The notes beneath the pieces were generated by a model. It made no database searches, had not been told where the DNA came from, and worked only from the letters and a program-made list of their open reading frames with translations. The translations under genes and the position numbers were made by a program. 64,000 nucleotides of DNA from an uncultured Pseudomonadales bacterium (lineage in GTDB: Bacteria; Patescibacteriota; Microgenomatia; UBA1400; UBA1449), in contig CAYLQQ010000001.1 of the NCBI GenBank assembly GCA_964386355.1, forward strand, positions 12,256 through 76,255. Direction: 5' to 3'. How positions within the stretch are numbered: the stretch's first letter is position 1; each line of letters opens with the position of its first letter. Below are positions 1-64,000 of this stretch, in pieces.

Positions 1-1133
1 TAATAATCCTTTAGCATCTCCTAAAAGCAGCAGCGAGTCATTTGATCGGCGGGGATTATATCCACCTATACCATTCCTAAATCCCCATACGGAATACACA
101 TGTGCAAATCTAACACCTTCTACTTTTACTCGCAATCCGTCTACATACATAAAGTCTATATTTATTGGTGTAGTACCAGTAAGCTCAGCTGGTAGTATCT
201 CAACCCTTGGAGGCTCTGTTCCCTCAGTACCTGTTAGACTTTCCAATCCCCAGGATCTTAATTGGTGTGGTTCAAACCCAGCTTGATTAGGTTTTCTTAC
301 TAAATAACGGTTTGCAAATACCGTGTACCGATTGGGAACTCTTGAATTTTGTTGAGGTTCCATTCGACAGTATTCATAAGCTGAATTAGCTGGCAAAAAC
401 CACTGAGGTAGAACACTTAAAGCGTCAATCAGGGCTTTACCGGGCTCATGAACAGTTATTATAGTTTCATCTATAAATATAGATTGATCCCGTTTATATT
501 TTAGCTGAAAAAACTCAGGAGACTTTGGATCAACTGGATCTTTTACAAGACCAGCCTCTCCATACCAAGCCCCAACCTCTGGCACCCAAGATCGAAAGGT
601 GATACCTTTGGCCAATTTGCCAGCATATGTAGCAGTAGTAGCTATTTTTAATCCCCTTCCATGTGCCCCAAGTGTCTGATCCTCTTCTTTTGAATCATGT
701 TGTGTAAGGACTACATTACCTGGACGTAAACCTTCACCACGTCGAATATGGTTACATACCTCAACTTTGCTAATCTTTTTTAATCCCAAAACCCCTACAA
801 TCTTTGACCCCACCTTCTTCTGATCAGATAAAAAGTGGACATAACTAACTGGCTCTTCATTTCCTTCGTAATATACTTTGATTTCAGGTGGACCTTTTGA
901 CCAGTCATTAAAATCTAGCGCTCCTTGAAGTATCTCATACCAATATCCCGGCCATGGATTTCTTTCATTTGATACTGCTCTTACCATGTCTCTTACTTCA
1001 TTTTGTTCGCCCAGATAAGAAGTGTCTCTACTTTTAACATCACCTATTTCTAAATCGCATAGGGACTGTAAACCGTGAGGTTGTCTTAATGTGTCAGGTT
1101 TTGGTGTTGATCGGTCAACTTTAAACAGTCCCA
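1..1133 (-). CDS. hypothetical protein; start codon at 1131-1133, C-terminus runs off the window edge
   Basis: Manual reverse translation from ATG at 1133 gives more than 377 codons with no stop before position 1. It is not in the ORF track because it is truncated. No recognisable motif. Confidence 0.5.
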
Positions 1134-1219
1134 TAACTAGATATAATATAATGTAAGTTTGTACAATAGTATATAATTAGATGAGTTACTTATTTTTTAT
1201 ATAATTATTCATATTACCT

Positions 1220-1879
1220 ATGTCACACGTTGAAAAGAGCGCTCTCCATACTAAAAGGATAAGGGGTATTGATGAACCAAAAGAAAGTGAGCCAATTAGA
1301 ATTATCGCTGGAGCTGTTGAACGTGTTAGTTTCCAGGGACCCGAACGTCACCAGGGAAACGAGCAGTTGTTTGCTATGCTTGACCGAGCAAGAGAGCTTA
1401 CAAAATTAGGGGACCCTTTAACTTCCCAAGATGGTGAAGAAATGCCAACACAGGTACTTATCGTACCTGTAGAAACTCTCGATCCTCTAGCTACAAAAAG
1501 ACAGAAAGGCGCTATCAGAAGTCTAATCAGTAGAATACTATCTCCAAAAACTGCTACTCCCGTGAGCCATAAATGGCATGCACGTGATGCTGCGATGTGT
1601 TTTGCAACACGAGCACGGCATCCCAGCGCAGCATGGGAAGGTTCAATCAGTGGAATTGTAGTGATGTCTCAGGAATCAATTAATATTTTTTATAGAGAAT
1701 TAAATGGTAATCCAGTCCGTCTATTTGATCTCATACAAGAGGTAAATAGAGGACCAATCAATTGTACTGATGGTACCAGAGCAGAAGTTACTCCAGGAAA
1801 ATGTATAGCTATACTTCCAAATAAAGCTTATGGGGGGGGACTTGACCATGTAGCTAAGACTAAACCCTTTACTCAATAA
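1220..1879 (+). CDS. hypothetical protein (R/A/G-rich, unlike neighbouring K/N/I-rich proteins)
   Basis: 219-aa ORF with an AT-rich upstream region. No family motif recognised. Confidence 0.4.
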   Translation: MSHVEKSALHTKRIRGIDEPKESEPIRIIAGAVERVSFQGPERHQGNEQLFAMLDRARELTKLGDPLTSQDGEEMPTQVLIVPVETLDPLATKRQKGAIRSLISRILSPKTATPVSHKWHARDAAMCFATRARHPSAAWEGSISGIVVMSQESINIFYRELNGNPVRLFDLIQEVNRGPINCTDGTRAEVTPGKCIAILPNKAYGGGLDHVAKTKPFTQ

Positions 1880-2077
1880 ATTCATTAATATATGTGATAG
1901 TTTCATTTACCTATTTAATCTTGTGTTTTTTATTAAACAAATTCAGAGATCACTTAATCCCTCGACTGTATCGGTCAGAATACTAAATAAGGACGAATTA
2001 GATCATATCTATAAATTGATAGAATAATTGTAGTTTACATTAACAGACCGTTAGTGCTTATATTTATTCATATCTCA

Positions 2078-3256
2078 TCACAAATCCACCCGCTGTTCAC
2101 ATCGCTTACCACAAGCAAGTGAGGCAAAAAAACTGACCACCATCAAACCACCAGCCAGGATAAAGACATGAGCCATCGACCGTCCGATTACCACACCCGC
2201 AAGCAATGGCCCAATAATTTGGCCAAGTGAAGTATATCCTTGGCTAATACCCAAAATTCCCCCCTGATCCTCGGCTTTAGTATTTTGGGTTATCAAAGCA
2301 CTTAGGACCGGTAAAATCGCGGCTCCAAACACACCGCTTAATAGAACAATAATAATAAATGGGGTCACTGTGGAAACAAGCGAGATGAGCATGAGATTTA
2401 GTCCGGATAAAAGTAAAGAAACTTGCAAACTTCGTTTCATTCCCCCTAATACCTTAATGATCCACTTCACCCCTATTCCTTGCATGACAATACCTACTAA
2501 GCCTACCAAAGAAAATATTAAGCCAATTGTTCGAGCTGATAACTTTAGCACATCAACAGTAAAAGATTGGAAACCAAGTATCCAGGCGTTTTGACCTACT
2601 GAAACAATAAAGGTGATGATTAGCAGTAGTCCAACCGATGGACTGGTAAGGGCTGTGATAAGGTTGTGCGGTTTGACCAATGCCTTGCGTTCGATGTGTG
2701 TTTTATCAAGTGTTTCAGGTAAAAAGAAAAATCCAAACGCTGCACCAATAAATGCCAAAAAGGCCGAAAACCAGTACGGCGCTGTTAGACTTATACCACT
2801 CAATAAACCTCCAATTGCAGAGCCAATTAAAAACCCAAACCCAAATGCTGCTCCCAATATACCGAAATATTTGGCCCGCTCTTCCTGTTTGGTTGTATCA
2901 GTAATTACTGCTTGAGCAACGGAGTTATTACCTCCTGTCAGTCCATCCAATATACGTGCGACAAACAAAACCCAGGCTGATCCAGCCAGAGCAAACAGTA
3001 CCTGCGAAGCAGCCGTACCAAACAGACAAAAAACCAACAATGGCTTCCTCCCCCACCTATCAGACAGCCTGCCAATAATTGGCGTTGAGATAAACTGGGC
3101 AATAGAAAACGAGGCAAACAGAAATGATAATCCCTGGGCATTTATGCCAAAACGTGCTGCGTATGGGTAAAGCAATGGAATAATTACCCCATATGAAATG
3201 GCATTAATCAGCATGACTGCTGAAAGAAACATGAGGGTCTTATTTGCTTGCGGCAT
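2078..3256 (-). CDS. MFS-type transporter
   Basis: 392 aa with about 12 predicted hydrophobic helices. Has the MFS loop motif GRLSDRWGRKP between TM2 and TM3. Confidence 0.8.
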   Translation of the reverse strand: MPQANKTLMFLSAVMLINAISYGVIIPLLYPYAARFGINAQGLSFLFASFSIAQFISTPIIGRLSDRWGRKPLLVFCLFGTAASQVLFALAGSAWVLFVARILDGLTGGNNSVAQAVITDTTKQEERAKYFGILGAAFGFGFLIGSAIGGLLSGISLTAPYWFSAFLAFIGAAFGFFFLPETLDKTHIERKALVKPHNLITALTSPSVGLLLIITFIVSVGQNAWILGFQSFTVDVLKLSARTIGLIFSLVGLVGIVMQGIGVKWIIKVLGGMKRSLQVSLLLSGLNLMLISLVSTVTPFIIIVLLSGVFGAAILPVLSALITQNTKAEDQGGILGISQGYTSLGQIIGPLLAGVVIGRSMAHVFILAGGLMVVSFFASLACGKRCEQRVDL

Positions 3257-3405
3257 ATTTGGTTATAAATATGGGAATTTTGAAAAGACTAGTTAGTATA
3301 AATGGATAAATTTACTAGTGCAATGGTAAAACGGAAAGAATTTCGAACATGCTCTCTTATTCAGTTTTGATATTTTGTATTTGGTATTTGATTTTTGGAT
3401 TTCTA

Positions 3406-4914
3406 TTAGTGTGTGCCTTGCAGACCTTGCCCAGCTGAAGTGATTTGCCTAAGTGGTGAAGGGTCAATCTTATGTAGATCGCTAATCGAAGCAACTCCTC
3501 GAAAAACTAAACTTAAGATAACATCCTCAATTAAAAAAAGCATATTTTCGGCTATTGTTGGTTTGAAATGGGGTACATAGCTTTTGTATGCCTTTGTCGT
3601 TTCACCTTCCACAAAAGAAGGAATACCAAAACCAAGTACTTTTCCATCTTGATATTTAGTTCGAGCTGAAGCTTCACCTCCATACGGTTTGAACCAATTA
3701 CCTTTATCGTCTACCAAATACAGTAATCCACCGGGGGATTCGATTGTTCCGCCTCCTGCCATACGTGTCACCCCAATTCCACTCGCACCAAGAAGCAAGG
3801 TTACTCCAACTTGTTCGCTGGCTCCACCTTCCACAATTGCCGGAATACGTATCTCTCCTCTCATCTGCCATAGAAGCTCAGGCCAGTTAACGGTTGATCC
3901 CGACCTCACTGCTGTAATACACCTGCCTCCTCCGCCAATTCCAAGATAGAGTCCATCTGCACCAGCCTTTTGCAACTCTTTAGCTTGTGAAACCGATGCA
4001 ACTTGCCCTGCAAATATTTCTATATCCTTACCTAATTCTTTTCGCAAAGCTTTCACCGTGAGTACTGCTTCTTTACCCGGTTCGGGTGAGTACACACGGA
4101 ATGTGCGGATGCCAGTTTGGTAAAGAAGCTGAGCCCGTTTAATACTAGTGCCGTGATCAGGTTCTATAACCCCCACAATATTATGTTTCCACCTTTCAAG
4201 TAATATATCCTTGTCATCTCTGAAGTTTAATAGTGGTTCACTTTCCATCCAAGTAAATGCAGCCTTAGCTAAGTCTGCCTGACGTTTTGCGTCAGAAAAG
4301 AGACCATTACGCGGTAGACACACCAACGCATGGCACATCGCCATGGTTGCAAGAGCTGCAGTAGAACCAAAAATATCTGGCATAGCGCCACCAGCAAAAG
4401 GAATTCGACCATATTTTCCAAGTTTAATAAAAGGACCTGTCTCCAGAATTTTCCGTCTAGAGATCCGATCCCTGTCTGTTCCGACTACATTCATGCCCAG
4501 ATCATGTACAGAAAGAGATAAACCATCTCTCAATACTCGCTCCATCGTTTTATTTGATACTTTGGCTGGAGCAGAATATGGCTGCTTATCAACTTGGTAT
4601 AACTTTTCTAAACGTGAAGGATGATTAAAAAGCTCGAGAATGTACCAGCGAAACAAAAGCGTCTGCCAGAGATCTTCGTCGGTCAGTAATGTTTTGCCTA
4701 AAAACTGAAGGTAGTCAAATGGAGTCGTCAATAGTCCCTGTGAGGGATATATCTCTTTGGCTTCGCCTGTAATCTTGTACCATCGGTCAAAAAGTGTGTT
4801 TCTATTCTTTTCATACCCTCTCGTCAGCTTATGGATGTACTCTTCTCCCTTCTCGTTATTAAGAAGATTGTGGAAACTGATATGGCGATAGGCTTTGGGT
4901 TTATAGTACGGCAC
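3406..4914 (-). CDS. IMP dehydrogenase/GMP reductase-family TIM-barrel protein, no CBS domain, with a 170-aa N-terminal extension
   Basis: IPFAGGAMPDIFGSTAALATMA resembles the IMPDH barrel start. GIGGGGRCITAV resembles the catalytic Cys loop. IPAIVEGGASEQVGVTLLLGASGIGVTRMAGG and ESPGG resemble the IMPDH C-terminal phosphate-binding region. Confidence 0.6.
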   Translation of the reverse strand: MPYYKPKAYRHISFHNLLNNEKGEEYIHKLTRGYEKNRNTLFDRWYKITGEAKEIYPSQGLLTTPFDYLQFLGKTLLTDEDLWQTLLFRWYILELFNHPSRLEKLYQVDKQPYSAPAKVSNKTMERVLRDGLSLSVHDLGMNVVGTDRDRISRRKILETGPFIKLGKYGRIPFAGGAMPDIFGSTAALATMAMCHALVCLPRNGLFSDAKRQADLAKAAFTWMESEPLLNFRDDKDILLERWKHNIVGVIEPDHGTSIKRAQLLYQTGIRTFRVYSPEPGKEAVLTVKALRKELGKDIEIFAGQVASVSQAKELQKAGADGLYLGIGGGGRCITAVRSGSTVNWPELLWQMRGEIRIPAIVEGGASEQVGVTLLLGASGIGVTRMAGGGTIESPGGLLYLVDDKGNWFKPYGGEASARTKYQDGKVLGFGIPSFVEGETTKAYKSYVPHFKPTIAENMLFLIEDVILSLVFRGVASISDLHKIDPSPLRQITSAGQGLQGTH

Positions 4915-4988
4915 GCAAGCATGGTACTAAAAAATGGACGGGGATGTAAGGTGTAGGTGGTGTGTTGCTCAAGGTTAAAGTGAATTTA

Positions 4989-5771
4989 TTACTGAGCATG
5001 CACCATTTCATATAAACCTAATAATGGCTTGCTACATCCACCAACAAAAAGCTGACGAAACTCTTCCTTAGTAAGTTCAAAACTTTGGTAAGACGCATAC
5101 CTACGTTCAACTCCAGATCTCCTTTTATCAGACCGAGCTTTCGCTTTCTCGATTCTCTTGGCTTCTTTCTTGTATAGTTTATAAGCTCTATTTACAAAAT
5201 AGCCTACATAAGCTTCAGATGTAGGGAATCTTCTGATCAATTCTGCTCCCTGCATTCCATCACCAAATACTCTATTGATAACATTATAGCGCAATGTTTG
5301 AGAGAAAGGTAGGTCGTTACCATATATCTCAGCAGGAATTAAGTTAGGCATACGATATAAAGCAACACTTACTTGCTCTACTATCCCAGCAATATTTCGA
5401 TCCCGTATTTTTCTTTGAATTTCTTCTCTAGGCACACCTATTAATTCACCATACATATAAACAGGGTCTACCCCTGATAGCTCTAATGTACCTTCATCTT
5501 TTTGCGCTTCTAGTTCACCAATACGCTGTGCAGTTTTGGTTAATTCTCTACTCTGCTTCATAGCTCTCCGATACCTACCTGTAAATGGCAAAAGCGCAGA
5601 CATAGTAGTTCGTTGCATTGCTCTTAATATTCTCGTACGAGCAAGTCGGTGGGGTTCAATTAACTGACTAGTCTCCTTTATCAGCTCTTCATAAAAAGTT
5701 TCAATTTCATTTTCCGGAAAGTACACCTGATCACCTAGCATCTCTTTTAATGCAGGACCGGCTTGGTTCAT
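4989..5771 (-). CDS. hypothetical protein
   Basis: 260-aa ORF, R/K-rich. The ThyX RHRxxxS motif is absent and no family was recognised. Confidence 0.45.
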   Translation of the reverse strand: MNQAGPALKEMLGDQVYFPENEIETFYEELIKETSQLIEPHRLARTRILRAMQRTTMSALLPFTGRYRRAMKQSRELTKTAQRIGELEAQKDEGTLELSGVDPVYMYGELIGVPREEIQRKIRDRNIAGIVEQVSVALYRMPNLIPAEIYGNDLPFSQTLRYNVINRVFGDGMQGAELIRRFPTSEAYVGYFVNRAYKLYKKEAKRIEKAKARSDKRRSGVERRYASYQSFELTKEEFRQLFVGGCSKPLLGLYEMVHAQ

Positions 5772-6022
5772 CGCATTTCTTCCTCTATTTTTAATATATT
5801 TTAAGCGGAAATGAGCTCGGGCTACATATAATTAAGTATAGTTATGGAATAACGGTCGTAGTCAAAATGACCTAAGTTTATCTGATCATTAATACAATTA
5901 GGTTTAATGTTAAACCAAGTTCGTTACATATCTCACATCTATTTATAAATGCGCTAATTCATTTAATATCGCCAGATCAGATGCTTACTTATACCTTTTT
6001 GATATACATTTTACATATTTTA

Positions 6023-7534
6023 TTATGTAATTAAGATTTCCTCCTTCCCATCTTTTACCTCTATTTCCCTCTCTTTCAACTCTTCTCTAATCTCATCCGC
6101 TCCAGACCAGTTCTTTCCCCTTCTTGCTACTTCCCTTTGATCAATCAGATCAATAATATCTTGATTTAGTTCTTTTTGAGAAATAATTTTTACTCCTGTT
6201 TTAGTTCCGGTATATTCATACCTGTCACCTGTCACCTGTAAGCTATCAGCTATCCCTAACCCCAGCACCCTATCCCAATCCAACACCAAATTAACTTTAT
6301 CATTTTCAGATAGTTTTTCATCCTTGAGCATTTCCCAAATTAGAGCCAGAACCTCAGGCATCTGAAGGTCATTCGAGAGCGTGTCGATGAATTTTGTACT
6401 CCATACTTCATACTTCTTACTTCTTACTTCTTTTAAATTCTGAGGGGATCCTATCGCTTGCTTCAGGATGACGATCTTGTTAAGGAGATTATCTAAACTC
6501 CGCTTAGCATTCTCCAAACTCTCCCAAGTGAAATTGAGTGGCTGACGGTAGTGGCCAGTCAGATAAAAGTAGCGCAGGTGCTCAGGTTTGTAGCCCCGAT
6601 CCATAATATCCTTAAGTGTATAGGCATTCCCCAAAGACTTACCCATCCTTCCTCCATCAACCTGCAAAAACGCACCATGCATCCAGTATTTTACAAATGG
6701 TTTTTTACCCGTAGCGCACTCAGATTGGGCAATCTCATTAGGGTGATGTGTCGATTTGTGATCTTCACCACCTAGATGAATATCAAACTGATCCCCAAGA
6801 TATTTTTTAGACATTGCCGAGCACTCTATATGCCAGCCCGGAAAGCCAATGCCCCACGGACTCTCCCATTCCATTTGCCTTCGGGTATTTTCATCATCCT
6901 GTTTGGGATCAAAATCACGTCCGTTCGGATAGCTGAATTTCCAGAGTGCAAAATCACGGGAATCCTTCTTTCCAATATTTTCTTCAATTCTATTTTCGAT
7001 ATTATCTTTGTGAATATTTGACATAAGACCGTAGGAATTACCAGCCTTTTCATATGTCCCAACATTAAAATATAAACCATCAGATGTTTTGTAGGTAAAG
7101 CCCTTTGATTCAATTGCCTGAATCATTTCTATTTGCTCTTTTATATGATCAGTAGCTTTGCAAAATACTTTTGGCTCAATTAAATTAAGCAGTCTATACC
7201 CTTTTAAGAATTCTTCTGTATAAAATGATGCAATATCCCAAACTGTTCGATTCTCTTTCTTGGCCGCTTTTTCCAGTCTATCGTCACCTGAGCTGGCATC
7301 TCCCAAATTATCACCGGTTAAATGTCCAACATCTGTAATATTCATAACAAAATCAACTTCGTATCCTAAGTATCTAAGCGTTCGGATAAGCAAGTCTGAA
7401 AAAACAAATGTTCTCCAATTCCCTATGTGAGGGTAGAAATACACAGTCGGTCCGCACGTATATATACCGACCTTTTTATCATGAATGGGAACAAATTCTT
7501 CGATCTGGCGAGTAAGTGAGTTAAAGATTTTCAT
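6023..7534 (-). CDS. cysS: cysteinyl-tRNA synthetase
   Basis: Class I HIGH-like motif PHIGNWRT near the N-terminus and KMSKS-like RMGKSLGN. Overall CysRS layout at 503 aa. Confidence 0.9.
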   Translation of the reverse strand: MKIFNSLTRQIEEFVPIHDKKVGIYTCGPTVYFYPHIGNWRTFVFSDLLIRTLRYLGYEVDFVMNITDVGHLTGDNLGDASSGDDRLEKAAKKENRTVWDIASFYTEEFLKGYRLLNLIEPKVFCKATDHIKEQIEMIQAIESKGFTYKTSDGLYFNVGTYEKAGNSYGLMSNIHKDNIENRIEENIGKKDSRDFALWKFSYPNGRDFDPKQDDENTRRQMEWESPWGIGFPGWHIECSAMSKKYLGDQFDIHLGGEDHKSTHHPNEIAQSECATGKKPFVKYWMHGAFLQVDGGRMGKSLGNAYTLKDIMDRGYKPEHLRYFYLTGHYRQPLNFTWESLENAKRSLDNLLNKIVILKQAIGSPQNLKEVRSKKYEVWSTKFIDTLSNDLQMPEVLALIWEMLKDEKLSENDKVNLVLDWDRVLGLGIADSLQVTGDRYEYTGTKTGVKIISQKELNQDIIDLIDQREVARRGKNWSGADEIREELKEREIEVKDGKEEILIT

Positions 7535-7564
7535 ATGTTTATATTAACAGATTTTTTTAATTAC

Positions 7565-7586
7565 AAAAAACCTCCTTGTAGAGGTA
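7565..7586 (-). terminator. hairpin (ACCTC/GAGGT) plus T6 on the minus strand, 38 nt upstream of the cysS ATG
   Basis: Minus strand reads ACCTCTACAAGGAGGTTTTTTGTAATT. It shares the TTTTTTGTAA tail seen at other intrinsic terminators in this window. Confidence 0.4.
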
Positions 7587-7761
7587 ATTGAGTTGCTCAT
7601 AATTGATACTCACAAACAACAAAAATACCTCCGAAGAAACAGGGGTGAACAACAGGAAGACTTATTTAAGTATAATGAAATAATCATAGTGCAAATTTAA
7701 TCTAATACTAAACGAATGCAGTTTAGCCTACACATATATCGGAAGTGATAATCTTGGGAAA

Positions 7762-8241
7762 CTACCCCATCACTACCCCCTGCTCTCCTGACCTGGATTG
7801 CTGGGAACCCGGCATTCTGGCAGCCTCTTCTTCTTTTTTTCGCTCCTCTACCTTTTTTTGTTCTTTTTCCCACAGCTCCATTTTTTCTTCCTGGTCCCTG
7901 GCTACGTCTGTTCCCTGTTGCTGACCAATCTCATACTTCTTAATCTCCTGTTGTTTCTTAGCTCTGTATTCTTGTATATCCTGTTGGATTTTTTGGTAAT
8001 TCTGCTTTTTTAGTTTTTCATCCTGTTTCTTTTTCATCTCTAACTGCTCTGGTGTCATTTGGGGATCGGCTTTGCCGTAGAGCTGTTCGATCCAAGAACG
8101 ATGCTGCTGGGTATCATCCTGCTGTTGCTGTTGGTTCTGCTGACCTTGAGAGCTTTTAATTTGCTCGATAGCTTCTATACCCATCTCACGTGGTAAGTCA
8201 GATAAGGTTTCGAAGCTATCTTTAAGAAAGTCATCAAACAT
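7762..8241 (-). CDS. Q/E/K-rich low-complexity (coiled-coil-like) protein
   Basis: 159-aa ORF with strongly biased QQQ/EEK composition. The antisense F/L-rich ORF 7798..8013 is its shadow. Confidence 0.45.
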   Translation of the reverse strand: MFDDFLKDSFETLSDLPREMGIEAIEQIKSSQGQQNQQQQQDDTQQHRSWIEQLYGKADPQMTPEQLEMKKKQDEKLKKQNYQKIQQDIQEYRAKKQQEIKKYEIGQQQGTDVARDQEEKMELWEKEQKKVEERKKEEEAARMPGSQQSRSGEQGVVMG

Positions 8242-8306
8242 AAAATATATAATAACAAAGCATAGATCTAATAACTATAGCTAAGTCAGAGTGCTGATGT
8301 ATTACC

Positions 8307-9359
8307 TTACTTTTTTTTGACTACCAAAGATGCAAGTGCCTCTGACCGTATCTTTAGCAAGAAACGTGGACATAATAAGTTATGAATTAACTGACCTAAT
8401 CTCCGCCACCAAAAACGAAACAAGGCAATGGGTAAAAATAATGAGGCAACTAATACTGAAACCGGAAATGCCCATAAGGGTACCGTTCTCCACGTCTTGG
8501 CATACCCTACACATCCCATACTATTTCCTTTCAAGACAGGGCGAATACAAAGTGTATAGATATTATTACCCTCTCTAGTACTGTGATCACTAAAACAGTG
8601 GTCACCATACATTTTTGCATGACTGCCATAAGCATATGCAATTTGTCTAGATCTTTTTAGATCTGTTGCATTAGCAATATCGCAGCCTCCATCATTATTA
8701 TGGCCTGTATTGAGCCATAAATAAGCAGACATGATATGGCCGAGCAGCGTTTTTGATCCAAAAGTCCCAATCAAATAAAAAGGTATATCTTCCTGTTTCC
8801 TTTGATATTGTTGGTTAAACTTTCGCATATATTCAGTGTTGCTAAACTGAAAACAAGCTTGCTGCTTTTTATGACTCTTAAAATCTATAAGCAAGTTAAA
8901 AAATGAACTCATGCGCGAACCTGTATTGGGGGTGGCAACCAAAAAAACCGAATTTATTATATTTTTTTGTATCTTCTTTTGGCTTGCTTCAAACAAATCA
9001 CTGTCAATATATGCCCGAACTATGAGCCCGCCTAAACTAAACCCGACAAGTGTAATCTGCCGTTGGGGATACACTGTAACCAACGCTTCTATTTGATCAT
9101 TTAACCATGTAGCAAGTTGTTCAATACTAGGTGTCTCTACTTTTCCATTTTTATACTGCGCAAGGTATACCTCATACCCATCTGTCCGTAACCAATCTGG
9201 CAAATCATGAAATTGGCTTTTGAAGCCAGATGAGGTAATATGTATCAGCCTTGCCTCTTCGCAACAGTCCTTGCCTGTAATAACTGATGTAGTACGATGG
9301 CCGGGAACTAAGACAATAATGGGTTTTTCTTTGGTCATAAATCTCTTATTACTAACCAT
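8307..9359 (-). CDS. alpha/beta-hydrolase, lipase/esterase-like (PGAP1-like GxSxG)
   Basis: Nucleophile elbow VGFSLGGLI. The ORF track extends to 9449, but internal ATGs at 9359 or 9338 avoid overlap with the divergent acpS, so the start is uncertain. Confidence 0.6.
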   Translation of the reverse strand: MVSNKRFMTKEKPIIVLVPGHRTTSVITGKDCCEEARLIHITSSGFKSQFHDLPDWLRTDGYEVYLAQYKNGKVETPSIEQLATWLNDQIEALVTVYPQRQITLVGFSLGGLIVRAYIDSDLFEASQKKIQKNIINSVFLVATPNTGSRMSSFFNLLIDFKSHKKQQACFQFSNTEYMRKFNQQYQRKQEDIPFYLIGTFGSKTLLGHIMSAYLWLNTGHNNDGGCDIANATDLKRSRQIAYAYGSHAKMYGDHCFSDHSTREGNNIYTLCIRPVLKGNSMGCVGYAKTWRTVPLWAFPVSVLVASLFLPIALFRFWWRRLGQLIHNLLCPRFLLKIRSEALASLVVKKK

Positions 9360-9398
9360 AGTAAAAACTCTACCTAAAAAAAGCAACTGAAGGAATCT

Positions 9399-9764
9399 AT
9401 GCAAACTCGAATTGGAATAGACCTTGTGCATATCTCCCGCTTCCAGCATGAGATGAAACTAAATACTGAATATTTTTACCAGCATGTATTTAGCCAAGAA
9501 GAATTAAAAATACATACAAAAATAGAATCTCTGGCTGGAGCTTTTGCAGCAAAAGAGGCATGTATAAAAGCAAATCCTTCCTTTCAAGGTAAACTTAGCG
9601 ATCTGAAAATCTTAAAAACAAAAACCGGAAGACCCTACCTGGACAATCCTGCATTTTCACCTGATAATGGTTCTGTTGATATTTCAATCAGCCACGATGG
9701 TGAATATGCGATTGCAATTTGCCAGACAATTTCTCATGCAAACACTATACAGTCAACTTCATAG
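9399..9764 (+). CDS. acpS: holo-ACP synthase (4'-phosphopantetheinyl transferase, AcpS type)
   Basis: IGIDLVHISRF...ESLAGAFAAKEA...ISISHDGEYAIA matches the AcpS consensus layout. About 120 aa. Confidence 0.8.
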   Translation: MQTRIGIDLVHISRFQHEMKLNTEYFYQHVFSQEELKIHTKIESLAGAFAAKEACIKANPSFQGKLSDLKILKTKTGRPYLDNPAFSPDNGSVDISISHDGEYAIAICQTISHANTIQSTS

Positions 9765-12249
9765 TATCTTTGACTCAAATGCTGATCACGTATTTTTTGA
9801 TATTAAGCGTGGATTACGCCGCGAGCGCTTTAACGGAGCTGCGATTACAAGATATACAGACTCATTCTCAGGATTTCTGGCTTCCAAAGGTTTCAAATCT
9901 GGAGATGCATATCTGCTATGGGGACCAAATTGCCCCGAATGGGTGATAGCCTATCTAGCAGGTATCCGAAGCGGGTTTTGCACAGTTCCTATTGATGTGC
10001 GTTCCAACTGGAACACTGCCCAGGGGTATATTCACAAAACAAAACCTAAGTTTGCTATTATAAGCCGCTTTCTTCTCCCGTTTTACCAATCACAATTGCC
10101 GGTTTTTGTGCTGGAGGATATTGCCTCATATGCTGCAAGTGAAAAAACTAAACCCCAACCGGCTGACCCTGTAGAAATAGTGTTTACCTCAGGATCCAGC
10201 GGTACCCCAAAAGGTGTTATCATAACCCAGGATAACATACGTAGCCAAATGGATCAGGTGCTTGACCTGTTACCAAAGTTGCCAAAATACGAAACTGTTT
10301 CCATCCTGCCTCTCAGCCACATGTATGAACAAATGTACGGCTTATTTTTACCAATTTTTGCAGTGGGTACTGTCCACTACTTACCCAGAGTCAACCCTTT
10401 GACTATCAGGAAGGAGCTGAAACGTTCTAGCGCTACGTACCTACTCGCAGTCCCTCAAATGCTTCGGGTGATGTACGAAAATATTCTCAATAACGCCCGT
10501 ACTCAGGGGAAAGATACAGCCTTTTCCAAGCTCATCAAAATTAGTGGTTCACTACCAAAACCTATTCAAAGACGTATCTTCCGTCAAATCCATGAACAGT
10601 TCGGAGGCATGCTTGATGTGATTGCTACCGGTAGTGCCCCCCTTGAACCAAAACTAGCCAAATTTTGGGAGCATATGGGATTTAGGATTTTGGAAGGCTA
10701 TGGAGCATCTGAAACATCGGGTATGGCTACTATTTTGCCTTGGCAAAACCGTAAGTTTGGAACCGTCGGAAAACCTTCCAAGCATGCACAGCTTAAGCTT
10801 GACAAAGAACATCAAATTCTTATTAAAGGTCCTATTGTCAGCCCAGGCTACTTTGATGAAGCAGGAAAAACTCAGGAAAGCTTCCGAGACGGTTGGTATT
10901 ATACGGGAGATATTGGCAGCTTTGATGATGATGGGTTTTTAAAAATTACAGGCCGGATCAGTTCTCGCATAGTCTTAAACGATGGGACCAAAGTGTATCC
11001 TGAAGATATCGAGCGTTTACTTAATGACCAACCCGAGATACTCGATAGCTGTATAACTGAGGTTAAAAATGGAGATCATGTTATTGTGCACGCATGGGTG
11101 CTTGGACAAAACCTAAATACTTCAAAATTGTTCAAGGTTATTGAGCGTACAAATCAAAATCTTGAATCAAAACAGCAAATTTCATCATTTGAAGTTTGGC
11201 CGCAACCTGATTTCCCTAGATTACGAAGCCGCAAAGTAGACCGCCAAGCGGTACTTGCATATACCAGCACTAAACAAAATGCCCGCATCCATGATGATGC
11301 ACAAAACCAGCAAGCAAATACAAATGATTTGTATGCAATTCTCAAAGTCATTAGTGGTAAAAAAACTGTTACCAAATCTATGACCCTTGGCTCAGATCTG
11401 GGATTGGATTCACTCAGGCGAATTAATTTGGCTGCAATCGTAGAGCAGCAAATTGGGGTTGAGCTGCATGAGTTTGGTATAACAGCCCAAACGACAGTTT
11501 CACAGCTTGAGGAAATGTTGCACAGTAAATCTCCTCACGATAGTAAACACACAACTGAAGCAATCCTTCATCACTGGCGTTTTCATCGCTTTTTTTCAAA
11601 ACTACGGCCAACTTTACAGCATTTGTGTGTATTTCCTTTCCATAGCTTCTACGTCACACTCGCCATTAATGACTTTGACAAAAACATGCTTTCGAAACTG
11701 ACAGAACCAACACTACTACTTGTCAACCATCCGGGAATGTTTGATATCATCAGTATATTGCGCTGCCTACCAGCACATGTACGCTCAAAACTAGCGCTCC
11801 CCGTAACTGAAGAACGATGGGAAGATGGTAACAAAGGTATCTCAACGCTTATTGATCTGCTATTTGCCGGTTTTCCTATTGGCCAAAAAGGTGCCTGGAT
11901 GGGTATGGGTCTTGAGGCAATCGGCGAGTTGGTGGATAAGGGACACTCAATATTGCTAACCCCTGAAGGTAAAATGCAGCGTGAAGGAAAACAAAATCCA
12001 TTTTTACCAGGACTTGGATATCTTATTAAAGAATTAAAAATACCTGTTTTGATGTGTAAGATCAACGCCGATCAATACCGTACTATATGGCCAGCCCCAG
12101 CTCCCGGAAAGCTAGCTACAGACTCATCTTACTACTTGCCTAAGGCGAAAGGTACAGTTGAGCTTACTATAGCCTATGCGACAATTGATTCAAATCTAAA
12201 TAGTGATGAGCTAACAAAATCTGTTGAAAAACAATTTTCATATTTATGA
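9667..12249 (+). CDS. tri-domain fusion: fatty-acyl-AMP ligase/acyl-CoA synthetase, a phosphopantetheine carrier domain, and a PlsC-type lysophospholipid acyltransferase
   Basis: AMP-binding motifs TSGSSGTPKGV, YGASETSG and TGDIGSFDDDGFLKITGR. Carrier motif LGSDLGLDSLRRI. Acyltransferase HX4D motif VNHPGMFD and PEG motif LTPEGK. The true start is probably an internal ATG near 9697-9736, because the track ORF overlaps the acpS 3' end. Confidence 0.8.
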   Translation: MVLLIFQSATMVNMRLQFARQFLMQTLYSQLHSIFDSNADHVFFDIKRGLRRERFNGAAITRYTDSFSGFLASKGFKSGDAYLLWGPNCPEWVIAYLAGIRSGFCTVPIDVRSNWNTAQGYIHKTKPKFAIISRFLLPFYQSQLPVFVLEDIASYAASEKTKPQPADPVEIVFTSGSSGTPKGVIITQDNIRSQMDQVLDLLPKLPKYETVSILPLSHMYEQMYGLFLPIFAVGTVHYLPRVNPLTIRKELKRSSATYLLAVPQMLRVMYENILNNARTQGKDTAFSKLIKISGSLPKPIQRRIFRQIHEQFGGMLDVIATGSAPLEPKLAKFWEHMGFRILEGYGASETSGMATILPWQNRKFGTVGKPSKHAQLKLDKEHQILIKGPIVSPGYFDEAGKTQESFRDGWYYTGDIGSFDDDGFLKITGRISSRIVLNDGTKVYPEDIERLLNDQPEILDSCITEVKNGDHVIVHAWVLGQNLNTSKLFKVIERTNQNLESKQQISSFEVWPQPDFPRLRSRKVDRQAVLAYTSTKQNARIHDDAQNQQANTNDLYAILKVISGKKTVTKSMTLGSDLGLDSLRRINLAAIVEQQIGVELHEFGITAQTTVSQLEEMLHSKSPHDSKHTTEAILHHWRFHRFFSKLRPTLQHLCVFPFHSFYVTLAINDFDKNMLSKLTEPTLLLVNHPGMFDIISILRCLPAHVRSKLALPVTEERWEDGNKGISTLIDLLFAGFPIGQKGAWMGMGLEAIGELVDKGHSILLTPEGKMQREGKQNPFLPGLGYLIKELKIPVLMCKINADQYRTIWPAPAPGKLATDSSYYLPKAKGTVELTIAYATIDSNLNSDELTKSVEKQFSYL

Positions 12250-13067
12250 CGACCGAAGAATTCTCTCTATTTGTTCAAAACGGGAAATCAAACAATTGTA
12301 TACCGGTATTTGCACATCGCGGATTATCAAGCTTAGCACCAGATAATAGTATCGAGGCTTTTGAACTTGCTTTTTCTCATACGAATGTTAGCGGTGTTGA
12401 ATGCGATGTTCAACGTACAAAAGACGGCCAACTTATCATTTGTCATAACCGATCTGTTCTTATTAACCGTAAGCGTATGTGGCTTGAGGATATAACACTA
12501 TCTGATTACCGTTTAGTCAAACCCGCATCACTATCTCCCCTTTTAATAGATGTAATTAAACTCGTACAATCAAACAATAAAATACTGGATCTTGAACTTA
12601 AGAGCGCTCATATTGCTCAGAAGGTAATAGATCTGTGCAAAAGACACAAGCTCTACGATAGGGTGATTCTGACAACAATATATGAAGAAATATATTGGGA
12701 AATTAAAAAAGCTGATCCACAAGTGGCTATTATGTATGGATATCCCCGTGATAAAGGCAAGGATTTAGCCCAGCAAACATGTACCCAACCATTTGTTAAA
12801 GCGATTGTACAATTCATGAAATGGCGCGCTCCGTATACAGTGCAGGAAATATGTAATCATATTGATACACCATTTATCAGCCTATACCATAAAATTCTTT
12901 CGAAGGAATTAGTAGCTTTACTACATAAAAACAACAAGCTCTGTATCGGCTGTACGATTCGTTTACCCGGGGAAGGTTCATTTGAAGCAAAAAAAATAAT
13001 GGACAGTATGGTAAACATGGATGTTGATCTGATAAAAACAGATTTTCCACAGCTCACATTAAGCTAA
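12246..13067 (+). CDS. glycerophosphodiester phosphodiesterase (GDPD/UgpQ family)
   Basis: FAHRGLSSLAPDNSIEAFELA...ECDVQRTKDGQLIICHN matches the GDPD catalytic motifs HRG...E.D...T.DG..V..HD. Its ATG overlaps the upstream stop (ATGA at 12246-12249). Confidence 0.8.
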   Translation: MTTEEFSLFVQNGKSNNCIPVFAHRGLSSLAPDNSIEAFELAFSHTNVSGVECDVQRTKDGQLIICHNRSVLINRKRMWLEDITLSDYRLVKPASLSPLLIDVIKLVQSNNKILDLELKSAHIAQKVIDLCKRHKLYDRVILTTIYEEIYWEIKKADPQVAIMYGYPRDKGKDLAQQTCTQPFVKAIVQFMKWRAPYTVQEICNHIDTPFISLYHKILSKELVALLHKNNKLCIGCTIRLPGEGSFEAKKIMDSMVNMDVDLIKTDFPQLTLS

Positions 13068-13150
13068 ACTAATCATTGACGATCGATTTTTCTTAGGTAT
13101 AATATGAAAGTACCTACGTATTACATGTGTAACATGATACGTATAACACA

Positions 13151-13176
13151 AAAGCGGTACATCCCGCTTTTTTTAA
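13151..13176 (+). terminator. rho-independent terminator after the lipid operon
   Basis: AGCGG (13154-13158), a 6-nt loop, CCGCT (13165-13169), then a T7 run. Confidence 0.6.
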
Positions 13177-13184
13177 TGAGTACA

Positions 13185-13245
13185 CAAAAAAGTGAACCTC
13201 GTACTTTTGCAGGGGACAAGGTTCACTTTAGCACTTTTTTGGTGC
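13185..13245. terminator. 10-bp stem hairpin (AAGTGAACCT/AGGTTCACTT) flanked by A/T runs on both sides, possibly a bidirectional terminator
   Basis: Stems at 13191-13200 and 13220-13229 with a 19-nt loop. A T6 run follows the stem when read on either strand. Confidence 0.45.
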
Positions 13246-13458
13246 GTTTTTTGATTATAGCACTTACTGAAAATTTGTAACTAGCTTGAGTCAACTCCCC
13301 TGCGTTGTGAATACATGTCACATCGGCAAGATACTTCAATTTTTACACTTTTAATACCAAAAAGTGACTGTTTGCTCACTAAGGCAGCATACCTCTATCT
13401 GATATTCAGTTCAACTTCATTAATACTTTGTTTGACAATGATTTTATTTGCTTAAAAT

Positions 13459-15225
13459 TTATTTGGAAACACTGATAGTTGGAGTTACCTCTCCCCATGC
13501 ACTAGCTGTTATTTTGCCATTTTTGTCAGCAAAGATTGTATATCCGGTATCATCAGATGTTCCATCTAGAGGATCACGCGGGATAGTCTGTATGTATGTA
13601 GGAACTAACGGTATAGTATCTCCCGATGTAACAAGATCAAAGCAGCTCATGCCTGCACCAATACATGTAGCTGTAGTTGGAAATGGATTACCTTCAGCGG
13701 ATCTCGGTAATGCATTATTGTCTGCCTTATATAAAGAGAGCGCTGTAATAATTACTTCCAAATCTGACTTGCGCTTCGCATCCCTGGCTTGGGCATATGA
13801 TGATCCCAAAGGCGAATCGGTAGACTGTTTTTGTTGTTGAGCAGATTGCATTGTCTGCATAATTTGTTTAACAAACTCTTCAACCAAAACTGCATTTGCG
13901 GGAGTATCGATTGGAAGAGTTTTTCCAAAATCGGTAAGGCGAAGTGCCATCACCATGAGTACTGGTTTTGTTGGTACAGCAATGCCCGAGGGAAGTCCAC
14001 TAATTGCTCCGTTTTCAGAAGTAGTTTTTTGAGGGGTTTCAAATTTCATCGAAACCATCATTTTACGCATATAATAGTCTTTTTCATCGATCCACCATGT
14101 CAGTACTACATCTTTTGCATATGTTGATATGGGTTTTTTCTCAGGCGCTGTGAGGTATTGCTGCGAATTTACACCCAGTACTGAAGACGTATTTAGTTTT
14201 GGTAACTGTGTTTCCAAAGTCTGGTCTAGTTTATCTAGTAGTTCAGAGGTAGGTGCAAACTCCATTTTATATGCGTTGCGCCCATCCATTGTATCGTGGC
14301 TCAGTTTAAGATGAGGTAAGATATCTGTTTCAAGAAGCTTGAGGAGAATGGCTTGGGTTGCCTCAGTTTCCGGTGTTTGCGCTGTACGCATCTCCTGCAA
14401 TTGCTTTTGGGCATCTGTATTGAGAGTGGAGGTGTCATAACTAATCCAGTTGGTAATTATGGGTTCAATCTGATTGGCTTCAAGTCCAACTAAGGTATAC
14501 AAAATCGGTGGCACTTTATTGATTTTAAAATACAGCATCTTATCCTTTTTACGTATATCAAAATTAAAATCTTTGGTGATTGATCCATTCAAGGAGAATT
14601 GGGGATTGGCTGTGTCACTCACATCTGAGTAACCTGATATCTCAATATCGATACTATTGCCACCTACTAGGCTCTGGAAATCATCCGAAGATGCGGCCAG
14701 TGAAAAATTTAGACTACTTTTGAGAACCTTCTGATGAGCCAAAGCCGATTTCATTAAGATCACTTTTGGCGGCTTGGGTAAAAGTGGATTTGTAAGAACA
14801 AGCTTGTCTGCTATCAAACTGATTTGCTTATTAGGAATAGTAACCTTACCAGCTGATATTAGATACGCAAGCGCGTTAACAGAAGTTGCAAGTACAAGCA
14901 ATATACCAACTACAGCACCAACTATGAGAGGCAGCTTGCTCCTCTTGTGTGTTGTTGAAGGCAAGGAAGAGCCATCTGCCCCGATATTTCTGATAGTTTG
15001 GGGTGAGAATTGCCTAGTTTGATTCGTTTGAGAAGCTAAACTAGAGGGTTCTAAGACTGGTGAAGCTATCACCGAAACTTCTGGTATCGATATATACCAC
15101 CGATGAGCTTCTTCCAACTGCTCAGCATTCCACCCTGTTGACTTCAGTTGGGAAGATACGTTATCCCATAACAATTGGGATTTTTTACAAGAATCAAGAA
15201 ATGCAATTGAAGCAGTATCCAACAT
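13459..15225 (-). CDS. membrane-anchored protein with a C-terminal type IV pilin/pseudopilin-like domain
   Basis: One hydrophobic helix (LPLIVGAVVGILLVLATSV). The C-terminal ARDAKRKSDLEVIITALSLYKADNNALP resembles the conserved segment that follows the prepilin helix in GspG/PilA-type pilins, but here it sits at the C-terminal end of a 588-aa protein. Confidence 0.45.
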   Translation of the reverse strand: MLDTASIAFLDSCKKSQLLWDNVSSQLKSTGWNAEQLEEAHRWYISIPEVSVIASPVLEPSSLASQTNQTRQFSPQTIRNIGADGSSLPSTTHKRSKLPLIVGAVVGILLVLATSVNALAYLISAGKVTIPNKQISLIADKLVLTNPLLPKPPKVILMKSALAHQKVLKSSLNFSLAASSDDFQSLVGGNSIDIEISGYSDVSDTANPQFSLNGSITKDFNFDIRKKDKMLYFKINKVPPILYTLVGLEANQIEPIITNWISYDTSTLNTDAQKQLQEMRTAQTPETEATQAILLKLLETDILPHLKLSHDTMDGRNAYKMEFAPTSELLDKLDQTLETQLPKLNTSSVLGVNSQQYLTAPEKKPISTYAKDVVLTWWIDEKDYYMRKMMVSMKFETPQKTTSENGAISGLPSGIAVPTKPVLMVMALRLTDFGKTLPIDTPANAVLVEEFVKQIMQTMQSAQQQKQSTDSPLGSSYAQARDAKRKSDLEVIITALSLYKADNNALPRSAEGNPFPTTATCIGAGMSCFDLVTSGDTIPLVPTYIQTIPRDPLDGTSDDTGYTIFADKNGKITASAWGEVTPTISVSK

Positions 15226-15268
15226 ACGTACTAGTATAAAGGTGCTTTTTAGTGATATGCAAATGCAA

Positions 15269-16213
15269 TTACTTTTTCCTTAGTATTGCTACAAACATGG
15301 GGTCAAACCCCTCTTTTGGAAGTACCCTAAGTACCTTGTTCTGATTAAAACCACCTTCGGCCTGATTATGGAAAAGTGATGAACTTCTTACAGGAGTATC
15401 CCAACTTATCAGCTCAAGCTGGTCTCCTTTTTTCCTAAGAAACTCCCCTACTGTTCCCTCGTTTTCAAGCGTATTGACCGCACAGGTTGAGTAAACCATA
15501 GTGCCGCCAGGTTTGAGAGCCAGGAGCAAGCCCCCCAACAATGCCAATTGTCGCTGGTGCAACGTTTTGACCCGGTTTGGTGTCCATTGATTAAGATATT
15601 TGGAATCGTTCCATACATGTTTTTCGCTTGAGCAAGGAGCATCCAGTAAAATCTTATCGAAATGGTTAGGGTACTGTTTAAAAATTGTTTCTGCCAGCCT
15701 ACCCCATATCTCTACAGTTGACACCTGATATTCATCAAACGTATTTTTCATGCGCCTACGACGAGCTAGTGAGAGATCGTTTGCAATGATTGCTATGGGA
15801 AAAGAAGATTTTTGCTCGTTACATCTATAAACAACCCCCAAAGTCTTCCCTCCGGGGGCTGCACAAGCATCCAAAATGAGCTCACCTGGTTTTGCATCAA
15901 GCGCAACAACCGGTACTAGTGATGAGATATTCATGGGGTACAAAAGTTTCTCTTCAAAGCCGGGAACAGTTTCTCCAAAGGGAATTTCAGGCGGCCAGTA
16001 CAAAGCCTCGTTAAACCACTCAACCCTGCGCCAACTTAAACCAGACTTTCCCCACAGAAACCGTATCTGTTCCTCATATTCGGGATTGAAAATAAAAACG
16101 GGAGGATTTTTTTGTTCAAAACTAGTGACAAGTTCGGTAAAACCATCTTCGCCAAATTGTTGTGAGTAATAGCTGACAAATGCTTCTTTACCTTGTAGTT
16201 TCTGTTTTTTCAT
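15269..16213 (-). CDS. RsmB/NOL1/NOP2/Sun-family RNA (cytosine-C5) methyltransferase
   Basis: SAM motif ILDACAAPGGKT, catalytic DAPCS and YSTCA motifs. The track ORF extends to 16321, but the ATG at 16213 or 16234 is the more plausible start given the divergent neighbour. Confidence 0.75.
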   Translation of the reverse strand: MKKQKLQGKEAFVSYYSQQFGEDGFTELVTSFEQKNPPVFIFNPEYEEQIRFLWGKSGLSWRRVEWFNEALYWPPEIPFGETVPGFEEKLLYPMNISSLVPVVALDAKPGELILDACAAPGGKTLGVVYRCNEQKSSFPIAIIANDLSLARRRRMKNTFDEYQVSTVEIWGRLAETIFKQYPNHFDKILLDAPCSSEKHVWNDSKYLNQWTPNRVKTLHQRQLALLGGLLLALKPGGTMVYSTCAVNTLENEGTVGEFLRKKGDQLELISWDTPVRSSSLFHNQAEGGFNQNKVLRVLPKEGFDPMFVAILRKK

Positions 16214-16274
16214 ACCTGTCTTCCAATTAACCATCAAACAATTTTTGTTTGCTTTATAATATCTATTATACGCT

Positions 16275-17045
16275 ATGGATACTAAAGAACCAGAAAAAAC
16301 ACAACCTATCCGTCTAAACAAATACCTTGCTAACCTAGGTATTGCTTCAAGACGCAGTATCGATGAGTTTATTTCTCAAGGTAAAATAAAAATTAATGGA
16401 AAAATACTCAAAGATTTGGGAATAAAAGTTGATCCACAAAAGGATGATATTGAGGTTAACGGTAAAAAGATCGCTCAGCAAACACAAGAGCTGACTTACA
16501 TTATTCTCAATAAACCAAGAGGTGTTTTATCGACTGCTGAAGATGAATCAGGCAGAGTAAGCGTTGTTGATTTGGTCAAGCTTCCAATGCGGCTGTATCC
16601 CGTAGGCAGATTGGATAAGGAGTCCCACGGTTTGATCCTGCTCACGAATGACGGCGATTTGGCTTACAAACTTACCCATCCCAAATTTCATGTCCCAAAA
16701 GTATACCGCGCCAAGATGAGAGGATTTGTAACCAATGAGAATATTGCAAAAATGAGACGGGGTGTCTATCTGGAAGACGGGAAAACTGCACCAGCTAAAG
16801 TTAGAACCATCTATCGTAACAGCAATGAAACCATGTTGGAAATTACATTGTATGAGGGCAAAAAACGCCAGATCCGCCGTATGAGCGCCCACCTCCATAT
16901 AAACCTCCTCGACCTGCAACGCATCGCCATTGGAGCAATTCCATTGGGAGAACTGCAAATGGGTAAGTGGAGAAAGCTGAGTGAAAATGAAGTAGCTAGC
17001 TTAAAAAACTGTGCACTTAACCAACAACAAAGAACCAACAACTAA
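16275..17045 (+). CDS. pseudouridine synthase, RsuA/RluB family, with an S4 domain
   Basis: S4 RNA-binding N-terminus (IRLNKYLANLGIASRR) and catalytic motif VGRLDKESHGLILLTNDG. Confidence 0.8.
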   Translation: MDTKEPEKTQPIRLNKYLANLGIASRRSIDEFISQGKIKINGKILKDLGIKVDPQKDDIEVNGKKIAQQTQELTYIILNKPRGVLSTAEDESGRVSVVDLVKLPMRLYPVGRLDKESHGLILLTNDGDLAYKLTHPKFHVPKVYRAKMRGFVTNENIAKMRRGVYLEDGKTAPAKVRTIYRNSNETMLEITLYEGKKRQIRRMSAHLHINLLDLQRIAIGAIPLGELQMGKWRKLSENEVASLKNCALNQQQRTNN

Positions 17046-17056
17046 CAACCCATCTC

Positions 17057-17635
17057 CTATTCTTCTTTCTCAAACTCCTTATTCTTTTCCATGTCTTTTT
17101 CAATCAACCGGCGTAAATATACTGCCCGTGGCATTTTTTTCTTTTTGGCGATCCAATCCAAATAGTTTACAATATTTGGAGAAACAAAGAAATTAAACCG
17201 AACATCCATTTGGTCTTTAGTGATATCTATATAATCTTCTAAAACATCTCTCAGCGTGTCTCTCGTATATTCTACAATATATAAACTATCTTCTCCTTCA
17301 TCGCGTAACAGATGAGGCTCACAACCCGGCATATGTATGGCAATTACTTGTTTACCATTCGCTATTGCAGAGGCAATTTCTTGTCCAACACCAAAACTTG
17401 GTGTGGTAACCTCAGCAATAACCAAATCTGCATATTTTTTTCGTTTTGTCATGATCCTTTGAACTGCTAAAGCTTGTTCTTCAGTTTGATTTTTTATATC
17501 GTCAGCTTTTTTATTAATCAGATGATCTGCAAACACGTTATGACCCAAATCTTGTAGTTTTTTTATAATTAATGCATAGTTTTCTCTTATTTCTGATGTA
17601 GCCCTTGAAATTGGTCCGGTAAAATATATTTTCAT
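17057..17635 (-). CDS. nucleoside 2-deoxyribosyltransferase-like domain fused to a C-terminal ribbon-helix-helix-like segment
   Basis: MKIYFTGP...VIAEVTTPSFGVGQEIASAIANGKQVIAI fits the NDT/LOG-like Rossmann layout. The C-terminal VRFNFFVSPNIVNYLDWIAKKKKMPRAVYLRRLIEKDM has the beta-alpha-alpha pattern of CopG/Arc RHH domains. Confidence 0.5.
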   Translation of the reverse strand: MKIYFTGPISRATSEIRENYALIIKKLQDLGHNVFADHLINKKADDIKNQTEEQALAVQRIMTKRKKYADLVIAEVTTPSFGVGQEIASAIANGKQVIAIHMPGCEPHLLRDEGEDSLYIVEYTRDTLRDVLEDYIDITKDQMDVRFNFFVSPNIVNYLDWIAKKKKMPRAVYLRRLIEKDMEKNKEFEKEE

Positions 17636-17662
17636 AGTTAAAATTATAATAAATGAGCTTAT

Positions 17663-18361
17663 TTATCTTTTCACAACAAAGCAGTCTTCACATCTAGGTT
17701 CATATGATACTACAGATGATGGAGGAAGCAACTCAGGCTCATCAATTGTGGCTGCTTTACCATCAATAAGCCTTTGTGAATATTTATAGGCTTTTCTTCC
17801 ACACATTTGGCATGTAGCATACAAATTATATGTTTTGTTAGCTTTAAATGTTAATAAGTCGCTTAAAATAAATTCACCACCCTGACTCGTATATAATAAG
17901 CCCATTGCAATTAACCAACCTCCACGCTCAATAAATAGCTTAATTTCATACATTAAGTAGCTCTGTAAATTTGCCGGGGTAAATTGGATTTCATCTATAA
18001 AAATAACATCATTTTCGTGGAACATTTTTTCAATATCACTTTTATTTGAAAATGAAGTTATATGAAGAGACAAACCAGATCTTGATAGGATTTTATCCTT
18101 GGGAACATCTGCTCTATCTAATAAAGGCTGACTAAAGTAAGCTTTTCGATTGCCAATTTTTTGTTTTTTTAAGTTTTCGTTTAAATAAATTGCAACAATA
18201 GATTTACCACTCCTCTCAGGACCATATATAAAAATAATGCCCCCCTCGTCTATAGGCGATCCTGCAATCATATCAGTAATTTCGTCAGCAGTATTTTTTG
18301 CATTTTTTAATACAAAAGCATATATACCGTTAACTTTAGATTTAGGTTCAATTTGTTTCAT
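17663..18361 (-). CDS. tdk: thymidine kinase
   Basis: P-loop IYGPERSGKS, VIFIDEIQF in place of DEAQFF, and a C-terminal zinc ribbon CQMCG...CEDC. Confidence 0.8.
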   Translation of the reverse strand: MKQIEPKSKVNGIYAFVLKNAKNTADEITDMIAGSPIDEGGIIFIYGPERSGKSIVAIYLNENLKKQKIGNRKAYFSQPLLDRADVPKDKILSRSGLSLHITSFSNKSDIEKMFHENDVIFIDEIQFTPANLQSYLMYEIKLFIERGGWLIAMGLLYTSQGGEFILSDLLTFKANKTYNLYATCQMCGRKAYKYSQRLIDGKAATIDEPELLPPSSVVSYEPRCEDCFVVKR

Positions 18362-18384
18362 AGATAATTTATGTTAAATAATGG

Positions 18385-18990
18385 CTATAGTTCGCGCCTA
18401 CCCTCAAAAGCCCGGGAAAGAGTCGTTTCATCCGCATACTCCAGGTCTGCACCTGTAGGCAAACCTCTTCCCAAACGAGTTATGCGGGTAAATATCCCCT
18501 CTTTTTCTAGCAAGCGTTGTAAATATAAAGCGGTAGCCTCACCCTCCATTGTCGGGTTGGTGGCTACCACGATTTCGGTGACTGTATCACCAGATTTTAT
18601 TCTCGGTATTATATCATACAAATGTAATTGGTCAGGGCCTATATTATCTAAGGGGTTTATAGTGCCGTGCAAAACATGATACAGACCTAAGTAGGCGCCG
18701 CTTTTTTCAATAGCCATAATATCCAGGGGTTGTTCAACGACACAGATTATTGTTTTGTCACGCCCTTCATCACTGCAAATGGGACAGGGATCAGTTTCAG
18801 AAATATTAAAACAGGTTGAACACATTTTTGTATTGCGTTTAAGATCTGCTACAGACTTAGAAAAAAAATCCAATTGCTCTTGAGGAACGTGAAGCAAATA
18901 GTATGTCAGACGCTGGGCTGTTTTTGGCCCGATTCCCGGAAGTTTATGAAATGCATCGATACAGTTTTGAATAGATTTTGGTGTCTTCAT
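18385..18990 (-). CDS. recR: recombination protein RecR
   Basis: HhH motif LPGIGPKTAQRL, a C4 zinc finger, and a Toprim region with VVEQPLD. Confidence 0.9.
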   Translation of the reverse strand: MKTPKSIQNCIDAFHKLPGIGPKTAQRLTYYLLHVPQEQLDFFSKSVADLKRNTKMCSTCFNISETDPCPICSDEGRDKTIICVVEQPLDIMAIEKSGAYLGLYHVLHGTINPLDNIGPDQLHLYDIIPRIKSGDTVTEIVVATNPTMEGEATALYLQRLLEKEGIFTRITRLGRGLPTGADLEYADETTLSRAFEGRREL

Positions 18991-19082
18991 GGGAATAGCT
19001 ATTTATCTGTCTAGATTAAAAAAGTCTCATCACCAATCTCCTAATACTATGTTTAAATACGCATCATTTAATTAGCTGCTAT

Positions 19083-20051
19083 CTAAACAAAGTTTTCTCT
19101 TAAACGGTTATCAAAAATTGGCCGGGAAAACGTGTGATTTGTTGTTCCATATTCTTCTAAAACATATGATGCTGCAGTTGCTCCCATCTGACCCGCCTCT
19201 ATTAGAGTTTTACCATTGAGATATCCACTTAAAAATCCAGCAATATAAGCATCTCCAATTCCTGTGGGATCTTGAATTTGACGCGGCCTGGCTATACCAA
19301 CCACGATTTCTTCTCTTCCTTTTTGATGAATAACTGAGCCTTTTTCACCAACTGTTTTTATGACTATACTACCCCGATCTAATAGCTGTTCTTCAGTCAA
19401 ACCCGCTTTTTCAAGCATTTGGGCAATTTCGTAGTCATTTCCTATGATAATATTTGCACCTGTAATGCCGGCGAGCATATCCTCACGACTAAAATTGGGG
19501 GTTTGTTGAGCCGGAGCAAACAAGTAACGCAATTTAAGATTGTTCGCTTCATGGATAAACTTAACCATGGCCTCTGATGAGGTTGGAGCTAAGACAAGAA
19601 AAGCGTCTTCCGGTGCAACCACAAGTGTATCTAGAGTATTTTCAAGGGAAAGTTCCGTGTCCCGTTTCATAGCTCCCTCATAAAAACCTGAAATTTGACA
19701 ATCATCCTGGTCAGTTATGACAACAAAGCTCGCTGAATAATCATAGGTAATTTTTTGGATAAACTGCGTATTTACATTATTTTTCTCTAAAAAATGTACG
19801 TAATCCGCCCCATCTTTACCGATACTTGCCAAACAGACAACCTTTTCACCCAAGAGCCCAAGGTTATAGCAAATGTTTCCCGCTGTGCCTCCTTGATTTT
19901 TCTCTAAATGATCAATGGTGAACGAGGTTGATATGATATGACTCATACCAGGTTTTATTTGATCAGCAATTGCACCTGGGTAGAGCATGATCTGATCAAA
20001 AGCGAGTGAGCCAGTGACAATAATATGCATATTCCTGTTTATCATCTTCAA
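19083..20051 (-). CDS. PfkB-family carbohydrate/nucleoside kinase (ribokinase/adenosine kinase-like)
   Basis: PfkB signature DPTGIGDAYIAGFL near the C-terminus and a GG dipeptide region near the N-terminus. Substrate not assignable. Confidence 0.7.
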   Translation of the reverse strand: MKMINRNMHIIVTGSLAFDQIMLYPGAIADQIKPGMSHIISTSFTIDHLEKNQGGTAGNICYNLGLLGEKVVCLASIGKDGADYVHFLEKNNVNTQFIQKITYDYSASFVVITDQDDCQISGFYEGAMKRDTELSLENTLDTLVVAPEDAFLVLAPTSSEAMVKFIHEANNLKLRYLFAPAQQTPNFSREDMLAGITGANIIIGNDYEIAQMLEKAGLTEEQLLDRGSIVIKTVGEKGSVIHQKGREEIVVGIARPRQIQDPTGIGDAYIAGFLSGYLNGKTLIEAGQMGATAASYVLEEYGTTNHTFSRPIFDNRLRENFV

Positions 20052-20171
20052 GCGAGTGAAACTCGTAATAGAATTACATTCGCAACAAAGTTAGTTTATA
20101 TATTACCTACGTATTTAAAAAAAACGTTTCGATTTGATTTTTTATCGGGCCTCTAAGACTATTTTAGTAGC

Positions 20172-20477
20172 TTATTGTCCCATTCCTTTTAACAGGCCTG
20201 AAAGTCCCCCGCTCATATCCTGCATTTTCTTCGCTGCCAGTTCTTGTGATTTTTTAAGAGCTTTATTTAAGGCATTCACTACCCGCATATTGGGAGAGCC
20301 ATCAACGATAAGTTCTTCAATCTTCTGATCACCCGTAACAATGACTGTGACCCCGTCTTCGGTAACTTCTGTTTTGATTGCTGCGAGTTGTTTCTGCAAT
20401 GCCATTGCCTGGTCGCGCATTTTTTTAAGCTCACCCATTTGTTTTACTTTGTCAAAAACGGACATGATACTATTCAA
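20172..20477 (-). CDS. ybaB: nucleoid-associated protein YbaB/EbfC
   Basis: About 100 aa with MGELKKMRDQAMALQKQL and a VTVIVTGDQKI core typical of YbaB. It sits in the conserved dnaX-ybaB-recR arrangement. Confidence 0.85.
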   Translation of the reverse strand: MNSIMSVFDKVKQMGELKKMRDQAMALQKQLAAIKTEVTEDGVTVIVTGDQKIEELIVDGSPNMRVVNALNKALKKSQELAAKKMQDMSGGLSGLLKGMGQ

Positions 20478-20532
20478 TAATCAAAGATAAATGTTTTAAA
20501 CATTTGATAATTGATAATTGAAAATTATGAAA

Positions 20533-22134
20533 TTAACTAAAGATTTCTTCTACATTCTTTTCTAGCTCATGGTCTTTGGCTGTGTCAATAATCTGTTTTT
20601 CACTCTTATCTCCAAGTACATATTGTAGCTTGAGTTTAACCCCAAACATATCATAAAAAACAGATTCTACAATCTTTAAATACCTATCTGATTCCAGCTG
20701 TTGCTTATGAAGTCCATAGTACACGGTTATAGTCAAAATGTCACCTTCTAACAGTGATAAAACACTTCCCCGCAACAAACTTTCCAAAGACCTATTTTTA
20801 GGTTTGACCTCCTGCAGGACAGTATCCCATTTTGACTTGATCTGATCTATTGAAATTGTAAGTTTAGGTGAAGTTTCCTTCTTAGGCATTGTGATATCAT
20901 GTGCTTGAGATTCAGCCGATTCAGACATGACGGAGCTAGTTTCTGATATGCTAATTTCTGTAGATTTTTGTTTTTCACTTAGTCCTGAATTTGGAATGTT
21001 AACCTTTTGGTTTTCAGGTTTTTTAATAATTAGATTATCTGAGCCTGGTGTATCTTCTAATTTTTTTGCTGGTTTTGTGTTTTGAACCTTGGATGGTTTT
21101 GAACTGTCTTCTCCTACCCACTTTGCGACCAAGAGCTCCAAAGGCAATGTCTCAATAAGCGTAGTTTTCTGCTCACTGGCTGCTTGCATACATATTGTAA
21201 TCATTTCTATTATATCTGACTGTTCTATAGTTTTATATTTACTCGTTTCTTTTCTCAATTTTCGAAGTAGTTCAGCTTGCAACTGTTCGAGAATATTTCG
21301 GAATATATTTGTAAAGTCTGCACCATTTGTTTCCTGTTTTTTTATCCATTCCAGCGCCTTCACAGCGTCACTTGAAAACAGAAATTCTAAAAATTGTTCC
21401 GTCTGGTCTTGTCCAAAGGTTGCTTCAAACTGTTCCACGGTAATAGTTTTTGACCCAAATGCCAGCTGCTCGAGCAGCTTTACACTGTCTCTAAACCCCC
21501 CGCGGGTTCTTGTAGTAATGTGCTCCAAGACTCCAGCTTCAACGTCAAGTTTTTCGCCTGTAGCTACCCTTGAAAGTGATCGTACTAGCTCTGTTTCACT
21601 AGCACGCTGAAACTGAACATGAAAGGAGCGGGACTGTATCGTCTCGGGGACTTTGTTGGGTTCTGTAGTTGCCAGGATAAAGACTACATGACTGGGTGGT
21701 TCTTCCAATGTTTTTAGAAGAGCATTGAACGCTTCTTTGGTCAGCATGTGTACTTCATCGATAATGTATACCTTTTTTTGCAAGCGCATTGGAGCTAAAG
21801 ATACTGTTTCCCTCAAAGTACGGATATCATCAATACCTCGGTTGCTTGCACCATCTACTTCAATCACGTCAGGACTGCTTCCTTTTGTAATAGAAACGCA
21901 AGCCTCACACGTATTGCATGGTTCTATAGTATCCTTTCGATTTTTCGGTGCAATTTCGCAATTGAGTACTTTTGCAACGATACGTGCTGCAGAGGTTTTA
22001 CCCAATCCCCGAGAACCTGAAAATAAAAATGCGTGTGGAACGGATTTGGCTGAAAGCGCCTCTTTTAGTTGTTTACGCACTTTTTCAAGGTCAAGCTCAT
22101 CAATTGTTTGCGGTCGGTACTTAAGGTAAAAAGT
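20533..22134 (-). CDS. dnaX: DNA polymerase III subunit gamma/tau
   Basis: Walker A GSRGLGKTSAARI, a C4 zinc module (CNTCEACV), and IIDEVHMLT...LKTLEEPP. The likely start is MTFYLKYRPQ at 22134 rather than the track start at 22194. Confidence 0.9.
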   Translation of the reverse strand, partial: TFYLKYRPQTIDELDLEKVRKQLKEALSAKSVPHAFLFSGSRGLGKTSAARIVAKVLNCEIAPKNRKDTIEPCNTCEACVSITKGSSPDVIEVDGASNRGIDDIRTLRETVSLAPMRLQKKVYIIDEVHMLTKEAFNALLKTLEEPPSHVVFILATTEPNKVPETIQSRSFHVQFQRASETELVRSLSRVATGEKLDVEAGVLEHITTRTRGGFRDSVKLLEQLAFGSKTITVEQFEATFGQDQTEQFLEFLFSSDAVKALEWIKKQETNGADFTNIFRNILEQLQAELLRKLRKETSKYKTIEQSDIIEMITICMQAASEQKTTLIETLPLELLVAKWVGEDSSKPSKVQNTKPAKKLEDTPGSDNLIIKKPENQKVNIPNSGLSEKQKSTEISISETSSVMSESAESQAHDITMPKKETSPKLTISIDQIKSKWDTVLQEVKPKNRSLESLLRGSVLSLLEGDILTITVYYGLHKQQLESDRYLKIVESVFYDMFGVKLKLQYVLGDKSEKQIIDTAKDHELEKNVEEIFS

Positions 22135-22280
22135 CATAATTAGTAAATCAAAATTACAAAAATCCAAAGCACAAAACAAGTAGTGATCGATCAAATATCG
22201 TCACTGGCAACTTTATACCAGAAAACTACTACAAAGTCAGTCATGGTTAGATGGTTGAAACTTAAATTAATCAATGCTAA

Positions 22281-22898
22281 TTAAGCTTCGGTTTTGGGTT
22301 CCTGAGGGATTAAGATTGTTCTAGTTCGTTCAGCTTGTTCTTGTGTTATTGATCCCCGTTCTAATAATTGTGCTAAAGTTGCTTCAACTAATTGGGGGGC
22401 TATCCCTTGATGATTTGCTCCTTCGCGAGCAATTGACACAAAACCCATTACTTTTCTTAGATTAGTTAAAACTTGTAATGACACGTCTTGAGGTCCTCCC
22501 TTAAGCTCCACTGGAACTTGTATACGGGTAACGGTTGTTTCAATTAAACCTGCAAGTGCTTCCTGCAATCGTTGCCGTCCCTCGTTTTCAGAACCATAAT
22601 ATTTATCCTGCTTTCCAATTAATGGGGAAAATCCCGCAGAAGAGGGCTCCATTCGCCGCGGCTCAGCTGGAGGCAAGCCATATCTTCGAAAATATTTCTC
22701 TTCCGCGAGCCTGTTTATCTGTTCACCAAATTGTTTACCTACTTGTTCACCTGCTTGTTCAGCCAAATGTTCAAAGTCTAACGGTTTTTGTGATTCTGTT
22801 GGAGACATAACTGCATTTTCTGTATTTTGCTCTGCTCCTTGTCCAGCCCCTTGAGGATTAAATGTTCCTTCTTCTACCATAGAACCTCCTTGATTCAA
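22281..22898 (-). CDS. hypothetical protein
   Basis: 205-aa ORF preceded by a good SD (AAGGAGG 5 nt upstream). No family recognised. Confidence 0.5.
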   Translation of the reverse strand: MNQGGSMVEEGTFNPQGAGQGAEQNTENAVMSPTESQKPLDFEHLAEQAGEQVGKQFGEQINRLAEEKYFRRYGLPPAEPRRMEPSSAGFSPLIGKQDKYYGSENEGRQRLQEALAGLIETTVTRIQVPVELKGGPQDVSLQVLTNLRKVMGFVSIAREGANHQGIAPQLVEATLAQLLERGSITQEQAERTRTILIPQEPKTEA

Positions 22899-22943
22899 TC
22901 ATTTAACTGTTTATAAAACTAATATATCACAGAAAGCAATATC

Positions 22944-22977
22944 TCGCGTTTGAATTTGTATAAACGCGATGTTTTAG
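22944..22977. other. 8-bp stem-loop (TCGCGTTT/AAACGCGA) between ybeY and the downstream gene
   Basis: Perfect inverted repeat with a 10-nt loop. A T-rich tail is present only on the plus strand, while both neighbours are on the minus strand. Confidence 0.35.
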
Positions 22978-23035
22978 ATTGCCACACTTGATACACTACG
23001 TGACCATGTTCTCAATGATAAACAAAAAAAACAGT

Positions 23036-23449
23036 CTACTCATGGTGTATCCCGAGTAAATGCAGCATACCGTGCTCGACAAGTCTATTGATCTCTTCAT
23101 CAGTCGTAATATTGTGCTCGTTAGCTTGTTTCTGAGCTACAGGGTATGAAACCACAATAGATCCTAAACGCAATATACCATCTGGATCAATAAAGTCAGT
23201 ATTTGCATCAGGTTTTGCCCTATTAAATATATAGCTCTCGTGTAAGGGGAAAGAGAGAACATCAGTCGTTCCCTCCTCTTTCATAAACTGTTCATGAAGC
23301 TGAGTCATCTTCCGGTCACCTACAAATGAAAGTTCAACCTCAACCACATCTTCAACTTTAAGGGTAGAAAGTACGTTTTGGACAGTTTCTTTAAGCTGTT
23401 TACGCCGAATGGGATATCGGGAACTGGAAGTAATTATAAGACTAAGCAT
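23036..23449 (-). CDS. ybeY: rRNA maturation endoribonuclease YbeY (short form)
   Basis: DVLSFP motif and the zinc-binding HGMLHLLGIHHE at the C-terminus. The protein ends right after the motif. Confidence 0.8.
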   Translation of the reverse strand: MLSLIITSSSRYPIRRKQLKETVQNVLSTLKVEDVVEVELSFVGDRKMTQLHEQFMKEEGTTDVLSFPLHESYIFNRAKPDANTDFIDPDGILRLGSIVVSYPVAQKQANEHNITTDEEINRLVEHGMLHLLGIHHE

Positions 23450-23611
23450 GATTTATTTTTTATATACAAAGCATAATGTAAGTCAAACTGTAGTCATTTC
23501 AATATTCTATTACTTCTCTTTTATTACGTAGTCTAGTAACTGATTGTGAAGTCTATCAACTTATTTGTCTTAAGTGGATGGCTAGGAAAGACAATTAATA
23601 TAACCATTTCT

Positions 23612-24043
23612 TTATACCTTGCTCCGCACCACTTCACTCACCAACTTCCCCTCCGCTTTTCCCGCTACCATTGCCATTGTTTTCTGCATAATCTGACCGA
23701 AATTAGCTTCATCCCCCAATTCTGCTTTTGCCTGGTCAACCAGTTTTTCAATCTCTTCCCTGGGCATTTGAGCCGGCAGGTATGTATGGATCAAATCCAG
23801 CTCATACTGCTCTTTATCAGCCAAATCCTGGCGGTTACCGCGCTTGTATAGTTCTATCGATTCCTCACGCTTTTTTGCTTCACTACGTAAGATTTTGATT
23901 ACATCATCATCTGAAAGTTCTTTGCGGGTATCAACCTCAACTTGTTTAAGTGAGGCCTCCAGACCACGCAAAGCATCAGCCCGTTTTGTTTCACGAGCTT
24001 TCAACGCTATGAGAAAGTCCTCTCTGATTTGCTTACGTAACAT
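23612..24043 (-). CDS. GatB/YqeY-domain protein
   Basis: 143 aa with the YqeY-like pattern (ALKARE...LRSEAKKR...YLP). Conserved ybeY/yqeY/rpsU neighbourhood. Confidence 0.75.
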   Translation of the reverse strand: MLRKQIREDFLIALKARETKRADALRGLEASLKQVEVDTRKELSDDDVIKILRSEAKKREESIELYKRGNRQDLADKEQYELDLIHTYLPAQMPREEIEKLVDQAKAELGDEANFGQIMQKTMAMVAGKAEGKLVSEVVRSKV

Positions 24044-24106
24044 GTTGTTATGGATAGGGACAGCTGATCCAACTTATCGCCGGATAGATCTTTGCCCTTA
24101 CAGAAT

Positions 24107-24328
24107 TTAATGATGCGCACGTCTGGCTGCCTGTTGGCGGCGTTTTTTGCGCTTACGGATTTCATCCCGTTTTTCCTTCAAAACTAGGGATGGTTTTTTG
24201 TAAAATTCTTTTTCTTTGAGTTTGGTAAGAATATCTTCCTGTTGGACTTTTTTCTTGAATTTCTTGATTATCTGGTCATTTGTATCTTGCGGACCAGCTA
24301 CTACTACTGTAGCCATGCTTGAAAACAC
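24107..24328 (-). CDS. rpsU: 30S ribosomal protein S21
   Basis: 73 aa, basic C-terminus (RKRKKRRQQAARRAHH), and the central EFYKKPS motif typical of bS21. Confidence 0.8.
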   Translation of the reverse strand: MFSSMATVVVAGPQDTNDQIIKKFKKKVQQEDILTKLKEKEFYKKPSLVLKEKRDEIRKRKKRRQQAARRAHH

Positions 24329-24443
24329 CTCCCCTCCAAATTAGAGGTACATATTGTTAATATACCAAAAAGTATTAAACGTCCATTGATTATACTAAAA
24401 AGAGACAGAAGTTTGAAGTATGAATAATGAAGTGACGCAATTA

Positions 24444-25280
24444 TTAGCTTATCAGATTAATAAGTTCTTCAACTTGTAATTTAGAAAATTTTGAATTTGG
24501 ATTTTTATAGCTTCCGTTTAAGAGCATTTTTTTACTCGGGTGCAGATACCAGGTGGCATCAGGATCGGCATGCTTGGCATTTTCACAAACCTGTGTCAGA
24601 TCTACTTCACTATCCGGCCTACCCTTGATACGCACCATTCCCACAGGATCTTTGCGAATAGTGAGCACATAGCCTTGTTTCTGAGCAACAGTCAAAACCT
24701 CATCATTTTTTGTTTCGATAGCAATTCCCCTTCCCCATGGGCTGTCAAACTGTCTGCCTTTCTCTAGTTCTTTTTCGGCATCAATCTTAAGCTTCATACT
24801 GGTATATACGCCGTCTAGGCAAGTAGAACCAAGATCAATCAACCCCTGATCAGTGAGAGTATTGTTTTGCTTAAGTCCATCCAAGATCGCACTCATCATG
24901 AAACTATAGCGGTCAGAGAGAGGCTCTGGCCACTTCACTTCATCAAAGTGGTCATCACCCACAATCACTTCCACCATACGGGCTAGCGCTTCATCCTCAG
25001 AAATATACTCAAACCGTTCCTGTAGGTGTTCTAGTATTAATTTGGCTGCTGATGTTCTGGTCAGGCCTCTATCCGGCTGGTGATGGTCAAATTTACCTAA
25101 TCCGGTATCAACATGAACAATATCCGGATCGCTGTCAACACGCTGATCCTGATATGTCCCACCCGCCGGCACAAAAGCGACACTTGCTTCGCTCCAGTCT
25201 TGGTCAAAACGCCTCAAAAGCCACACGCTTGTGATTGCATCTGGATCGGGGTTGTGGTGGGTTACTATTAGTTTTGACAT
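24444..25280 (-). CDS. DHH-family phosphoesterase (NrnA-like, DHH domain only)
   Basis: HHNPDPDAITS and the DHH motif (GKFDHHQ). No clear DHHA1 GGGH motif. Confidence 0.6.
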   Translation of the reverse strand: MSKLIVTHHNPDPDAITSVWLLRRFDQDWSEASVAFVPAGGTYQDQRVDSDPDIVHVDTGLGKFDHHQPDRGLTRTSAAKLILEHLQERFEYISEDEALARMVEVIVGDDHFDEVKWPEPLSDRYSFMMSAILDGLKQNNTLTDQGLIDLGSTCLDGVYTSMKLKIDAEKELEKGRQFDSPWGRGIAIETKNDEVLTVAQKQGYVLTIRKDPVGMVRIKGRPDSEVDLTQVCENAKHADPDATWYLHPSKKMLLNGSYKNPNSKFSKLQVEELINLIS

Positions 25281-27020
25281 TTATATTTGACCTAACTTCC
25301 CAATTACCTCTTCAATTCCTAATAACTCGCTCTCTTTCTCACTTCTTCTTTTCCACTCCACTTTCTCCCCAGTTCTTGGTGAGACAACCAACCTCACCGG
25401 ACAGCCAATCAGATCCCCGTCAGCAAACTTCTGACCGGCTGTAACATCCGCTCTATCGTCATATAAAACCTCTATTCCACTATCGACAAGTTTTTGGTAG
25501 ATAGCATCGGCTTTCTCAATCAGTCCCCGATCATTATTTGCAATTGCTACCAAGTACACTGTATATGGGGCTACAGCTTCCGGCCATTCAATTCCTTTTT
25601 CATCATGGTGCATTTCAACAATTGTTTGTAAATTGCGTCCGATTCCAATACCATAGCAACCCATGTAGTATGGTTTTTGTGTCCCATCTTTATCTGTAAA
25701 TGTGGCCCCCTCCATCAAATGTGAGTAGTGGTAGCCAAGCTGGAATATGTTCCCAACTTCAATTCCGCGTTTGGCAATCAGCTTCGCACCACTTTCTGCC
25801 ATATAACCTTCTTTTGCCAGTGCAATATCTCCCTCTATCTCATGCTTAAAATCCCTACCGTAATTGACATCAATACTGTCTGTTGTCTCTTCTTTTTGGC
25901 CGCCAATAAAGTTTCTTACCGTATATAATGATGGATCAGCTACATATATTACTTTACATGTCCGGTCCTCAGTTTTGGCGGGACGCGGGGCTATAAACGT
26001 ATGTCCCCAAGCATGTACGTATCCCGGTTTGGTCCCCAATGCTGCTAAATCTTCTTCGGTTGCCGGCTCCAAAGGCACAACTTCATGTAATACATGCTGG
26101 AGTTTAACTGGGTTAACTTCTAAATCCCCTCTGATAGTTGCAACAACTATGTCACCTTGAAAATTACGGTAAACTACATTTTTAAGACAGTACTTTGCTT
26201 CTTTTCCGTAGTGTTTATATACATCCTCCATGGTGTGCACCCATTCAGGCTGGTCGATGATCTGCATCGGCCTCATCTCCTCTTCCAGATTAATATCATC
26301 TAGCTTAAACTTAGCTACTTCCTCATGGGCACAATACGATCCATCTTCAGCCTCTAAGAATTTTGTTTCTCCGTCTTTGTGCTCGACTACAAATTCATGG
26401 CAGTAGTCGCCACCAATATAACCGTTATCCGACTCAACGACTTTGGTTTCATATCCTAGACGTTTAAATATCATTGTGTAGGTGTCCCACATTTTTTTAT
26501 ATTCTTTTTTAAAATCCTCTTCGTCCTTGTCAAAACTGTAGGCGTCTTTCATGACAAATTCCCTTACCCTAAGCAAACCACCTCTGGCTCGCAGTTCATC
26601 CCGGAATTTGGTTGAAAACTGGTAAATATTGAATGGTAAATCCCTATATGAAAGCGGGAACTTGCGCACCACATCCACAAACATCTCCTCTGCCGTTCCT
26701 CCCAAAGCAAACTTAGCCCCCCTTCTATCTTTGACCTGCATCAGCTCGAATCCGGCAGCATTGTTGCGGTTTGTCTCTTCCCACAGCTCCAGCGGATGCA
26801 ACACGGGCGTGATCATCTCCTGTGCTCCGGCCTTGTCCATCTCTTCTTTGATGATAGCCATTATTTTCTGTTGAACACGTATCCCAAGAGGCAGCATGAA
26901 ATATCGTCCGGCTGTTGACTCACGGATAAAGCCACCCTGGACTAAAAGCTTGTGAGAAGGAAGCTTGATATCATTGCTGACGGTTTTAGTTGTTTTGCCG
27001 AATAGTTTTGAGTAACGCAT
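25281..27020 (-). CDS. proS: prolyl-tRNA synthetase
   Basis: Class II aaRS, 579 aa. The N-terminus MRYSKLFGKTTK...SHKLLVQGGFIRE...GRYFMLPLG matches ProRS. Confidence 0.9.
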   Translation of the reverse strand: MRYSKLFGKTTKTVSNDIKLPSHKLLVQGGFIRESTAGRYFMLPLGIRVQQKIMAIIKEEMDKAGAQEMITPVLHPLELWEETNRNNAAGFELMQVKDRRGAKFALGGTAEEMFVDVVRKFPLSYRDLPFNIYQFSTKFRDELRARGGLLRVREFVMKDAYSFDKDEEDFKKEYKKMWDTYTMIFKRLGYETKVVESDNGYIGGDYCHEFVVEHKDGETKFLEAEDGSYCAHEEVAKFKLDDINLEEEMRPMQIIDQPEWVHTMEDVYKHYGKEAKYCLKNVVYRNFQGDIVVATIRGDLEVNPVKLQHVLHEVVPLEPATEEDLAALGTKPGYVHAWGHTFIAPRPAKTEDRTCKVIYVADPSLYTVRNFIGGQKEETTDSIDVNYGRDFKHEIEGDIALAKEGYMAESGAKLIAKRGIEVGNIFQLGYHYSHLMEGATFTDKDGTQKPYYMGCYGIGIGRNLQTIVEMHHDEKGIEWPEAVAPYTVYLVAIANNDRGLIEKADAIYQKLVDSGIEVLYDDRADVTAGQKFADGDLIGCPVRLVVSPRTGEKVEWKRRSEKESELLGIEEVIGKLGQI

Positions 27021-27064
27021 ATTGCTAATTTTATCACAGAAGAATAGGTGAAATTGGAGGTAAT

Positions 27065-27511
27065 TTAGGGTTTACGAACCAGAAGCAAGCGGTGTTTGCC
27101 CTCACCAAAATAGTTTTCTTTCCAGGCCTCGATCTCAAATCCTGATTTTAGATAGCAAATAATGGCACCTGTATTTTGAGGGTGAGTAACCAACCAGAAT
27201 TTCTTATTAGGATGCTCTAAAAAAATATGATCAAGCACCTGCCTGCCATGCCCCTGACCTTGGTATTGTGGTAGAAGAGCCAATGATGTCAATTCGATGG
27301 AATCAATTTTATCTTCTTCAAGGCAATAATAACCAATCAATTCTTGTTCTTCATTATAAATGAGCCAAACGTCACTTTTCCCATAAAATGTGAATAGCTG
27401 GTCCTTTTGTTCTGTATGTATATCAAATGGTCGAGTAAAGGTTTGGGAATCAATATTGAAAATGTCATCCAGACTGTCGTGCAAGTATATTTGCTTAAAT
27501 TTAAGTTGCAT
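27065..27511 (-). CDS. GNAT-family N-acetyltransferase
   Basis: Acetyl-CoA-binding motif LALLPQYQGQGHGRQVL. Confidence 0.7.
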   Translation of the reverse strand: MQLKFKQIYLHDSLDDIFNIDSQTFTRPFDIHTEQKDQLFTFYGKSDVWLIYNEEQELIGYYCLEEDKIDSIELTSLALLPQYQGQGHGRQVLDHIFLEHPNKKFWLVTHPQNTGAIICYLKSGFEIEAWKENYFGEGKHRLLLVRKP

Positions 27512-27865
27512 ACATTTGCTATTTCAAAGCATCTGAGTGAAAATGAGCAAAATTCATCGCCTTTGTTTCTAATAACATTATTTCTAGTTGAGATAATCCC
27601 GGAGCATGCGCTTGTTCGGTAAGCTCTTTTAGTCTAGCCGTGCAAGCATCTCGATATGTTTATACTGCAATAGGATCACCTGTTTGAGCATTAAGCTTTA
27701 ACATTTCCAACGATGGTGGTAAACCAAATTCTGTTAACATATATGGTTAATTTTTAATATCAGTATTTTACCACACAAAGGGTAACTTAATTTTTATTCC
27801 TGCACCCCCACCCCCACTTCTTTTCTCTGGGCTTCCTGCCAGGCGCGTCTGGTTGTCTGAACGTG

Positions 27866-28288
27866 CTACTTGGTGCTTTCCATAAGATAATTAAGGACCC
27901 GTTTCAGTTCAACATCATCACTTTCAAAAACTTCAAAGAACTTACACTCCAGCAAAGCCTGTTCCTGCGCATAGGCATTACTCACAGCTTGCAGATAGGT
28001 AAAGTTCGTGGCTTGAGCTTCTAAGATAAGCCTATGCCGGTACTCCATCGAAAATTTTATTGTCTGAGGATTAAACCGGGTTTGGTTAAACAAAACCTTA
28101 CCGTTATGAATATGGTTTCCCAATAATTTTAAAGCTCTTGCATGATATTTTTCCTCTTCACTTATCTTGAGCCAAAATTCTTTTTTATCAGGGAAGCGGT
28201 CTGCGTAAACTTCGTACAACTTTGATATATACAGTTCATTTTGCATCAGGAGCTGTATCATTTCCTCCTGTTTTGAGTGGTCTGACAT
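27866..28288 (-). CDS. hypothetical protein (possibly ferritin-like helical)
   Basis: 140-aa predicted all-helical ORF with EEKYHARAL. Weak resemblance only. Confidence 0.4.
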   Translation of the reverse strand: MSDHSKQEEMIQLLMQNELYISKLYEVYADRFPDKKEFWLKISEEEKYHARALKLLGNHIHNGKVLFNQTRFNPQTIKFSMEYRHRLILEAQATNFTYLQAVSNAYAQEQALLECKFFEVFESDDVELKRVLNYLMESTK

Positions 28289-28353
28289 ATGTACAGTAAT
28301 TTTTTTACAGTACTACTATACACAAATTGAAATGAAGATTAAGAGAGAGATTT

Positions 28354-29466
28354 TTAACCGCCCCTGACTATTCGCAATACATCTGCAACGGTAATTAGTA
28401 CCATCAAGGTAACCAGAATTGCCATGCCAGCCATATTGATGTAAGCCTCGATCTTGGGCTTGATACGCTTGCCAATAGCTTTTTCCAGCATAATAAAGGC
28501 AAATCGTCCGCCATCCAGAGCCGGAAATGGCAGTATGTTTATGACAGCCAGATTGATCGATAAGATCCCCATAAATTTGATAACCGGAAGTATACCCTCT
28601 GCGGCAACTGTTTTGGTAATTTCATAGATCCCGACCACTCCACGAACTTCTGGTTTTTGTCCGGCAAATAAGCCAGATATCATCTGCCATAGACCCTCAA
28701 ACATCATCTTAGTCCAAGCAAACGCCTCTTCCAGGCCCACCTTGGTGCCTCTAAAGGGCATCTGCCAGGCAGGGTAAAACACATTGTCATAATTTGAAAC
28801 AGCCACACCAACTGCCCCTTCGCCTTCCGGAGGATTAACTCGGGGAGTTAGTTCAACAGCTACTTGCTGACTGTTTCTCTCAAGTAAAATAGCAACTGGC
28901 TGACCGGCTTTTGTTTTTAGATACTCAACAAATTCTGCTGTTTTAGCTTGGGTAAGCCCATCTATAGCCAATACCTTATCACCAGTTTGTATGCCCGCAG
29001 CCTGGGCTGGAGAATTAGGAGCTATTCCATCAACCACAATATAATCAACTTCCTGAGGTATGCCCCGTAATGAGTAAATTACAGAAAAACATACTATAGC
29101 CAAAACCATATTCATAAATACGCCGGCTAAAATAATTGCTACCCGTTGTTTTTTTGATTTGTTAAAAAATGCCCGCGGGTCTTTTGAGCCTTCAGCCTCA
29201 GCCTCCTGCTCGCCAAACATCCGCACAAATCCGCCAAAGGGTAACCAATTGATCGAATAAATTGTCTCGCCTACCTTTTTACCTATAGCTCTAGGAGGAT
29301 ATCCAAACCCAAATTCCTCAACTTTTACCCCTGTCCATTTGGCAACCAAGAAATGCCCCAGCTCATGGATAAGAACCACAATTGATAAAATAATTAAAAA
29401 TGTCAGAATTGGTGGTAACACAAAATACAGTATGAAGTATGAAGTATGAAGTATGTCCTTTCCCAC
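28354..29466 (-). CDS. rseP: RIP zinc metalloprotease RseP (site-2 protease with PDZ domain)
   Basis: HELGHF zinc motif inside the first TM helix, a PDZ region, and a C-terminal LDGG motif. An alternative GTG start at 29425 is possible. Confidence 0.85.
   Translation of the reverse strand: MGKDILHTSYFILYFVLPPILTFLIILSIVVLIHELGHFLVAKWTGVKVEEFGFGYPPRAIGKKVGETIYSINWLPFGGFVRMFGEQEAEAEGSKDPRAFFNKSKKQRVAIILAGVFMNMVLAIVCFSVIYSLRGIPQEVDYIVVDGIAPNSPAQAAGIQTGDKVLAIDGLTQAKTAEFVEYLKTKAGQPVAILLERNSQQVAVELTPRVNPPEGEGAVGVAVSNYDNVFYPAWQMPFRGTKVGLEEAFAWTKMMFEGLWQMISGLFAGQKPEVRGVVGIYEITKTVAAEGILPVIKFMGILSINLAVINILPFPALDGGRFAFIMLEKAIGKRIKPKIEAYINMAGMAILVTLMVLITVADVLRIVRGG
29431..29455. repeat. tandem heptamer repeat (TATGAAG x3.5); related copies sit at 6403-6430 and 58260-58290
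   Basis: Direct reading shows GAAGTAT/GAAGTAA heptamers in tandem at three separate loci. Confidence 0.6.
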
Positions 29467-29500
29467 TTCTTACTACGTACAACTTACTACCTGCAACTAT

Positions 29501-30070
29501 TTATACTTTCATTATCTCTTCTTCTTTTTCCTTAATGGCGTTGTCAATGGTTTCGATAGCGTTATCAGTGATCTTCTGTAATTCCTCAAGATCACGTTTG
29601 ATCATATCTTCGGATATACCAGCACCCTTCTCGTCTTCAATTAATTTTTTGTAGTGTGATCGTTCAGCTCTCACCATCGCCCTATGTGATTCAGCTTTTT
29701 GATTTATCAGTTTAACCAAATCCCTTCTAGTTTCCTCAGTTAAAGCAGGAATATTGATCCTGATTATTTCTCCGCTAACATTTGGATTTAACTTCAGATC
29801 AGACTCAGCAATACCCCGAACCAGATCTTTCATGATCGACTTATCCCAGGGTGTAATTACGATTGTTGCAGCATCAGGAGCAGAAATACTAGCAAGTTCC
29901 CTGACTTCCATCCAGCTCTGGTAGACATTCACTTTTAGGTTCTCAACTAAACTCGGTTTTGCCCGTCCGGTCTTTACTGTAGCTAAATCTTGACTAAAAA
30001 GTGTGGTAATTTTACCTGTTTTTTCTTCAAATTCTTGTAAGAATTGATTCATATGTATAATTGAATGCAA
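29501..30070 (-). CDS. frr: ribosome recycling factor
   Basis: About 185 aa. LKVNVYQSWMEVRELASISAPDAATIVITPWD and ALTEETRRDLVK match the RRF consensus. The start may be the internal ATG at 30052. Confidence 0.9.
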   Translation of the reverse strand: MHSIIHMNQFLQEFEEKTGKITTLFSQDLATVKTGRAKPSLVENLKVNVYQSWMEVRELASISAPDAATIVITPWDKSIMKDLVRGIAESDLKLNPNVSGEIIRINIPALTEETRRDLVKLINQKAESHRAMVRAERSHYKKLIEDEKGAGISEDMIKRDLEELQKITDNAIETIDNAIKEKEEEIMKV

Positions 30071-30151
30071 TGTGCATTCAAAACCTCTGATATTTGCTTA
30101 TTATAATAGCAAGAAAACTGTAATCAGCCAAACCCAATCTCAGAATAACGC

Positions 30152-31126
30152 TTGCTTGCAGATGCGAAAATACTTTATACTGTATATAGTATAAAAATAC
30201 AAAATCTGCCTATGTCACAAGATACTGCATTCACATTCAATAACAACCAAGGTGCTACTGTACAAGACATCACAATCCCCCCAGTCACCACACCTGTACC
30301 AAATACACCACTGCCTTCAGCTCCAGTAGGTTCAAACCAGCCAGTAATATCTTCTGTTATGGCTCCTCCTCCACCTCCTCAGACAATAATGACAGGAACT
30401 AATCAGGGTTTACCGAGCATATCAACTTTTGATTCATTTGACCCAAGTTCTAAAATACCCGTAGATGTACCTGCAACTGTCGTGAGTGAACCACAAAACA
30501 CTGTCGAACCTGAAACAACTGTATTACCAAGCTCAAACCAGAGTATGACTAGCCCTGTAAACATACCTATCCTAAATGCGGTTCCCACAGTACCTACTAC
30601 ACCTACACAACCTACATCGGATACAAACACAACCGCTACAGCTACTCCTGATTTTAGAGCACTAGCTGAAGAAATTGTCTCACACACTCCTGAACCACCA
30701 AACATACAAACGCAGGATAGTTCTATTCCACCGGAAATAAATGCTCTCCCTCAAACTCCACTCGCAAGCCCAGCAACTACACCGGTAGTAGATCCTCCTA
30801 CCCAAACCCCACCTCCACTTCCATCTACTGCCCCCGAACCGCAACTTGAAGCAGATCCATTTATACAAGAAGTTCATGAACAGGATGTAAAAGTTGAGCG
30901 TGATGCCCTAGAAACACTGATTAGCAGTAGCCGTATTGATCCGGAACTTAAAGAACACCTTAAAATAGAATTGTTGAAATTTAAAGAGATTGAGAACGAT
31001 ACGATCCCTCTTGGCCAGGATATAAATACAATTGCCGCTGAAGTCATGGCACCTGAAGCATCAGTAGAATCGCAAACACCCAATACTAATCCCATACAAA
31101 CGCTTCCACCCGAAATACCGATGTAA
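30152..31126 (+). CDS. proline/threonine-rich intrinsically disordered protein
   Basis: 324-aa ORF with more than 35% P/T/S/Q, no TM segment and no signal peptide recognised. Confidence 0.5.
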   Translation: MLADAKILYTVYSIKIQNLPMSQDTAFTFNNNQGATVQDITIPPVTTPVPNTPLPSAPVGSNQPVISSVMAPPPPPQTIMTGTNQGLPSISTFDSFDPSSKIPVDVPATVVSEPQNTVEPETTVLPSSNQSMTSPVNIPILNAVPTVPTTPTQPTSDTNTTATATPDFRALAEEIVSHTPEPPNIQTQDSSIPPEINALPQTPLASPATTPVVDPPTQTPPPLPSTAPEPQLEADPFIQEVHEQDVKVERDALETLISSSRIDPELKEHLKIELLKFKEIENDTIPLGQDINTIAAEVMAPEASVESQTPNTNPIQTLPPEIPM

Positions 31127-31135
31127 TTTTACCTT

Positions 31136-31456
31136 ATGGTGCATAGATATATATCATTGCCATGGAGCATCAGGCCAAAAATTAGAATAGTTTCCTATTA
31201 TTTAATTATTTTTCTAATATTTCTCATTGTTGGCATCATGATGCAGACAATGGCTCCCCCAAAGGTTTGGCTTGGCTCTCTCCCTTTACCCTTAGGCTTA
31301 GCTATTCAACATATAGAAGGAGTTTTTGTGATTCTCTTTGCAGTCTTGGGACTAGGTATTATGCTGTTTGTGAGCACAAAGCCAATCGTACAAATCCATT
31401 CTGATAAAATCTATATCTGCCGGCGCGTAAGCTCGAAATTCCATTTTCGGATTTAA
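31136..31456 (+). CDS. small membrane protein (2 predicted TM helices)
   Basis: 106 aa. The hydrophobic helices are IVSYYLIIFLIFLIVGIMM and VFVILFAVLGLGIMLFV. Confidence 0.4.
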   Translation: MVHRYISLPWSIRPKIRIVSYYLIIFLIFLIVGIMMQTMAPPKVWLGSLPLPLGLAIQHIEGVFVILFAVLGLGIMLFVSTKPIVQIHSDKIYICRRVSSKFHFRI

Positions 31457-31650
31457 AAGAAGTGCAAATTGCAGAAGATACATCGTTTAACATACATTGG
31501 CTCATGCTATATATGCACGATCCAAAAAAATATGCAGCCTAAGAAAAATTATCAAAAAACAACGATCTTAATGATGGTGCCGATCTGATTCTGGATTTTT
31601 CTCTGACTTCAAGACAGAACTGGCTGGCAGCATACGACTTGATTACAGAG

Positions 31651-31687
31651 TATATCAAAATAAAAAGGGCACATCAGTGATGTGCCC
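31651..31687 (-). terminator. rho-independent terminator of the rpsB-tsf operon
   Basis: Perfect 9-bp stem GGGCACATC/GATGTGCCC with a 3-nt loop, followed on the minus strand by TTTTTATTTT. Confidence 0.7.
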
Positions 31688-31709
31688 TAAAACTTCCAAT
31701 TCACAATTT

Positions 31710-32168
31710 CTATTCCCCTATCGCCATCCGGTGCATTTCCAGCACTACGATATTCTCACCCATCTTGGCTATAGCGGCTTTAACTAAATCCCCGATAGTC
31801 TGTTTGGGATCACGGATGTAAGCCTGTTCAAGAAGTTCTTCAATAGTCTGAGCATTCATGGAAGCTGTCTGCATAGCAATCTCTTTACACAAAGCCTGGT
31901 ATTCTTCAGTGTTAGCAACAAAATCAGTTTCACAACCGATTTTAACCAGAGCTCCCAATCTTCCATTATTATGAATGTAGGCATAAACTAAACCATCACC
32001 GGTTTGCCTATCAGCTTTTTTGGCTGCTTTTGCCAAACCCTGTTCTACCAGCCAAGCCTTAGCTTTTTCCATATCGCCTTTCGCTTCTTCCAAAGCTTTT
32101 TTTACTTCCATAACCCCGGCTTTGGTTTCTGCCCTGAGTTTTTTGATTTGATCCATTGAAATTGACAT
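31710..32168 (-). CDS. tsf: elongation factor Ts (short form)
   Basis: N-terminal UBA-like motif (IKKLRAETKAGVMEVKKALEEA) and the classic position immediately downstream of rpsB. Only 152 aa. Confidence 0.8.
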   Translation of the reverse strand: MSISMDQIKKLRAETKAGVMEVKKALEEAKGDMEKAKAWLVEQGLAKAAKKADRQTGDGLVYAYIHNNGRLGALVKIGCETDFVANTEEYQALCKEIAMQTASMNAQTIEELLEQAYIRDPKQTIGDLVKAAIAKMGENIVVLEMHRMAIGE

Positions 32169-32250
32169 AAAATAAAATGTTATTTGTCAGATGGTTAATT
32201 TTAAAAAACATATCCCCTTTTAACCATCTATCCAGCTAAACATCTAGCAA

Positions 32251-32970
32251 TTAATTATTAGTTTTCTCAGCTATCCCTTTTGCCTCAACGATATAGTCAG
32301 TAAATAGTTTGGTTAATAAACTTACTGAACGAACTGCATCGTCGTTGCCCGGAATAGGAAAATCAACCAGATTTGGATTGGCGTTCGAGTCTATGAGAGC
32401 AAATACCGGGATCTTTTTGGCACGTGCTTCACGCAATGCAGTTTTTTCTCTGGTAATATCTACGATAAACAATGCATCGGGTGGAGTTTTTAGATCCGCC
32501 ACACCGCCAAAAAATCTCTTGAGCCGCGACATTTCTTTCTCAAGGAGTACCCGTTCCTTTTTAGTGTAGTGTTTGAAAGATCCTGTCTCTAAACCTTTTT
32601 CAATCTCATGTATCCGTTTGATTGATTTTGAGATCTGATCCCAATTGCTAATCGTTCCACCTGGCCAACGGGTAACCATGTACGGCATTCCAGCTCGTAT
32701 GGCCTCATCCCGCACAAGAGCTGAAGCTTGACGCTTGGAAGCTACGAAGAGAATATTTTTCCCTGATAAAACCAGCTGTTTGGCAGCCTCACCTGCTTTA
32801 GCCAACGCTTCAGCTGTTTTGAGAAGATCAAAAATATGGATCCCATCTCGCGATTGCCAGATATAGGGAGCTACGTGTGGGTCCCAACGTTTTGACTGGT
32901 GGCCAAAGTGGACACCCGCTTCAAGCATTGTTTGTAATAACTGGGGAGAAATTGCAGAAACATCTGCCAT
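32251..32970 (-). CDS. rpsB: 30S ribosomal protein S2
   Basis: QLLQTMLEAGVHFGHQSKRWDP...IHIFDL matches the uS2 N-terminus. The likely start is MADVSAIS at 32970. Confidence 0.9.
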   Translation of the reverse strand: MADVSAISPQLLQTMLEAGVHFGHQSKRWDPHVAPYIWQSRDGIHIFDLLKTAEALAKAGEAAKQLVLSGKNILFVASKRQASALVRDEAIRAGMPYMVTRWPGGTISNWDQISKSIKRIHEIEKGLETGSFKHYTKKERVLLEKEMSRLKRFFGGVADLKTPPDALFIVDITREKTALREARAKKIPVFALIDSNANPNLVDFPIPGNDDAVRSVSLLTKLFTDYIVEAKGIAEKTNN

Positions 32971-33085
32971 AAAAACCTCCTTTTTCTTCCGATAAATCGG
33001 AACCTCCACATCTTAGGATTGTGTCATACTAATCTCGATTTAGTATAACGTATCCAGGACGGTATAGATGTGTGTGAGTTAAATA

Positions 33086-35923
33086 ATGTATTATAGTTCT
33101 GTAATACAGAACAAAACGTTATTTTATCAAAATATTTTCAGGTGCGCAAAACTAAATTCAAACATCAATCTTATGGATGTCAGTTCTGCATTTCGTTTAC
33201 ATATCAAGTATAATAGTCGCATGCCCGTATCTACTGCTCAAGAAACGCCACCTTTATCTTTTTTTGAGGTCCGCGTTCCCAAAACTTCAGAAACGTCGCC
33301 TGAGGCAATGGCAGCCTGTTTTCAGGGTTTGCCCCTTCCAAAATCATCACTTCTAGGCTTTTTGTTTAAAACGCATTACAGTTTATCCTTTGAGATCGTA
33401 GCTTGGAACCAGCGGATTTATTTTTTAGTAGCAGCTCCAACTCCGCTTGCTAGCTATTTTTCTAGCCAACTCATCGCACAGTATCCACAGGCCTTAGTCT
33501 CTCCAGTATCTGACTATTTTCCTCATTTATTCCCACCAAACTTGCCCCAAAAAGAACAGCTACTGTTTGTAACCTTGGGTAAGATGACCATGGCCTCACC
33601 ATACTATTTACCTTTCAAAACATACAAAGATTTTACAGATATTGATCCCTTATCCACAATCTTAGGTGCTCTGGCAAAAACTAATCCGGAGGACAAGATT
33701 ATTCTCCAGCATATTGTCACCAAAGCCCCAAGTAACTGGCAGCAGGAAGGCTACCATGTTGCCCAAAAAACGTATCCTACCTCTGATCCAAATAAAGTAA
33801 TTCCCAACCCCCAGAAATCACTGATCGAGCAAAAGATTGCCCAAACTGGTCTAACTGTTTCGATCCGCATCCTAGTTGTGGGTAAAGATCCATTCAAACG
33901 GGAAGCGCTGTTACAACAAATTGCCGGATCATATAGCGCTCTAGCTCACGGAGAGGCTAACAGGTTTGTACTCAAAAAACCGCTCCCTCTCACCAAAGAG
34001 AGATTTTTAGATCAGATAAGAAACCGTAGTCTTGACTATGGCAGCAGAATGCATGTCCTCACCGCTACTGAACTGGCAACCATATTTCACCTGCCTAACC
34101 AGAACCTGGTCAATATCCGTAATATAGCTTGGGGCGGAACTTTAAAAGGAGAACCTCCTGAAAATTTACCCATCGCAACAAATATGGCTGAAGAGGAAAA
34201 AACAGACGTAAACTTTTTTGCCAAAACGGAATTTAAAAACCAGGAAACGGTATTTGGAATCAAACGAAATGACCGACGCAAACACATGTACATTATTGGA
34301 AAGACAGGTACAGGTAAATCGACACTTATTGCCAACATGGCTATAAACGACATGCGCAATAACGAGGGCGTCTGTGTCATCGACCCTCACGGTGATTTGT
34401 GTGATATTATGCTTGATTACATTCCAAAGCATCGGATTAATGATGTTATCTACCTTGACCCAAACAATGCTGACTCTCCGTTCCGTATCAATCCTCTAGA
34501 AGTAACTAACCCTGAACAGGGTGAACTTGTAGCATCAGGAATCGTAGCTATTTTTCATAAGCTCTTTGCATATTCGTGGGGGCCCAGACTTGAATACATA
34601 CTGCGCAATACCATTCTCTCGCTTACCCATCACCCGAATGCAACGCTCTTAGATGTTCCCAGAATTCTTACCAACCAAAGTTTTCGGGCGAAAGTTGTAG
34701 ATCGCATTCCCGACGAGATGTTAAAGAGGTTTTGGATTGAAGAGTTTAATCAGCTTGACCAGCGAGCTAGAAACGAAGCTATTTCTCCTATTCTAAATAA
34801 GGTAGGCCAGTTTACGACGTTCCCAAAGATTAGGGCAATTCTTGAAAGACCTAAGTCAAGCGTTTCCATAGAAGACGCAATGAATACCGGAAAGATTATG
34901 ATCTTAAACCTTTCTCAGGGAAAAATTGGTGAGGACAACGCTGCACTTTTGGGTGCTATGATGATTACCCGCATCCAACTGGCTGCCATGAGCCGTGTCA
35001 ATATCCCCGAAGATCAGCGGCGAGATTTTTACCTCTACGTTGATGAGTTTCAAAATTTTGCCACTTCATCATTTGTCAAAATTCTTTCTGAAGCGCGAAA
35101 GTACCGGCTTAATCTGGTCGTTGCCAACCAGTACAGGGCTCAGGTACCAGAAGAAGTTCAACAGGCTATTTTTGGCAACGTCGGAACGCTGGCTTCATTT
35201 CTGGTCGGTGCAGATGACGCAGCAGTTCTCAAAAAAGAGTATGGCGGAACGTATGAAGAATCTGACCTTGTGAACCTTAACAACTTTGAGATCGTGCTCA
35301 AACTTTCTATTGAAAATAAAACTTCGTTACCTTTCCCCGCCAAAACCCTACCACTACCCTACTCCAAAAACCAAAACCGGGAGAAAGTAATCAGGCTCTC
35401 GACAGAGCGATATGGAAAACCAAATAAAATACTGCAAGACACTGACTATCAAACACCATTAGTTACGACAGATAAACCAGATAGTATTATTAGTCAGAAT
35501 AAACGGTTTGTAGTCGAAGAGGTGGGTCAGAAAACTGCAAGTACACCACCCCAACTTGATACCCACTTTCAGAAATTGGCAGTTCCTTTTGATGTTTCTT
35601 CACAAAGCCAAGAGAAAACTCATAACCAAAACAATAAATCAGTATCTCCCCAACGAAAGGCTGCTGAAGAGGCTTTAGCAAAGCTGGGCCTAGCAACTGT
35701 TATGCCAACAACAACAACTCCTAAAACCTATACGCCCCAAAAACATCACCAGGAAAAACAAACACAAAGTCAGCTTCAAGACGCACGCACCAATAAACAA
35801 CAGAAACACCCTAAAACTCACCAGGCAAAACCAAAAGCGATATTTGAATCTGCAAAAAAGTCATCCAAACCAATCTCTCATATAAAACGGCCGAGGTTTG
35901 TGGTGGAAGAGGTCAAAGAGTAA
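33086..35923 (+). CDS. VirD4/TraD-like P-loop ATPase (type IV coupling-protein-like) with an N-terminal domain and a long low-complexity C-terminal tail
   Basis: Walker A HMYIIGKTGTGKST, VIDPHGD, and a TraG-D_C-like segment FYLYVDEFQNF...ARKYRLNLVVANQ. The C-terminal 200 aa are K/Q/T/P-rich. The true start is possibly the ATG near 33221. Confidence 0.55.
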   Translation: MYYSSVIQNKTLFYQNIFRCAKLNSNINLMDVSSAFRLHIKYNSRMPVSTAQETPPLSFFEVRVPKTSETSPEAMAACFQGLPLPKSSLLGFLFKTHYSLSFEIVAWNQRIYFLVAAPTPLASYFSSQLIAQYPQALVSPVSDYFPHLFPPNLPQKEQLLFVTLGKMTMASPYYLPFKTYKDFTDIDPLSTILGALAKTNPEDKIILQHIVTKAPSNWQQEGYHVAQKTYPTSDPNKVIPNPQKSLIEQKIAQTGLTVSIRILVVGKDPFKREALLQQIAGSYSALAHGEANRFVLKKPLPLTKERFLDQIRNRSLDYGSRMHVLTATELATIFHLPNQNLVNIRNIAWGGTLKGEPPENLPIATNMAEEEKTDVNFFAKTEFKNQETVFGIKRNDRRKHMYIIGKTGTGKSTLIANMAINDMRNNEGVCVIDPHGDLCDIMLDYIPKHRINDVIYLDPNNADSPFRINPLEVTNPEQGELVASGIVAIFHKLFAYSWGPRLEYILRNTILSLTHHPNATLLDVPRILTNQSFRAKVVDRIPDEMLKRFWIEEFNQLDQRARNEAISPILNKVGQFTTFPKIRAILERPKSSVSIEDAMNTGKIMILNLSQGKIGEDNAALLGAMMITRIQLAAMSRVNIPEDQRRDFYLYVDEFQNFATSSFVKILSEARKYRLNLVVANQYRAQVPEEVQQAIFGNVGTLASFLVGADDAAVLKKEYGGTYEESDLVNLNNFEIVLKLSIENKTSLPFPAKTLPLPYSKNQNREKVIRLSTERYGKPNKILQDTDYQTPLVTTDKPDSIISQNKRFVVEEVGQKTASTPPQLDTHFQKLAVPFDVSSQSQEKTHNQNNKSVSPQRKAAEEALAKLGLATVMPTTTTPKTYTPQKHHQEKQTQSQLQDARTNKQQKHPKTHQAKPKAIFESAKKSSKPISHIKRPRFVVEEVKE

Positions 35924-35924
35924 C

Positions 35925-36755
35925 CTATTTAAGTAGATTGTTGATCTGTTGGTTATAATTGATAACAACCTTACGAGATTCCTCAGCAAAGTTATCTCTA
36001 TCAGAAGCAAAAATTACACTTCTAGAAGCATTGACTATAAAATTACGTCCGCGCAATGCGCGCAAGTCATTAATATCACCCCCCTGAGCTCCTAAACCAG
36101 CTATAAGAAAAAACTGATCAGTTGGTGATAGGTCAATGACCCGTTTAAGTACTTTAGGATACGTTAATGGGCATTCGATTAGAATATTTCCTGTTTTGTT
36201 CCAGAAATTGCATACAAGCTTTGTAACGTGTTCATATAGAAAATCACCATTTTTCAAAACCACATCCTGAACTTCACCTGCAGAAGGATTAGAATCGTGG
36301 CATAGTACAAACGCAGCTTTACCCTCGCAATGTAAAAATGGTTCTAATGTATCAAACCCAAACCAAGGGGTAATGGTAAATGCGTCAAAAAGTAGTTCGT
36401 CAAAAAGCTCTCTAGCTACCAATTCAGCACTTCGTTTCATTTCACTTCTCTTGCAATCAGCGATGATTCTAATTTCAGGATAGTTCTTTTTGATATATTC
36501 ATTTGTCTTTTTGAGGGTTTTAATTCCTTCTATTCCGTAACCTGCATAAAACGAGTTATTCATTTTATATAATGAGGCAATATCTGCAGTGCTATCAATG
36601 ATAGCTTTATTGAATATAAACAGTGCTTTTCCAAGAGTATTGTTCTTTTTTACAATGTCCGGTAGTTTTTCATAATCAGAATCTAGCCCAACACAGATAT
36701 GGGATTTTTTAATACTTATTTGATCGGCTACATGTTTTACAAAAAGTGTATTCAT
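35925..36755 (-). CDS. pyrF: orotidine 5'-phosphate decarboxylase (type 2)
   Basis: ICVGLD, IIADCKR (catalytic Lys) and a C-terminal GLGAQGG phosphate-binding motif. Confidence 0.8.
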   Translation of the reverse strand: MNTLFVKHVADQISIKKSHICVGLDSDYEKLPDIVKKNNTLGKALFIFNKAIIDSTADIASLYKMNNSFYAGYGIEGIKTLKKTNEYIKKNYPEIRIIADCKRSEMKRSAELVARELFDELLFDAFTITPWFGFDTLEPFLHCEGKAAFVLCHDSNPSAGEVQDVVLKNGDFLYEHVTKLVCNFWNKTGNILIECPLTYPKVLKRVIDLSPTDQFFLIAGLGAQGGDINDLRALRGRNFIVNASRSVIFASDRDNFAEESRKVVINYNQQINNLLK

Positions 36756-36771
36756 ATTTAGACATTAATAC

Positions 36772-38013
36772 TTAATAATCTAAGTATCTTCCAGAGTCTT
36801 TTTTAGCTTGAATATCGGGCACTGCTTGAGGTGCTAATTTATCCAAATCAGCTTGAATTGGATACGTCCCAACTATTTCTACTCCATTTGCTTCAAAAGC
36901 TGCAAATTTTGTTCTATTATTAGATGCGACTCTCGCAGCTTTTAATCCAGTAATTTGCCTCACAACAGATACTAATTCGTAGGTACGTAAATCTCCTGGT
37001 AATCCCAACTCAGACTCGCGTGCCGTTAAGAGGTCTGTTACTCCACGACCAGTGTATTGTGTCTGGGCAAATTTAAGTGCTAAACCAAGATCCATTCCTT
37101 CTTCATCACCATATATTATCATGCCTGAACCATGTTCTTGAATATACCCCAATGTCTGCTGTAATTGGAAATGGCAATCACATCCATTACCACCTAGTTC
37201 AGCTGTAATACAAGCAGAGTGATATCTAACAACTGGAATAGTGTTGGCAATATCTCCCACACTAAATACGTAATGTCGCTTAGGTCTCTTGTTATAGTCT
37301 CGAATTTCCGATTTTACAGGCTCTTCAATTACTCTTAATCTCGCCGGATTACCACCACGAAACGTTACCGGTATATCGGCAGTGAGAATAAAGGGGCTAC
37401 CCTTCGAACCTCTATATATTTCCAACGCCCTTGGTGAAGCCAGTAATTTATTTCTTGTTGAGCAAGGTCCTGCAAGAAATGGAGAATTATATCTAATATC
37501 AGAAACACCCATGCCCCTTAAAATATCGCGCATCGTTTGAGGACTATCCACTGGGGGTGTAAATGTATCCAGAGAAACATACATTGCTGCAGTAGGGTCA
37601 GTATTGTATAGGCTTTGGATAGCAGTTTCTTTTCTATCTCCACAGCCACAATCTACATCGAAATATCCACCTGGACATAGAGTATCCATTTCAACTAATG
37701 CTTCATTTCGCAACTCAGCTTGAGAACCATGGCTGTAAACAATATGCCGCAATGCACCATAATCAGGGCTATAACTGCCCAATAAATGCATAGCTTCCAA
37801 TTCTCCAGGTTGTGAAGCAACCATTTGCTCACCTCTTGCTAAATAAACCACTGAAGAAGATACCTTCCCAATCAATTCATAGCCTGGAAGTCGAGCAAGA
37901 CCGCTCCGCTGAGCTAACAGTGCTCGTTCGTTAACAACTGCAGCATCTAACAGTCCATTCGGAAATGTTGGCCATTCATACCTACTACCAATATTACCTA
38001 ATCTTTCTGCCAT
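36772..38013 (-). CDS. two-domain protein: a novel 220-aa N-terminal domain plus a GTP cyclohydrolase II (RibA)-like C-terminal domain with a non-canonical motif
   Basis: VRYHSACITAELGGNGCDCHFQLQQTLGYIQEHGSGMIIY parallels RibA VRVHSECLTGD...CDCGFQL...G.GVLLY, with the zinc Cys triad pattern retained. The downstream GDEEGMDLGL replaces the RibA QEGRGIGL motif. Confidence 0.55.
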   Translation of the reverse strand: MAERLGNIGSRYEWPTFPNGLLDAAVVNERALLAQRSGLARLPGYELIGKVSSSVVYLARGEQMVASQPGELEAMHLLGSYSPDYGALRHIVYSHGSQAELRNEALVEMDTLCPGGYFDVDCGCGDRKETAIQSLYNTDPTAAMYVSLDTFTPPVDSPQTMRDILRGMGVSDIRYNSPFLAGPCSTRNKLLASPRALEIYRGSKGSPFILTADIPVTFRGGNPARLRVIEEPVKSEIRDYNKRPKRHYVFSVGDIANTIPVVRYHSACITAELGGNGCDCHFQLQQTLGYIQEHGSGMIIYGDEEGMDLGLALKFAQTQYTGRGVTDLLTARESELGLPGDLRTYELVSVVRQITGLKAARVASNNRTKFAAFEANGVEIVGTYPIQADLDKLAPQAVPDIQAKKDSGRYLDY

Positions 38014-38019
38014 ACTTAC

Positions 38020-38044
38020 AAAAAACCAACCTTTCGGTTGGTTT
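38020..38044 (-). promoter_or_regulatory. hairpin CCAACC-GAAA-GGTTGG, then U6, then GUAAGU-AUG, abutting the start codon of the RibA-like gene
   Basis: Perfect 6-bp stem (38026-38031 and 38036-38041) with a GNRA-type loop. The T run is 6 nt from the ATG at 38013 and there is no SD. Confidence 0.5.
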
Positions 38045-38215
38045 AATTTACATTGTTAATATATGCTTTCCCTATACATTGTATACGTGTATGTTGTGAA
38101 CGACTTATCTGATCGGAGATTGGGACAGTTTTTATCATAAAAAAACCAGTTGCATATGCACACTGGGATTGTAGTATAGCAAATGTATATTGGATGTGTC
38201 AAACAGAGGAGATGT

Positions 38216-39733
38216 TTATATGACAATAGAATATCTATCAAAACCAAGAGTCTTATACAATTGTTCAGATCTGCGCCGGTACCTTTCTGCTCCATCCAGA
38301 TCATCTATGTCGCAAATATTAGTAAGCCTATCATCCATGAGGTTTATCTTGTAACCACGCTCTCTGGCTATTTCAATGCCAGCAATAATACCTGTGTCTC
38401 CATTATTTGGTAATTGTAGCCATTTCCGTTTTACTTTGTCAGATAAACCAGCTGCAAGCAATTTACCCTTATTCTGCTGGGTTTCCTGCATCAGACCTCC
38501 TGAAATATAAACTTCATCTATATTTAAAGGCAGACGCATCGCAATATGTCGTCCAAGCCCACAATAGACTGCTGCAGTAACTTCAATTTTGGTTTGAATA
38601 TCGGCAGATGCAAGCTCACTCCAGCTATATGGTTTTCCGGATTCATCATATATTCCTCCTTTACATCCTGGAAACATATCTTCGGGAATAAAAAAGAAGC
38701 GATTATTTGCAAGATTTACTACGCCTTCTCCAGCCCATTCGTCAATCTTAGCAAACCAATCATTAGGGTCTTTAAACGAATGTAATTCTTTTGTCCAAAG
38801 TGGAAATAAAATATCTGTATTTACACTAGCGCCATTTATTTTCTTGTGCTTGCCATAAACATTATAATCTGGGAAAAATGCTCGTGCATAATCATTTGTA
38901 CCATAGTAAGCAAGCTTACATATTGTATCTGCTTCGATATATACTGCCCGTTCAACCTCAAGACCGCTTGAGATAATCTCATGCTCTGCCATGACTTTCA
39001 TTTGATAGTCTCCTGCTCCTCTAGCAGTTTTGCCATTTGGCAGTTGAAGGACTCGGTGCTGCCTCATGTCATATTGATGAGGAAGTAACCCCATAGCCTC
39101 CATTACTTTTGGTAATATGTTATGTGCTACATCCCATCCATAATCTCCACCAATCCATGGTTTCCATTCATGTTCATGGAAGCCATATCTCAGTCCAGTT
39201 GCAAGACGAATATAAGCTGATATCGCTGGTTCAACATATAAATCACCAACAGTAAGCTTTGGAATACCACTCTCAGCAGCAAACTTATCTAAGTTAGATA
39301 TAACCGTAGCAAAGCGAAGAAGTGGGTTTGTTTTATCTTTCCAATCGTATACTACACCAAGTGGCTTGAGTCTCTCTTTAATATCTGGGCTGATCTTGAC
39401 CGGAAATACAGTTTTTGTTGTTAATCCAATCAAGGGTAGTCCGTATGAATCTGATATGATTAACTGCCTACGATAAGAACCGGTTACTCCAATATCTACA
39501 CCATATGCATCTCTAAGCCAAGGGACAATACTTTCAAAATTAATTGCAGCCACATCTCTATTCCACATATTAACTTTATTCCTAAATCCAGGTATTCTCT
39601 GCCTGCTGCCAACTGCCGTAACCCATTCAGCAGAATAAAAATCCAATTCGTCATCAAAGTTTACATAGCCTGCTGAACGACGATAATTTGTTGAACCAAC
39701 ATCAATAGTTCTAATAATATCTGGACTTACCAT
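38216..39733 (-). CDS. hypothetical protein, possibly an actin-fold (ASKHA) ATPase/kinase
   Basis: N-terminal IDVGSTNYR (phosphate-1-like DxGxT) and C-terminal VYISGGL / GDTGIIAG (adenosine-like and phosphate-2-like). This is pattern resemblance only. Confidence 0.35.
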   Translation of the reverse strand: MVSPDIIRTIDVGSTNYRRSAGYVNFDDELDFYSAEWVTAVGSRQRIPGFRNKVNMWNRDVAAINFESIVPWLRDAYGVDIGVTGSYRRQLIISDSYGLPLIGLTTKTVFPVKISPDIKERLKPLGVVYDWKDKTNPLLRFATVISNLDKFAAESGIPKLTVGDLYVEPAISAYIRLATGLRYGFHEHEWKPWIGGDYGWDVAHNILPKVMEAMGLLPHQYDMRQHRVLQLPNGKTARGAGDYQMKVMAEHEIISSGLEVERAVYIEADTICKLAYYGTNDYARAFFPDYNVYGKHKKINGASVNTDILFPLWTKELHSFKDPNDWFAKIDEWAGEGVVNLANNRFFFIPEDMFPGCKGGIYDESGKPYSWSELASADIQTKIEVTAAVYCGLGRHIAMRLPLNIDEVYISGGLMQETQQNKGKLLAAGLSDKVKRKWLQLPNNGDTGIIAGIEIARERGYKINLMDDRLTNICDIDDLDGAERYRRRSEQLYKTLGFDRYSIVI

Positions 39734-39758
39734 AAAAAAACCAACCCTATGGTTGGTA
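39734..39758 (-). promoter_or_regulatory. hairpin CCAACC-AUAG-GGUUGG, then U7, directly abutting the AUG of the ASKHA-like gene
   Basis: Same stem sequence as the element at 38020-38044. The T7 run is immediately followed by the ATG at 39733, with no SD. Confidence 0.5.
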
Positions 39759-39844
39759 TAAAATAAATAAGCAAAGAAGATTACAACCCAGCCATATTCC
39801 GGATTTGGATTGTATAAAGATGAAATAGAAGTGTCAATGATAGA

Positions 39845-40618
39845 TTATAGGCTTATGATCCCATTCAAAAGCTTCTTCATTTTTTCACTTTGAGCTTGAG
39901 CATTGGTTACCACATCTGTATGGTCATGTTTGACAAACGCGAGGTTAGTTACACATGACAGGCCTAGCACTTGTAATCCCAAACTGTTTGCCATGATCGT
40001 CTCAGGTACGGTGCTCATCCCGACACAGTCAGCTCCCAATTCAGCCAAAGCGCGCTTGTCTGCAAAACTCTCATAGTGGGGTCCGCGGACATACGCGTAT
40101 ATACCTTGCTGATATCTAATACTGTATTGTTTGTTTACCTCAATTGCTCTATTTTTCAATTCCGTATCAAATGGTTGAGACAGGTCTACAAAATGTGCTC
40201 CCTGAATCGGACTTTGGCAAAAAAGAGTGAGAATATCGTCTAAAATAACAATATCTCCCACCTGATATTCACCGTTTAAGCCGCCTGATGCAGAAGTTAT
40301 AACTACCTGTTTAACCCCTAATTGTGCGAATGCCTGAATAGGTCGGGTAACTTCCTCACTCGTATATCCTTCATAGGTGTGAAATCTTCCCGCCATGATC
40401 CAGACTGGCTTCCCTGTGAGTCTACCCAAAATAAGCTCCCCTTTGTGTCCAGCTACACCTGAGCCCTTGCCAAACATTTCATCAAACCCGAAGCGTTTTT
40501 CTACTTCCATATCTTGAACTACATCATTCCATCCAGAACCGAGAATCATGAGAGTTTCTGATCGATCGTCGAAAGAATGTAAGTTATGGATGATTTGTTC
40601 GACAGCTTGTATTGACAT
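39845..40618 (-). CDS. purine nucleoside phosphorylase (PNP/MTAP family)
   Basis: ILGSGWN...GHKGELILGRL.GKPVWIMAGRFHTYEGY...GMSTVPE matches the PNP family-2 consensus. A good SD (GGGAGGTAGGAG) is present. Confidence 0.8.
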   Translation of the reverse strand: MSIQAVEQIIHNLHSFDDRSETLMILGSGWNDVVQDMEVEKRFGFDEMFGKGSGVAGHKGELILGRLTGKPVWIMAGRFHTYEGYTSEEVTRPIQAFAQLGVKQVVITSASGGLNGEYQVGDIVILDDILTLFCQSPIQGAHFVDLSQPFDTELKNRAIEVNKQYSIRYQQGIYAYVRGPHYESFADKRALAELGADCVGMSTVPETIMANSLGLQVLGLSCVTNLAFVKHDHTDVVTNAQAQSEKMKKLLNGIISL

Positions 40619-40654
40619 TATGACTCCTACCTCCCGCTTTCAGACTACCCCTGT

Positions 40655-41260
40655 CTAGAGGGAATTTATTACAAAATATTCGACTGCTTGCCTATCAAAG
40701 CCAAAGCTGATAAATCGCTCTTTGATCTGCTCATCTCCCACACCTTCGCCTTTCCATTTAGGAGTTAGCTGGTGAATTGTTTCTCTAACCTCATAGGGAA
40801 ACACAATCCAGTCACTTGTTTGTATGCCATAGTAATCCGGTTTTATCTTTGAGTGAGGTTTATAAAAAACCGTAGCAGTTTTGATGTGCTCAATTCCTTT
40901 AGCATGCAAGTAGTCTTTTACAAACAACAGTGACTCTCCTGTATCAGCCACGTCATCAAACAGAAGTATATTTTCGCCATTGATATCAACAGGTAACTGC
41001 TGATAGATGATAGGTTTTTCGCAGCGCTCATTCACTCCGCAGTAAAACTTGACCCCGATGCTGGCAACTTCTTTTACACCCAAAAGGTCAACGAGGGAAC
41101 GTGTCATCGGCCAACCACCCTTGGCAAGCGTAACAATACGATCTATCTTGATTCCGTCTGCCTGTATCTGTTTTGCAACCTCAAATATAAACTGCTGGAG
41201 CTGGTCCCAGGATGGAGTCAGATAGCTAATACCGTTGTGAGATGAGTTGGTCGGGTGCAT
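40655..41260 (-). CDS. purine phosphoribosyltransferase, xanthine-guanine PRT (Gpt)-like
   Basis: PRPP-binding motif ILLFDDVADTGESL and the Gpt-like C-terminal WIVFPYE. Confidence 0.75.
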   Translation of the reverse strand: MHPTNSSHNGISYLTPSWDQLQQFIFEVAKQIQADGIKIDRIVTLAKGGWPMTRSLVDLLGVKEVASIGVKFYCGVNERCEKPIIYQQLPVDINGENILLFDDVADTGESLLFVKDYLHAKGIEHIKTATVFYKPHSKIKPDYYGIQTSDWIVFPYEVRETIHQLTPKWKGEGVGDEQIKERFISFGFDRQAVEYFVINSL

Positions 41261-41329
41261 GGCAGGTAAAAAAGTATGTTATGGAGAATTATCATAGGAG
41301 AAAATGAAGAGTTGTGCAAAGGGGAAAAG

Positions 41330-43531
41330 CTAATCGCCACCCTGACGCTTGGCAAAATTGTATGCAGCAGTTACGTAACCACGAGGTCGCGCTGATTTAT
41401 AGGGTGCAGTTAACGAGACAATTTCATCCCATAATATTTTCGAAGCTCTAGAATCAGCTGCTCTTGTATATACATCTTCTGGCAATCCTTTAGGTACATA
41501 CAGCCTACCATTTTTTATGATTAGCATAATCATTTGCTCAGGTGCTTGAAAAGCCAATCGGACTAACGCATTCTTAGCTCCCTCATCTAGTATTCGCAGC
41601 CACGCCCGCGGACCAATACCCCCAGCAATAGGTAGATAGTCATCTTGCCAATAGTTAGCTTGAGATGCATCCATCATTCTGGCTAAAACCATTCCATTAG
41701 ATACAGTCCAATTTCCTATTTGGGGATTAGTTACATCTGGGGCTTTTTTAACATCCTCTGGAGCATAGCCAACAGTGTCTCTAGCATATTTCTTGATTAT
41801 AGATCCTAAATCATTCAGCAACTCATCGCGCGCGCGACCAATCAAACCTAAATGATCAGCTAATGATTCAATAGTATTTCCACCAGCTTGCTCGTTTACC
41901 ATCTGCCTCATATCTCTCCAATCTAATCCTAATTTTTCCCAATATGATTCCCAATCAACATGCAACGGGTTCCACGTAACTACTTGTAGTTGCCTTAATG
42001 CATGGTGTCTACTAGCTGTTTGTTCATCTAGTATCCTAAGCACTAATTGCTTATATAACATTTGTTTATACGGATCTGGTTCAAGCCGATCAATATCTTG
42101 GGTGAGCATACCTAATCTCTCCTCTGGATTTGTAAGTAATCTTACTATGCTTACTGGTATTTGACGCTCAGTGTTGGGATTTTTAGTACCGGTGATTAGA
42201 AAATCTAGAGCTGCACCCCAGGAATCTACATCATGTAAAAAGACATGCATTTGCTTGTCTTGACAGGTATAGGCAATTTCAACTGATAAGCTTCCAAGCA
42301 AACCAGGATCAGCAGCCAAAAACCCTGCCCATAAACGCTCAATTGCCTGTCCTTCTGCTTTAAGTGCTTGTGCAACTGTAAATATAGTTAGCTCTTCTAT
42401 ATCCTGCCTTTCAAGTACTTGATCAATATTCACATCTTCCCAATCTCTAATAACCAGATTACCTGTTGAGTCAAAAACAAAATCTAGGTTTACCTCTTTA
42501 TATGGGGTTCTTGCATGAGCATTGCTTTCTTTTTCACCCTGAACAACGCGATTTGGTTTATCCCCATATACCACAGCTGCTTTGACTTTGAATACTGTCT
42601 GACCTTTTTGGTCGACAATATCTTGCAGCTCAAACCTCATGTTTCCCCCAAGGGTAGATGCCACTGCTTCACTGGCAAAGCCTTTCAGTGCGGTTAGCTC
42701 ATCAGATTTGTGCAGCACAAATACGTTCATGTGATATCCTGGATTACGTCTGATAATTTGCTCTGCCATTTTTTCTAAATATTCTTTTTGTAAGCTTGGT
42801 AAGATTTCAAAACCTGGCAGTGAGCTGCTAAATTCATCCCCTTCTCTGGGGCATAACCTGACATATAACCCATGGCCTTTTTGTGACTCCTCCTCAAAAA
42901 ACCCAGCTAAATTAGCAATTTCTCCTGTTACGGTTTCATAAATTTCTCCTCGCACTCTTGCCCCTGAAACACTTCTAATTGTCTCGCCTTGTTCTGTCAG
43001 AGCATCATTAGTTGCTATTACATCATTAATAACGTAATCAAGAAGCGGATCATGAGTTTGGGCGACAGTTCTCACGAGCCCTCGCTTAAGTACTTTAACG
43101 TGCAGATTAGGACTTTCTGGTGAGGGTAAATGGAGAAGCTCCCTAACCCTTGTCAATAACTCTTTTGGTCTGTTTAAGAGAGGGCCTTTTCTGGGATCTC
43201 TTACATCTATACTTGCTGGAGATGCAAATACAGTGTCAGGCTGTTCATCATCCAAGCTGACTTGCACACCTGCATTAGCCGGCATATCCGTATCTTCATA
43301 TATAGTAGTTTGTTTTCCTGAACCATTCCTACCATCTCCTCTGCCATCAGAAAAACTACCAACTACTGCTACATCGGAGGATGAATTATTACCAGAATAA
43401 ACATAGCGGGGTTCACCGCCAGACTCTCCAATGCAAACTAAAACAGCTTGATCAGGAGCAATTTGTAGATCAGCTCCCTCTTGTCCACTTGAAATAACAA
43501 CTTGTTCGGATACACGCTCTTGATGAGCCAT
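41330..43531 (-). CDS. large hypothetical protein (733 aa) with a G/S/D-rich N-terminal segment
   Basis: Long ORF with no recognisable catalytic motif. Its own extended -10 promoter and a palindromic operator-like site lie upstream. Confidence 0.5.
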   Translation of the reverse strand: MAHQERVSEQVVISSGQEGADLQIAPDQAVLVCIGESGGEPRYVYSGNNSSSDVAVVGSFSDGRGDGRNGSGKQTTIYEDTDMPANAGVQVSLDDEQPDTVFASPASIDVRDPRKGPLLNRPKELLTRVRELLHLPSPESPNLHVKVLKRGLVRTVAQTHDPLLDYVINDVIATNDALTEQGETIRSVSGARVRGEIYETVTGEIANLAGFFEEESQKGHGLYVRLCPREGDEFSSSLPGFEILPSLQKEYLEKMAEQIIRRNPGYHMNVFVLHKSDELTALKGFASEAVASTLGGNMRFELQDIVDQKGQTVFKVKAAVVYGDKPNRVVQGEKESNAHARTPYKEVNLDFVFDSTGNLVIRDWEDVNIDQVLERQDIEELTIFTVAQALKAEGQAIERLWAGFLAADPGLLGSLSVEIAYTCQDKQMHVFLHDVDSWGAALDFLITGTKNPNTERQIPVSIVRLLTNPEERLGMLTQDIDRLEPDPYKQMLYKQLVLRILDEQTASRHHALRQLQVVTWNPLHVDWESYWEKLGLDWRDMRQMVNEQAGGNTIESLADHLGLIGRARDELLNDLGSIIKKYARDTVGYAPEDVKKAPDVTNPQIGNWTVSNGMVLARMMDASQANYWQDDYLPIAGGIGPRAWLRILDEGAKNALVRLAFQAPEQMIMLIIKNGRLYVPKGLPEDVYTRAADSRASKILWDEIVSLTAPYKSARPRGYVTAAYNFAKRQGGD

Positions 43532-43536
43532 AAAAT

Positions 43537-43550
43537 AGAATTTAAATTCT
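43537..43550. promoter_or_regulatory. perfect 14-bp palindrome AGAATTTAAATTCT, 5 nt upstream of the 733-aa gene start codon
   Basis: Exact inverted repeat lying between the putative extended -10 (TGTATAAT on the minus strand, 43601-43608) and the ATG at 43531. Confidence 0.4.
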
Positions 43551-43600
43551 GTGCGTACTTTATCAAAAAGTGTGTGAGAATTACGTTAAATTATTGAAGT

Positions 43601-43608
43601 ATTATACA
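43601..43608 (-). promoter_or_regulatory. putative extended -10 promoter element (TGTATAAT) internal to the island
   Basis: The TGn-TATAAT match reads on the minus strand about 70 nt upstream of the 733-aa gene ATG. No properly spaced -35. Confidence 0.3.
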
Positions 43609-43650
43609 TCTGCTTGTCAAATGAAGCAAAATATTAGAAACACACATAGT

Positions 43651-44379
43651 TTATGTTATCAATTTTCTTCTTTTTATTTCTTTAAGTCTTCGAAGGGAAC
43701 CCATCATCTCTTGAAAGTCTTGCTGAACCAACTCTCTTGCAGTCGCATTTTGTCTTAAAGTAGGTTTTATAGCCATTAACACCTCTGGTCCTGATTCATC
43801 TGGATATAATGGTGCTGTATCAAGACCTACTTTTATACAGGCGTCATAAAATTCATTCATTGGTTGTTCATTAAATCTATTTGGTTCAAACTGATTACGA
43901 AATACTGCTTTAAGAACTCCTCCTGGTGTTAATTTTCTGAATATAGTTTCTATTGCTCTTCTAGGTAATGTACTATACCCCAAAGAATGAACAGCTAAAA
44001 AACAACCTACAGAATTATCATCGTATGGATCTAACGATTCTACTGATGTTATATCTATATTTTCTCTTCCGAAAAACTGTTCATGTTCAGGTATATGAGT
44101 AAGTGCAGTTGCTCTGAATTGTAGACTATGACCTTCATAGGCTTGCGAAAGATCACTTATACCTTCTGATGTTCCACAACCAATATCTACTACTAATTTA
44201 TGCGGAAGTTGTGCAATATACCCAATGGTTGAATCTAGACCCAATAACACCGTAACATACGCACTACCATCTCTATCAACAGTATAAGATTCCTCAGGGT
44301 TATCTAATTCAAGAGCTACCGCTCTAGTTGTTTGTTGAAGTACCATTTCTCTTTCTTGTGGTAATAAGACCATAATCAA
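43651..44379 (-). CDS. class I SAM-dependent methyltransferase-like protein
   Basis: Motif I VVDIGCGTSEG and the spacing to downstream acidic and hydrophobic motifs are consistent with a Rossmann-fold MTase. Substrate unknown. Confidence 0.5.
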   Translation of the reverse strand: MIMVLLPQEREMVLQQTTRAVALELDNPEESYTVDRDGSAYVTVLLGLDSTIGYIAQLPHKLVVDIGCGTSEGISDLSQAYEGHSLQFRATALTHIPEHEQFFGRENIDITSVESLDPYDDNSVGCFLAVHSLGYSTLPRRAIETIFRKLTPGGVLKAVFRNQFEPNRFNEQPMNEFYDACIKVGLDTAPLYPDESGPEVLMAIKPTLRQNATARELVQQDFQEMMGSLRRLKEIKRRKLIT

Positions 44380-44409
44380 TAATTATACAGTATAATCCTA
44401 TATTATTTT

Positions 44410-45720
44410 TCAATTTCTCTTTTTTCTTTTATGTTCAGCAACTCCTGTTGCTCTTTTAAACATTAATTGTAATCTATTAGCTAAACTTTCTTCCAGATCA
44501 TCTACATCGTCTCCAACAAAATCCGTATTAGCAAAACGCTGTACGACACAAGAGCCTCTTTTCTTAACGTCATAGTCAAGCTTATCTAGAGCAGCTTTGA
44601 TTACCCAATATCTATGTGGTGCCGACCCGAGCACGGCCATGTCTTTCATAAACATATATGCAGCATTTGCGGGATCTGCAGCCAAAAGATTATCCACAAG
44701 TAGAATATGTCTGCGTGCAATTGGATGCTCTGATTCAAACCCTCCGTTCGCAAAAGGGTTTATTTCCATTGATAAAATTTCTTCTGGTAACAACGGTGTC
44801 ATGAGAAGTTGGTGTCTTGTTCGAAATACAACTCCCTTAACAGGAGTATCCTCTTCAATAGGCCATATAACCCTTTTATTTGAACCATTCTTTTTGGGCT
44901 TTGATTTTTCTAGAGCAGGATCATATTCGGGCATTCTAAATAAACAGACAGCTTCACCGAAGTTTATATGAACCTCAAATAATGAAGTTGGATCTCTAAA
45001 AAGAGTTGAAAATAATAGTAGTTGTCTAGTTTTTGTCTCTTCTTTGCTTTCGCCTTCTTTAGGTTTATGAAGAGCGGTTATTTGACCTGTTAAAGGATCT
45101 TTGACTGTGACTATTACATCTCCACCTAAAGATAATACATATGGCGATCCAGGTGTATCAGCTACAATACCTGCTCTTTCATCTTGTAAGTTCCTAATAA
45201 GAGCTCGAATGTCCGTGCATCCCTGCATATCCCTAGCTTTAGAATATGCTACTACACCGGCGGCGGCATCAAAGTGATTCAATTCTGCACCCGGTTTACA
45301 TTTAGATCCTGCCACAAATACTCCCGGCGCTAAATAACCCATACCTGCAATTGTGTTTACCACCTTACTTGATTCTCTTTCTGAACGAGCTAGGACTGCT
45401 GCAACCTGGTTTCCTTGTAGTCTTTCACGAACCTGCTCCATCTCAGTACGTACCTTTGGGTCTTTCATTATATGTTCGAGAAAACCAGGTATACCTCGCG
45501 TAACTTCTCTTTTGAATTCATCTAAATCAAAATGTACTATGGGATGCATATCAATCATCTTTATATATGGATCAACTTTTTCTCTAATATACCTAGCTAG
45601 ATCTTTTTCAGGAGATGAACATTGTGCACCGTCAACTTGGGTATGACCGTTTCTATTCTCCCCGAACGCTACAGGTACTGAGTTGCATTGTAATAATGAT
45701 CGTAAGTCAACAGGTAACAT
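44410..45720 (-). CDS. hypothetical protein (436 aa)
   Basis: Long ORF with a basic C-terminal tail (HKRKKRN). No family recognised. Confidence 0.5.
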   Translation of the reverse strand: MLPVDLRSLLQCNSVPVAFGENRNGHTQVDGAQCSSPEKDLARYIREKVDPYIKMIDMHPIVHFDLDEFKREVTRGIPGFLEHIMKDPKVRTEMEQVRERLQGNQVAAVLARSERESSKVVNTIAGMGYLAPGVFVAGSKCKPGAELNHFDAAAGVVAYSKARDMQGCTDIRALIRNLQDERAGIVADTPGSPYVLSLGGDVIVTVKDPLTGQITALHKPKEGESKEETKTRQLLLFSTLFRDPTSLFEVHINFGEAVCLFRMPEYDPALEKSKPKKNGSNKRVIWPIEEDTPVKGVVFRTRHQLLMTPLLPEEILSMEINPFANGGFESEHPIARRHILLVDNLLAADPANAAYMFMKDMAVLGSAPHRYWVIKAALDKLDYDVKKRGSCVVQRFANTDFVGDDVDDLEESLANRLQLMFKRATGVAEHKRKKRN

Positions 45721-45725
45721 ATTAC

Positions 45726-45752
45726 AAAAAACCGCCCTAAAAGAGCGGTTTA
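45726..45752 (-). promoter_or_regulatory. hairpin AACCGC, 9-nt loop, GCGGUU, then U-run, then GUAAU-AUG, abutting the start of the 436-aa gene
   Basis: Stems at 45730-45735 and 45745-45750. The T run is 5 nt from the ATG at 45720. No SD. Confidence 0.45.
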
Positions 45753-45869
45753 TTAATACACAGTATATATGTTTGGTAACATTGTTTGCCAGCCATATGG
45801 TATTGTCTGATACGGCTGAGCCTATGTCAAGCAGAGCTTAGGCTTATAATAACTATCATTCTATAATGT

Positions 45870-46625
45870 TTATTTCTGTTTCATGCCTTGAGCTGTATAT
45901 TGTTCCAACGCCTCTACCGCAGGCTTTCCGCCACTAAATATCACTTTGTACAAGAGGAAAGGATCAGGCTTAATCCTATCTACTAGTGTTACCGGCGTCA
46001 TTGAACCATCTGGTAGCAGGTGAGTGGTACATATCTCCATACTTCCCCTTGTTGATGTAAGTAATTCCCAACCGATATCAGTTATAGGTAATGATCCAGC
46101 AACCTCGAGCACATAACCAGTGTGATCCACTAGACGTTTTGCATCAGCATGGGGAAAGGCATGTAGCTGAGTTTCAATAATTGTTACATCTGTTGTTGGT
46201 CTAAAACCGTTGCGACCAAAATAGGTAGTGGCAGCACAGTCATATACGGTAGTGTCATTATGTGTCAATAATGCCAGTTGTTCTAAAGCTCTTTCTGGTG
46301 TTCCGGGTTTTTCCAATGTTACCCATCGGCCATTAATTAAAACTACCCTCACTGTATCTGCAGTCTGAAATACGCATTCTTCTCCTCCCGCCTCTTTTGA
46401 AGTCAGAATTTGTTTTGCGGCAGTAGCTTTTGCATCTGACATCCATGCTACATACTGAGCTGGGTCGGCAGGCCTGCGAGCTAGTACGTCTTTTCTGATC
46501 CCATATTCATCAAACACGCCTTCGGGTGAAACTGGGGCAAGATGCAAACCAACAGCCCTTGCTTTCCATCCTGCAATAGCAAGCCGATGATGGGCAGATG
46601 TTACTGGAGAGAATTCTTTAAACAT
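45870..46625 (-). CDS. hypothetical protein (251 aa)
   Basis: A/R/G/T-rich ORF with no recognisable motif. Confidence 0.5.
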   Translation of the reverse strand: MFKEFSPVTSAHHRLAIAGWKARAVGLHLAPVSPEGVFDEYGIRKDVLARRPADPAQYVAWMSDAKATAAKQILTSKEAGGEECVFQTADTVRVVLINGRWVTLEKPGTPERALEQLALLTHNDTTVYDCAATTYFGRNGFRPTTDVTIIETQLHAFPHADAKRLVDHTGYVLEVAGSLPITDIGWELLTSTRGSMEICTTHLLPDGSMTPVTLVDRIKPDPFLLYKVIFSGGKPAVEALEQYTAQGMKQK

Positions 46626-46627
46626 AC

Positions 46628-46654
46628 AAAAAACCCGCCTTGAACGTGCGGGTT
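46628..46654 (-). promoter_or_regulatory. hairpin CCCGC, 9-nt loop, GCGGG, then U6, then GU-AUG, abutting the start of the 251-aa gene; a classic intrinsic-terminator shape
   Basis: Stems at 46634-46638 and 46648-46652. T6 is followed by GT and the ATG at 46625. It lies 75 nt downstream of the Gmk-like gene stop. Confidence 0.5.
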
Positions 46655-46728
46655 AGAAATACAATTTTGACTTAAGTTTATAACGCGGTGGATACATGAC
46701 TCATTATGCCTAATGAGTAACTGATACG

Positions 46729-47541
46729 TCAAGTATAAAATTGTTGAGGTATAGCTTCCAAACCGGGACGCACACCTGTATAGCTTGGCATACGAGCAAG
46801 TTCGTTGCGGATAATGTGACAAAACTGAGCTGCTACCACAGGCAACTGACCATCTACATTAAGAAGTACAAACTTTGACAAAGTAACTCCTCTCATATCT
46901 TCATCAATTTTCCTTAAGCGATCTCTCACTTGTTCAGGGGAAGATCCTGGACGATTACGTAAACGGTTCTCTAAAACTTCCTTTGATTCTGGCATAACAA
47001 AAATTGGAACTATTGCTGTATTTCTTAGTATTTGGTTACCTTGCCATAGTTCCAGTACACGCTGTGCTCCATCATGTTCAACCCGCAACACAGAAATTCC
47101 ATTATGTCTTTCTACTCGCTCTAATTCAGTAAAACTTGTACCCTTAAAATCATCAACTCCATAAGGTATATGTTCAACAAATTTGTGATTTACTATCATT
47201 TGTCCAAATGTTTCCTTATTAACAAAATGGTAATGTACCCCGTCAATCTCGCCCGGCCTTGTTTTACGCGTTGTATGAGTGACAATCCGTTGCAACAATC
47301 CTCGTGACTCAAGTTGTTCGAGAATCCCATCTTTTCCGGCTCCTGATAATCCCATGAGAATAACCATTAATGAATGGGCGAAAGTTAATCGCTCTGGAGT
47401 ATTAAGTTCACTACTTGAAACTCTATATACATACGGTATCTCAAAAGATAAACCCACTCCTTGGTCTTCAACTTGCATTTCATACCAGGTTTGAAACTGA
47501 GTAATAACGTTTGGTACTCTTGGTACTCTTTCTTGAGACAT
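46729..47541 (-). CDS. guanylate kinase-like P-loop kinase with a 60-aa N-terminal extension
   Basis: ILMGLSGAGKDG (P-loop), then RIVTHTTRKTRPGEIDGVHYHFV...HIPYGVDDFKGTS, parallels Gmk (SGPSGAGK...TTR.PRPGE.DG.DY.FV...Y.GT). Confidence 0.6.
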   Translation of the reverse strand: MSQERVPRVPNVITQFQTWYEMQVEDQGVGLSFEIPYVYRVSSSELNTPERLTFAHSLMVILMGLSGAGKDGILEQLESRGLLQRIVTHTTRKTRPGEIDGVHYHFVNKETFGQMIVNHKFVEHIPYGVDDFKGTSFTELERVERHNGISVLRVEHDGAQRVLELWQGNQILRNTAIVPIFVMPESKEVLENRLRNRPGSSPEQVRDRLRKIDEDMRGVTLSKFVLLNVDGQLPVVAAQFCHIIRNELARMPSYTGVRPGLEAIPQQFYT

Positions 47542-47595
47542 AACCGAAGAATTATACCAGAGAGAGAAGAAATATTCAGAGAGGAAGTAGTATGT

Positions 47596-49032
47596 TTAGA
47601 GTAAGCCTTTTTGTTTGATCTGTTTTATTATCTGTTGATGAACTTCTTCGATAGTCTTTGAAGCATCTACGACAATCCAACGTCCGTGGTCGTTACGCTT
47701 TGCTAGTTTAAGGTAACCGGCACGTACTTTGTCGTGAAAATCTTTTTGTTCCAGATCCAAACGATTCATCACTTCGGAAGCACTCCTTCGAGCTAGACCT
47801 AGCTCTGACTTAATATCCAAAAGCATCGTCAGATCAGGATACAGGTTTTGTGTGGAAATATTATTCAGCTGTTCAATCAGGTCTTCTCCAAAGCCCCGTA
47901 CTATTCCTTGATAGACTACGGATGAGTCTCTTGTGCGGTCACACAAAACCACCTTACCTGTTTCTAGAGCTGGAATGATCAACTCCTGATAAATCTGTGC
48001 CCGAGCTGCCTGGAATAACAAAACTTCAGTCCCAAATGCCATACCAGTATTTTTTGTATGTAAGACAATTTCTCTGATTTGCTCAGAAATTGCCGTACCC
48101 CCTGGTTCTCTGGTGATAAGTACTTCTTTGCCTGTTTTGATTAACAAATCTGCCAATAGTTTTATCTGGACTGTTTTACCAGCCCCTTCTCCACCTTCAA
48201 ACGATATAAGAAGGCCTTTTTTATTAATTTTCTTTTGAGCAACATGATGTAAACCATTGATAGATGAAAAGTGGTGTTTTTCGCATTTGGGGAAATAGTT
48301 ATATGACACTTTACCAACCAGCATGAGCGCGTCAGAGTTAAACGATGCCGGCTTATCATCCAGATTAAGCTGGGTAAAGATAGCCGGATTCTGACATTGA
48401 GGTTCGCTACAGCGGGCAGAAAGCACCAGCATCAGGTCAGCGTGGCCAAATAAGGCTCTGTTGTTTTCCCATTGAATCCGTTTATATGAAAAATCAAGTC
48501 CGGCAATAACTAAAGTTATTCTTTTTTCATTAATAATTTTTATTAAAGATCGAAACTCGGAAGCATCAACCTTAGCTCTATCACAAAAGTGCCATTCATC
48601 AATTAACACAACTGTCCCTGGCTTGACATCGTGTAAATAAGTTTCTAGATCACTGAGGTCTTTATACACTTGAGCCGGGTATTCCTTACCGGAGCCCCAT
48701 GATTTTATGACAGCCTTATCACTCGTACGCTGCATATCCTTCTGATGTGTAAAGGCTTGTATACGTAATTTTTTTACTGAGGAAAGTAGTAGTAACAGGG
48801 CAGTTTTTCCCGATCCCATAGGCCCACAAATACCGATAATTCCCCCGTTTGGATGAGCCTCTATATAGTCGATTATCCGTTTAAGTGCCGGGAAGTGGTG
48901 TTGGTTATAGCCTTTCTGTTTACTTTCAGATGGGTCAGAATACCAGTAGGCTTTGCTTTTTCCAACTGTAAGTGTGGAAACAGGGTACGGAATAAGATCT
49001 TTGTTCTGGTCATTTACAGCTATTTCAGACAT
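47596..49032 (-). CDS. bifunctional fusion: N-terminal thymidine kinase-like domain plus C-terminal thymidylate kinase domain
   Basis: TK-like: GICGPMGSGKT, VLIDEWHFC, AGLDFSYKR, and a zinc ribbon CSEPQC...PKCEKHH. TMPK: LISFEGGEGAGKT, ITREPGGT, LLFQAARAQIY...VLCDRTRDSSVVYQG. Confidence 0.75.
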   Translation of the reverse strand: MSEIAVNDQNKDLIPYPVSTLTVGKSKAYWYSDPSESKQKGYNQHHFPALKRIIDYIEAHPNGGIIGICGPMGSGKTALLLLLSSVKKLRIQAFTHQKDMQRTSDKAVIKSWGSGKEYPAQVYKDLSDLETYLHDVKPGTVVLIDEWHFCDRAKVDASEFRSLIKIINEKRITLVIAGLDFSYKRIQWENNRALFGHADLMLVLSARCSEPQCQNPAIFTQLNLDDKPASFNSDALMLVGKVSYNYFPKCEKHHFSSINGLHHVAQKKINKKGLLISFEGGEGAGKTVQIKLLADLLIKTGKEVLITREPGGTAISEQIREIVLHTKNTGMAFGTEVLLFQAARAQIYQELIIPALETGKVVLCDRTRDSSVVYQGIVRGFGEDLIEQLNNISTQNLYPDLTMLLDIKSELGLARRSASEVMNRLDLEQKDFHDKVRAGYLKLAKRNDHGRWIVVDASKTIEEVHQQIIKQIKQKGLL

Positions 49033-49056
49033 ACATGGTTAAGTATATTCATTTTC

Positions 49057-49989
49057 TTACATTTGTAAAACGGCTGATTGCCGGTGATGTGCTGCATTGG
49101 GGACAAGTACACGAGCCTGTGAATTCTCTGGTGTGCGTAATTCGTTGACCCAGTCCATAAACTGTTTCCATGTAGGGTCTCCGCGCCATCCACTGGCTGC
49201 AAAATCAATCCACAACTGTCCTGTAATATCAAATACCCAGTCAATATTAGGCACACCCCTGAGGTGACGCTGGATATTTGTGTCAATATCAATCCCTCCA
49301 TTTAAATAAGCTCTGTGAATCTCTTCAGAATGTAAGATTGCCCCACAGGCTTTGCGTTTATAAGCAATGAGGGTATCAACAAGGCGGCTAAACGGCATCT
49401 GTTTTTGTTGACTGAGGAAATCGTCCCATGTTAGTTGGAGCAAGCTATGTACCTTGGTGGTAATCCGAGGTAGGCCATCAACGGGACTGTATGCACCCGC
49501 AGACGTAGCCATGAGCACTTCAATGGCATTGCTGGTAAGCTGCGTCTCAACCATGAGAGCAGTCTCAGCCTCATCCCTTGGTTTAAACAAGACTGCCGAG
49601 CCATTATCCTGATATGCAACTACAACCATATCTTTTGCAATTTCCGGAACTACCAAGCCTTGTGCCATCTGCCCAAGCATTTGAGGTTGCTCAAGCTGGC
49701 TATGTAGACTGCTGGCTACTTTTGAAGCTGCCAACATTTGTGTAAACCAGTTGGGTAGCCACTCTGTATTGCGTGCTTCCACCAGCATCACCCGCTCGTT
49801 AGGATGCGTATGCATCCCAAGTGACTCTCTAAGCGCTACTTGAATAGCGTACTCATCATAACAGGAAGGCAAAGGTTGAGAGGGAATGCCAAACTGCTCA
49901 AAGTAATCCTTAAAAACGGGCTGAACGCCCCCTTCTCCATTTCGCATGGACATGTGGGGGAACGCAAACTCAATATCAGGCTTCGGCAT
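49057..49989 (-). CDS. hypothetical protein (310 aa), first gene of the island array
   Basis: ORF with no recognisable motif. A 109-nt intergenic region lies upstream. Confidence 0.45.
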   Translation of the reverse strand: MPKPDIEFAFPHMSMRNGEGGVQPVFKDYFEQFGIPSQPLPSCYDEYAIQVALRESLGMHTHPNERVMLVEARNTEWLPNWFTQMLAASKVASSLHSQLEQPQMLGQMAQGLVVPEIAKDMVVVAYQDNGSAVLFKPRDEAETALMVETQLTSNAIEVLMATSAGAYSPVDGLPRITTKVHSLLQLTWDDFLSQQKQMPFSRLVDTLIAYKRKACGAILHSEEIHRAYLNGGIDIDTNIQRHLRGVPNIDWVFDITGQLWIDFAASGWRGDPTWKQFMDWVNELRTPENSQARVLVPNAAHHRQSAVLQM

Positions 49990-50098
49990 AGGAGTCAGAG
50001 AAACTATACAGATTACTATCTCTTACAACAGAGTTCTCAGTATGCTAACGGGTTAATATGGCTAATGCAAGAGCTAGATTAGGTGAATGTAAAAACAC

Positions 50099-51190
50099 TT
50101 ATTCCTGAATTGGAGAATTTACGTATTTCTCAAAAAATATCAAATCCCGCTCCACTACCTGATTCCAGGAGCCTGCCATATTGTGGTCAGCATAGGGATA
50201 GGTGTAGTACTTGTAATTTTTTTTAAGTTCTTTGAGTTTTTTGACAAACTCATTTGACCACTTGAGTGGTACAGCATCATCCGCTCCACCTTGATGAATC
50301 TGAAGAGGTGCCTGTACAAGGTCAAAGTAGTCACTGATCGAGTACTGCCTGGCGTCATAATCGTTTTCAAGCCTGGCAACCTCAGCCCGCAACGCCTTCC
50401 CCTCATCTTCAAACTCATCTGTAAAAAAGAGAATGGCAAATGGAAATGGCTTGGTAACGGGTGCCCATAAAGTAGTTGGGATATTTTGCCGGGAAATCTC
50501 CAACACGGAAAGGGCAATCTGCCCCCCATTACTGTGCGCCCAGATTCCGATTTTTTCAGGGTCAGCTTGGTCAAGTGTCTTAATAGATGCTAAGAGGTTG
50601 AGCACTTGGACGGGGTTATTAAACCGTTCCCACCACACATCGTTTTCTGGCATATCTGATTTTCCATAACCTAGAAAGTCAGGTGCTAAGGTGATATAGC
50701 CATTCTGGGCAAATACCCCAGCCGCCCGTTTGGTGCCAATACCGGATTCATACATATCTCTATCTACAAAGCCCCGAAGCATCACAAGTACGGGATACTT
50801 CCCGTTTAGGGGTATCTGAAGCAATGCCGATTCACTCGCTTCCTGTGCAGAATCTGAAGCTGTTGGCGGCAATGGAATATTTATCTGTCCTGAGACCCGT
50901 TTCCCATCTGATACAAAGAAAAACAGGTGTGATTTGTACCGGTCTTCAGCTTCTGTTTCAGTGTTGAGTTGTTTGTCAATCTCAATCTGGCTACCTCTAT
51001 ATTCACGTTTGCTCAGATTATCAAATGTAAATTTCTCTAGAGGTTTCTCGGTTGGTACAGGGACAAAATTTGGCTTAACTTGGACTATATTTGAGCGATA
51101 TTGTGTGAAGTAATAAATTCCTGTATACGCTCCAATTCCCAAAAGCAACACATTCAACACGATAAGAAAAACAATTAATGCTTTATTCAT
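50099..51190 (-). CDS. membrane-anchored alpha/beta-hydrolase (dienelactone hydrolase/S9-like)
   Basis: N-terminal TM helix and the nucleophile elbow GIWAHSNGG. Native-like K-rich composition. Confidence 0.6.
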   Translation of the reverse strand: MNKALIVFLIVLNVLLLGIGAYTGIYYFTQYRSNIVQVKPNFVPVPTEKPLEKFTFDNLSKREYRGSQIEIDKQLNTETEAEDRYKSHLFFFVSDGKRVSGQINIPLPPTASDSAQEASESALLQIPLNGKYPVLVMLRGFVDRDMYESGIGTKRAAGVFAQNGYITLAPDFLGYGKSDMPENDVWWERFNNPVQVLNLLASIKTLDQADPEKIGIWAHSNGGQIALSVLEISRQNIPTTLWAPVTKPFPFAILFFTDEFEDEGKALRAEVARLENDYDARQYSISDYFDLVQAPLQIHQGGADDAVPLKWSNEFVKKLKELKKNYKYYTYPYADHNMAGSWNQVVERDLIFFEKYVNSPIQE

Positions 51191-51275
51191 ATTATAGGAT
51201 TTACAATTATACCGTACATATGTATAATTACCAGCTCTTAAACATTTACCTGTATCTTAGATTGACCAAAATTGT

Positions 51276-52922
51276 ATGGCGTTATTAGAAAGAATTATTC
51301 ATCAAGCATATGAAGGTGGACAACACCCAATTATAACTGAAGATCCTGACAACACCAATGGAGCTTTTTTTGTATTGCAAATACCTACTCCTGAATTATT
51401 GGGATTTGAACGCAGGAACTCGATGGATGCTATTATAAAAGAGGCTCAACAGCTTGATCCTCTAACTGTGATTACACTAAATGAATCAACTGAGCTAGTA
51501 GTCGGAACCACCTTCAACGCATCTCCTCACTCTCCATTTTTTGTTCCCAAAGAATCGTTTAATCAAGTATGGCAAATAGAGCCACAACAACAAGAACAAG
51601 ATCTACCAGATTATGTTCCTTTACATCATGTTATTTGGGTCACTATACGACAACTCCAACCTGACGGTTCCTATGTGTATACCCAAGTGGATAGCTATGA
51701 CTTGGTTGGTGCTAGAGCTGAAACACTGAATACCCTGATTCCTGGTGTAAATAATGATCAAATACAGACAGCCTTACCAACAGCCTATGAAGATATTGCA
51801 AAACGTGCACATAGGTCGGCAGCTGCTCTCTCAACTTTATATAACGAGCTGGTACGTCCACAGTTAAATATTCAACTTGCTTCTAAACTCTTCCAACTAG
51901 GGTGCGCTACTACTGAATTAGAACTTTTCCCCAAAAGACAGCATGCTTTTTTAGCAGAAGGGATCGGACAAAGTGAACATATCGAAATAGGGACTCCTTT
52001 CAATGTACAAGGGTTCGGCCGCGGACCCCAGTCTGTAAAAAACAAACATGTACAACTTGCTCTGTATGTATCTATCGAGGAAATTGAGCAGATAATTGAA
52101 ACAGTCAATACGGCTAACCCTTTCGTTAGTAAACTAGAAATATTACAAGCTGTATTAAATACATTACAAACTGATGAGACTGATCCTATATATCCAATAC
52201 GAGGTTCACTTACGCTCAGGCCTATAGAGCAGCTCCGTGATGATCAAATTTTAAAGCATGTCGATCCCTATGGATTTATCGCTACCGAAGTGCTAGATCC
52301 GGTCGTCAAATCGTGGCTAAATGCTCACTTTGCACAACTTGATCCAAACATCCAGGTTAGGAAGTTTGAAGATGTCAGTAGTCGAGATCAGCTGACCCAA
52401 AGGTTTGCAACTGGGTGGGAGATTGAGATACCAAAAACTATGTTAGCTCAAGGATTGGCTTTAACTGGGGAATTTGAGAGCCAGATGTATAGTTTTTGGA
52501 AAGAAATAATTAAACAATATGAACAATGGTACCGAACAGGTTCTGATGAAGAGTTGAAAACATACATTGATACGTTACCGATAGAAGATCCAAGAGATAA
52601 AATATATCTCCTCAGACTTATAAAAATAGTCCAACCGACTGAAGAACAGCTTCAAGAATGGAATATGATGCGCAAGCAAGAATTGATCCTAACATATGAG
52701 GGACAGGATACTAACCCAGCTACTCAAGTTGCAATTTCTCTTAAGCAACAAGTATTGCCAGAATATAATCAGGGATACAATCTGCCAAATGTACCTGGTC
52801 TAGGATTCTCCGTAAAGATCAATGGAGTTGATACGGTACTCCTCAGAATACGACCGATTCTTGATCTCAATGGTCTAGCTGAAAATATCTCAAGTTTGGT
52901 ACTTGCAAGAAAAACATATTAA
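51276..52922 (+). CDS. hypothetical protein (548 aa, Q/E/L-rich)
   Basis: Long ORF with no family recognised. Confidence 0.5.
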   Translation: MALLERIIHQAYEGGQHPIITEDPDNTNGAFFVLQIPTPELLGFERRNSMDAIIKEAQQLDPLTVITLNESTELVVGTTFNASPHSPFFVPKESFNQVWQIEPQQQEQDLPDYVPLHHVIWVTIRQLQPDGSYVYTQVDSYDLVGARAETLNTLIPGVNNDQIQTALPTAYEDIAKRAHRSAAALSTLYNELVRPQLNIQLASKLFQLGCATTELELFPKRQHAFLAEGIGQSEHIEIGTPFNVQGFGRGPQSVKNKHVQLALYVSIEEIEQIIETVNTANPFVSKLEILQAVLNTLQTDETDPIYPIRGSLTLRPIEQLRDDQILKHVDPYGFIATEVLDPVVKSWLNAHFAQLDPNIQVRKFEDVSSRDQLTQRFATGWEIEIPKTMLAQGLALTGEFESQMYSFWKEIIKQYEQWYRTGSDEELKTYIDTLPIEDPRDKIYLLRLIKIVQPTEEQLQEWNMMRKQELILTYEGQDTNPATQVAISLKQQVLPEYNQGYNLPNVPGLGFSVKINGVDTVLLRIRPILDLNGLAENISSLVLARKTY

Positions 52923-52932
52923 AATTCCTCTA

Positions 52933-53451
52933 TCACCTAATATTGTATTCTAAAAGTATTGTTCCCTCTTCTCCCAGCTTTTGACTATTTACTAAATCAA
53001 GTCTGAATTCGTGTAAACTTTGATTAAACAGTTTCAGACCTGCCCCAAAGACCACCGGTTCTACAGTCAATAACATCCTATTTACCAGCTTTGCCTTCAT
53101 AAAAAGGGTATAAATAGTTGATCCCCCACATATTGCCACCTGCTCATACCCCCTACCCTCCAGCTCTGCCAAAAGCTGTTTGGGGTCTTTGTTGGTAAAC
53201 TCCAGATTAGGAAACTGAAACTGTCTAGCCGAAACCTCCGGTTCCATACTAAAGACAATATTCTGCCTATTAGGCAGCGGTTTTCCAATGGTTTGGAAGG
53301 TATTCCAACCCATCACCATAACACCAATCTCTTTGGTAGTTTTTGCAAACCACAAGCGATCTGCTTTGCTCGTCCAAGCAGTCGAAACTTGAGAAGTCTC
53401 TCTGGCAATAAAGCCATCAGCGGTAAGAGCGGCGATAAGAATTACTTCCAT
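52933..53451 (-). CDS. folA: dihydrofolate reductase
   Basis: About 170 aa. The N-terminal ILIAALTADGFIA, WFAKTT...VVMGWNTFQTIGKPLPNRQNIVFS and GGSTIY fit the DHFR motifs. Confidence 0.75.
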   Translation of the reverse strand: MEVILIAALTADGFIARETSQVSTAWTSKADRLWFAKTTKEIGVMVMGWNTFQTIGKPLPNRQNIVFSMEPEVSARQFQFPNLEFTNKDPKQLLAELEGRGYEQVAICGGSTIYTLFMKAKLVNRMLLTVEPVVFGAGLKLFNQSLHEFRLDLVNSQKLGEEGTILLEYNIR

Positions 53452-53501
53452 AAGTTCTTTTGTAGATTTACACGCTTAACATAACATCTTACCATGAGTA
53501 C

Positions 53502-54911
53502 ATGCAACATAAAATCGTGGTGTTAGTTATTGCATGTATATGCTTTTTCTTGTATGTCATTTCAAAAGACACAACATATTTTCTCAGGGATGATTTTGAT
53601 TTTTTACTGTATGCCAAATATCCAATTTCAAACACGCTGCTTATTCCCCATAATCAGCATATCGTTATTTTACCCCGGCTCCTTTTTGCAATTGAATCAA
53701 TTCTGTTTGGCATGAATCACAATCTCTATTTAATAGTATCAATACTATTACACGGCTTAGTTCTGTATGGTATGTACAGAGTTATACAAATAATTACTAA
53801 GAGTAAAAAATTTTCATTGCTCTTTACTTTAATATGTGTAGTGCCTGGTTCATCATACAAAGTAATTGCATTAGCAAATAGCCAAATGTTCCTTCTAGCT
53901 AGCCTTTTGGGATTACTCAGCATCTTAGTTTTGCTTCTATTTAAAAAGACAAACAATAGTCTATATCCCATTATTAGCTGTATTGCTGGTCTTTTGGCTA
54001 GCTGGTGCCATGGGATTGGTCTTGCAGTTTTATTGGCATCTGTCTGTGTGTGTGTATTAAACAAAAGAATATCTTGGAAATTAAAACTTACAACTCTTTT
54101 GATTGGAATTGCAGGGGTAGTGACATATATTCTATTTGTAGGATCATCCCTCAGATCTGATTTGAATAGCCAAGCAATACAAACTAAAGTCCCAATGATA
54201 CAACACTTTATTCAAAAGGGAATTATTGACGGAAGCATGTGGGGCATAATTATGCCAAGATTTACCTACAACAATATATCCCCCAACCTAATCCCTCCAT
54301 TACTGATTGCGTTAATGTTAGTCAGTATACTGGTATTTTTTCAACTACGAAATCAGCTTAAAAATATGTGGAATTCTATTGAAATTTTTATTATTTTTAT
54401 CTTATCTCACTTTTTTATTTTAAGTATAGGAAGGGCAAACAATCTTATGTATTCAGTAAGCCCCCAATTTACGTATTTCCCAAAAGTGCTTATCACTGTA
54501 CTACTTGCTACTATTTTATTTCAGTATTGGATGATAAATTCTACAAGAATTACTAAGCTTATTTTGGTAAGTTTTGTATTGTGTGTCTTCTTTGTCCAAT
54601 TTATGTTTTATACCGATAGACTCAATGCATTTGAACCACGTATCGTCTTTACAAAAACATATATACAAGCAATCTTACACACAACTACAACACAAAAAGA
54701 GGTTATCAATTTCCCATTACCTGATTGTATAAATTCTAATATGCATTTCCAAGATATTGCATATGTATATAAAGTGAAAAATAGTCCTCACTATATAGAT
54801 CAAAAACACATTCCTGATATTAATAGCTATATAAATAGCATCCAAGATCCTATTGTAAAAGAAACGTACCATACAGCCCTACATCATCTGGATATGTTCA
54901 GTAGTAATTAA
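53502..54911 (+). CDS. polytopic integral membrane protein (possible GT-C-type glycosyltransferase)
   Basis: 469 aa with at least 10 hydrophobic helices. No catalytic motif confirmed. Confidence 0.45.
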   Translation: MQHKIVVLVIACICFFLYVISKDTTYFLRDDFDFLLYAKYPISNTLLIPHNQHIVILPRLLFAIESILFGMNHNLYLIVSILLHGLVLYGMYRVIQIITKSKKFSLLFTLICVVPGSSYKVIALANSQMFLLASLLGLLSILVLLLFKKTNNSLYPIISCIAGLLASWCHGIGLAVLLASVCVCVLNKRISWKLKLTTLLIGIAGVVTYILFVGSSLRSDLNSQAIQTKVPMIQHFIQKGIIDGSMWGIIMPRFTYNNISPNLIPPLLIALMLVSILVFFQLRNQLKNMWNSIEIFIIFILSHFFILSIGRANNLMYSVSPQFTYFPKVLITVLLATILFQYWMINSTRITKLILVSFVLCVFFVQFMFYTDRLNAFEPRIVFTKTYIQAILHTTTTQKEVINFPLPDCINSNMHFQDIAYVYKVKNSPHYIDQKHIPDINSYINSIQDPIVKETYHTALHHLDMFSSN

Positions 54912-55016
54912 ATTACATCCTGTCACTTGTAACCTGTCAATTCACTTGTTATATTAGGTCAGCTTTACAAACAATTTAATATGGGTTTTATGATGCGCTC
55001 CTAAAATCCCAATCTT

Positions 55017-55967
55017 ATGCCCCGACCAAGACATCCTGAATACCAGTACCTCGATCTCTTGCAAGATATCATGAAAAACGGAGTTGAGAAAGTCAGCCAT
55101 TCCACAGGCATGGGACTTAGGTCGGTTTTTGGTAGACAGATGCGTTATGACCTATCAAAAGGCTTCCCTCTGTTAACGACAAAAAAAGTATTTATGCGCG
55201 GAATTATCCATGAACTGATTTGGTTTTTATCGGGAAGCCCAAATATCAAGTATCTGGTTGATAATAACGTTCACATTTGGGACGACTGGGCATATAAAAA
55301 CTACCAAACTGCTATGAAAAAGGGTGAAGTTAAGAAAATGGATATCGATACCTTTGCCCAGCACATCAAAAATGATGATAAGTTTGCAAAAAAATGGGGA
55401 GATATTGGGCCTGTCTATGGCGTTCAGTGGCGAGACTGGCCGGTTGGTGATGGCCGCCACATTGACCAGATAGCCTGGATGCTTGAAAAAATGAAAAAGG
55501 AACCCCAGAAAAAACACTACATTATTTCTGCATGGAACTGCGGCTACATCTATGAAATGGCGCCATCAAGAGATGAATCCATGGCAATAGCCCCCTGTCA
55601 CACGTTTTTCCATGTCAATATTGCTGGAGATAAACTATCACTCCAACTTTACCAGAGAAGCGCTGATATGTTTTTGGGTGTACCTTTCAATATCGCCAGT
55701 TATGCCCTATTAACCTTAATGCTTGCCCAGGTAACTGGCTACAAGCCGGGTGAATTTATCCATACATTTGGCGATGCCCATGTATACCATAACCACTTTA
55801 AACAGGTCAAAGAGCAGTTAAAAAGGAAGCCACGCAAATGGCCGACAATGAAGATCAACCCGGCAGTCAAATCAATAGATGATTTTAAATTCGAAGATTT
55901 TAGTGTAGAAAATTACAATCCATATCCTCCAATCAAAGGTGAAATTACTGTGGTGGGAGGGTTTTAG
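55017..55967 (+). CDS. thyA: thymidylate synthase (ThyA)
   Basis: Active-site region [11 protein letters not shown] with the catalytic Cys, plus [22 protein letters not shown]. Confidence 0.9.
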
Positions 55968-58207
55968 ATACTACAGGCAGCAAAGCCACAAGCCTGGCAA
56001 GACTTACAACCCTCGTGGACCTGTAAAGTTCCCCCGCATTGCGGACAGGCATCGGCTTTGAGCTTAGAACTTCTAGCTTTTAATTTCCCCACAATAGTGT
56101 TTGATTTATTACTTTTCACTTTGGAGTTACTGCCTGTTCCTACATTGAGCACCTGCGTGGATCTTGAGGCATCACGGTAAATTGTAATCCCCTTGAGTTT
56201 GAGCTTCCAGGCAAGCATGAATGCCCTGCCTACATCTGCCACAGTTGAATCATGGCGCATGTTGATGGTTTTAGAAACCGCATTATCGGTATATTTTTGC
56301 CAGGCAGCTTGCATCTTGATATGATCTTCGATGGACAAGTCATGGGCAGTTACAAAAACTCTGCGGATTGAGACAGGGATTTGCTCAAGGTGTTGTATTG
56401 AACCTGCTTCCATAATTGACTGGATTTCGCCGTTATCAGCCATATGAGCTTTTTGAAGGGCTTTAAGAAGGTCCTGATTCATGTCGGGCAGTTTGTAACC
56501 TCCCATGACCTGCTTGTAAAATGCCAGTGCAAAGTGAGGTTCAATACCATAGGAGCATCCAGCAGCCATAGCAATAGAACCGGTTGGGGCAATGGTCGTA
56601 ATGGTTGCATTACGCATAGGCTTGAGGCCTTGTTTTTCCCACAGTGATCCCTTCCAATTAGGAAACTCACCTTTCTCTACTGCTAGCCTTTGACTTTCTT
56701 TACGGCCTTCATCTTCAATAAATGATGCTAGTTTTTCGGCCAGTTGTACGGCTTCCTTACTATTGTAAGCAACATCCAATCGTACAAGCATATCTGCCCA
56801 ACCCATAACACCCAACCCAATTTTCCGATTCGCTTTTACAACCCGATCAACCTTTTGTAGAGGATAACTGCAGATAGAAACCACGTTATCCAAGAAACGG
56901 ACCGAAAGCTGGACGGTCTCGCGGAGCTTATCCCAGTCTACGGAATAATTTATTACTTGTTGGCTGTTAGTTGTTGGTTGTTTGCCATTTCCCTTAATTC
57001 TTAATTCCTGAGTCTTAACTCGAGTGATGTGCTTAGCTAGATTAATACTCCCCAAATTACAGGCTTCGTATGGCAGCAGCGGCTGCTCTCCACAGAGATT
57101 GACTGACTCTATAGGCCCAACCTGCGGTGTGGGGTTATACTTGTTAATCTCATCTAAAAAGATCATGCCAGGATCGCCGTTTTTCCATGCCATCGTGGTT
57201 GCCAGGTCAAATATCGAGCGGGCATCAACTGAGTTTATTATCTCGCCCGTACGGGGGTTGATCATCGGCCATGCTTCATCTTTTTCAACCGCTTTCATGA
57301 ATTTACTCGTTAATCCAAGTGAGAAATTAATATGGTTAAGTGAGTTTTCATCTTCTTTACAGGTTAAAAACTCGAAAATATCCGGGTGAGTGACAGGTAA
57401 AACAACCATATTCCCAGATCGCCTACCACCTGCTTGCAAGAGCATGTCAGAGGCTTTGTTTAAAATGTGCATAATGGAAACCGGTCCGCATGCTCTGCCG
57501 GTGGTGGTTGCTACCAAATCACCTTTTGGCCGGATACGACCCATAGAAAACCCTACTCCGCCGCCGTTTTTTTTCAGAATTGATGACTCTTTAACCACCT
57601 GAAATACTCCATCGACGCTATCTGGCATAGGTAAGACAAAGCAGTTTGCCAACTGATTATTGATTGTGCCTGCATTAGCCAATGTCCGCCCGCCTGGTAA
57701 AAACCTAAACTCAGTCATGAGCTGATAAAACTTATCTTCCCATACTTTTTTATCCCTTTTCTCAGTTGCTGCTAGTGCTTTGGCGACTCTCTGGAACATT
57801 TCCCTAGGTGTTTCAATAATCTTGCCATTCTCGTCTTTTTGAAGGTACTTGTTGCCAATAACAATCAATTGGTTGTAGGATAAACCAAGATCATCCTTGA
57901 CTCCCAAACCCTTGCTGGCTCTTGCCTCTTGCCTCTGACGCTCCCTGGCAATGATGTAGGCTTTGGCAATATGGAACAGGTTTTCCTCTAAAAGTATGCG
58001 CTCTACCGTATCGCCGATATCATCCGTACCAATTACTGCTTCTTTATGTAAACGATTGTTAAGATCAGCATCCGCAAGATCGGCTATTCTGATCGCAATT
58101 TGCTCATCTAGCGCATTTATATTTTCCTGGGCACGCAGAATTGACCGGTAAATTTTATCCTTTTGGTAGGCCTGTGTTGACTTGGATCGTTTAATGACTT
58201 GCCACAT
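55964..58207 (-). CDS. nrdJ: class II (adenosylcobalamin-dependent) ribonucleotide reductase with an N-terminal ATP-cone and a C-terminal zinc ribbon
   Basis: Active-site VNLCGEQPL...ACNLGSINL. The C-terminal CPQCGG...CKSCQACG zinc ribbon is typical of monomeric NrdJ. Its stop overlaps the thyA stop. Confidence 0.85.
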
Positions 58208-58497
58208 GAGTGCAATTTAAAGTATGAATATTGAATTGGGAATTATGGAGAATGCGTTACCATACTTCTTACTTCATAACTCATACTTCCATTATTTATG
58301 GTGCCTAAAATTTATATCCCACTATGGGTAGTGTAGTCAATTGGAAAATTGAGAAATAATAAAGGGTTTATTTGTTGATAAATATTGTTCTATTAAAAGA
58401 TATTATTATGTAATATCTACCTTTTCTATGCTTATATATCCTGTTTAACTGTTCATCTGTAACTCGTTTCGTTTAAGTGTAAAGGAGATTAAGCATG

Positions 58498-60510
58498 CTA
58501 CTCTTGATTCTTAGAAGGTTTTGGCTTAGTCCAGGAAGCCCATTTGCACTCGGGGTATTTAGAACAGCCATAGAAGTGGCGACCTTTTTTGGTACGGCGC
58601 ATGATTACCTCACCGATCTTGCAGTCCGGACACGACATATTCTCAATTTTTTCGACATGGTTTTTCTTGAATTTACAATCTGGAAAGCGTGAGCAGGATA
58701 TAAATTTACCAAACCTACCGGTACGCACTACTAAGTCCCCTTCCTTACACTCGGGACACTTCTCACCGGTCGTTTCGGTGGCGATTTTGACCCGCTCGGC
58801 GTCCTTTTCTACACTTTTCACCTTATCAATAAATGGGTTATAGAAATCGGAAATAACAGGCACCCACTTAACTTGAGCCTGCGCAATCCTGTCCAGATCT
58901 TCCTCAACTTTGGCGGTAAAGTCATAATCCATGATCTTATCAAAATTGGTCTCCAAAAACTCAGTTACTGCCCGCCCGATTGCTGTCGGATGAAAGCGTT
59001 TTTCAATTTTTTCAACGTACTGGCGATCTTCAATCGTTGATATCGTTGGAGCATATGTCGAGGGCCTGCCGATACCTCTCTGTTCAAGAGCTTTAATGAG
59101 TGTACTTTCGCTGTACCGCGTAGGTGGCTCAGTAAATTTCTGCAATGATACCACCTCAATCAGACCCAATTTTTCACCCTGTGTAACCTCAGGCAAAACT
59201 ATCCGATCTTTTTCATCGCCACTCCCGTAGACTTTTCGCCAGCCATCAAACGTCTGAACCTCACCCACAGCCCGAAGGATGTATGTATCAGCTCTTACTA
59301 ACACGGTAGTTTTAAACACACGTGCTGCAGCCATCTGAGAGGCTAGGAATCGATTACTTATCAGCTGATAGAGTTTTTTACCCTGCACACCACAGGCTTC
59401 CGACACTGTATCCAAGGATAAGATCTTTGTTGGCCTGATAGCCTCGTGCGCCTCCTGGGCTAGTTTGCTCTGCGTTTTGAATACTCTGGTTTTCTCTGGA
59501 TAAAACTCCGGTCCGAACTCTTTGATAATGTGCTCTTTGGCCATTGCCAAAGCTTCACTGGAAAGATTGAGCGAATCCGTACGGTGGTATGTAATAAAGC
59601 CCTGTTCATAGAGCTGCTGGGCTGCCCGCATGGTATTTTTAGATGACCAGCCAAAGTGGTTGGCTGCAGACCGTTGCAAGGTTGAGGTAATAAACGGCGG
59701 CATCGGGCTTTGGGAAACTTCTTTTTGGTCGACAGAGTCTACACTATAAGAGGCTTTTTTGAGTTCATCCACTATCTTACCCGCATCTTTGCCATTTGTA
59801 ACCTTAGCCGTTTTACCATCAACTTTATAGAGTTCTGTTGTGAATTCATCTTTTTTCTGTTTTGACTCCCCACTCCGCTTCACGTCGGAGACTATAGTTT
59901 GAGTTTTGACATTTGCAGTTATTATCCAGTACTCCTCAGGTTTGAATGCCTCAATTTCTTTTTCGCGCTCGACAACTAGTTTAACAGTAACTGACTGAAC
60001 CCGTCCGGCAGACAAACCACGCCGAACTTTTTTCCACAAAACAGGGGAAAGCTTGTACCCTACCAGGCGGTCCAGGACTCTACGAGCCTGCTGGGCATCT
60101 ACAAGCGCTTCATTGATTTTTTCAGGATGATTGATTGCATGTTCAATTGCAGATCTCGTAATTTCATGAAATGTTGCCCGAACAAAATCAGGCTTCTTTT
60201 TTGCTTTTTTAAGGGCATCCTGCAAGAGCCATTGAACGTGATACCCTATCGCCTCACCCTCGCGATCAGGGTCTGTGGCAATGATAACAGTATCGGCTTT
60301 TTTTGCAGATACAGTAATTTTTTTAAGAACTTCACCTTTTTTATCAGCAATCTCATATGTTGGCTCAAAATTATGTTCCACATCGACACCTAAGCTGCTT
60401 TTAGGTAGATCACGTATATGACCCATAGAAGCCATAACTTCATAACCATCGCCCAAAAAACGAGACAGTGTTTTGGCTTTGGTGGGAGATTCAACAACGA
60501 TCAACTTCAT
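58498..60510 (-). CDS. topA: DNA topoisomerase I
   Basis: Toprim N-terminus MKLIVVESPTKAKTL, a catalytic tyrosine region, and C-terminal C4 zinc-ribbon repeats. The likely start is MKLIVV at 60510. Confidence 0.9.
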   Translation of the reverse strand: MKLIVVESPTKAKTLSRFLGDGYEVMASMGHIRDLPKSSLGVDVEHNFEPTYEIADKKGEVLKKITVSAKKADTVIIATDPDREGEAIGYHVQWLLQDALKKAKKKPDFVRATFHEITRSAIEHAINHPEKINEALVDAQQARRVLDRLVGYKLSPVLWKKVRRGLSAGRVQSVTVKLVVEREKEIEAFKPEEYWIITANVKTQTIVSDVKRSGESKQKKDEFTTELYKVDGKTAKVTNGKDAGKIVDELKKASYSVDSVDQKEVSQSPMPPFITSTLQRSAANHFGWSSKNTMRAAQQLYEQGFITYHRTDSLNLSSEALAMAKEHIIKEFGPEFYPEKTRVFKTQSKLAQEAHEAIRPTKILSLDTVSEACGVQGKKLYQLISNRFLASQMAAARVFKTTVLVRADTYILRAVGEVQTFDGWRKVYGSGDEKDRIVLPEVTQGEKLGLIEVVSLQKFTEPPTRYSESTLIKALEQRGIGRPSTYAPTISTIEDRQYVEKIEKRFHPTAIGRAVTEFLETNFDKIMDYDFTAKVEEDLDRIAQAQVKWVPVISDFYNPFIDKVKSVEKDAERVKIATETTGEKCPECKEGDLVVRTGRFGKFISCSRFPDCKFKKNHVEKIENMSCPDCKIGEVIMRRTKKGRHFYGCSKYPECKWASWTKPKPSKNQE

Positions 60511-60609
60511 ACGAAGCAATTCTAAAGGAAGTTAGCCTATCAGGCAATGAGGAAAGAGTTTACGAGTAAAAATATATGAGATATTTAATAATAGTATATG
60601 CGTGCTTTT

Positions 60610-61737
60610 TTAGGCTGCCATCCACACTCCATCTCCCAAATGCTTTATCATGCCCTTCAACTCTAACAAAGTCAAAGACGTAGTTAATAGAGGCAATGAC
60701 AGTTTCAACTCCCGACCTAATTCATCTACATGCCGTTGGCCATTTACCAGAAGCTGCCAGACCTGTTCCTGGGTTTTATCATCAAATTCCGGTTTTGTTA
60801 TCATTTGATGACCATTGGGTGCTGCGTTTACTGTTGTGTTTATATCAACAGAGGCAATATGAATTTCACTTAAGATATCCTCCACTGATAAAACCAGCTT
60901 AGCTCCCATCTGAATCAATTTAGCTGGTCCCTGTGACATTTGGGATGTAATAGGTCCGGGTATGGCGAATACTTCACGGTTTTGATCAACAGCCATCATA
61001 GCCGTAATGTTTGTACCGGACTGAGATGAACCTTCGGTAACCAGAACACCCAGTGAAAGACCAGAAACAATCCGGTTTCGTGCTGGAAAGTTACCCGGCA
61101 TCAGTTTTGTATGTGGTACAAATTCAGAAACAATCACACCCCTTTGTATCACTTCGGAAGCTAGCTGTTTATGTTCTGGAGGATATACTTCATCTAAACC
61201 ACATCCCAATACTGCAATTGTCCTTCCCCCTGCAGCTAGTGCAGCTTTATGAGCAATCCCATCAACTCCCCTAGCTAATCCAGATACAATAGTAAATCCT
61301 CTTGATACAAGCTGTGATACAAAACGTTCGGTGACTTCCCTGCCGTACGGAGTCACTTTACGGGTACCAACCACAGCCAGAGCCTTGGTATCGGTAGGTA
61401 CAAATGATCCTTTTATAAAAAGACCGATAGGACAATCAGGGATTTCCTGAAGCATCGAGGGAAATGTAGGATCACATTGTGGAAGGTATTGGATCTCAAA
61501 CCTTGCGAGCTGCTCTTTGACGTTTTTAAGATCAAACCTTGCTTTAGATAAAAAAACGGCTTCGATTATTTTAGGAGGAAATCCAAGTGAAAACCACTGG
61601 TCTTTAGGGGCAGTACATGCCAGCAGTGCATCACCAAAAGCCTGGACAACGAGCCTAAACCGTTTCGGGCCAATACCTTCGCAGTAATGAAAAAAAAGGT
61701 GGGCATCGGCTAGTGTGGAGGGTGATTGAGCGCTCAT
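60610..61737 (-). CDS. dprA: DNA processing protein DprA (Smf)
   Basis: HhH-like GIGPKRF and the Rossmann DprA core VVGTRKVTPYG...VSGLARGVDGIAHKAAL...VLGCGLD. Confidence 0.85.
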   Translation of the reverse strand: MSAQSPSTLADAHLFFHYCEGIGPKRFRLVVQAFGDALLACTAPKDQWFSLGFPPKIIEAVFLSKARFDLKNVKEQLARFEIQYLPQCDPTFPSMLQEIPDCPIGLFIKGSFVPTDTKALAVVGTRKVTPYGREVTERFVSQLVSRGFTIVSGLARGVDGIAHKAALAAGGRTIAVLGCGLDEVYPPEHKQLASEVIQRGVIVSEFVPHTKLMPGNFPARNRIVSGLSLGVLVTEGSSQSGTNITAMMAVDQNREVFAIPGPITSQMSQGPAKLIQMGAKLVLSVEDILSEIHIASVDINTTVNAAPNGHQMITKPEFDDKTQEQVWQLLVNGQRHVDELGRELKLSLPLLTTSLTLLELKGMIKHLGDGVWMAA

Positions 61738-63353
61738 TCGTGAACGTTTTTAAAATACTCAAGTAATAGCTCTCTTGCAAGAGGACCAGCTTTATCACTG
61801 CCCTGACCTGCTTCCTCAAGCAATACTGTAACTACAATCTCAGGATTTTCAACGGGGGCAAAGGCAGTTATCCAAGCATGCGTTGTTTCATTGAGTTTAC
61901 CGTGTTTGTCCATTCCCCCAATTTCTGCAGTACCTGTTTTACATGCGACCGGAATACGTGTCACAGTAGCTGATCCGCTTGCCTCTTCATAATAGTTTAT
62001 ACTATCTACAAGTTTTAGTAAGCTCTCGTTATCGACTCTAAAATTAAACAATGGCCAACCAGTTCCACCACTATCACACGCCCGCTTCATACCTTCTTTT
62101 ATAGTTGCCAGTGTCTGTTTTTGTATCCCTACATCAATACACCGTTTATAATCCTCACGTTCGCCAAGCTCAACTCCGGAAAGCGGTTTTTCCGTTATGA
62201 CAGCAATCACATCAGACGCACACCTCTGTCCCCCATTCGCTACAATTGTCGTCAGCATGTGCACCTGCAACGGTGTGACTTGCAGGTTTCCCTGGCCAAT
62301 GGACGTTATATAGGTATCGCCCGTATACCAGTCCTCACCCAATTGCTCTTGCTTCCATATTTCATCAGGAACCAAACCGAACGATTCTCCTTCAAGTGGA
62401 ATGCCAGTTTTTGAGCCAAACCCTAGCAAACGTGCCCACTGTGCTATTGTGGCTATTCCTGTCATTTCTCCAGCTTTATAAAAATAAATATCATTTGAAC
62501 GTTCTAAAGCTTTCACTACATCAACTTGACCATCTGTCCTGCCATATCCTGTGTAGTACCAGTTGCTATAGCTAAAATCACCAATCCTGATAATTCCCGT
62601 ATCTTCTATAAGCGTTTCCACATTGATTGCCTTGCTTTCAAGTCCAGCTATGGCAGTAACAATTTTAAATGTTGATGCTGGGGGATATAAACCGCCAATA
62701 GCCCGGTTAAAAAGTGGCATGGCTGTATTAGACAAGACTTGAGCAATTGCTGAAGTATCATGGTTTTCAAATATGTTGGGATCAAAATCAGGGAACGACA
62801 CTAAAGTAAGCAATTCTCCCTTGAGCGTACCAGCTAAGATCGCTCCCTGATATCCGGATTGTTGTAGAAGTTGTCGGGCTTTTGATTGCAGCCTGCTATC
62901 CAAACTAAGCTGTACATTTTTGCCTGAAATTGGTTCCCTTTGGGAATACTGCCTCAAAACTGTACCATCAGAACTGATTTCCTGAACTACTCCCCCGTTC
63001 AAACCAGCCAATACTTGATTCTCCTCTTTTTCGATACCCATTTTCCCAACCCTGCCACCAATTTCAACCCCAAAAAAACCAAGATCCTCTATATCTGCTT
63101 CACTCATGTAGCCAATAACATGAGAAAAGTCATTTGAGTAGAGATATCTTCGTTTTGCACCATCGTTGCCAACAACTAAAATGCCATTACGGTCAATTAT
63201 TTTGCCTCGATTTGCAAGGATTGGTTCTATACGAAAGCGGTTCTGGGCACTACGCTGAATAAAAGAGTTGCCCTGAATCAATTGTAATTGGATCAGGCGA
63301 ACAGTGAGGATAACAGAAATCAGAAGAATTACTACTCTAGATAGACCGGTCAT
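61734..63353 (-). CDS. penicillin-binding protein 2-type transpeptidase
   Basis: N-terminal TM anchor. SxxK (ASTFK), SxN (SNDIY) and KTG (CKTGTA) motifs are present. Confidence 0.85.
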   Translation of the reverse strand: MTGLSRVVILLISVILTVRLIQLQLIQGNSFIQRSAQNRFRIEPILANRGKIIDRNGILVVGNDGAKRRYLYSNDFSHVIGYMSEADIEDLGFFGVEIGGRVGKMGIEKEENQVLAGLNGGVVQEISSDGTVLRQYSQREPISGKNVQLSLDSRLQSKARQLLQQSGYQGAILAGTLKGELLTLVSFPDFDPNIFENHDTSAIAQVLSNTAMPLFNRAIGGLYPPASTFKIVTAIAGLESKAINVETLIEDTGIIRIGDFSYSNWYYTGYGRTDGQVDVVKALERSNDIYFYKAGEMTGIATIAQWARLLGFGSKTGIPLEGESFGLVPDEIWKQEQLGEDWYTGDTYITSIGQGNLQVTPLQVHMLTTIVANGGQRCASDVIAVITEKPLSGVELGEREDYKRCIDVGIQKQTLATIKEGMKRACDSGGTGWPLFNFRVDNESLLKLVDSINYYEEASGSATVTRIPVACKTGTAEIGGMDKHGKLNETTHAWITAFAPVENPEIVVTVLLEEAGQGSDKAGPLARELLLEYFKNVHE

Positions 63354-63437
63354 GAAGCAATTATATCAGTATAAAACAAAGACAGTTTCTGTATGATTTT
63401 AAGTCATCATATTTCTTTTTTGCTTGTACCTGTCTAT

Positions 63438-63986
63438 TTATGGGGCGACTTCTTGCCATGTATACTGATATATCTTAAACGCTTTAAGGTCTGAGGAGGT
63501 GTTTTTTAGCCGGTTAACCATTTCGGTATTTTGCATAAATTTTTCACCGGGAGTATTCTTATTTACCACCTCACCCAGATCGCGCCACAAATTTACTCCT
63601 TTCCAACTTATTAATCCACCTTTTATCTGTAACTGCACATCAACTGGAATTTCGGTGCTTGAGTTATTACTCTCATCTGTATATATCTCTCCGTCCGCTA
63701 TGAAAAAGCCGTGTGCTTCAGTCACTTGATACGTACTTTCATAATTAAACCAAATTGATCCCTTGGCAATAGCTACCACAATTCCAGTACTTGAAGCAAG
63801 TATATTAGTGGTAATACGAATATCTTTATTAAATAATATAGCAATTTCATTTTCAATTACATTAGATGCATACAGTTTTATTTCTGAGATGCTATCAGTT
63901 GCCTCCACTTCATATATGCCATTTTTTAAAAGTGCTAGATCTATAGAGCCTGTGCTGCCATTAAGCGGGATCAGGTAATCTGCCAA
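63438..63986 (-). CDS. hypothetical protein; may extend upstream beyond the window
   Basis: 182-aa ORF. The ATG at 63986 is only 14 nt from the window end, so the N-terminus is uncertain. Confidence 0.4.
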   Translation of the reverse strand: MADYLIPLNGSTGSIDLALLKNGIYEVEATDSISEIKLYASNVIENEIAILFNKDIRITTNILASSTGIVVAIAKGSIWFNYESTYQVTEAHGFFIADGEIYTDESNNSSTEIPVDVQLQIKGGLISWKGVNLWRDLGEVVNKNTPGEKFMQNTEMVNRLKNTSSDLKAFKIYQYTWQEVAP

Positions 63987-64000
63987 TTGCTTTGTCTGCC

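Follow-up and report, generated by a model that had tools for sequence, protein, structure and literature searches.

Ribosome-coupled attenuation is classically known from genes of nucleotide metabolism, as in pyrBI and pyrE of E. coli. Read-through at pyrBI occurs when a ribosome on the leader ORF reaches the hairpin, and at pyrE when a ribosome stands at the end of the upstream ORF; in both systems the leader ORF and the structural gene carry Shine–Dalgarno sequences (SDs), a spacer separates the terminator from the start codon, and the signal is UTP-sensitive pausing. How far the stop codon lies from the hairpin is documented to affect termination: E. coli terminators only a few bp from the stop of a translated ORF work with an efficiency of less than 10%, while full efficiency (about 0.9) needs the stop to be more than about 27–30 nt away (PMC4824070).

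A rather different precedent is rnd (RNase D) of E. coli, the leader of which comprises a hairpin (GACGCCGG-TTAA-TCCGGCGT), a T8 run (its first T being the final T of the stem), a further 24 nt and a TTG start. The hairpin with its U8 run, from the 1992 work of Zhang and Deutscher, is said to be a translational enhancer, the U-run being needed for translation, and a review names rnd as one of the mRNAs that have A/U-rich translational enhancers. Leaderless short-ORF attenuators have been described in mycobacteria, where they regulate translation, a ribosome-binding site being unmasked, and sense cysteine by means of poly-Cys codons (Canestrari et al., bioRxiv 10.1101/834739; Shell et al., PMC4633059).

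The present locus comes from an uncultured and very divergent bacterium, in which a terminator-shaped hairpin lies 0–6 nt 5′ of the ATG of four genes belonging to a nucleotide-metabolism cluster (sites 1–4; the window referred to throughout is the whole 64 kb stretch of DNA that was analysed). With pyrBI and pyrE it shares a predicted intrinsic terminator just 5′ of a nucleotide-metabolism gene, but its U-tracts adjoin the AUG, SDs are lacking, and two of the leader ORFs are apparently leaderless. As in rnd, a GC hairpin with a U-run, terminator-shaped, precedes the start codon; however, rnd has 24 nt with an SD-like AAAGAG between U-run and start, against 0–6 nt here, and is a single case, its hairpin serving fadD, the gene upstream, as terminator, whereas the present cluster alone has four or five, with a dedicated predicted promoter 5′ of each hairpin. 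The mycobacterial attenuators would be similar in that a leaderless short ORF forms the first cistron and ribosome position controls the downstream genes, but in our case it is a terminator hairpin that would be acted on, and runs of sensory codons are absent from the ORFs. The SD-blind translation of Bacteroidia resembles what is seen here in the SD-poor genome, with rpsU as an SD-bearing exception, but here the promoters are of the TTGACA/TATAAT type, and rpsB, PNP and the gene starting at 22880 also have a strong SD. Finally, attenuators of the riboswitch, T-box or PyrR type likewise place a promoter, leader and terminator before metabolic genes, and are repeated within a cluster, but the leaders here are about 45 nt long and have no Rfam match, common motif or predicted antiterminator.

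Hairpins adjoining start codons

The four genes and the hairpins preceding them, together with two further hairpins needed for comparison, are as follows (dG in kcal/mol; z-scores computed against dinucleotide shuffles):

36772..38013, minus strand: site 1 gene, 413 aa; residues 243–390 form a domain like GTP cyclohydrolase II, scoring below family cut-offs
38216..39733, minus strand: site 2 gene, a 505-aa orphan with IDVGSTN at residues 10–16 (N-terminus)
44410..45720, minus strand: site 3 gene, a 436-aa orphan
45870..46625, minus strand: site 4 gene, 251 aa, Maf-like
38020..38044, minus strand: site 1 hairpin AAACCAACC-GAAA-GGTTGGTTT and T6, then GTAAGT and ATG at 38013; dG -12.5, z -4.1
39734..39758, minus strand: site 2 hairpin ACCAACC-ATAG-GGTTGGT and T7, with ATG at 39733 and no spacer; dG -9.8, z -3.1
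45726..45752, minus strand: site 3 hairpin AAACCGCTCT-TTT-AGGGCGGTTT and T6, then GTAAT and ATG at 45720; dG -13.4, z -4.9
46628..46654, minus strand: site 4 hairpin AACCCGC-ACGTTCAAG-GCGGGTT (9 nt loop) and T6, then GT and ATG at 46625; dG -11.9, z -3.3
38139..38166, minus strand: a fifth hairpin CCAGTGTGCATATGCAACTGG and T7, with ATG at 38138 directly after; dG -9.2, z -2.4
7565..7585, minus strand: cysS-upstream hairpin and T6, tail TTTTTTGTAA

An earlier note on this DNA had reported four elements of this kind, each a hairpin with U6–7 standing 0–6 nt before an ATG, and all four were found at the minus-strand coordinates above, the distance from U-tract to ATG being 6, 0, 5 and 2 nt at sites 1 to 4 respectively. 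The fold predictions that it had called for give dG values of -9.8 to -13.4 and z-scores of -3.1 to -4.9. The hairpins at sites 1–4 are terminator-shaped, with transcript release predicted: they have the GC-rich stem (7–10 bp) and short loop (3–4 nt, except for the 9 nt at site 4) of an intrinsic terminator, and also its U-tract, as T6, T7, T6 and T6 run uninterrupted from the end of the stem at the four sites in order, the tract being predicted to be single-stranded beside a stable stem. A CCAACC/GGTTGG stem had been said to recur in two of the elements, with the loops GAAA and ATAG; this proved correct, and CCAACC-N4-GGTTGG occurs in just those two places in the window, sites 1 and 2. The TTTTTTGTAA sequence is found four times, each time 3′ of a hairpin, and the cysS-upstream hairpin does indeed share this tail, as had been claimed, while the 38 nt spacer attributed to it is in fact 30 nt from T-run to ATG. 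The order at cysS is terminator, extended -10 box (TGtTAATAT), 6 nt, and ATG at 7534.

At each of sites 1–4 the ATG in question is the earliest start codon of the long ORF concerned, the next in-frame ATG lying 55–64 codons further downstream. At site 4 the Maf domain match places protein residue 51 at profile position 36, so that the domain would begin near residue 15, which excludes the downstream alternative starts there. No relatives of the island proteins were found, and they are orphans; the PRTase of the cluster scores as HGPRT/XPRT-like and not as PyrR.

To establish how unusual this adjacency is, all coding-strand intergenic elements consisting of a hairpin and T-run with dG ≤ -7 were collected (n=10). 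An ATG follows within 0–6 nt in five of the ten, all five within the cluster (those of the four genes and the fifth element at 38139–38166), so that adjoining elements make up 5/5 inside the cluster as opposed to 0/5 outside it (Fisher p = 0.008); taking about 0.11 per site, the binomial probability is 0.0025. Adjacency of hairpin and ATG is therefore in excess of chance. Hairpins 1–4 also lie 74–171 nt from the upstream stop codon, as against 0–6 nt from the downstream ATG, while ordinary 3′ terminators in the window (tsf, ybeY) lie 0–22 nt past stops. The fifth hairpin is inside the site 1 spacer, 49 nt 3′ of the stop of the 505-aa gene, and opens a 31-codon ORF.

Initiation without a Shine–Dalgarno sequence

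The absence of an SD from the four sites, also claimed previously, was borne out: none was found at canonical spacing (5–10 nt upstream, as SD-led initiation would have it) at any of sites 1–4. The stretch from stem to ATG holds only U6–7 and 0–6 nt, and the nearest purine motif, which is within the stem, ends 11–16 nt upstream. This supports the suggestion of SD-independent initiation, and to judge from these spacings initiation at the four genes must be of that kind. The accompanying argument, that the arrangement stands out against canonical SDs elsewhere, fails, in that the SDs of the gene starting at 22880 and of PNP are real but exceptional, and SD-less starts are the norm across the window and no peculiarity of the four junction genes. 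Even allowing for alternative starts, a strong SD is present in only about 4–5 genes in 64 kb, including rpsU, rpsB, PNP and the gene starting at 22880; that of rpsU is an extended SD (GGAGGGGAGGTG), conserved in the one relative. Upstream of starts G is depleted from -1 to -15, the most frequent base at -1 is T (62%), and the frequency of AGGAGG in the window is at chance level. Many genes have a -10 box 5–9 nt 5′ of the ATG, as do the cluster neighbours without hairpins (7–9 nt), and the evidence for leaderless mRNAs in this genome is a moderate enrichment of -10-like hexamers 5–10 nt before starts (10 genes vs about 3 expected).

Promoter-like sites and short ORFs upstream of the hairpins

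Each of the four spacers contains a candidate promoter and, 3′ of it, a short ORF. These features, identified for the promoters as consensus matches only and for the ORFs as predicted translations, are:

38173..38202, minus strand: site 1 promoter-like TTGACA-18-TATACT, 11/12, TG-extended
39809..39837, minus strand: site 2 promoter-like TTGACA-17-TACAAT, 11/12; 50 nt from the end of the -10 box to the hairpin
45802..45830, minus strand: site 3 promoter-like TTGACA-17-GACAAT, 10/12; 49 nt from the end of the -10 box to the hairpin
46703..46732, minus strand: site 4 promoter-like TTGACG-18-CATAAT, 10/12; 48 nt from the end of the -10 box to the hairpin
38043..38138, minus strand: site 1 short ORF, 31 codons (MIKTVPISDQISRSQHTRIQCIGKAYINNVN); with a TAA (38045–38043) that overlaps the 5′ arm of that site's hairpin (38020–38044)
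39781..39797, minus strand: site 2 ORF, 4 codons, ATG GCT GGG TTG TAA
45737..45796, minus strand: site 3 short ORF, 19 codons (MAGKQCYQTYILCINKPLF); its TAG is within the hairpin loop
46653..46697, minus strand: site 4 short ORF, 14 codons (MYPPRYKLKSKLYF), with a TAA that reaches into the hairpin's first bases

The earlier note had missed the upstream predicted promoters, the short ORFs ending at the hairpins and the fifth hairpin-T7-ATG junction.

A sigma-70-type match (10–11/12) thus precedes the hairpin at 4/4 sites, at the near-constant distance of 48–50 nt for sites 2–4, while at site 1 the predicted start coincides with the first base of the extra hairpin. Matches of at least 10/12 number nine in 19 kb (both strands), and 4/9 fall within these 565 nt of spacer; the top-scoring promoter-like sites of the region are precisely those in the four spacers. 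No promoter was found between hairpin and ATG at sites 1–4, where the space is too short for one. What is unusual here is the order of the predicted elements, namely promoter, leader, terminator and ATG, and, to the extent that consensus matches identify promoters, this is the leader-terminator layout of a pyrBI/pyrE-type attenuator.

At three of the four sites (1, 3 and 4) the short ORF ends on or in the hairpin. The per-site expectation of this from shuffles is 0.11, 0.21, 0.36 and 0.07, giving a probability of about 0.016 for at least three of four, which is modest evidence and was computed post hoc. The site 2 ORF stops 23 nt short of the hairpin; with a single G removed it would run for 15 codons, as far as the loop TAG (39748–39746). 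The short-ORF ATG is 5 nt past the -10 box at sites 3 and 4, implying that it would be the 5′-terminal AUG of the transcript, and 13 nt past it at site 2, while the site 1 short ORF begins after a hairpin and U7. None of the short ORFs contains a run of regulatory or sensory codons of the trp or mycobacterial type, fold prediction of the leaders gave no competing antiterminator helix (the terminator dominates all low-energy folds), no motif common to the leaders was found across the sites, and a strongly U-rich stretch 5′ of the hairpin is seen at site 2 only. A trp-type attenuator was therefore rejected, there being neither a mutually exclusive antiterminator nor tandem regulatory codons, as was a riboswitch or T-box leader, since Rfam models gave no match anywhere in the window at gathering thresholds; a sensitive Rfam scan yielded a single match at chance level (rli52, E = 4.8).

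Attenuation and its alternatives

Our tentative reading, to which we would give a probability of about 0.45, is that the four hairpins are attenuators in 5′ leaders, that ribosomes translating the short ORF probably relieve them, and that SD-independent initiation on the U-tract follows. The sequence itself shows the hairpins, the U-tracts, the adjoining ATGs, the promoter-like sites with their spacing, the short ORFs and the window-wide scarcity of SDs; from these we infer that the hairpins terminate transcription, that the promoters are active, that the short ORFs are translated, that ribosomes pass on to the main AUG, and that a physiological signal is at work. The hairpins would act as intrinsic (Rho-independent) terminators in the leaders of the four genes, most transcription stopping by default as a leader RNA of 65–70 nt, and the same hairpin would halt transcripts arriving from the upstream gene, whose stop is 74–171 nt away. 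As a promoter is predicted 5′ of each hairpin and none 3′ of it, the gene would be expressed solely via read-through. This would most likely involve ribosomes on the short leader ORF (sites 1, 3 and 4), its AUG being the 5′-terminal one of a leaderless RNA at sites 3 and 4, such that a ribosome sitting at its stop, on or in the hairpin, blocks hairpin formation. The main AUG, 16–29 nt past that stop and directly after the U-tract, would be used without an SD, and could be reached either through re-initiation by the ribosome that has just terminated or through new binding at the U-rich stretch, which is unstructured; since SDs are rare in this genome, nothing need fit between U-tract and AUG. 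In favour of attenuation are the canonical terminator anatomy and folding far above shuffles, the near-constant spacing (48–50 nt, sites 2–4) of the predicted promoters and the short ORFs ending at the hairpin at three sites, and the position of the hairpins far from upstream stops and close to downstream ATGs, unlike that of ordinary 3′ terminators in the window. Further points in its favour are the -10 box directly 5′ of the ATG at cysS and at neighbours without hairpins, the low efficiency of E. coli terminators close to a translated stop, the SD-independent starts usual in the window and the nucleotide-metabolism setting. Against it, ribosome gating fits 3/4 sites, rescue of site 2 needing a 1-nt change, the short-ORF statistics are modest and post hoc, the leaders lack regulatory codon runs, a common motif and a predicted antiterminator, the enrichment that speaks for leaderless mRNAs is moderate, and attenuation alone leaves unexplained why the ATG lies within 6 nt of the U-tract.

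It is also conceivable, though we think it distinctly doubtful, that these are ordinary constitutive insulating terminators, the promoter-like hexamers and short ORFs being incidental, with leaky, low expression by read-through and no need for a spacer in an SD-poor genome. The same hairpin and TTTTTTGTAA design does serve as a plain terminator at cysS and elsewhere, starts without an SD are the rule, the short-ORF statistics are modest, and site 2 lacks a fitting ORF. However, plain 3′ terminators in the window lie 0–22 nt past stops, and not 74–171 nt past them and up against the next ATG; nor would one expect a 10–11/12 promoter match 5′ of the hairpin in 4/4 spacers (at constant spacing in three), or an ATG adjoining 5/5 terminators in the cluster as opposed to 0/5 outside it, and promoterless genes behind an efficient terminator would be near-silent. 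The tight 0–6 nt spacing would be accounted for if the hairpins were instead modules for RNA processing or stability, an endonuclease cut in the U- or AU-rich stretch leaving a protective 3′ hairpin upstream and a 0–6 nt leader downstream that is translated as if leaderless; the -10 boxes 5–9 nt 5′ of starts point to widespread leaderless translation, and the U-tract is predicted single-stranded next to a stable stem. Attenuation and processing had both been put forward in the earlier note, and whereas the former fits the anatomy, the latter, though possible, finds no specific support and is in our view improbable: no cleavage motif or nuclease could be linked to the sites, the fixed-distance promoters and hairpin-ending short ORFs are neither needed nor explained, and RNA polymerase must first pass a terminator-shaped signal.

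That each hairpin hides an SD in its G-rich 3′ arm (AAAGG, TAGGG, TTAGGG, CAAGG) and in this way controls translation is very unlikely. Predicted pairing with an E. coli-type anti-SD reaches -4.1, -6.7, -7.2 and -7.4 kcal/mol, and only 6% of control positions reach -6, but scores of this kind come from every GC stem whose 3′ arm is rich in G, for instance that of the cysS-upstream terminator (AAGGAGG), 30 nt from its ATG; in addition the purine motif ends 11–16 nt before the AUG, in place of the usual 5–9 nt, and SDs are hardly used genome-wide. Still less probable, to the point of being barely credible, is that the inverted repeats are DNA-level operators for a dimeric regulator: two sites do share the perfect palindrome CCAACC-N4-GGTTGG, but the stems at the others are unrelated, the T6–7 following every repeat would be superfluous, and no repeat overlaps a promoter. 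Lastly, a strong promoter with a strong terminator about 45 nt on is the standard layout of a small-RNA gene, and the short ORFs are intact at three sites, so that these units might encode 65–70 nt small RNAs and/or small proteins (14, 19 and 31 residues), with the downstream genes merely lying behind them. We consider this a rather remote prospect, given that Rfam matches are absent, that nothing in sequence or structure save the terminator is common to the units, and that fusion to the next ATG and transcription of the next gene would be left unexplained. Small RNAs of this kind would nonetheless be compatible with attenuation, as attenuator leaders can double as small RNAs.

Hairpins at the start codons

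When the minus strand is read at the four sites listed below, each is found to carry the arrangement described in the earlier note, namely a GC-rich stem, a loop, a stem and T6-7, with the ATG of the following gene after 6, 0, 5 and 2 nt (sites 1-4, in that order).

Site 1, 38020..38044 (-): hairpin ahead of the 413-aa RibA-like gene (ATG 38013)
Site 2, 39734..39758 (-): hairpin ahead of the 505-aa gene (ATG 39733)
Site 3, 45726..45752 (-): hairpin ahead of the 436-aa gene (ATG 45720)
Site 4, 46628..46654 (-): hairpin ahead of the 251-aa Maf-like gene (ATG 46625)
Fifth element, 38139-38166: extra hairpin in the site 1 spacer, its T7 running straight into an ATG at 38138
Comparison terminator, 7565..7585 (-): hairpin upstream of cysS
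Nucleotide-metabolism-like cluster, 51190 down to 35925: TK-TMPK fusion, guanylate-kinase-like (GK-like), Maf-like, methyltransferase, HGPRT-like PRTase, PNP, RibA-like and pyrF genes

Fold prediction agrees, giving energies of -12.5, -9.8, -13.4 and -11.9 kcal/mol at sites 1-4 and z-scores, relative to dinucleotide shuffles, of -4.1, -3.1, -4.9 and -3.3. That two of the elements have identical CCAACC/GGTTGG stems was also confirmed, the palindrome CCAACC-N4-GGTTGG being present at sites 1 and 2 and nowhere else in the window, and the reported recurrence of the same tail at the cysS-upstream hairpin holds as well: TTTTTTGTAA occurs four times in the 64 kb, every copy lying directly 3' of a hairpin, and it seems to belong to the terminator that this genome commonly uses.

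All T-runs of 5 or more in the window were scanned by folding energy, and 10 hairpin plus T-run elements proved to be intergenic, on the coding strand and at a dG of -7 or better. Half of these (5/10, all in the cluster) have an ATG within 0-6 nt, while none of the five outside it does (the tsf and ybeY 3' terminators, two elements near 13.2-13.4 kb and the cysS-upstream hairpin; Fisher p 0.008 for cluster versus outside; binomial probability 0.0025, taking about 0.11 per site). Between the upstream stop and a fused hairpin there are 74-171 nt (49 nt in the case of the fifth element), whereas the tsf and ybeY terminators follow their stops by 0-22 nt, and by position the fused hairpins are therefore assigned to the downstream gene.

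At all four sites the ATG is the earliest possible start of its ORF, the next in-frame ATG being 55-64 codons further on. For site 4 the later candidates are ruled out because the Maf domain begins near residue 15 (residue 51 matches profile position 36), and at site 2 an IDVGSTN motif at residues 10-16 would argue in the same direction; ORF logic by itself points to the proposed starts of sites 1 and 3.

Translation starts across the window

The earlier note had taken the lack of a Shine-Dalgarno (SD) sequence at these genes to set them apart from the rest of the window. This was not borne out, as starts without an SD are the norm throughout: SD-like motifs are almost absent ahead of the longest-ORF starts in the window, and G at positions -1 to -15 is depleted (0.03-0.19, compared with 0.18 overall). 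Since longest-ORF starts can conceal SDs, as happens for the gene starting at 22880, all candidate starts within the first 80 codons were rescanned, and strong SDs then appeared only at that gene (AAGGAGG, 5 nt, ATG), at PNP (40618) and at rpsB, where AAAGGAGG precedes codon 14 (ATG 32970). The gene at 22880 and PNP, which had been cited as examples of SD use, thus do have strong SDs, but as rare exceptions. A fourth case is a small gene that falls below the default ORF cut-off:

rpsU (bS21), 24107-24337 (-): ATG 24316; SD GGAGGGGAGGTG at 24337-24326; Pfam PF01165, 34 bits; counterpart at about 7900-8260 in L004, the sole related MAG contig

Both the gene and its SD are kept in L004. Because strong SDs occur at so few genes, and AGGAGG is present in the window just as often as chance predicts (25 observed, 25.3 expected), SDs in this genome are probably readable but rarely used. 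Bacteroidia are likewise SD-poor, with a strong SD on rpsU and a sequestered anti-SD (PMC9976891, PMC7797042); the window resembles them both in its scarcity of SDs and in its rpsU exception, although its promoters are of the TTGACA/TATAAT type. A -10-like hexamer (at least 5/6) lies 5-10 nt before the ATG of 10 genes, where about 3 would be expected (e.g. proS, TGaTAAAAT plus 7 nt, and cysS, TGtTAATAT plus 6 nt), and the start-site profile has T at -13 and A at -12, which together suggest that leaderless or near-leaderless mRNAs may be frequent in this genome.

Promoter, terminator and start codon

What is truly odd about the four sites is the order of the signals rather than the missing SD. 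Cluster neighbours that have no hairpin carry a -10 box (a sigma-70-type hexamer) 7-9 nt ahead of the ATG, and at cysS the order is terminator, extended -10, 6 nt, ATG. At sites 1-4 there is no space for a promoter between hairpin and ATG, and one hidden within the U-tract or spacer, which would make the main genes leaderless, is out, positions -12 to -7 being TTTTTT. Promoter matches are instead found upstream of the hairpins: TTGACA-17-TACAAT and TTGACA-18-TATACT (both 11/12), TTGACA-17-GACAAT and TTGACG-18-CATAAT (both 10/12). They are the best of the region, four of just nine that reach 10/12 when both strands of 19 kb are counted, and the distance from the end of the -10 box to the hairpin is almost constant (50, 49 and 48 nt at sites 2, 3 and 4). 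With a promoter upstream and nothing between hairpin and ATG, transcripts reaching these genes would therefore pass a terminator-shaped signal, and by position the hairpins are putative leader attenuators.

A promoter-like TTTGCA-15-TATACT is also present in the 227-nt spacer upstream of cysS (7535-7761), where an 18-codon ORF (ATG 7600) crosses the terminator hairpin and stops within the -10 box of cysS; such a layout may represent a looser relative of the same design.

Short ORFs lie in the leaders of all four sites:

Site 1, 31 codons: ATG directly after the fifth hairpin and its T7; TAA overlaps the site 1 hairpin
Site 2, 39781-39797: ATG GCT GGG TTG TAA, stopping 23 nt ahead of the hairpin
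Site 3, 19 codons: ATG 5 nt past GACAAT; TAG in the hairpin loop
Site 4, 14 codons: ATG 5 nt past CATAAT; TAA overlaps the first hairpin bases

In shuffles the probability of an ORF of the kind ending at a hairpin is 0.11, 0.21, 0.36 and 0.07 for sites 1-4, so that finding one at three or more of the four has P of about 0.016 (a hand calculation, made post hoc once the pattern had been seen); an excess over chance is thus suggestive. With one G fewer in its GGG run, site 2 would have a 15-codon ORF ending at a TAG in the hairpin loop; this may reflect decay of a leader ORF, an error in the assembly or coincidence, and is noted without being counted as evidence. The leader of site 2 shares the 10-mer ATATGGCTGG with that of site 3 (39781-39797 and 45787-45798; a third copy is inside rseP, at 28436), and both leader ORFs begin MAG. 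A common leader motif or protein-binding site was rejected, as promoter hexamers are all that the leaders share, the 10-mer joining sites 2 and 3 only. The short ORFs at the sites contain no regulatory codon runs.

Terminators of E. coli that lie a few bp past a translated stop fall to less than 10% efficiency, full efficiency (about 0.9) requiring more than about 27-30 nt from the stop (PMC4824070). By this rule ribosomes on the upstream genes would leave the hairpins undisturbed, since their stops are 74-171 nt away, while those on the short ORFs, whose stops are 0 nt or less from the hairpin, would abolish termination. From the short-ORF stop to the main AUG is 29, 16 and 27 nt at sites 1, 3 and 4.

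The reading that we prefer, with a probability of roughly 0.45, is leader attenuation gated by translation, after which the main gene would be initiated on the U-tract without an SD. The promoter would fire and the leaderless short ORF be translated; with a ribosome on the hairpin as the polymerase arrives at the U-tract, transcription would go on, and the main AUG would then be taken up either by the ribosome that has just terminated or by a new one binding the U-rich stretch, while upstream-derived transcripts and untranslated leaders would terminate. A more modest claim, that the hairpins work as attenuators in the leader and that the genes depend on read-through for their expression, is probable. 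We infer promoter activity, termination and short-ORF translation alike from the sequence, and the whole analysis is based on one genome.

Several other explanations have to be weighed. The hairpins might be plain insulating terminators with leaky read-through, which we regard as unlikely though by no means negligible, and which would reduce the arrangement to a gene-packing curiosity in an SD-poor genome. Cleavage past the hairpin, yielding near-leaderless mRNAs, would be the best account of the 0-6 nt spacing but on the whole appears improbable, and much the same may be said of the proposal that these are small-RNA or small-protein genes, which is in any case compatible with attenuation. An SD masked in the G-rich 3' arm of the hairpin, for which the predicted pairing is -4 to -7 kcal/mol, would end 11-16 nt from the AUG and is very improbable; that the hairpins serve as a DNA operator is scarcely credible. 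In predicted accessibility the start regions rank in the lower quartile, although the AUG is open at sites 1 and 2 but partly paired at 3 and 4, which is not decisive as to start-codon masking and does not discriminate between the explanations above. A riboswitch or other known RNA family was ruled against, as the Rfam search returned no match and no aptamer in the leaders, for which no antiterminator structures were predicted either, and PyrR-type control was rejected because the cluster PRTase scores as HGPRT/XPRT-like.

Ribosome-coupled attenuators are known from pyrBI and pyrE, and their logic is the nearest to that of the four sites. The stop-hairpin distance rule comes from PMC4824070. 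The E. coli rnd leader also has a hairpin and U-run ahead of its start codon (as read from its sequence: hairpin, T8 run, 24 nt containing an SD-like AAAGAG, TTG), and leaderless short ORFs controlling downstream genes are already known in mycobacteria. However, all of these lack the fusion of U-tract to start, the absence of an SD and the 4-5 copies per cluster.

A bolder extension of translation-gated attenuation, which we consider rather doubtful, is that promoter, leaderless short ORF, terminator and AUG form a dedicated expression module in this SD-poor bacterium, the ribosome loading at the short ORF's 5'-terminal AUG, cancelling termination on reaching the hairpin and being passed straight on to the main AUG, to which the U-tract is fused. 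If so, one element would combine insulation from upstream transcription, translation-conditional transcription and a substitute for a ribosome-binding site. Should translation gating hold, a bacterium mostly without SDs could still build tight gene-by-gene control, with an efficient terminator in the leader, a tiny upstream ORF gating read-through and the U-tract reused as a landing site for the next initiation. This would extend attenuation of the pyrBI/pyrE type to a leaderless, SD-free setting, and offer four compact natural systems, each of about 100 nt, for studying how termination and re-initiation interact with SD-independent start selection.

The cluster and its host genome

The window lies in a 78-kb Logan metagenome contig (SRR11845627), the same sequence being present in a 151-kb NCBI contig, and carries cellular housekeeping genes (cysS, dnaX, recR, ybeY, proS, rseP, frr, tsf, rpsB, thyA, RNR, topA, dprA and PBP). 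The S2 protein of the window shares 78% identity with that of L004 (a record titled "uncultured Pseudomonadales") and no more than 51% with anything else (46% with gammaproteobacterial S2; 44-51% with Bacteroidota, Acidobacteriota and Gemmatimonadota). With identities so low outside L004 the lineage must be very divergent and its placement uncertain, and the Pseudomonadales label of L004 seems doubtful. L004 covers the rpsB to rpsU region, outside the cluster, and has no hairpin-ATG fusions there; L001-L003, L084 and L085 duplicate the window's own contig.

Within the cluster, genes are interspersed with orphans of 310, 436, 733 and 505 aa, and only pyrF and PNP pass curated cut-offs. PADLOC found no defence system, and megablast gave no match to phage records. 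From the GK-like gene to pyrF (35925-47541) GC3 is 0.17-0.31, compared with 0.33-0.43 in housekeeping genes, so that "island" is a fair description of the block; the exceptions are PRTase (0.45) and PNP (0.38, also with a strong SD), and the cluster looks mosaic in composition. Among 5.8 billion clusters the 505-aa and 436-aa proteins matched only themselves (exhaustive HMMER gave one weak match for the latter), no loci related to the 733-aa, 413-aa and TK-TMPK proteins were found in genome or metagenome contigs, and Pfam, NCBIfam, PADLOC and genome contigs gave no informative homologs of the 733-aa protein. PDB sequence searches with the orphans were uninformative and AlphaFold, run on the single sequence of the 505-aa protein, gave a model too poor to use (pLDDT 31.6), so that the "ASKHA-like" label of this protein derives from the IDVGSTN motif only.

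Elsewhere in the window (30152-32168; L004 1087-2507), the product of tsf is just 152 aa long (154 aa in L004), with a strong terminator behind the gene. The usual place of pyrH is between tsf and frr; this gap holds a 324-aa opposite-strand ORF, with no Pfam match, that is kept in L004. Salvage genes at 17057-20051 and 47596-49032 (a second TK-like gene, nucleoside 2-deoxyribosyltransferase-like, PfkB-family kinase, TK-TMPK fusion, IMPDH-like, thyA, DHFR and RNR) make the window unusually rich in nucleoside and nucleotide salvage, which suggests a lifestyle dependent on nucleoside scavenging.

What the first reader, a model, noticed from the sequence alone, without database searches (positions are those of the whole stretch)
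47596..49032. Single polypeptide fusing a thymidine-kinase-like domain to thymidylate kinase
Residues about 60-270 carry the TK hallmarks: a P-loop GICGPMGSGKT, VLIDEWHFC in place of DEAQFF, an AGLDF motif, and a C-terminal zinc ribbon. Residues about 275-478 form a textbook dTMP kinase with FEGGEGAGKT, REPGGT and DRTRDSSVVYQG. A 60-aa leader with no recognisable motif precedes both. A fused enzyme would channel thymidine (or an analogue) straight to the diphosphate. The organism also encodes a separate canonical tdk at 17663-18361, so the TK-like domain here may prefer a different, perhaps modified, nucleoside. The substitution DEWHFC for DEAQFF near the nucleoside-binding site would fit that.
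Basis: partly seen in the sequence, partly recalled or inferred. Interest (0 to 1): 0.6.

Follow-up and report, generated by a model that had tools for sequence, protein, structure and literature searches.

The report
Bacterial thymidine kinase–thymidylate kinase fusion gene
One gene of an uncultured Patescibacteria (CPR) bacterium really does join a thymidine-kinase domain to a thymidylate-kinase domain, so a single protein probably carries out two consecutive steps of dTTP synthesis; the layout is rare in bacteria, but a shrimp virus is already known to have it.

Summary
Window 47596-49032 (-) is one uninterrupted 478-aa ORF, and its DNA is identical in two independent assemblies.

- **N-terminal half.** Residues 61-256 are a genuine TK1-type (type II) thymidine kinase, not a generic P-loop NTPase. 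Pfam TK scores above its threshold, sequence alignment to solved bacterial TKs runs end to end, and all 50 best PDB matches to the AlphaFold model are TK1 enzymes.
- **C-terminal half.** Residues 272-478 are a textbook bacterial dTMP kinase (TIGR00041 178 bits against a cut-off of 83; TM-score up to 0.95).
- **Leader.** The 60-aa "motif-less" leader is a conserved, structured element of a little-known long TK1 subfamily.
- **Rarity.** A search of 5.8 billion proteins returned only five clusters with both domains. They form two clades whose Tmk halves are about 60% identical but whose TK halves are only about 27% identical. Related metagenomic loci carry tdk and tmk as adjacent separate genes.
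- **Precedent.** The same TK1-then-TMK order is already known in white spot syndrome virus (wsv395).
The second tdk in the window is no more canonical than the fused domain. The modified-nucleoside idea has no support: the Thr beside thymine C5 is kept.

Verdict: a new bacterial variant of a known kind, of modest interest.

The parts
47596..49032 (-). Complete TK1-Tmk fusion gene (478 aa plus stop codon)
   Evidence: It is a single ORF. Pfam finds TK plus Thymidylate_kin. The DNA is identical in assemblies L001 and L002. The full-length AlphaFold model has mean pLDDT 91.3.
48853..49032 (-). N-terminal leader, residues 1-60, carrying the conserved motif GYNQHHFPA (41-49)
   Evidence: The leader is conserved in P0002, P0111, P0124-P0157 and others. 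Block-averaged pLDDT is about 80 for residues 11-30 and 95-97 for 31-60, with predicted helices 16-22 and 46-59 and a strand at 28-31. Solved TK1 structures have no counterpart: Foldseek alignments cover about 200 of the 270 residues.
48265..48852 (-). TK1-type thymidine kinase core, residues 61-256. It holds the P-loop (70-77), D99/R102, D145-E146, LDFSYKRIQW (179-188), the zinc ligands C208/C213/C250/H253 and the lasso residues T220, L222 and Y246.
   Evidence: Pfam PF00265 matches residues 65-254. phmmer hits PDB TKs 2j9r, 2ja1 and 1xx6 at E 1e-10 to 5e-9, end to end. All top 50 Foldseek PDB hits are TK1 enzymes, TMt 0.73-0.85.
48220..48264 (-). Inter-domain linker, residues 257-271
   Evidence: pLDDT is below 50 for residues 257-263. 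The sequence differs from P0002 but the length is the same. It contains no in-frame start codon.
47599..48219 (-). Bacterial-type dTMP kinase (Tmk) domain, residues 272-478
   Evidence: TIGR00041 scores 178.3 bits against a cut-off of 83.25. PF02223 scores E 1e-47. phmmer hits 3hjn at 2.5e-41, about 40% identity, end to end. Foldseek TMt is 0.92-0.95 against 4edh, 4s35 and 3hjn.
17663..18361 (-). Second, stand-alone TK1-family paralog (232 aa); context, not part of the fusion
   Evidence: Pfam TK scores 45.5 bits. PDB 2ja1 scores 1.4e-16. It is 28% identical to the fused TK domain. NF003296 scores 72.8 bits, below the 183 cut-off.
46729..47541 (-). Guanylate-kinase-like gene immediately downstream (54-nt gap); a possible operon partner
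   Evidence: Pfam Guanylate_kin scores 89.7 bits. TIGR03263 scores 113.9 bits, below its 160 cut-off.
45870..46625 (-). Weak Maf-like nucleotide pyrophosphatase gene, the last gene before a terminator-like hairpin at 45751-45729
   Evidence: Pfam Maf scores 38.6 bits.
50099..58207 (.). Conserved dTTP-synthesis neighbourhood upstream: S9/alpha-beta hydrolase 50099-51190 (-), DHFR 52933-53451 (-), ThyA 55017-55967 (+), class I/II ribonucleotide reductase 55964-58207 (-)
   Evidence: Pfam assignments are. The same RNR-ThyA-(DHFR)-hydrolase-TK order occurs in the Beckwithbacteria loci L003-L005 and in L006.

Best explanation
The gene encodes a genuine bifunctional enzyme of an uncultured Patescibacteria (CPR, Beckwithbacteria-like) bacterium.

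- **First step.** An N-terminal TK1-type thymidine kinase phosphorylates thymidine, and probably deoxyuridine, to the monophosphate.
- **Second step.** A short flexible linker joins it to a bacterial-type thymidylate kinase, which converts dTMP to dTDP. The dTMP comes either from the TK domain or from the ThyA encoded nearby.
- **What the fusion does.** It fixes the two consecutive salvage activities at 1:1 stoichiometry. It also places the source of dTDP, which PMC1636055 lists with dTTP as a feedback inhibitor of type II TKs, next to the kinase it inhibits.
- **How it arose.** The fusion probably arose by joining neighbouring genes, since relatives still carry tdk and tmk as adjacent separate ORFs.

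**Shown:** the single ORF, the family membership and fold of both domains, retention of the catalytic and zinc-binding residues, the rarity of the fusion, the gene context and the unfused relatives.

**Inferred:** both activities, the substrates, and any channelling or feedback effect.
For: - **Single ORF.** It is reproduced in independent assemblies and in an ortholog.
- **TK half, family and fold.** Pfam TK scores 49.9 bits against a threshold of 20.6. Alignment to solved bacterial TKs runs end to end. The N-domain AlphaFold model has pLDDT 90.6 and pTM 0.89, and all 50 best PDB matches are TK1 enzymes.
- **TK half, residues kept.** P-loop K76/T77, D99 and R102 (hTK D58/R60), D145-E146 (the Mg-binding Asp and the catalytic base), F149, T220 (hTK T163), the lasso Tyr Y246 and four zinc ligands are present. 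Their roles are taken from PMC4433323 and PMC1636055.
- **Tmk half.** TIGR00041 scores 178 bits against a cut-off of 83. It is about 40% identical end to end to solved Tmks, with TMt 0.92-0.95. No other Tmk is found in the window.
- **Context.** RNR, ThyA and DHFR lie just upstream, and this neighbourhood is conserved in relatives.
- **Unfused state.** L058 and L082 carry tdk directly upstream of tmk.
- **Precedent.** The white spot syndrome virus TK-TMK chimera has experimentally shown TK activity (PMC2855118, PMC3496565).
Against: - No activity was measured.
- The TK domain fails the NCBIfam equivalog cut-off (72 bits against 183).
- The lasso-anchoring Arg (LmTK R153, VVTK R150) is Leu222 here and in the closest relatives.
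- The D..R loop carries a one-residue insertion.
- The genome keeps a second TK1 paralog, which suggests the two may not be redundant.
- In the white spot syndrome virus chimera only the TK activity was detected, not the TMK activity (PMC2855118), so fusion does not guarantee bifunctionality.
- The relative orientation of the two domains is not reliably predicted (linker pLDDT below 50, pTM 0.71).
Confidence: 0.7

Rival explanations
1. The protein is fused as described, but the long-type TK1 domain has shifted substrate preference. It might prefer deoxyuridine, another deoxynucleoside or a modified nucleoside, while the stand-alone paralog at 17663-18361 serves as the thymidine kinase.
For: - A small CPR genome keeps two TK1 paralogs that are only 28% identical.
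- The lasso Arg is replaced by Leu in this clade.
- The D..R loop carries an insertion.
- An extra conserved leader is present.
Against: - According to PMC1636055 and PMC4433323, TK1 enzymes read thymine through backbone atoms.
- The Thr beside C5 (T220), the lasso Tyr, and the residues at the pocket aromatic positions (F149, Y184, W188) are kept or conservatively replaced.
- The product still feeds a textbook dTMP kinase.
- The stand-alone paralog is at least as aberrant: GPERSGKS in the P-loop, and the Asp and Arg of LDxDFR are lost.
Confidence: 0.2
2. Only one half is catalytically competent, as reported for the white spot syndrome virus chimera. The other half would then act as a nucleotide-binding regulatory or scaffolding domain, for example a dTTP sensor.
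For: In white spot syndrome virus TK-TMK, TK activity was detected but TMK activity was not (PMC2855118, PMC3496565). TK1 enzymes bind dTTP tightly as a feedback inhibitor (PMC1636055).
Against: Catalytic residues of both halves are intact. The Tmk half passes an equivalog-level model by a wide margin, and it is the only Tmk seen in the window.
Confidence: 0.07
3. The fusion is an artefact: two adjacent genes, tdk and tmk, were merged by a sequencing or assembly frameshift.
For: Related loci L058 and L082 do carry tdk and tmk as adjacent separate genes.
Against: - The DNA is identical in two independent assemblies, and the same protein sequence is also recorded from an NCBI source (contig of 151,636 bp).
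- P0002, at 59% identity, keeps the same reading frame and the same linker length.
- Three further fused proteins exist (P0003-P0005).
- The junction contains neither a stop codon nor a start codon.
Confidence: 0.02

Closest known systems
White spot syndrome virus TK-TMK chimeric protein (wsv395; Tsai et al. 2000 and Tzeng et al. 2002, as cited in PMC2855118 and PMC3496565)
   Same: It has the same domain order in one polypeptide: a TK1-type thymidine kinase at the N-terminus and a thymidylate kinase at the C-terminus. It is the best BFVD structural match to the full-length model (A0A2I6SBM8; 426 aligned columns, E 1e-26).
   Different: - It is only 23% identical, and the two-domain superposition has rmsd 15 Å.
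- The papers describe the viral halves as cellular-type (eukaryote-like). Here the Tmk is bacterial, about 40% identical to solved bacterial Tmks and 58-76% identical to stand-alone metagenomic Tmks.
- The TK here is a long CPR-type domain with a 60-aa leader. The two fusions therefore most likely arose independently.
- No TMK activity was detected for the viral protein.
Bacterial TK1-type thymidine kinases with solved structures (B. anthracis 2J9R, B. cereus 2JA1, C. acetobutylicum 1XX6, U. urealyticum 2B8T, T. maritima 2ORW)
   Same: It shares the alpha/beta P-loop domain plus the zinc-ribbon/lasso domain, the DE catalytic motif and the lasso Tyr. The Cys3-His zinc site matches that of the Ureaplasma enzyme (PMC1636055).
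   Different: - Identity is 20-26%.
- A conserved 60-aa leader is added.
- The first zinc knuckle is C-x4-C instead of C-x2-C.
- An insertion follows DEWHF.
- The loop reads D-x-x-R instead of D-x-R.
- The lasso Arg is Leu.
- The domain is fused to Tmk.
Bacterial dTMP kinase (Tmk; TIGR00041, e.g. T. maritima 3HJN, P. aeruginosa 4EDH, S. aureus 4DWJ)
   Same: Homology runs end to end. It has the same P-loop FEGxxGxGK[ST], the REPGGT motif, the DR motif and a basic LID region, and the fold superposes at TMt 0.92-0.95.
   Different: The motif reads DRT rather than DRY, DRF or DRH, and the domain is attached to a TK domain through its N-terminus.
Herpes simplex virus type 1 thymidine kinase
   Same: A single protein provides both TK and TMPK activities (PMC3496565).
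   Different: It is a single dNK-family (type 1 TK) domain with one active site, not a fusion of two kinase domains.
Other TK1 fusions found here (TK-NUDIX P0154, P0149, P0169; TK-dNK P0162; tandem TK1 P0133 and, among solved structures, the T. brucei enzyme)
   Same: In each, a TK1 domain is fused to another nucleotide-metabolism domain.
   Different: The partner domain differs. None of the 150 closest TK1 representatives listed carries a Tmk. Only 10 of the multi-domain proteins were checked with Pfam; the rest were judged by length.

Membership tests
TK1-type (type II) thymidine kinase, Pfam PF00265 | Profile match above the curated threshold | tested here: met
   PF00265 scores 49.9 bits against a gathering score of 20.6, covering residues 65-254 and profile positions 3-176 of 176.
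TK1-type (type II) thymidine kinase, NCBIfam equivalog NF003296 | Score above the equivalog cut-off (183 bits) | tested here: not met
   It scores 72.1 bits. The window's other TK scores 72.8 bits and P0111 scores 65.1 bits. The whole CPR group is too divergent for this model.
TK1-type (type II) thymidine kinase | Two-domain fold: an alpha/beta P-loop domain plus a zinc-ribbon/lasso domain | tested here: met
   The N-domain AlphaFold model has pLDDT 90.6 and pTM 0.89. All top 50 Foldseek PDB hits are TK1 enzymes, with TMt 0.73-0.85.
TK1-type (type II) thymidine kinase | P-loop GxxxxGK[ST] and a DE motif (Mg-binding Asp plus the catalytic-base Glu) | tested here: met
   GPMGSGKT lies at residues 70-77 and D145-E146 are present. 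E146 and K76 are invariant across 56 relatives. Roles are from PMC4433323 and PMC1636055.
TK1-type (type II) thymidine kinase | Structural zinc site with four ligands (Cys4, or Cys3-His as in Ureaplasma) | tested here: met
   The ligands are C208, C213, C250 and H253. The first pair is spaced C-x4-C instead of C-x2-C, a spacing shared by many relatives.
TK1-type (type II) thymidine kinase | Lasso held by a conserved Tyr and a conserved Arg (Lys in T. maritima) | tested here: not met
   The Tyr is present (Y246, nearly invariant). The Arg position is Leu222 (TQLN) in P0001, P0002, P0111 and P0124-P0126, whereas most other relatives have TQR. The rule is from PMC4433323 and PMC1636055.
TK1-type (type II) thymidine kinase | Flexible-loop Asp and Arg (hTK D58/R60) that contact the 3'-OH and the phosphate | tested here: inconclusive
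   D99 and R102 are conserved, but they are spaced D-x-x-R rather than D-x-R throughout the long subfamily. Whether the geometry is equivalent cannot be judged without model coordinates.
TK1-type (type II) thymidine kinase | ATP-dependent phosphorylation of dT/dU, a homotetramer, and dTTP feedback inhibition | not testable with these tools
   This needs enzyme assays and measurement of the oligomeric state.
dTMP kinase (Tmk), TIGR00041 / PF02223 | Equivalog-level profile score | tested here: met
   TIGR00041 scores 178.3 bits against a cut-off of 83.25. PF02223 scores 162.4 bits and covers profile positions 1-185 of 185.
dTMP kinase (Tmk), TIGR00041 / PF02223 | Tmk fold and the motifs P-loop, REPGGT, DR and YQG, plus a basic LID | tested here: met
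   Foldseek TMt is 0.92-0.95 against ligand-bound Tmk structures. The motifs are aligned. The third residue of the DR motif is Thr.
dTMP kinase (Tmk) | dTMP-to-dTDP activity | not testable with these tools
   This needs an assay or complementation of a tmk(ts) strain.
White spot syndrome virus-type TK-TMK chimera | TK1 domain followed by a TMK domain in one polypeptide | tested here: met
   The full-length model's best BFVD hit is the white spot syndrome virus protein, aligned over both domains.
White spot syndrome virus-type TK-TMK chimera | Common descent of the fusion (orthology) | tested here: not met
   It is 23% identical to the viral protein. The nearest Tmk relatives are stand-alone metagenomic tmk genes at 58-76% identity, and the nearest TK relatives are stand-alone CPR proteins. 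The fusion therefore formed within this bacterial lineage.

The most novel reading that the evidence does not exclude
The long TK1 subfamily may be a Patescibacteria-specific nucleoside kinase whose substrate range or regulation differs from classical thymidine kinases. Its marks are the conserved leader G-x-N-x-[NH]-[QH]-x-x-A, the D-x-x-R loop, the PW motif and, in this clade, the loss of the lasso Arg. The two TK1 paralogs of this genome would then divide labour. The repeated fusion of TK1 domains to Tmk (at least two bacterial clades plus white spot syndrome virus) would reflect selection for direct hand-over or for self-limiting dTDP feedback in organisms that depend on salvage.
Probability: 0.15. 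Interest if true: 0.55.

Novelty: new variant of a known kind. Interest (0 to 1): 0.3.

Why it matters
CPR/Patescibacteria have tiny genomes and depend heavily on nucleotide salvage. A natural single-chain enzyme for the route dT to dTMP to dTDP would show how such cells economise on and co-regulate dTTP supply.

It would also give enzymologists a bacterial counterpart to the white spot syndrome virus chimera, in which TMK activity was never detected. That counterpart could be used to test whether fusing consecutive kinases brings channelling or built-in product feedback.

The practical consequences are modest. Public annotation calls these proteins only "dTMP kinase" and so misses the TK half. 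The long TK1 subfamily with its leader has not been characterised.

Tried and rejected
- **Species-representative genomes.** Two scans, one with the single protein and one with an alignment of long TK1 domains, found no relatives. The organism had to be placed from named homologs instead: TopA is 66-70% identical to Candidatus Beckwithbacteria and Patescibacteria proteins, and a stand-alone relative of the TK domain, 43% identical, belongs to the same 90%-identity cluster as the Beckwithbacteria protein PIP53153.1.
- **Viral collections.** No fused relative was found in the phage collection by tblastn (313 records, none covering 80% or more of the query). None was found in IMG/VR either (11 loci, each matching a single domain).
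- **First multiple alignment.** A2 put the Tmk P-loops onto the TK P-loop. It was rebuilt with trimmed Tmk sequences as A3 before structure prediction.
- **Upstream unknown ORF.** The ORF at 49057-49989 was tested as a possible conserved partner. It has no Pfam or NCBIfam hit and is not homologous to the ORF at the same position in L006.
- **Promoter scan.** Promoter-like sites are not enriched (7 found against 14.6 expected), so no promoter claim is made.
- **Literature.** Three full-text searches for a natural bacterial TK-Tmk fusion found nothing. The white spot syndrome virus precedent surfaced only through the structural search.
Full report
**Observation.** The window holds one uninterrupted 478-aa ORF at 47596..49032 on the minus strand, from ATG to TAA.
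- The TK half has GICGPMGSGKT at residues 67-77, VLIDEWHFC at 142-150, AGLDF at 177-181, and the zinc ligands CSEPQC (208-213) and CEKHH (250-254).
- The Tmk half has FEGGEGAGKT at 278-287, REPGGT at 308-313 and DRTRDSSVVYQG at 365-376.
- The gene DNA is identical in two independent Logan assemblies.
- A 59%-identical ortholog from a JGI metagenome, P0002 (481 aa), has the same architecture and the same linker length.
- No ATG, GTG or TTG codon lies in frame between residues 243 and 292. The Tmk half therefore cannot be started separately without either carrying the TK tail or losing its own P-loop.
- The fusion is therefore real.

**Domain identity.** Pfam finds TK (PF00265) at residues 65-254 with E 4e-13 and 49.9 bits against a threshold of 20.6. 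It finds Thymidylate_kin (PF02223) at residues 278-468 with E 1e-47.
- **Tmk half.** It passes the NCBIfam equivalog model TIGR00041 with 178 bits against a cut-off of 83. It aligns end to end at about 40% identity with solved bacterial Tmks. In the full-length AlphaFold model (pLDDT 91.3) it superposes on ligand-bound Tmk structures at TM-scores of 0.92-0.95.
- **TK half.** It aligns end to end, zinc ribbon included, with solved bacterial TK1-type kinases (2J9R 1e-10, 2JA1, 1XX6, 3E2I). A separate model of residues 1-270 has pLDDT 90.6 and pTM 0.89. Its 50 best PDB matches are all TK1-type thymidine kinases, with TM-scores of 0.73-0.85 normalised to the target.

**A distinct long TK1 subfamily.** An exhaustive HMMER search of 1.84 billion representative proteins with residues 1-270 gave 268 hits at E ≤ 1e-3 and 33 at E ≤ 1e-10.
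- The closest hits are stand-alone proteins of 250-310 aa that also have the N-terminal extension.
- Aligned, they share several features:
  - a leader motif, G-x-N-x-[NH]-[QH]-x-x-A, which is GYNQHHFPA at residues 41-49 here;
  - a D-x-x-R loop in place of the classical D-x-R;
  - the motif DE[WYLIF][QHN]F followed by a short insertion;
  - the motif LDFxF[RK]RxPW;
  - a C-x4-C ... C-x2-H zinc site.
- The leader is modelled with block-averaged pLDDT of about 80 for residues 11-30 and 95-97 for residues 31-60. It contains two helices and a strand. It is therefore not a motif-less leader but a conserved part of the domain.
- A stand-alone relative 43% identical to the TK domain (P0111) shares a 90%-identity cluster with P0113, which is Candidatus Beckwithbacteria protein PIP53153.1.

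**Active-site audit.** The roles of residues are taken from PMC4433323 and PMC1636055.
- **Kept:**
  - the P-loop K76/T77;
  - D99 and R102, which correspond to human TK1 D58 and R60;
  - D145, which binds Mg;
  - E146, the catalytic base, invariant in 56 relatives;
  - F149;
  - T220, which corresponds to human T163, the residue beside the thymine 5-methyl;
  - the lasso Tyr Y246;
  - the four zinc ligands, arranged Cys3-His as in the Ureaplasma enzyme.
- **Conservatively replaced:** the aromatic positions of the classical LDxDFRGxPF motif are Y184 and W188. That these side chains line the thymine pocket is recalled from the human TK1 structures and was not checked in a paper here.
- **One real departure:** the Arg that, together with the Tyr, pins the lasso is Leu222 (TQLN). 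This holds in this protein and in its five closest relatives, whereas most other family members keep TQR.
- The W and H of DEWHFC sit at positions that vary freely across the family. Thymine in TK1 enzymes is read by backbone atoms (PMC1636055).
- The sequence therefore gives no positive sign of a modified-nucleoside substrate.

**The second tdk.** The gene at 17663-18361 (minus strand, 232 aa) is a TK1-family paralog. It is only 28% identical to the fused domain.
- It is not more canonical than the fused domain. It scores 72.8 bits on the NCBIfam thymidine-kinase model against 72.1 for the fused domain, with a cut-off of 183. On Pfam it scores 45.5 bits against 49.9.
- It has GPERSGKS in place of GPM[FG]SGK[ST], and GLLYTSQGGEF in place of GLDxDFRxxPF.
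- Which paralog, if either, is the classical thymidine kinase cannot be decided from sequence.

**Organism and context.** The window is ordinary chromosomal DNA of a Patescibacteria (CPR) bacterium. It carries rpsB, tsf, frr, proS, topA, dprA, recR and a PBP gene, among others.
- Its TopA is 66-70% identical to Candidatus Beckwithbacteria and Patescibacteria proteins.
- The fusion gene lies in a nucleotide-supply neighbourhood:
  - upstream: RNR (55964-58207), ThyA (55017-55967), DHFR (52933-53451), an S9-type hydrolase (50099-51190) and an unknown ORF (49057-49989);
  - then the fusion gene itself;
  - downstream: a Gmk-like gene (46729-47541) and a weak Maf-like gene (45870-46625).
- A strong terminator-like hairpin follows at 45751-45729.
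- The order RNR-ThyA-(DHFR)-hydrolase-TK recurs in the Beckwithbacteria loci L003-L005, where the long TK is stand-alone. It also recurs in L006, where the TK is fused.

**Distribution and origin of the fusion.** A search of 5.8 billion proteins, which scored the 8,000 candidates sharing the most words with the query, returned only five clusters with both domains.
- Clade A is this protein and P0002. Clade B is P0003-P0005, which are 388-402 aa, have no leader and carry a classical IDE[VI]NFF motif.
- The Tmk halves of the two clades are 59-63% identical. The TK halves are only 25-29% identical, no closer than the fused domain is to the window's other paralog.
- A metagenome scan keyed on this Tmk lineage returned 80 loci with Tmk at 53-76% identity. 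In 78 of them tmk stands alone, with no TK within the flanks fetched (up to 3 kb on each side).
- The other two, L058 and L082, carry a short tdk directly upstream of tmk as separate ORFs, about 25-55 nt apart. That tdk is 37-41% identical to the clade B TK. This is the expected unfused precursor of clade B.
- Clade A joins a different type of TK1 to the same Tmk lineage. The likeliest history is therefore two independent fusions, though a swap of the TK domain after a single fusion is not excluded.
- None of the 150 closest TK1 representatives listed is a TK-Tmk protein (judged by length, with Pfam run on 10 of the multi-domain ones). Other partners do occur: NUDIX, dNK, DNA ligase and tandem TK.
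- No fused relative exists in the phage collection or in IMG/VR.

**Known precedent.** The best match to the full-length model among predicted viral structures is the white spot syndrome virus "dTMP kinase" A0A2I6SBM8 (384 aa). It aligns over 426 columns spanning both domains (E 1e-26, 23% identity).
- This is the published TK-TMK chimera wsv395, a TK1-type kinase followed by a cellular-type TMPK.
- The recombinant viral protein showed TK activity but no detectable TMK activity (PMC2855118, PMC3496565).
- The architecture is thus already known. The bacterial proteins share the layout but not the origin of the fusion, because their nearest relatives for each half are stand-alone bacterial genes.
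- Three full-text searches found no description of a natural bacterial TK-Tmk fusion. JGI annotates these proteins simply as "dTMP kinase".

**Most likely mechanism.** The best explanation is a bifunctional salvage enzyme, with confidence about 0.7.
- The TK1 domain converts dT, and probably dU, to the monophosphate.
- The Tmk domain converts dTMP to dTDP, whether that dTMP comes from the TK domain or from ThyA.
- The fusion enforces co-expression at 1:1.
- Type II TKs are feedback-inhibited by dTDP and dTTP (PMC1636055). Fusion therefore places the producer of an inhibitor next to the enzyme it inhibits.
- Both activities, the substrates and any channelling are inferences. Whether the two active sites face each other thus remains open.
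- How a tetramer-forming TK1 and a dimer-forming Tmk (established knowledge of the two families) assemble when fused is also unknown.

**Rival explanations.**
1. The TK domain has a shifted substrate preference and the two paralogs divide labour (about 0.2).
   - For: two paralogs in a small genome, the Leu at the lasso Arg position, the loop insertion and the leader.
   - Against: backbone recognition of thymine, the retained T220, Y246, F149, Y184 and W188, and the attached textbook dTMP kinase.
2. Only one half is active, as reported for white spot syndrome virus (about 0.07). The intact catalytic residues of both halves argue against it.
3. The fusion is a frameshift artefact (about 0.02). 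This is effectively excluded.

**Verdict.** This is a rare bacterial, independently evolved version of a TK1-TMK fusion already known from white spot syndrome virus. It is built from an uncharacterised long TK1 subfamily. It rates as a new variant of a known kind, with interest about 0.3.

Noticed in passing
window 46729-47541 (-) and 45870-46625 (-); hairpin at 45751-45729 (-): Two genes follow the fusion gene on the same strand. One is guanylate-kinase-like, with an N-terminal extension of about 55 aa, and scores below the NCBIfam equivalog cut-off. The other is a weak Maf-like nucleotide pyrophosphatase. A 10-bp-stem terminator-like hairpin comes after them. Together they may form a TK-Tmk/Gmk/Maf operon.
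   Followed up: partly
window 17057-17635 (-): An ORF resembling a nucleoside 2-deoxyribosyltransferase lies directly downstream of the second TK1 paralog. The match is weak (Pfam 27.6 bits, just below the gathering score of 28.8). A PfkB-family kinase lies at 19083-20051.
   Followed up: no
L006:960-2468 (the relative that carries the orthologous fusion P0002): Thymidylate synthase is a 502-aa protein there, with additional hits to MtrA and to the pterin-binding domain DUF4346. No DHFR gene is called between RNR and the hydrolase. This may be a different solution for folate handling.
   Followed up: no
window 49057-49989 (-), 51276-52922 (+), 53502-54911 (+), 44410-45720 (-): Four sizeable ORFs of 310-548 aa lie in or next to the dTTP-synthesis neighbourhood and have no Pfam or NCBIfam match. 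The one directly upstream of the fusion gene is not homologous to the ORF at the same position in L006.
   Followed up: partly
L058:2348-3621 and L082:2977-4222: In these metagenomic loci a short-type tdk sits immediately upstream of tmk as a separate ORF, with a gap of about 25-55 nt. This is the unfused state corresponding to the clade B fusions.
   Followed up: yes
window 36772-38013 (-) and 35925-36755 (-): A 413-aa protein has a GTP cyclohydrolase II domain only in its C-terminal part. Next to it is a weak OMP-decarboxylase/HUMPS-like ORF. A purine/uridine phosphorylase-family gene (39845-40618) and a phosphoribosyltransferase gene (40655-41260) lie nearby.
   Followed up: no
window 33086-35923 (+) and L006:8840-11473: A large ATPase of the HerA/DUF87 and TrwB/VirD4 coupling-protein type is present in both the window and the relative's contig. 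This suggests a conserved DNA-translocation or conjugation-like component in this lineage.
   Followed up: no
proteins P0007-P0062: Many of the closest Tmk homologs outside CPR are proteins of about 600-780 aa in which Tmk is fused to an MFS-type transporter domain. Those that carry names are from Actinobacteria (Actinomycetota, Euzebya, Micromonospora and Verrucosispora). This is another recurrent Tmk fusion.
   Followed up: no
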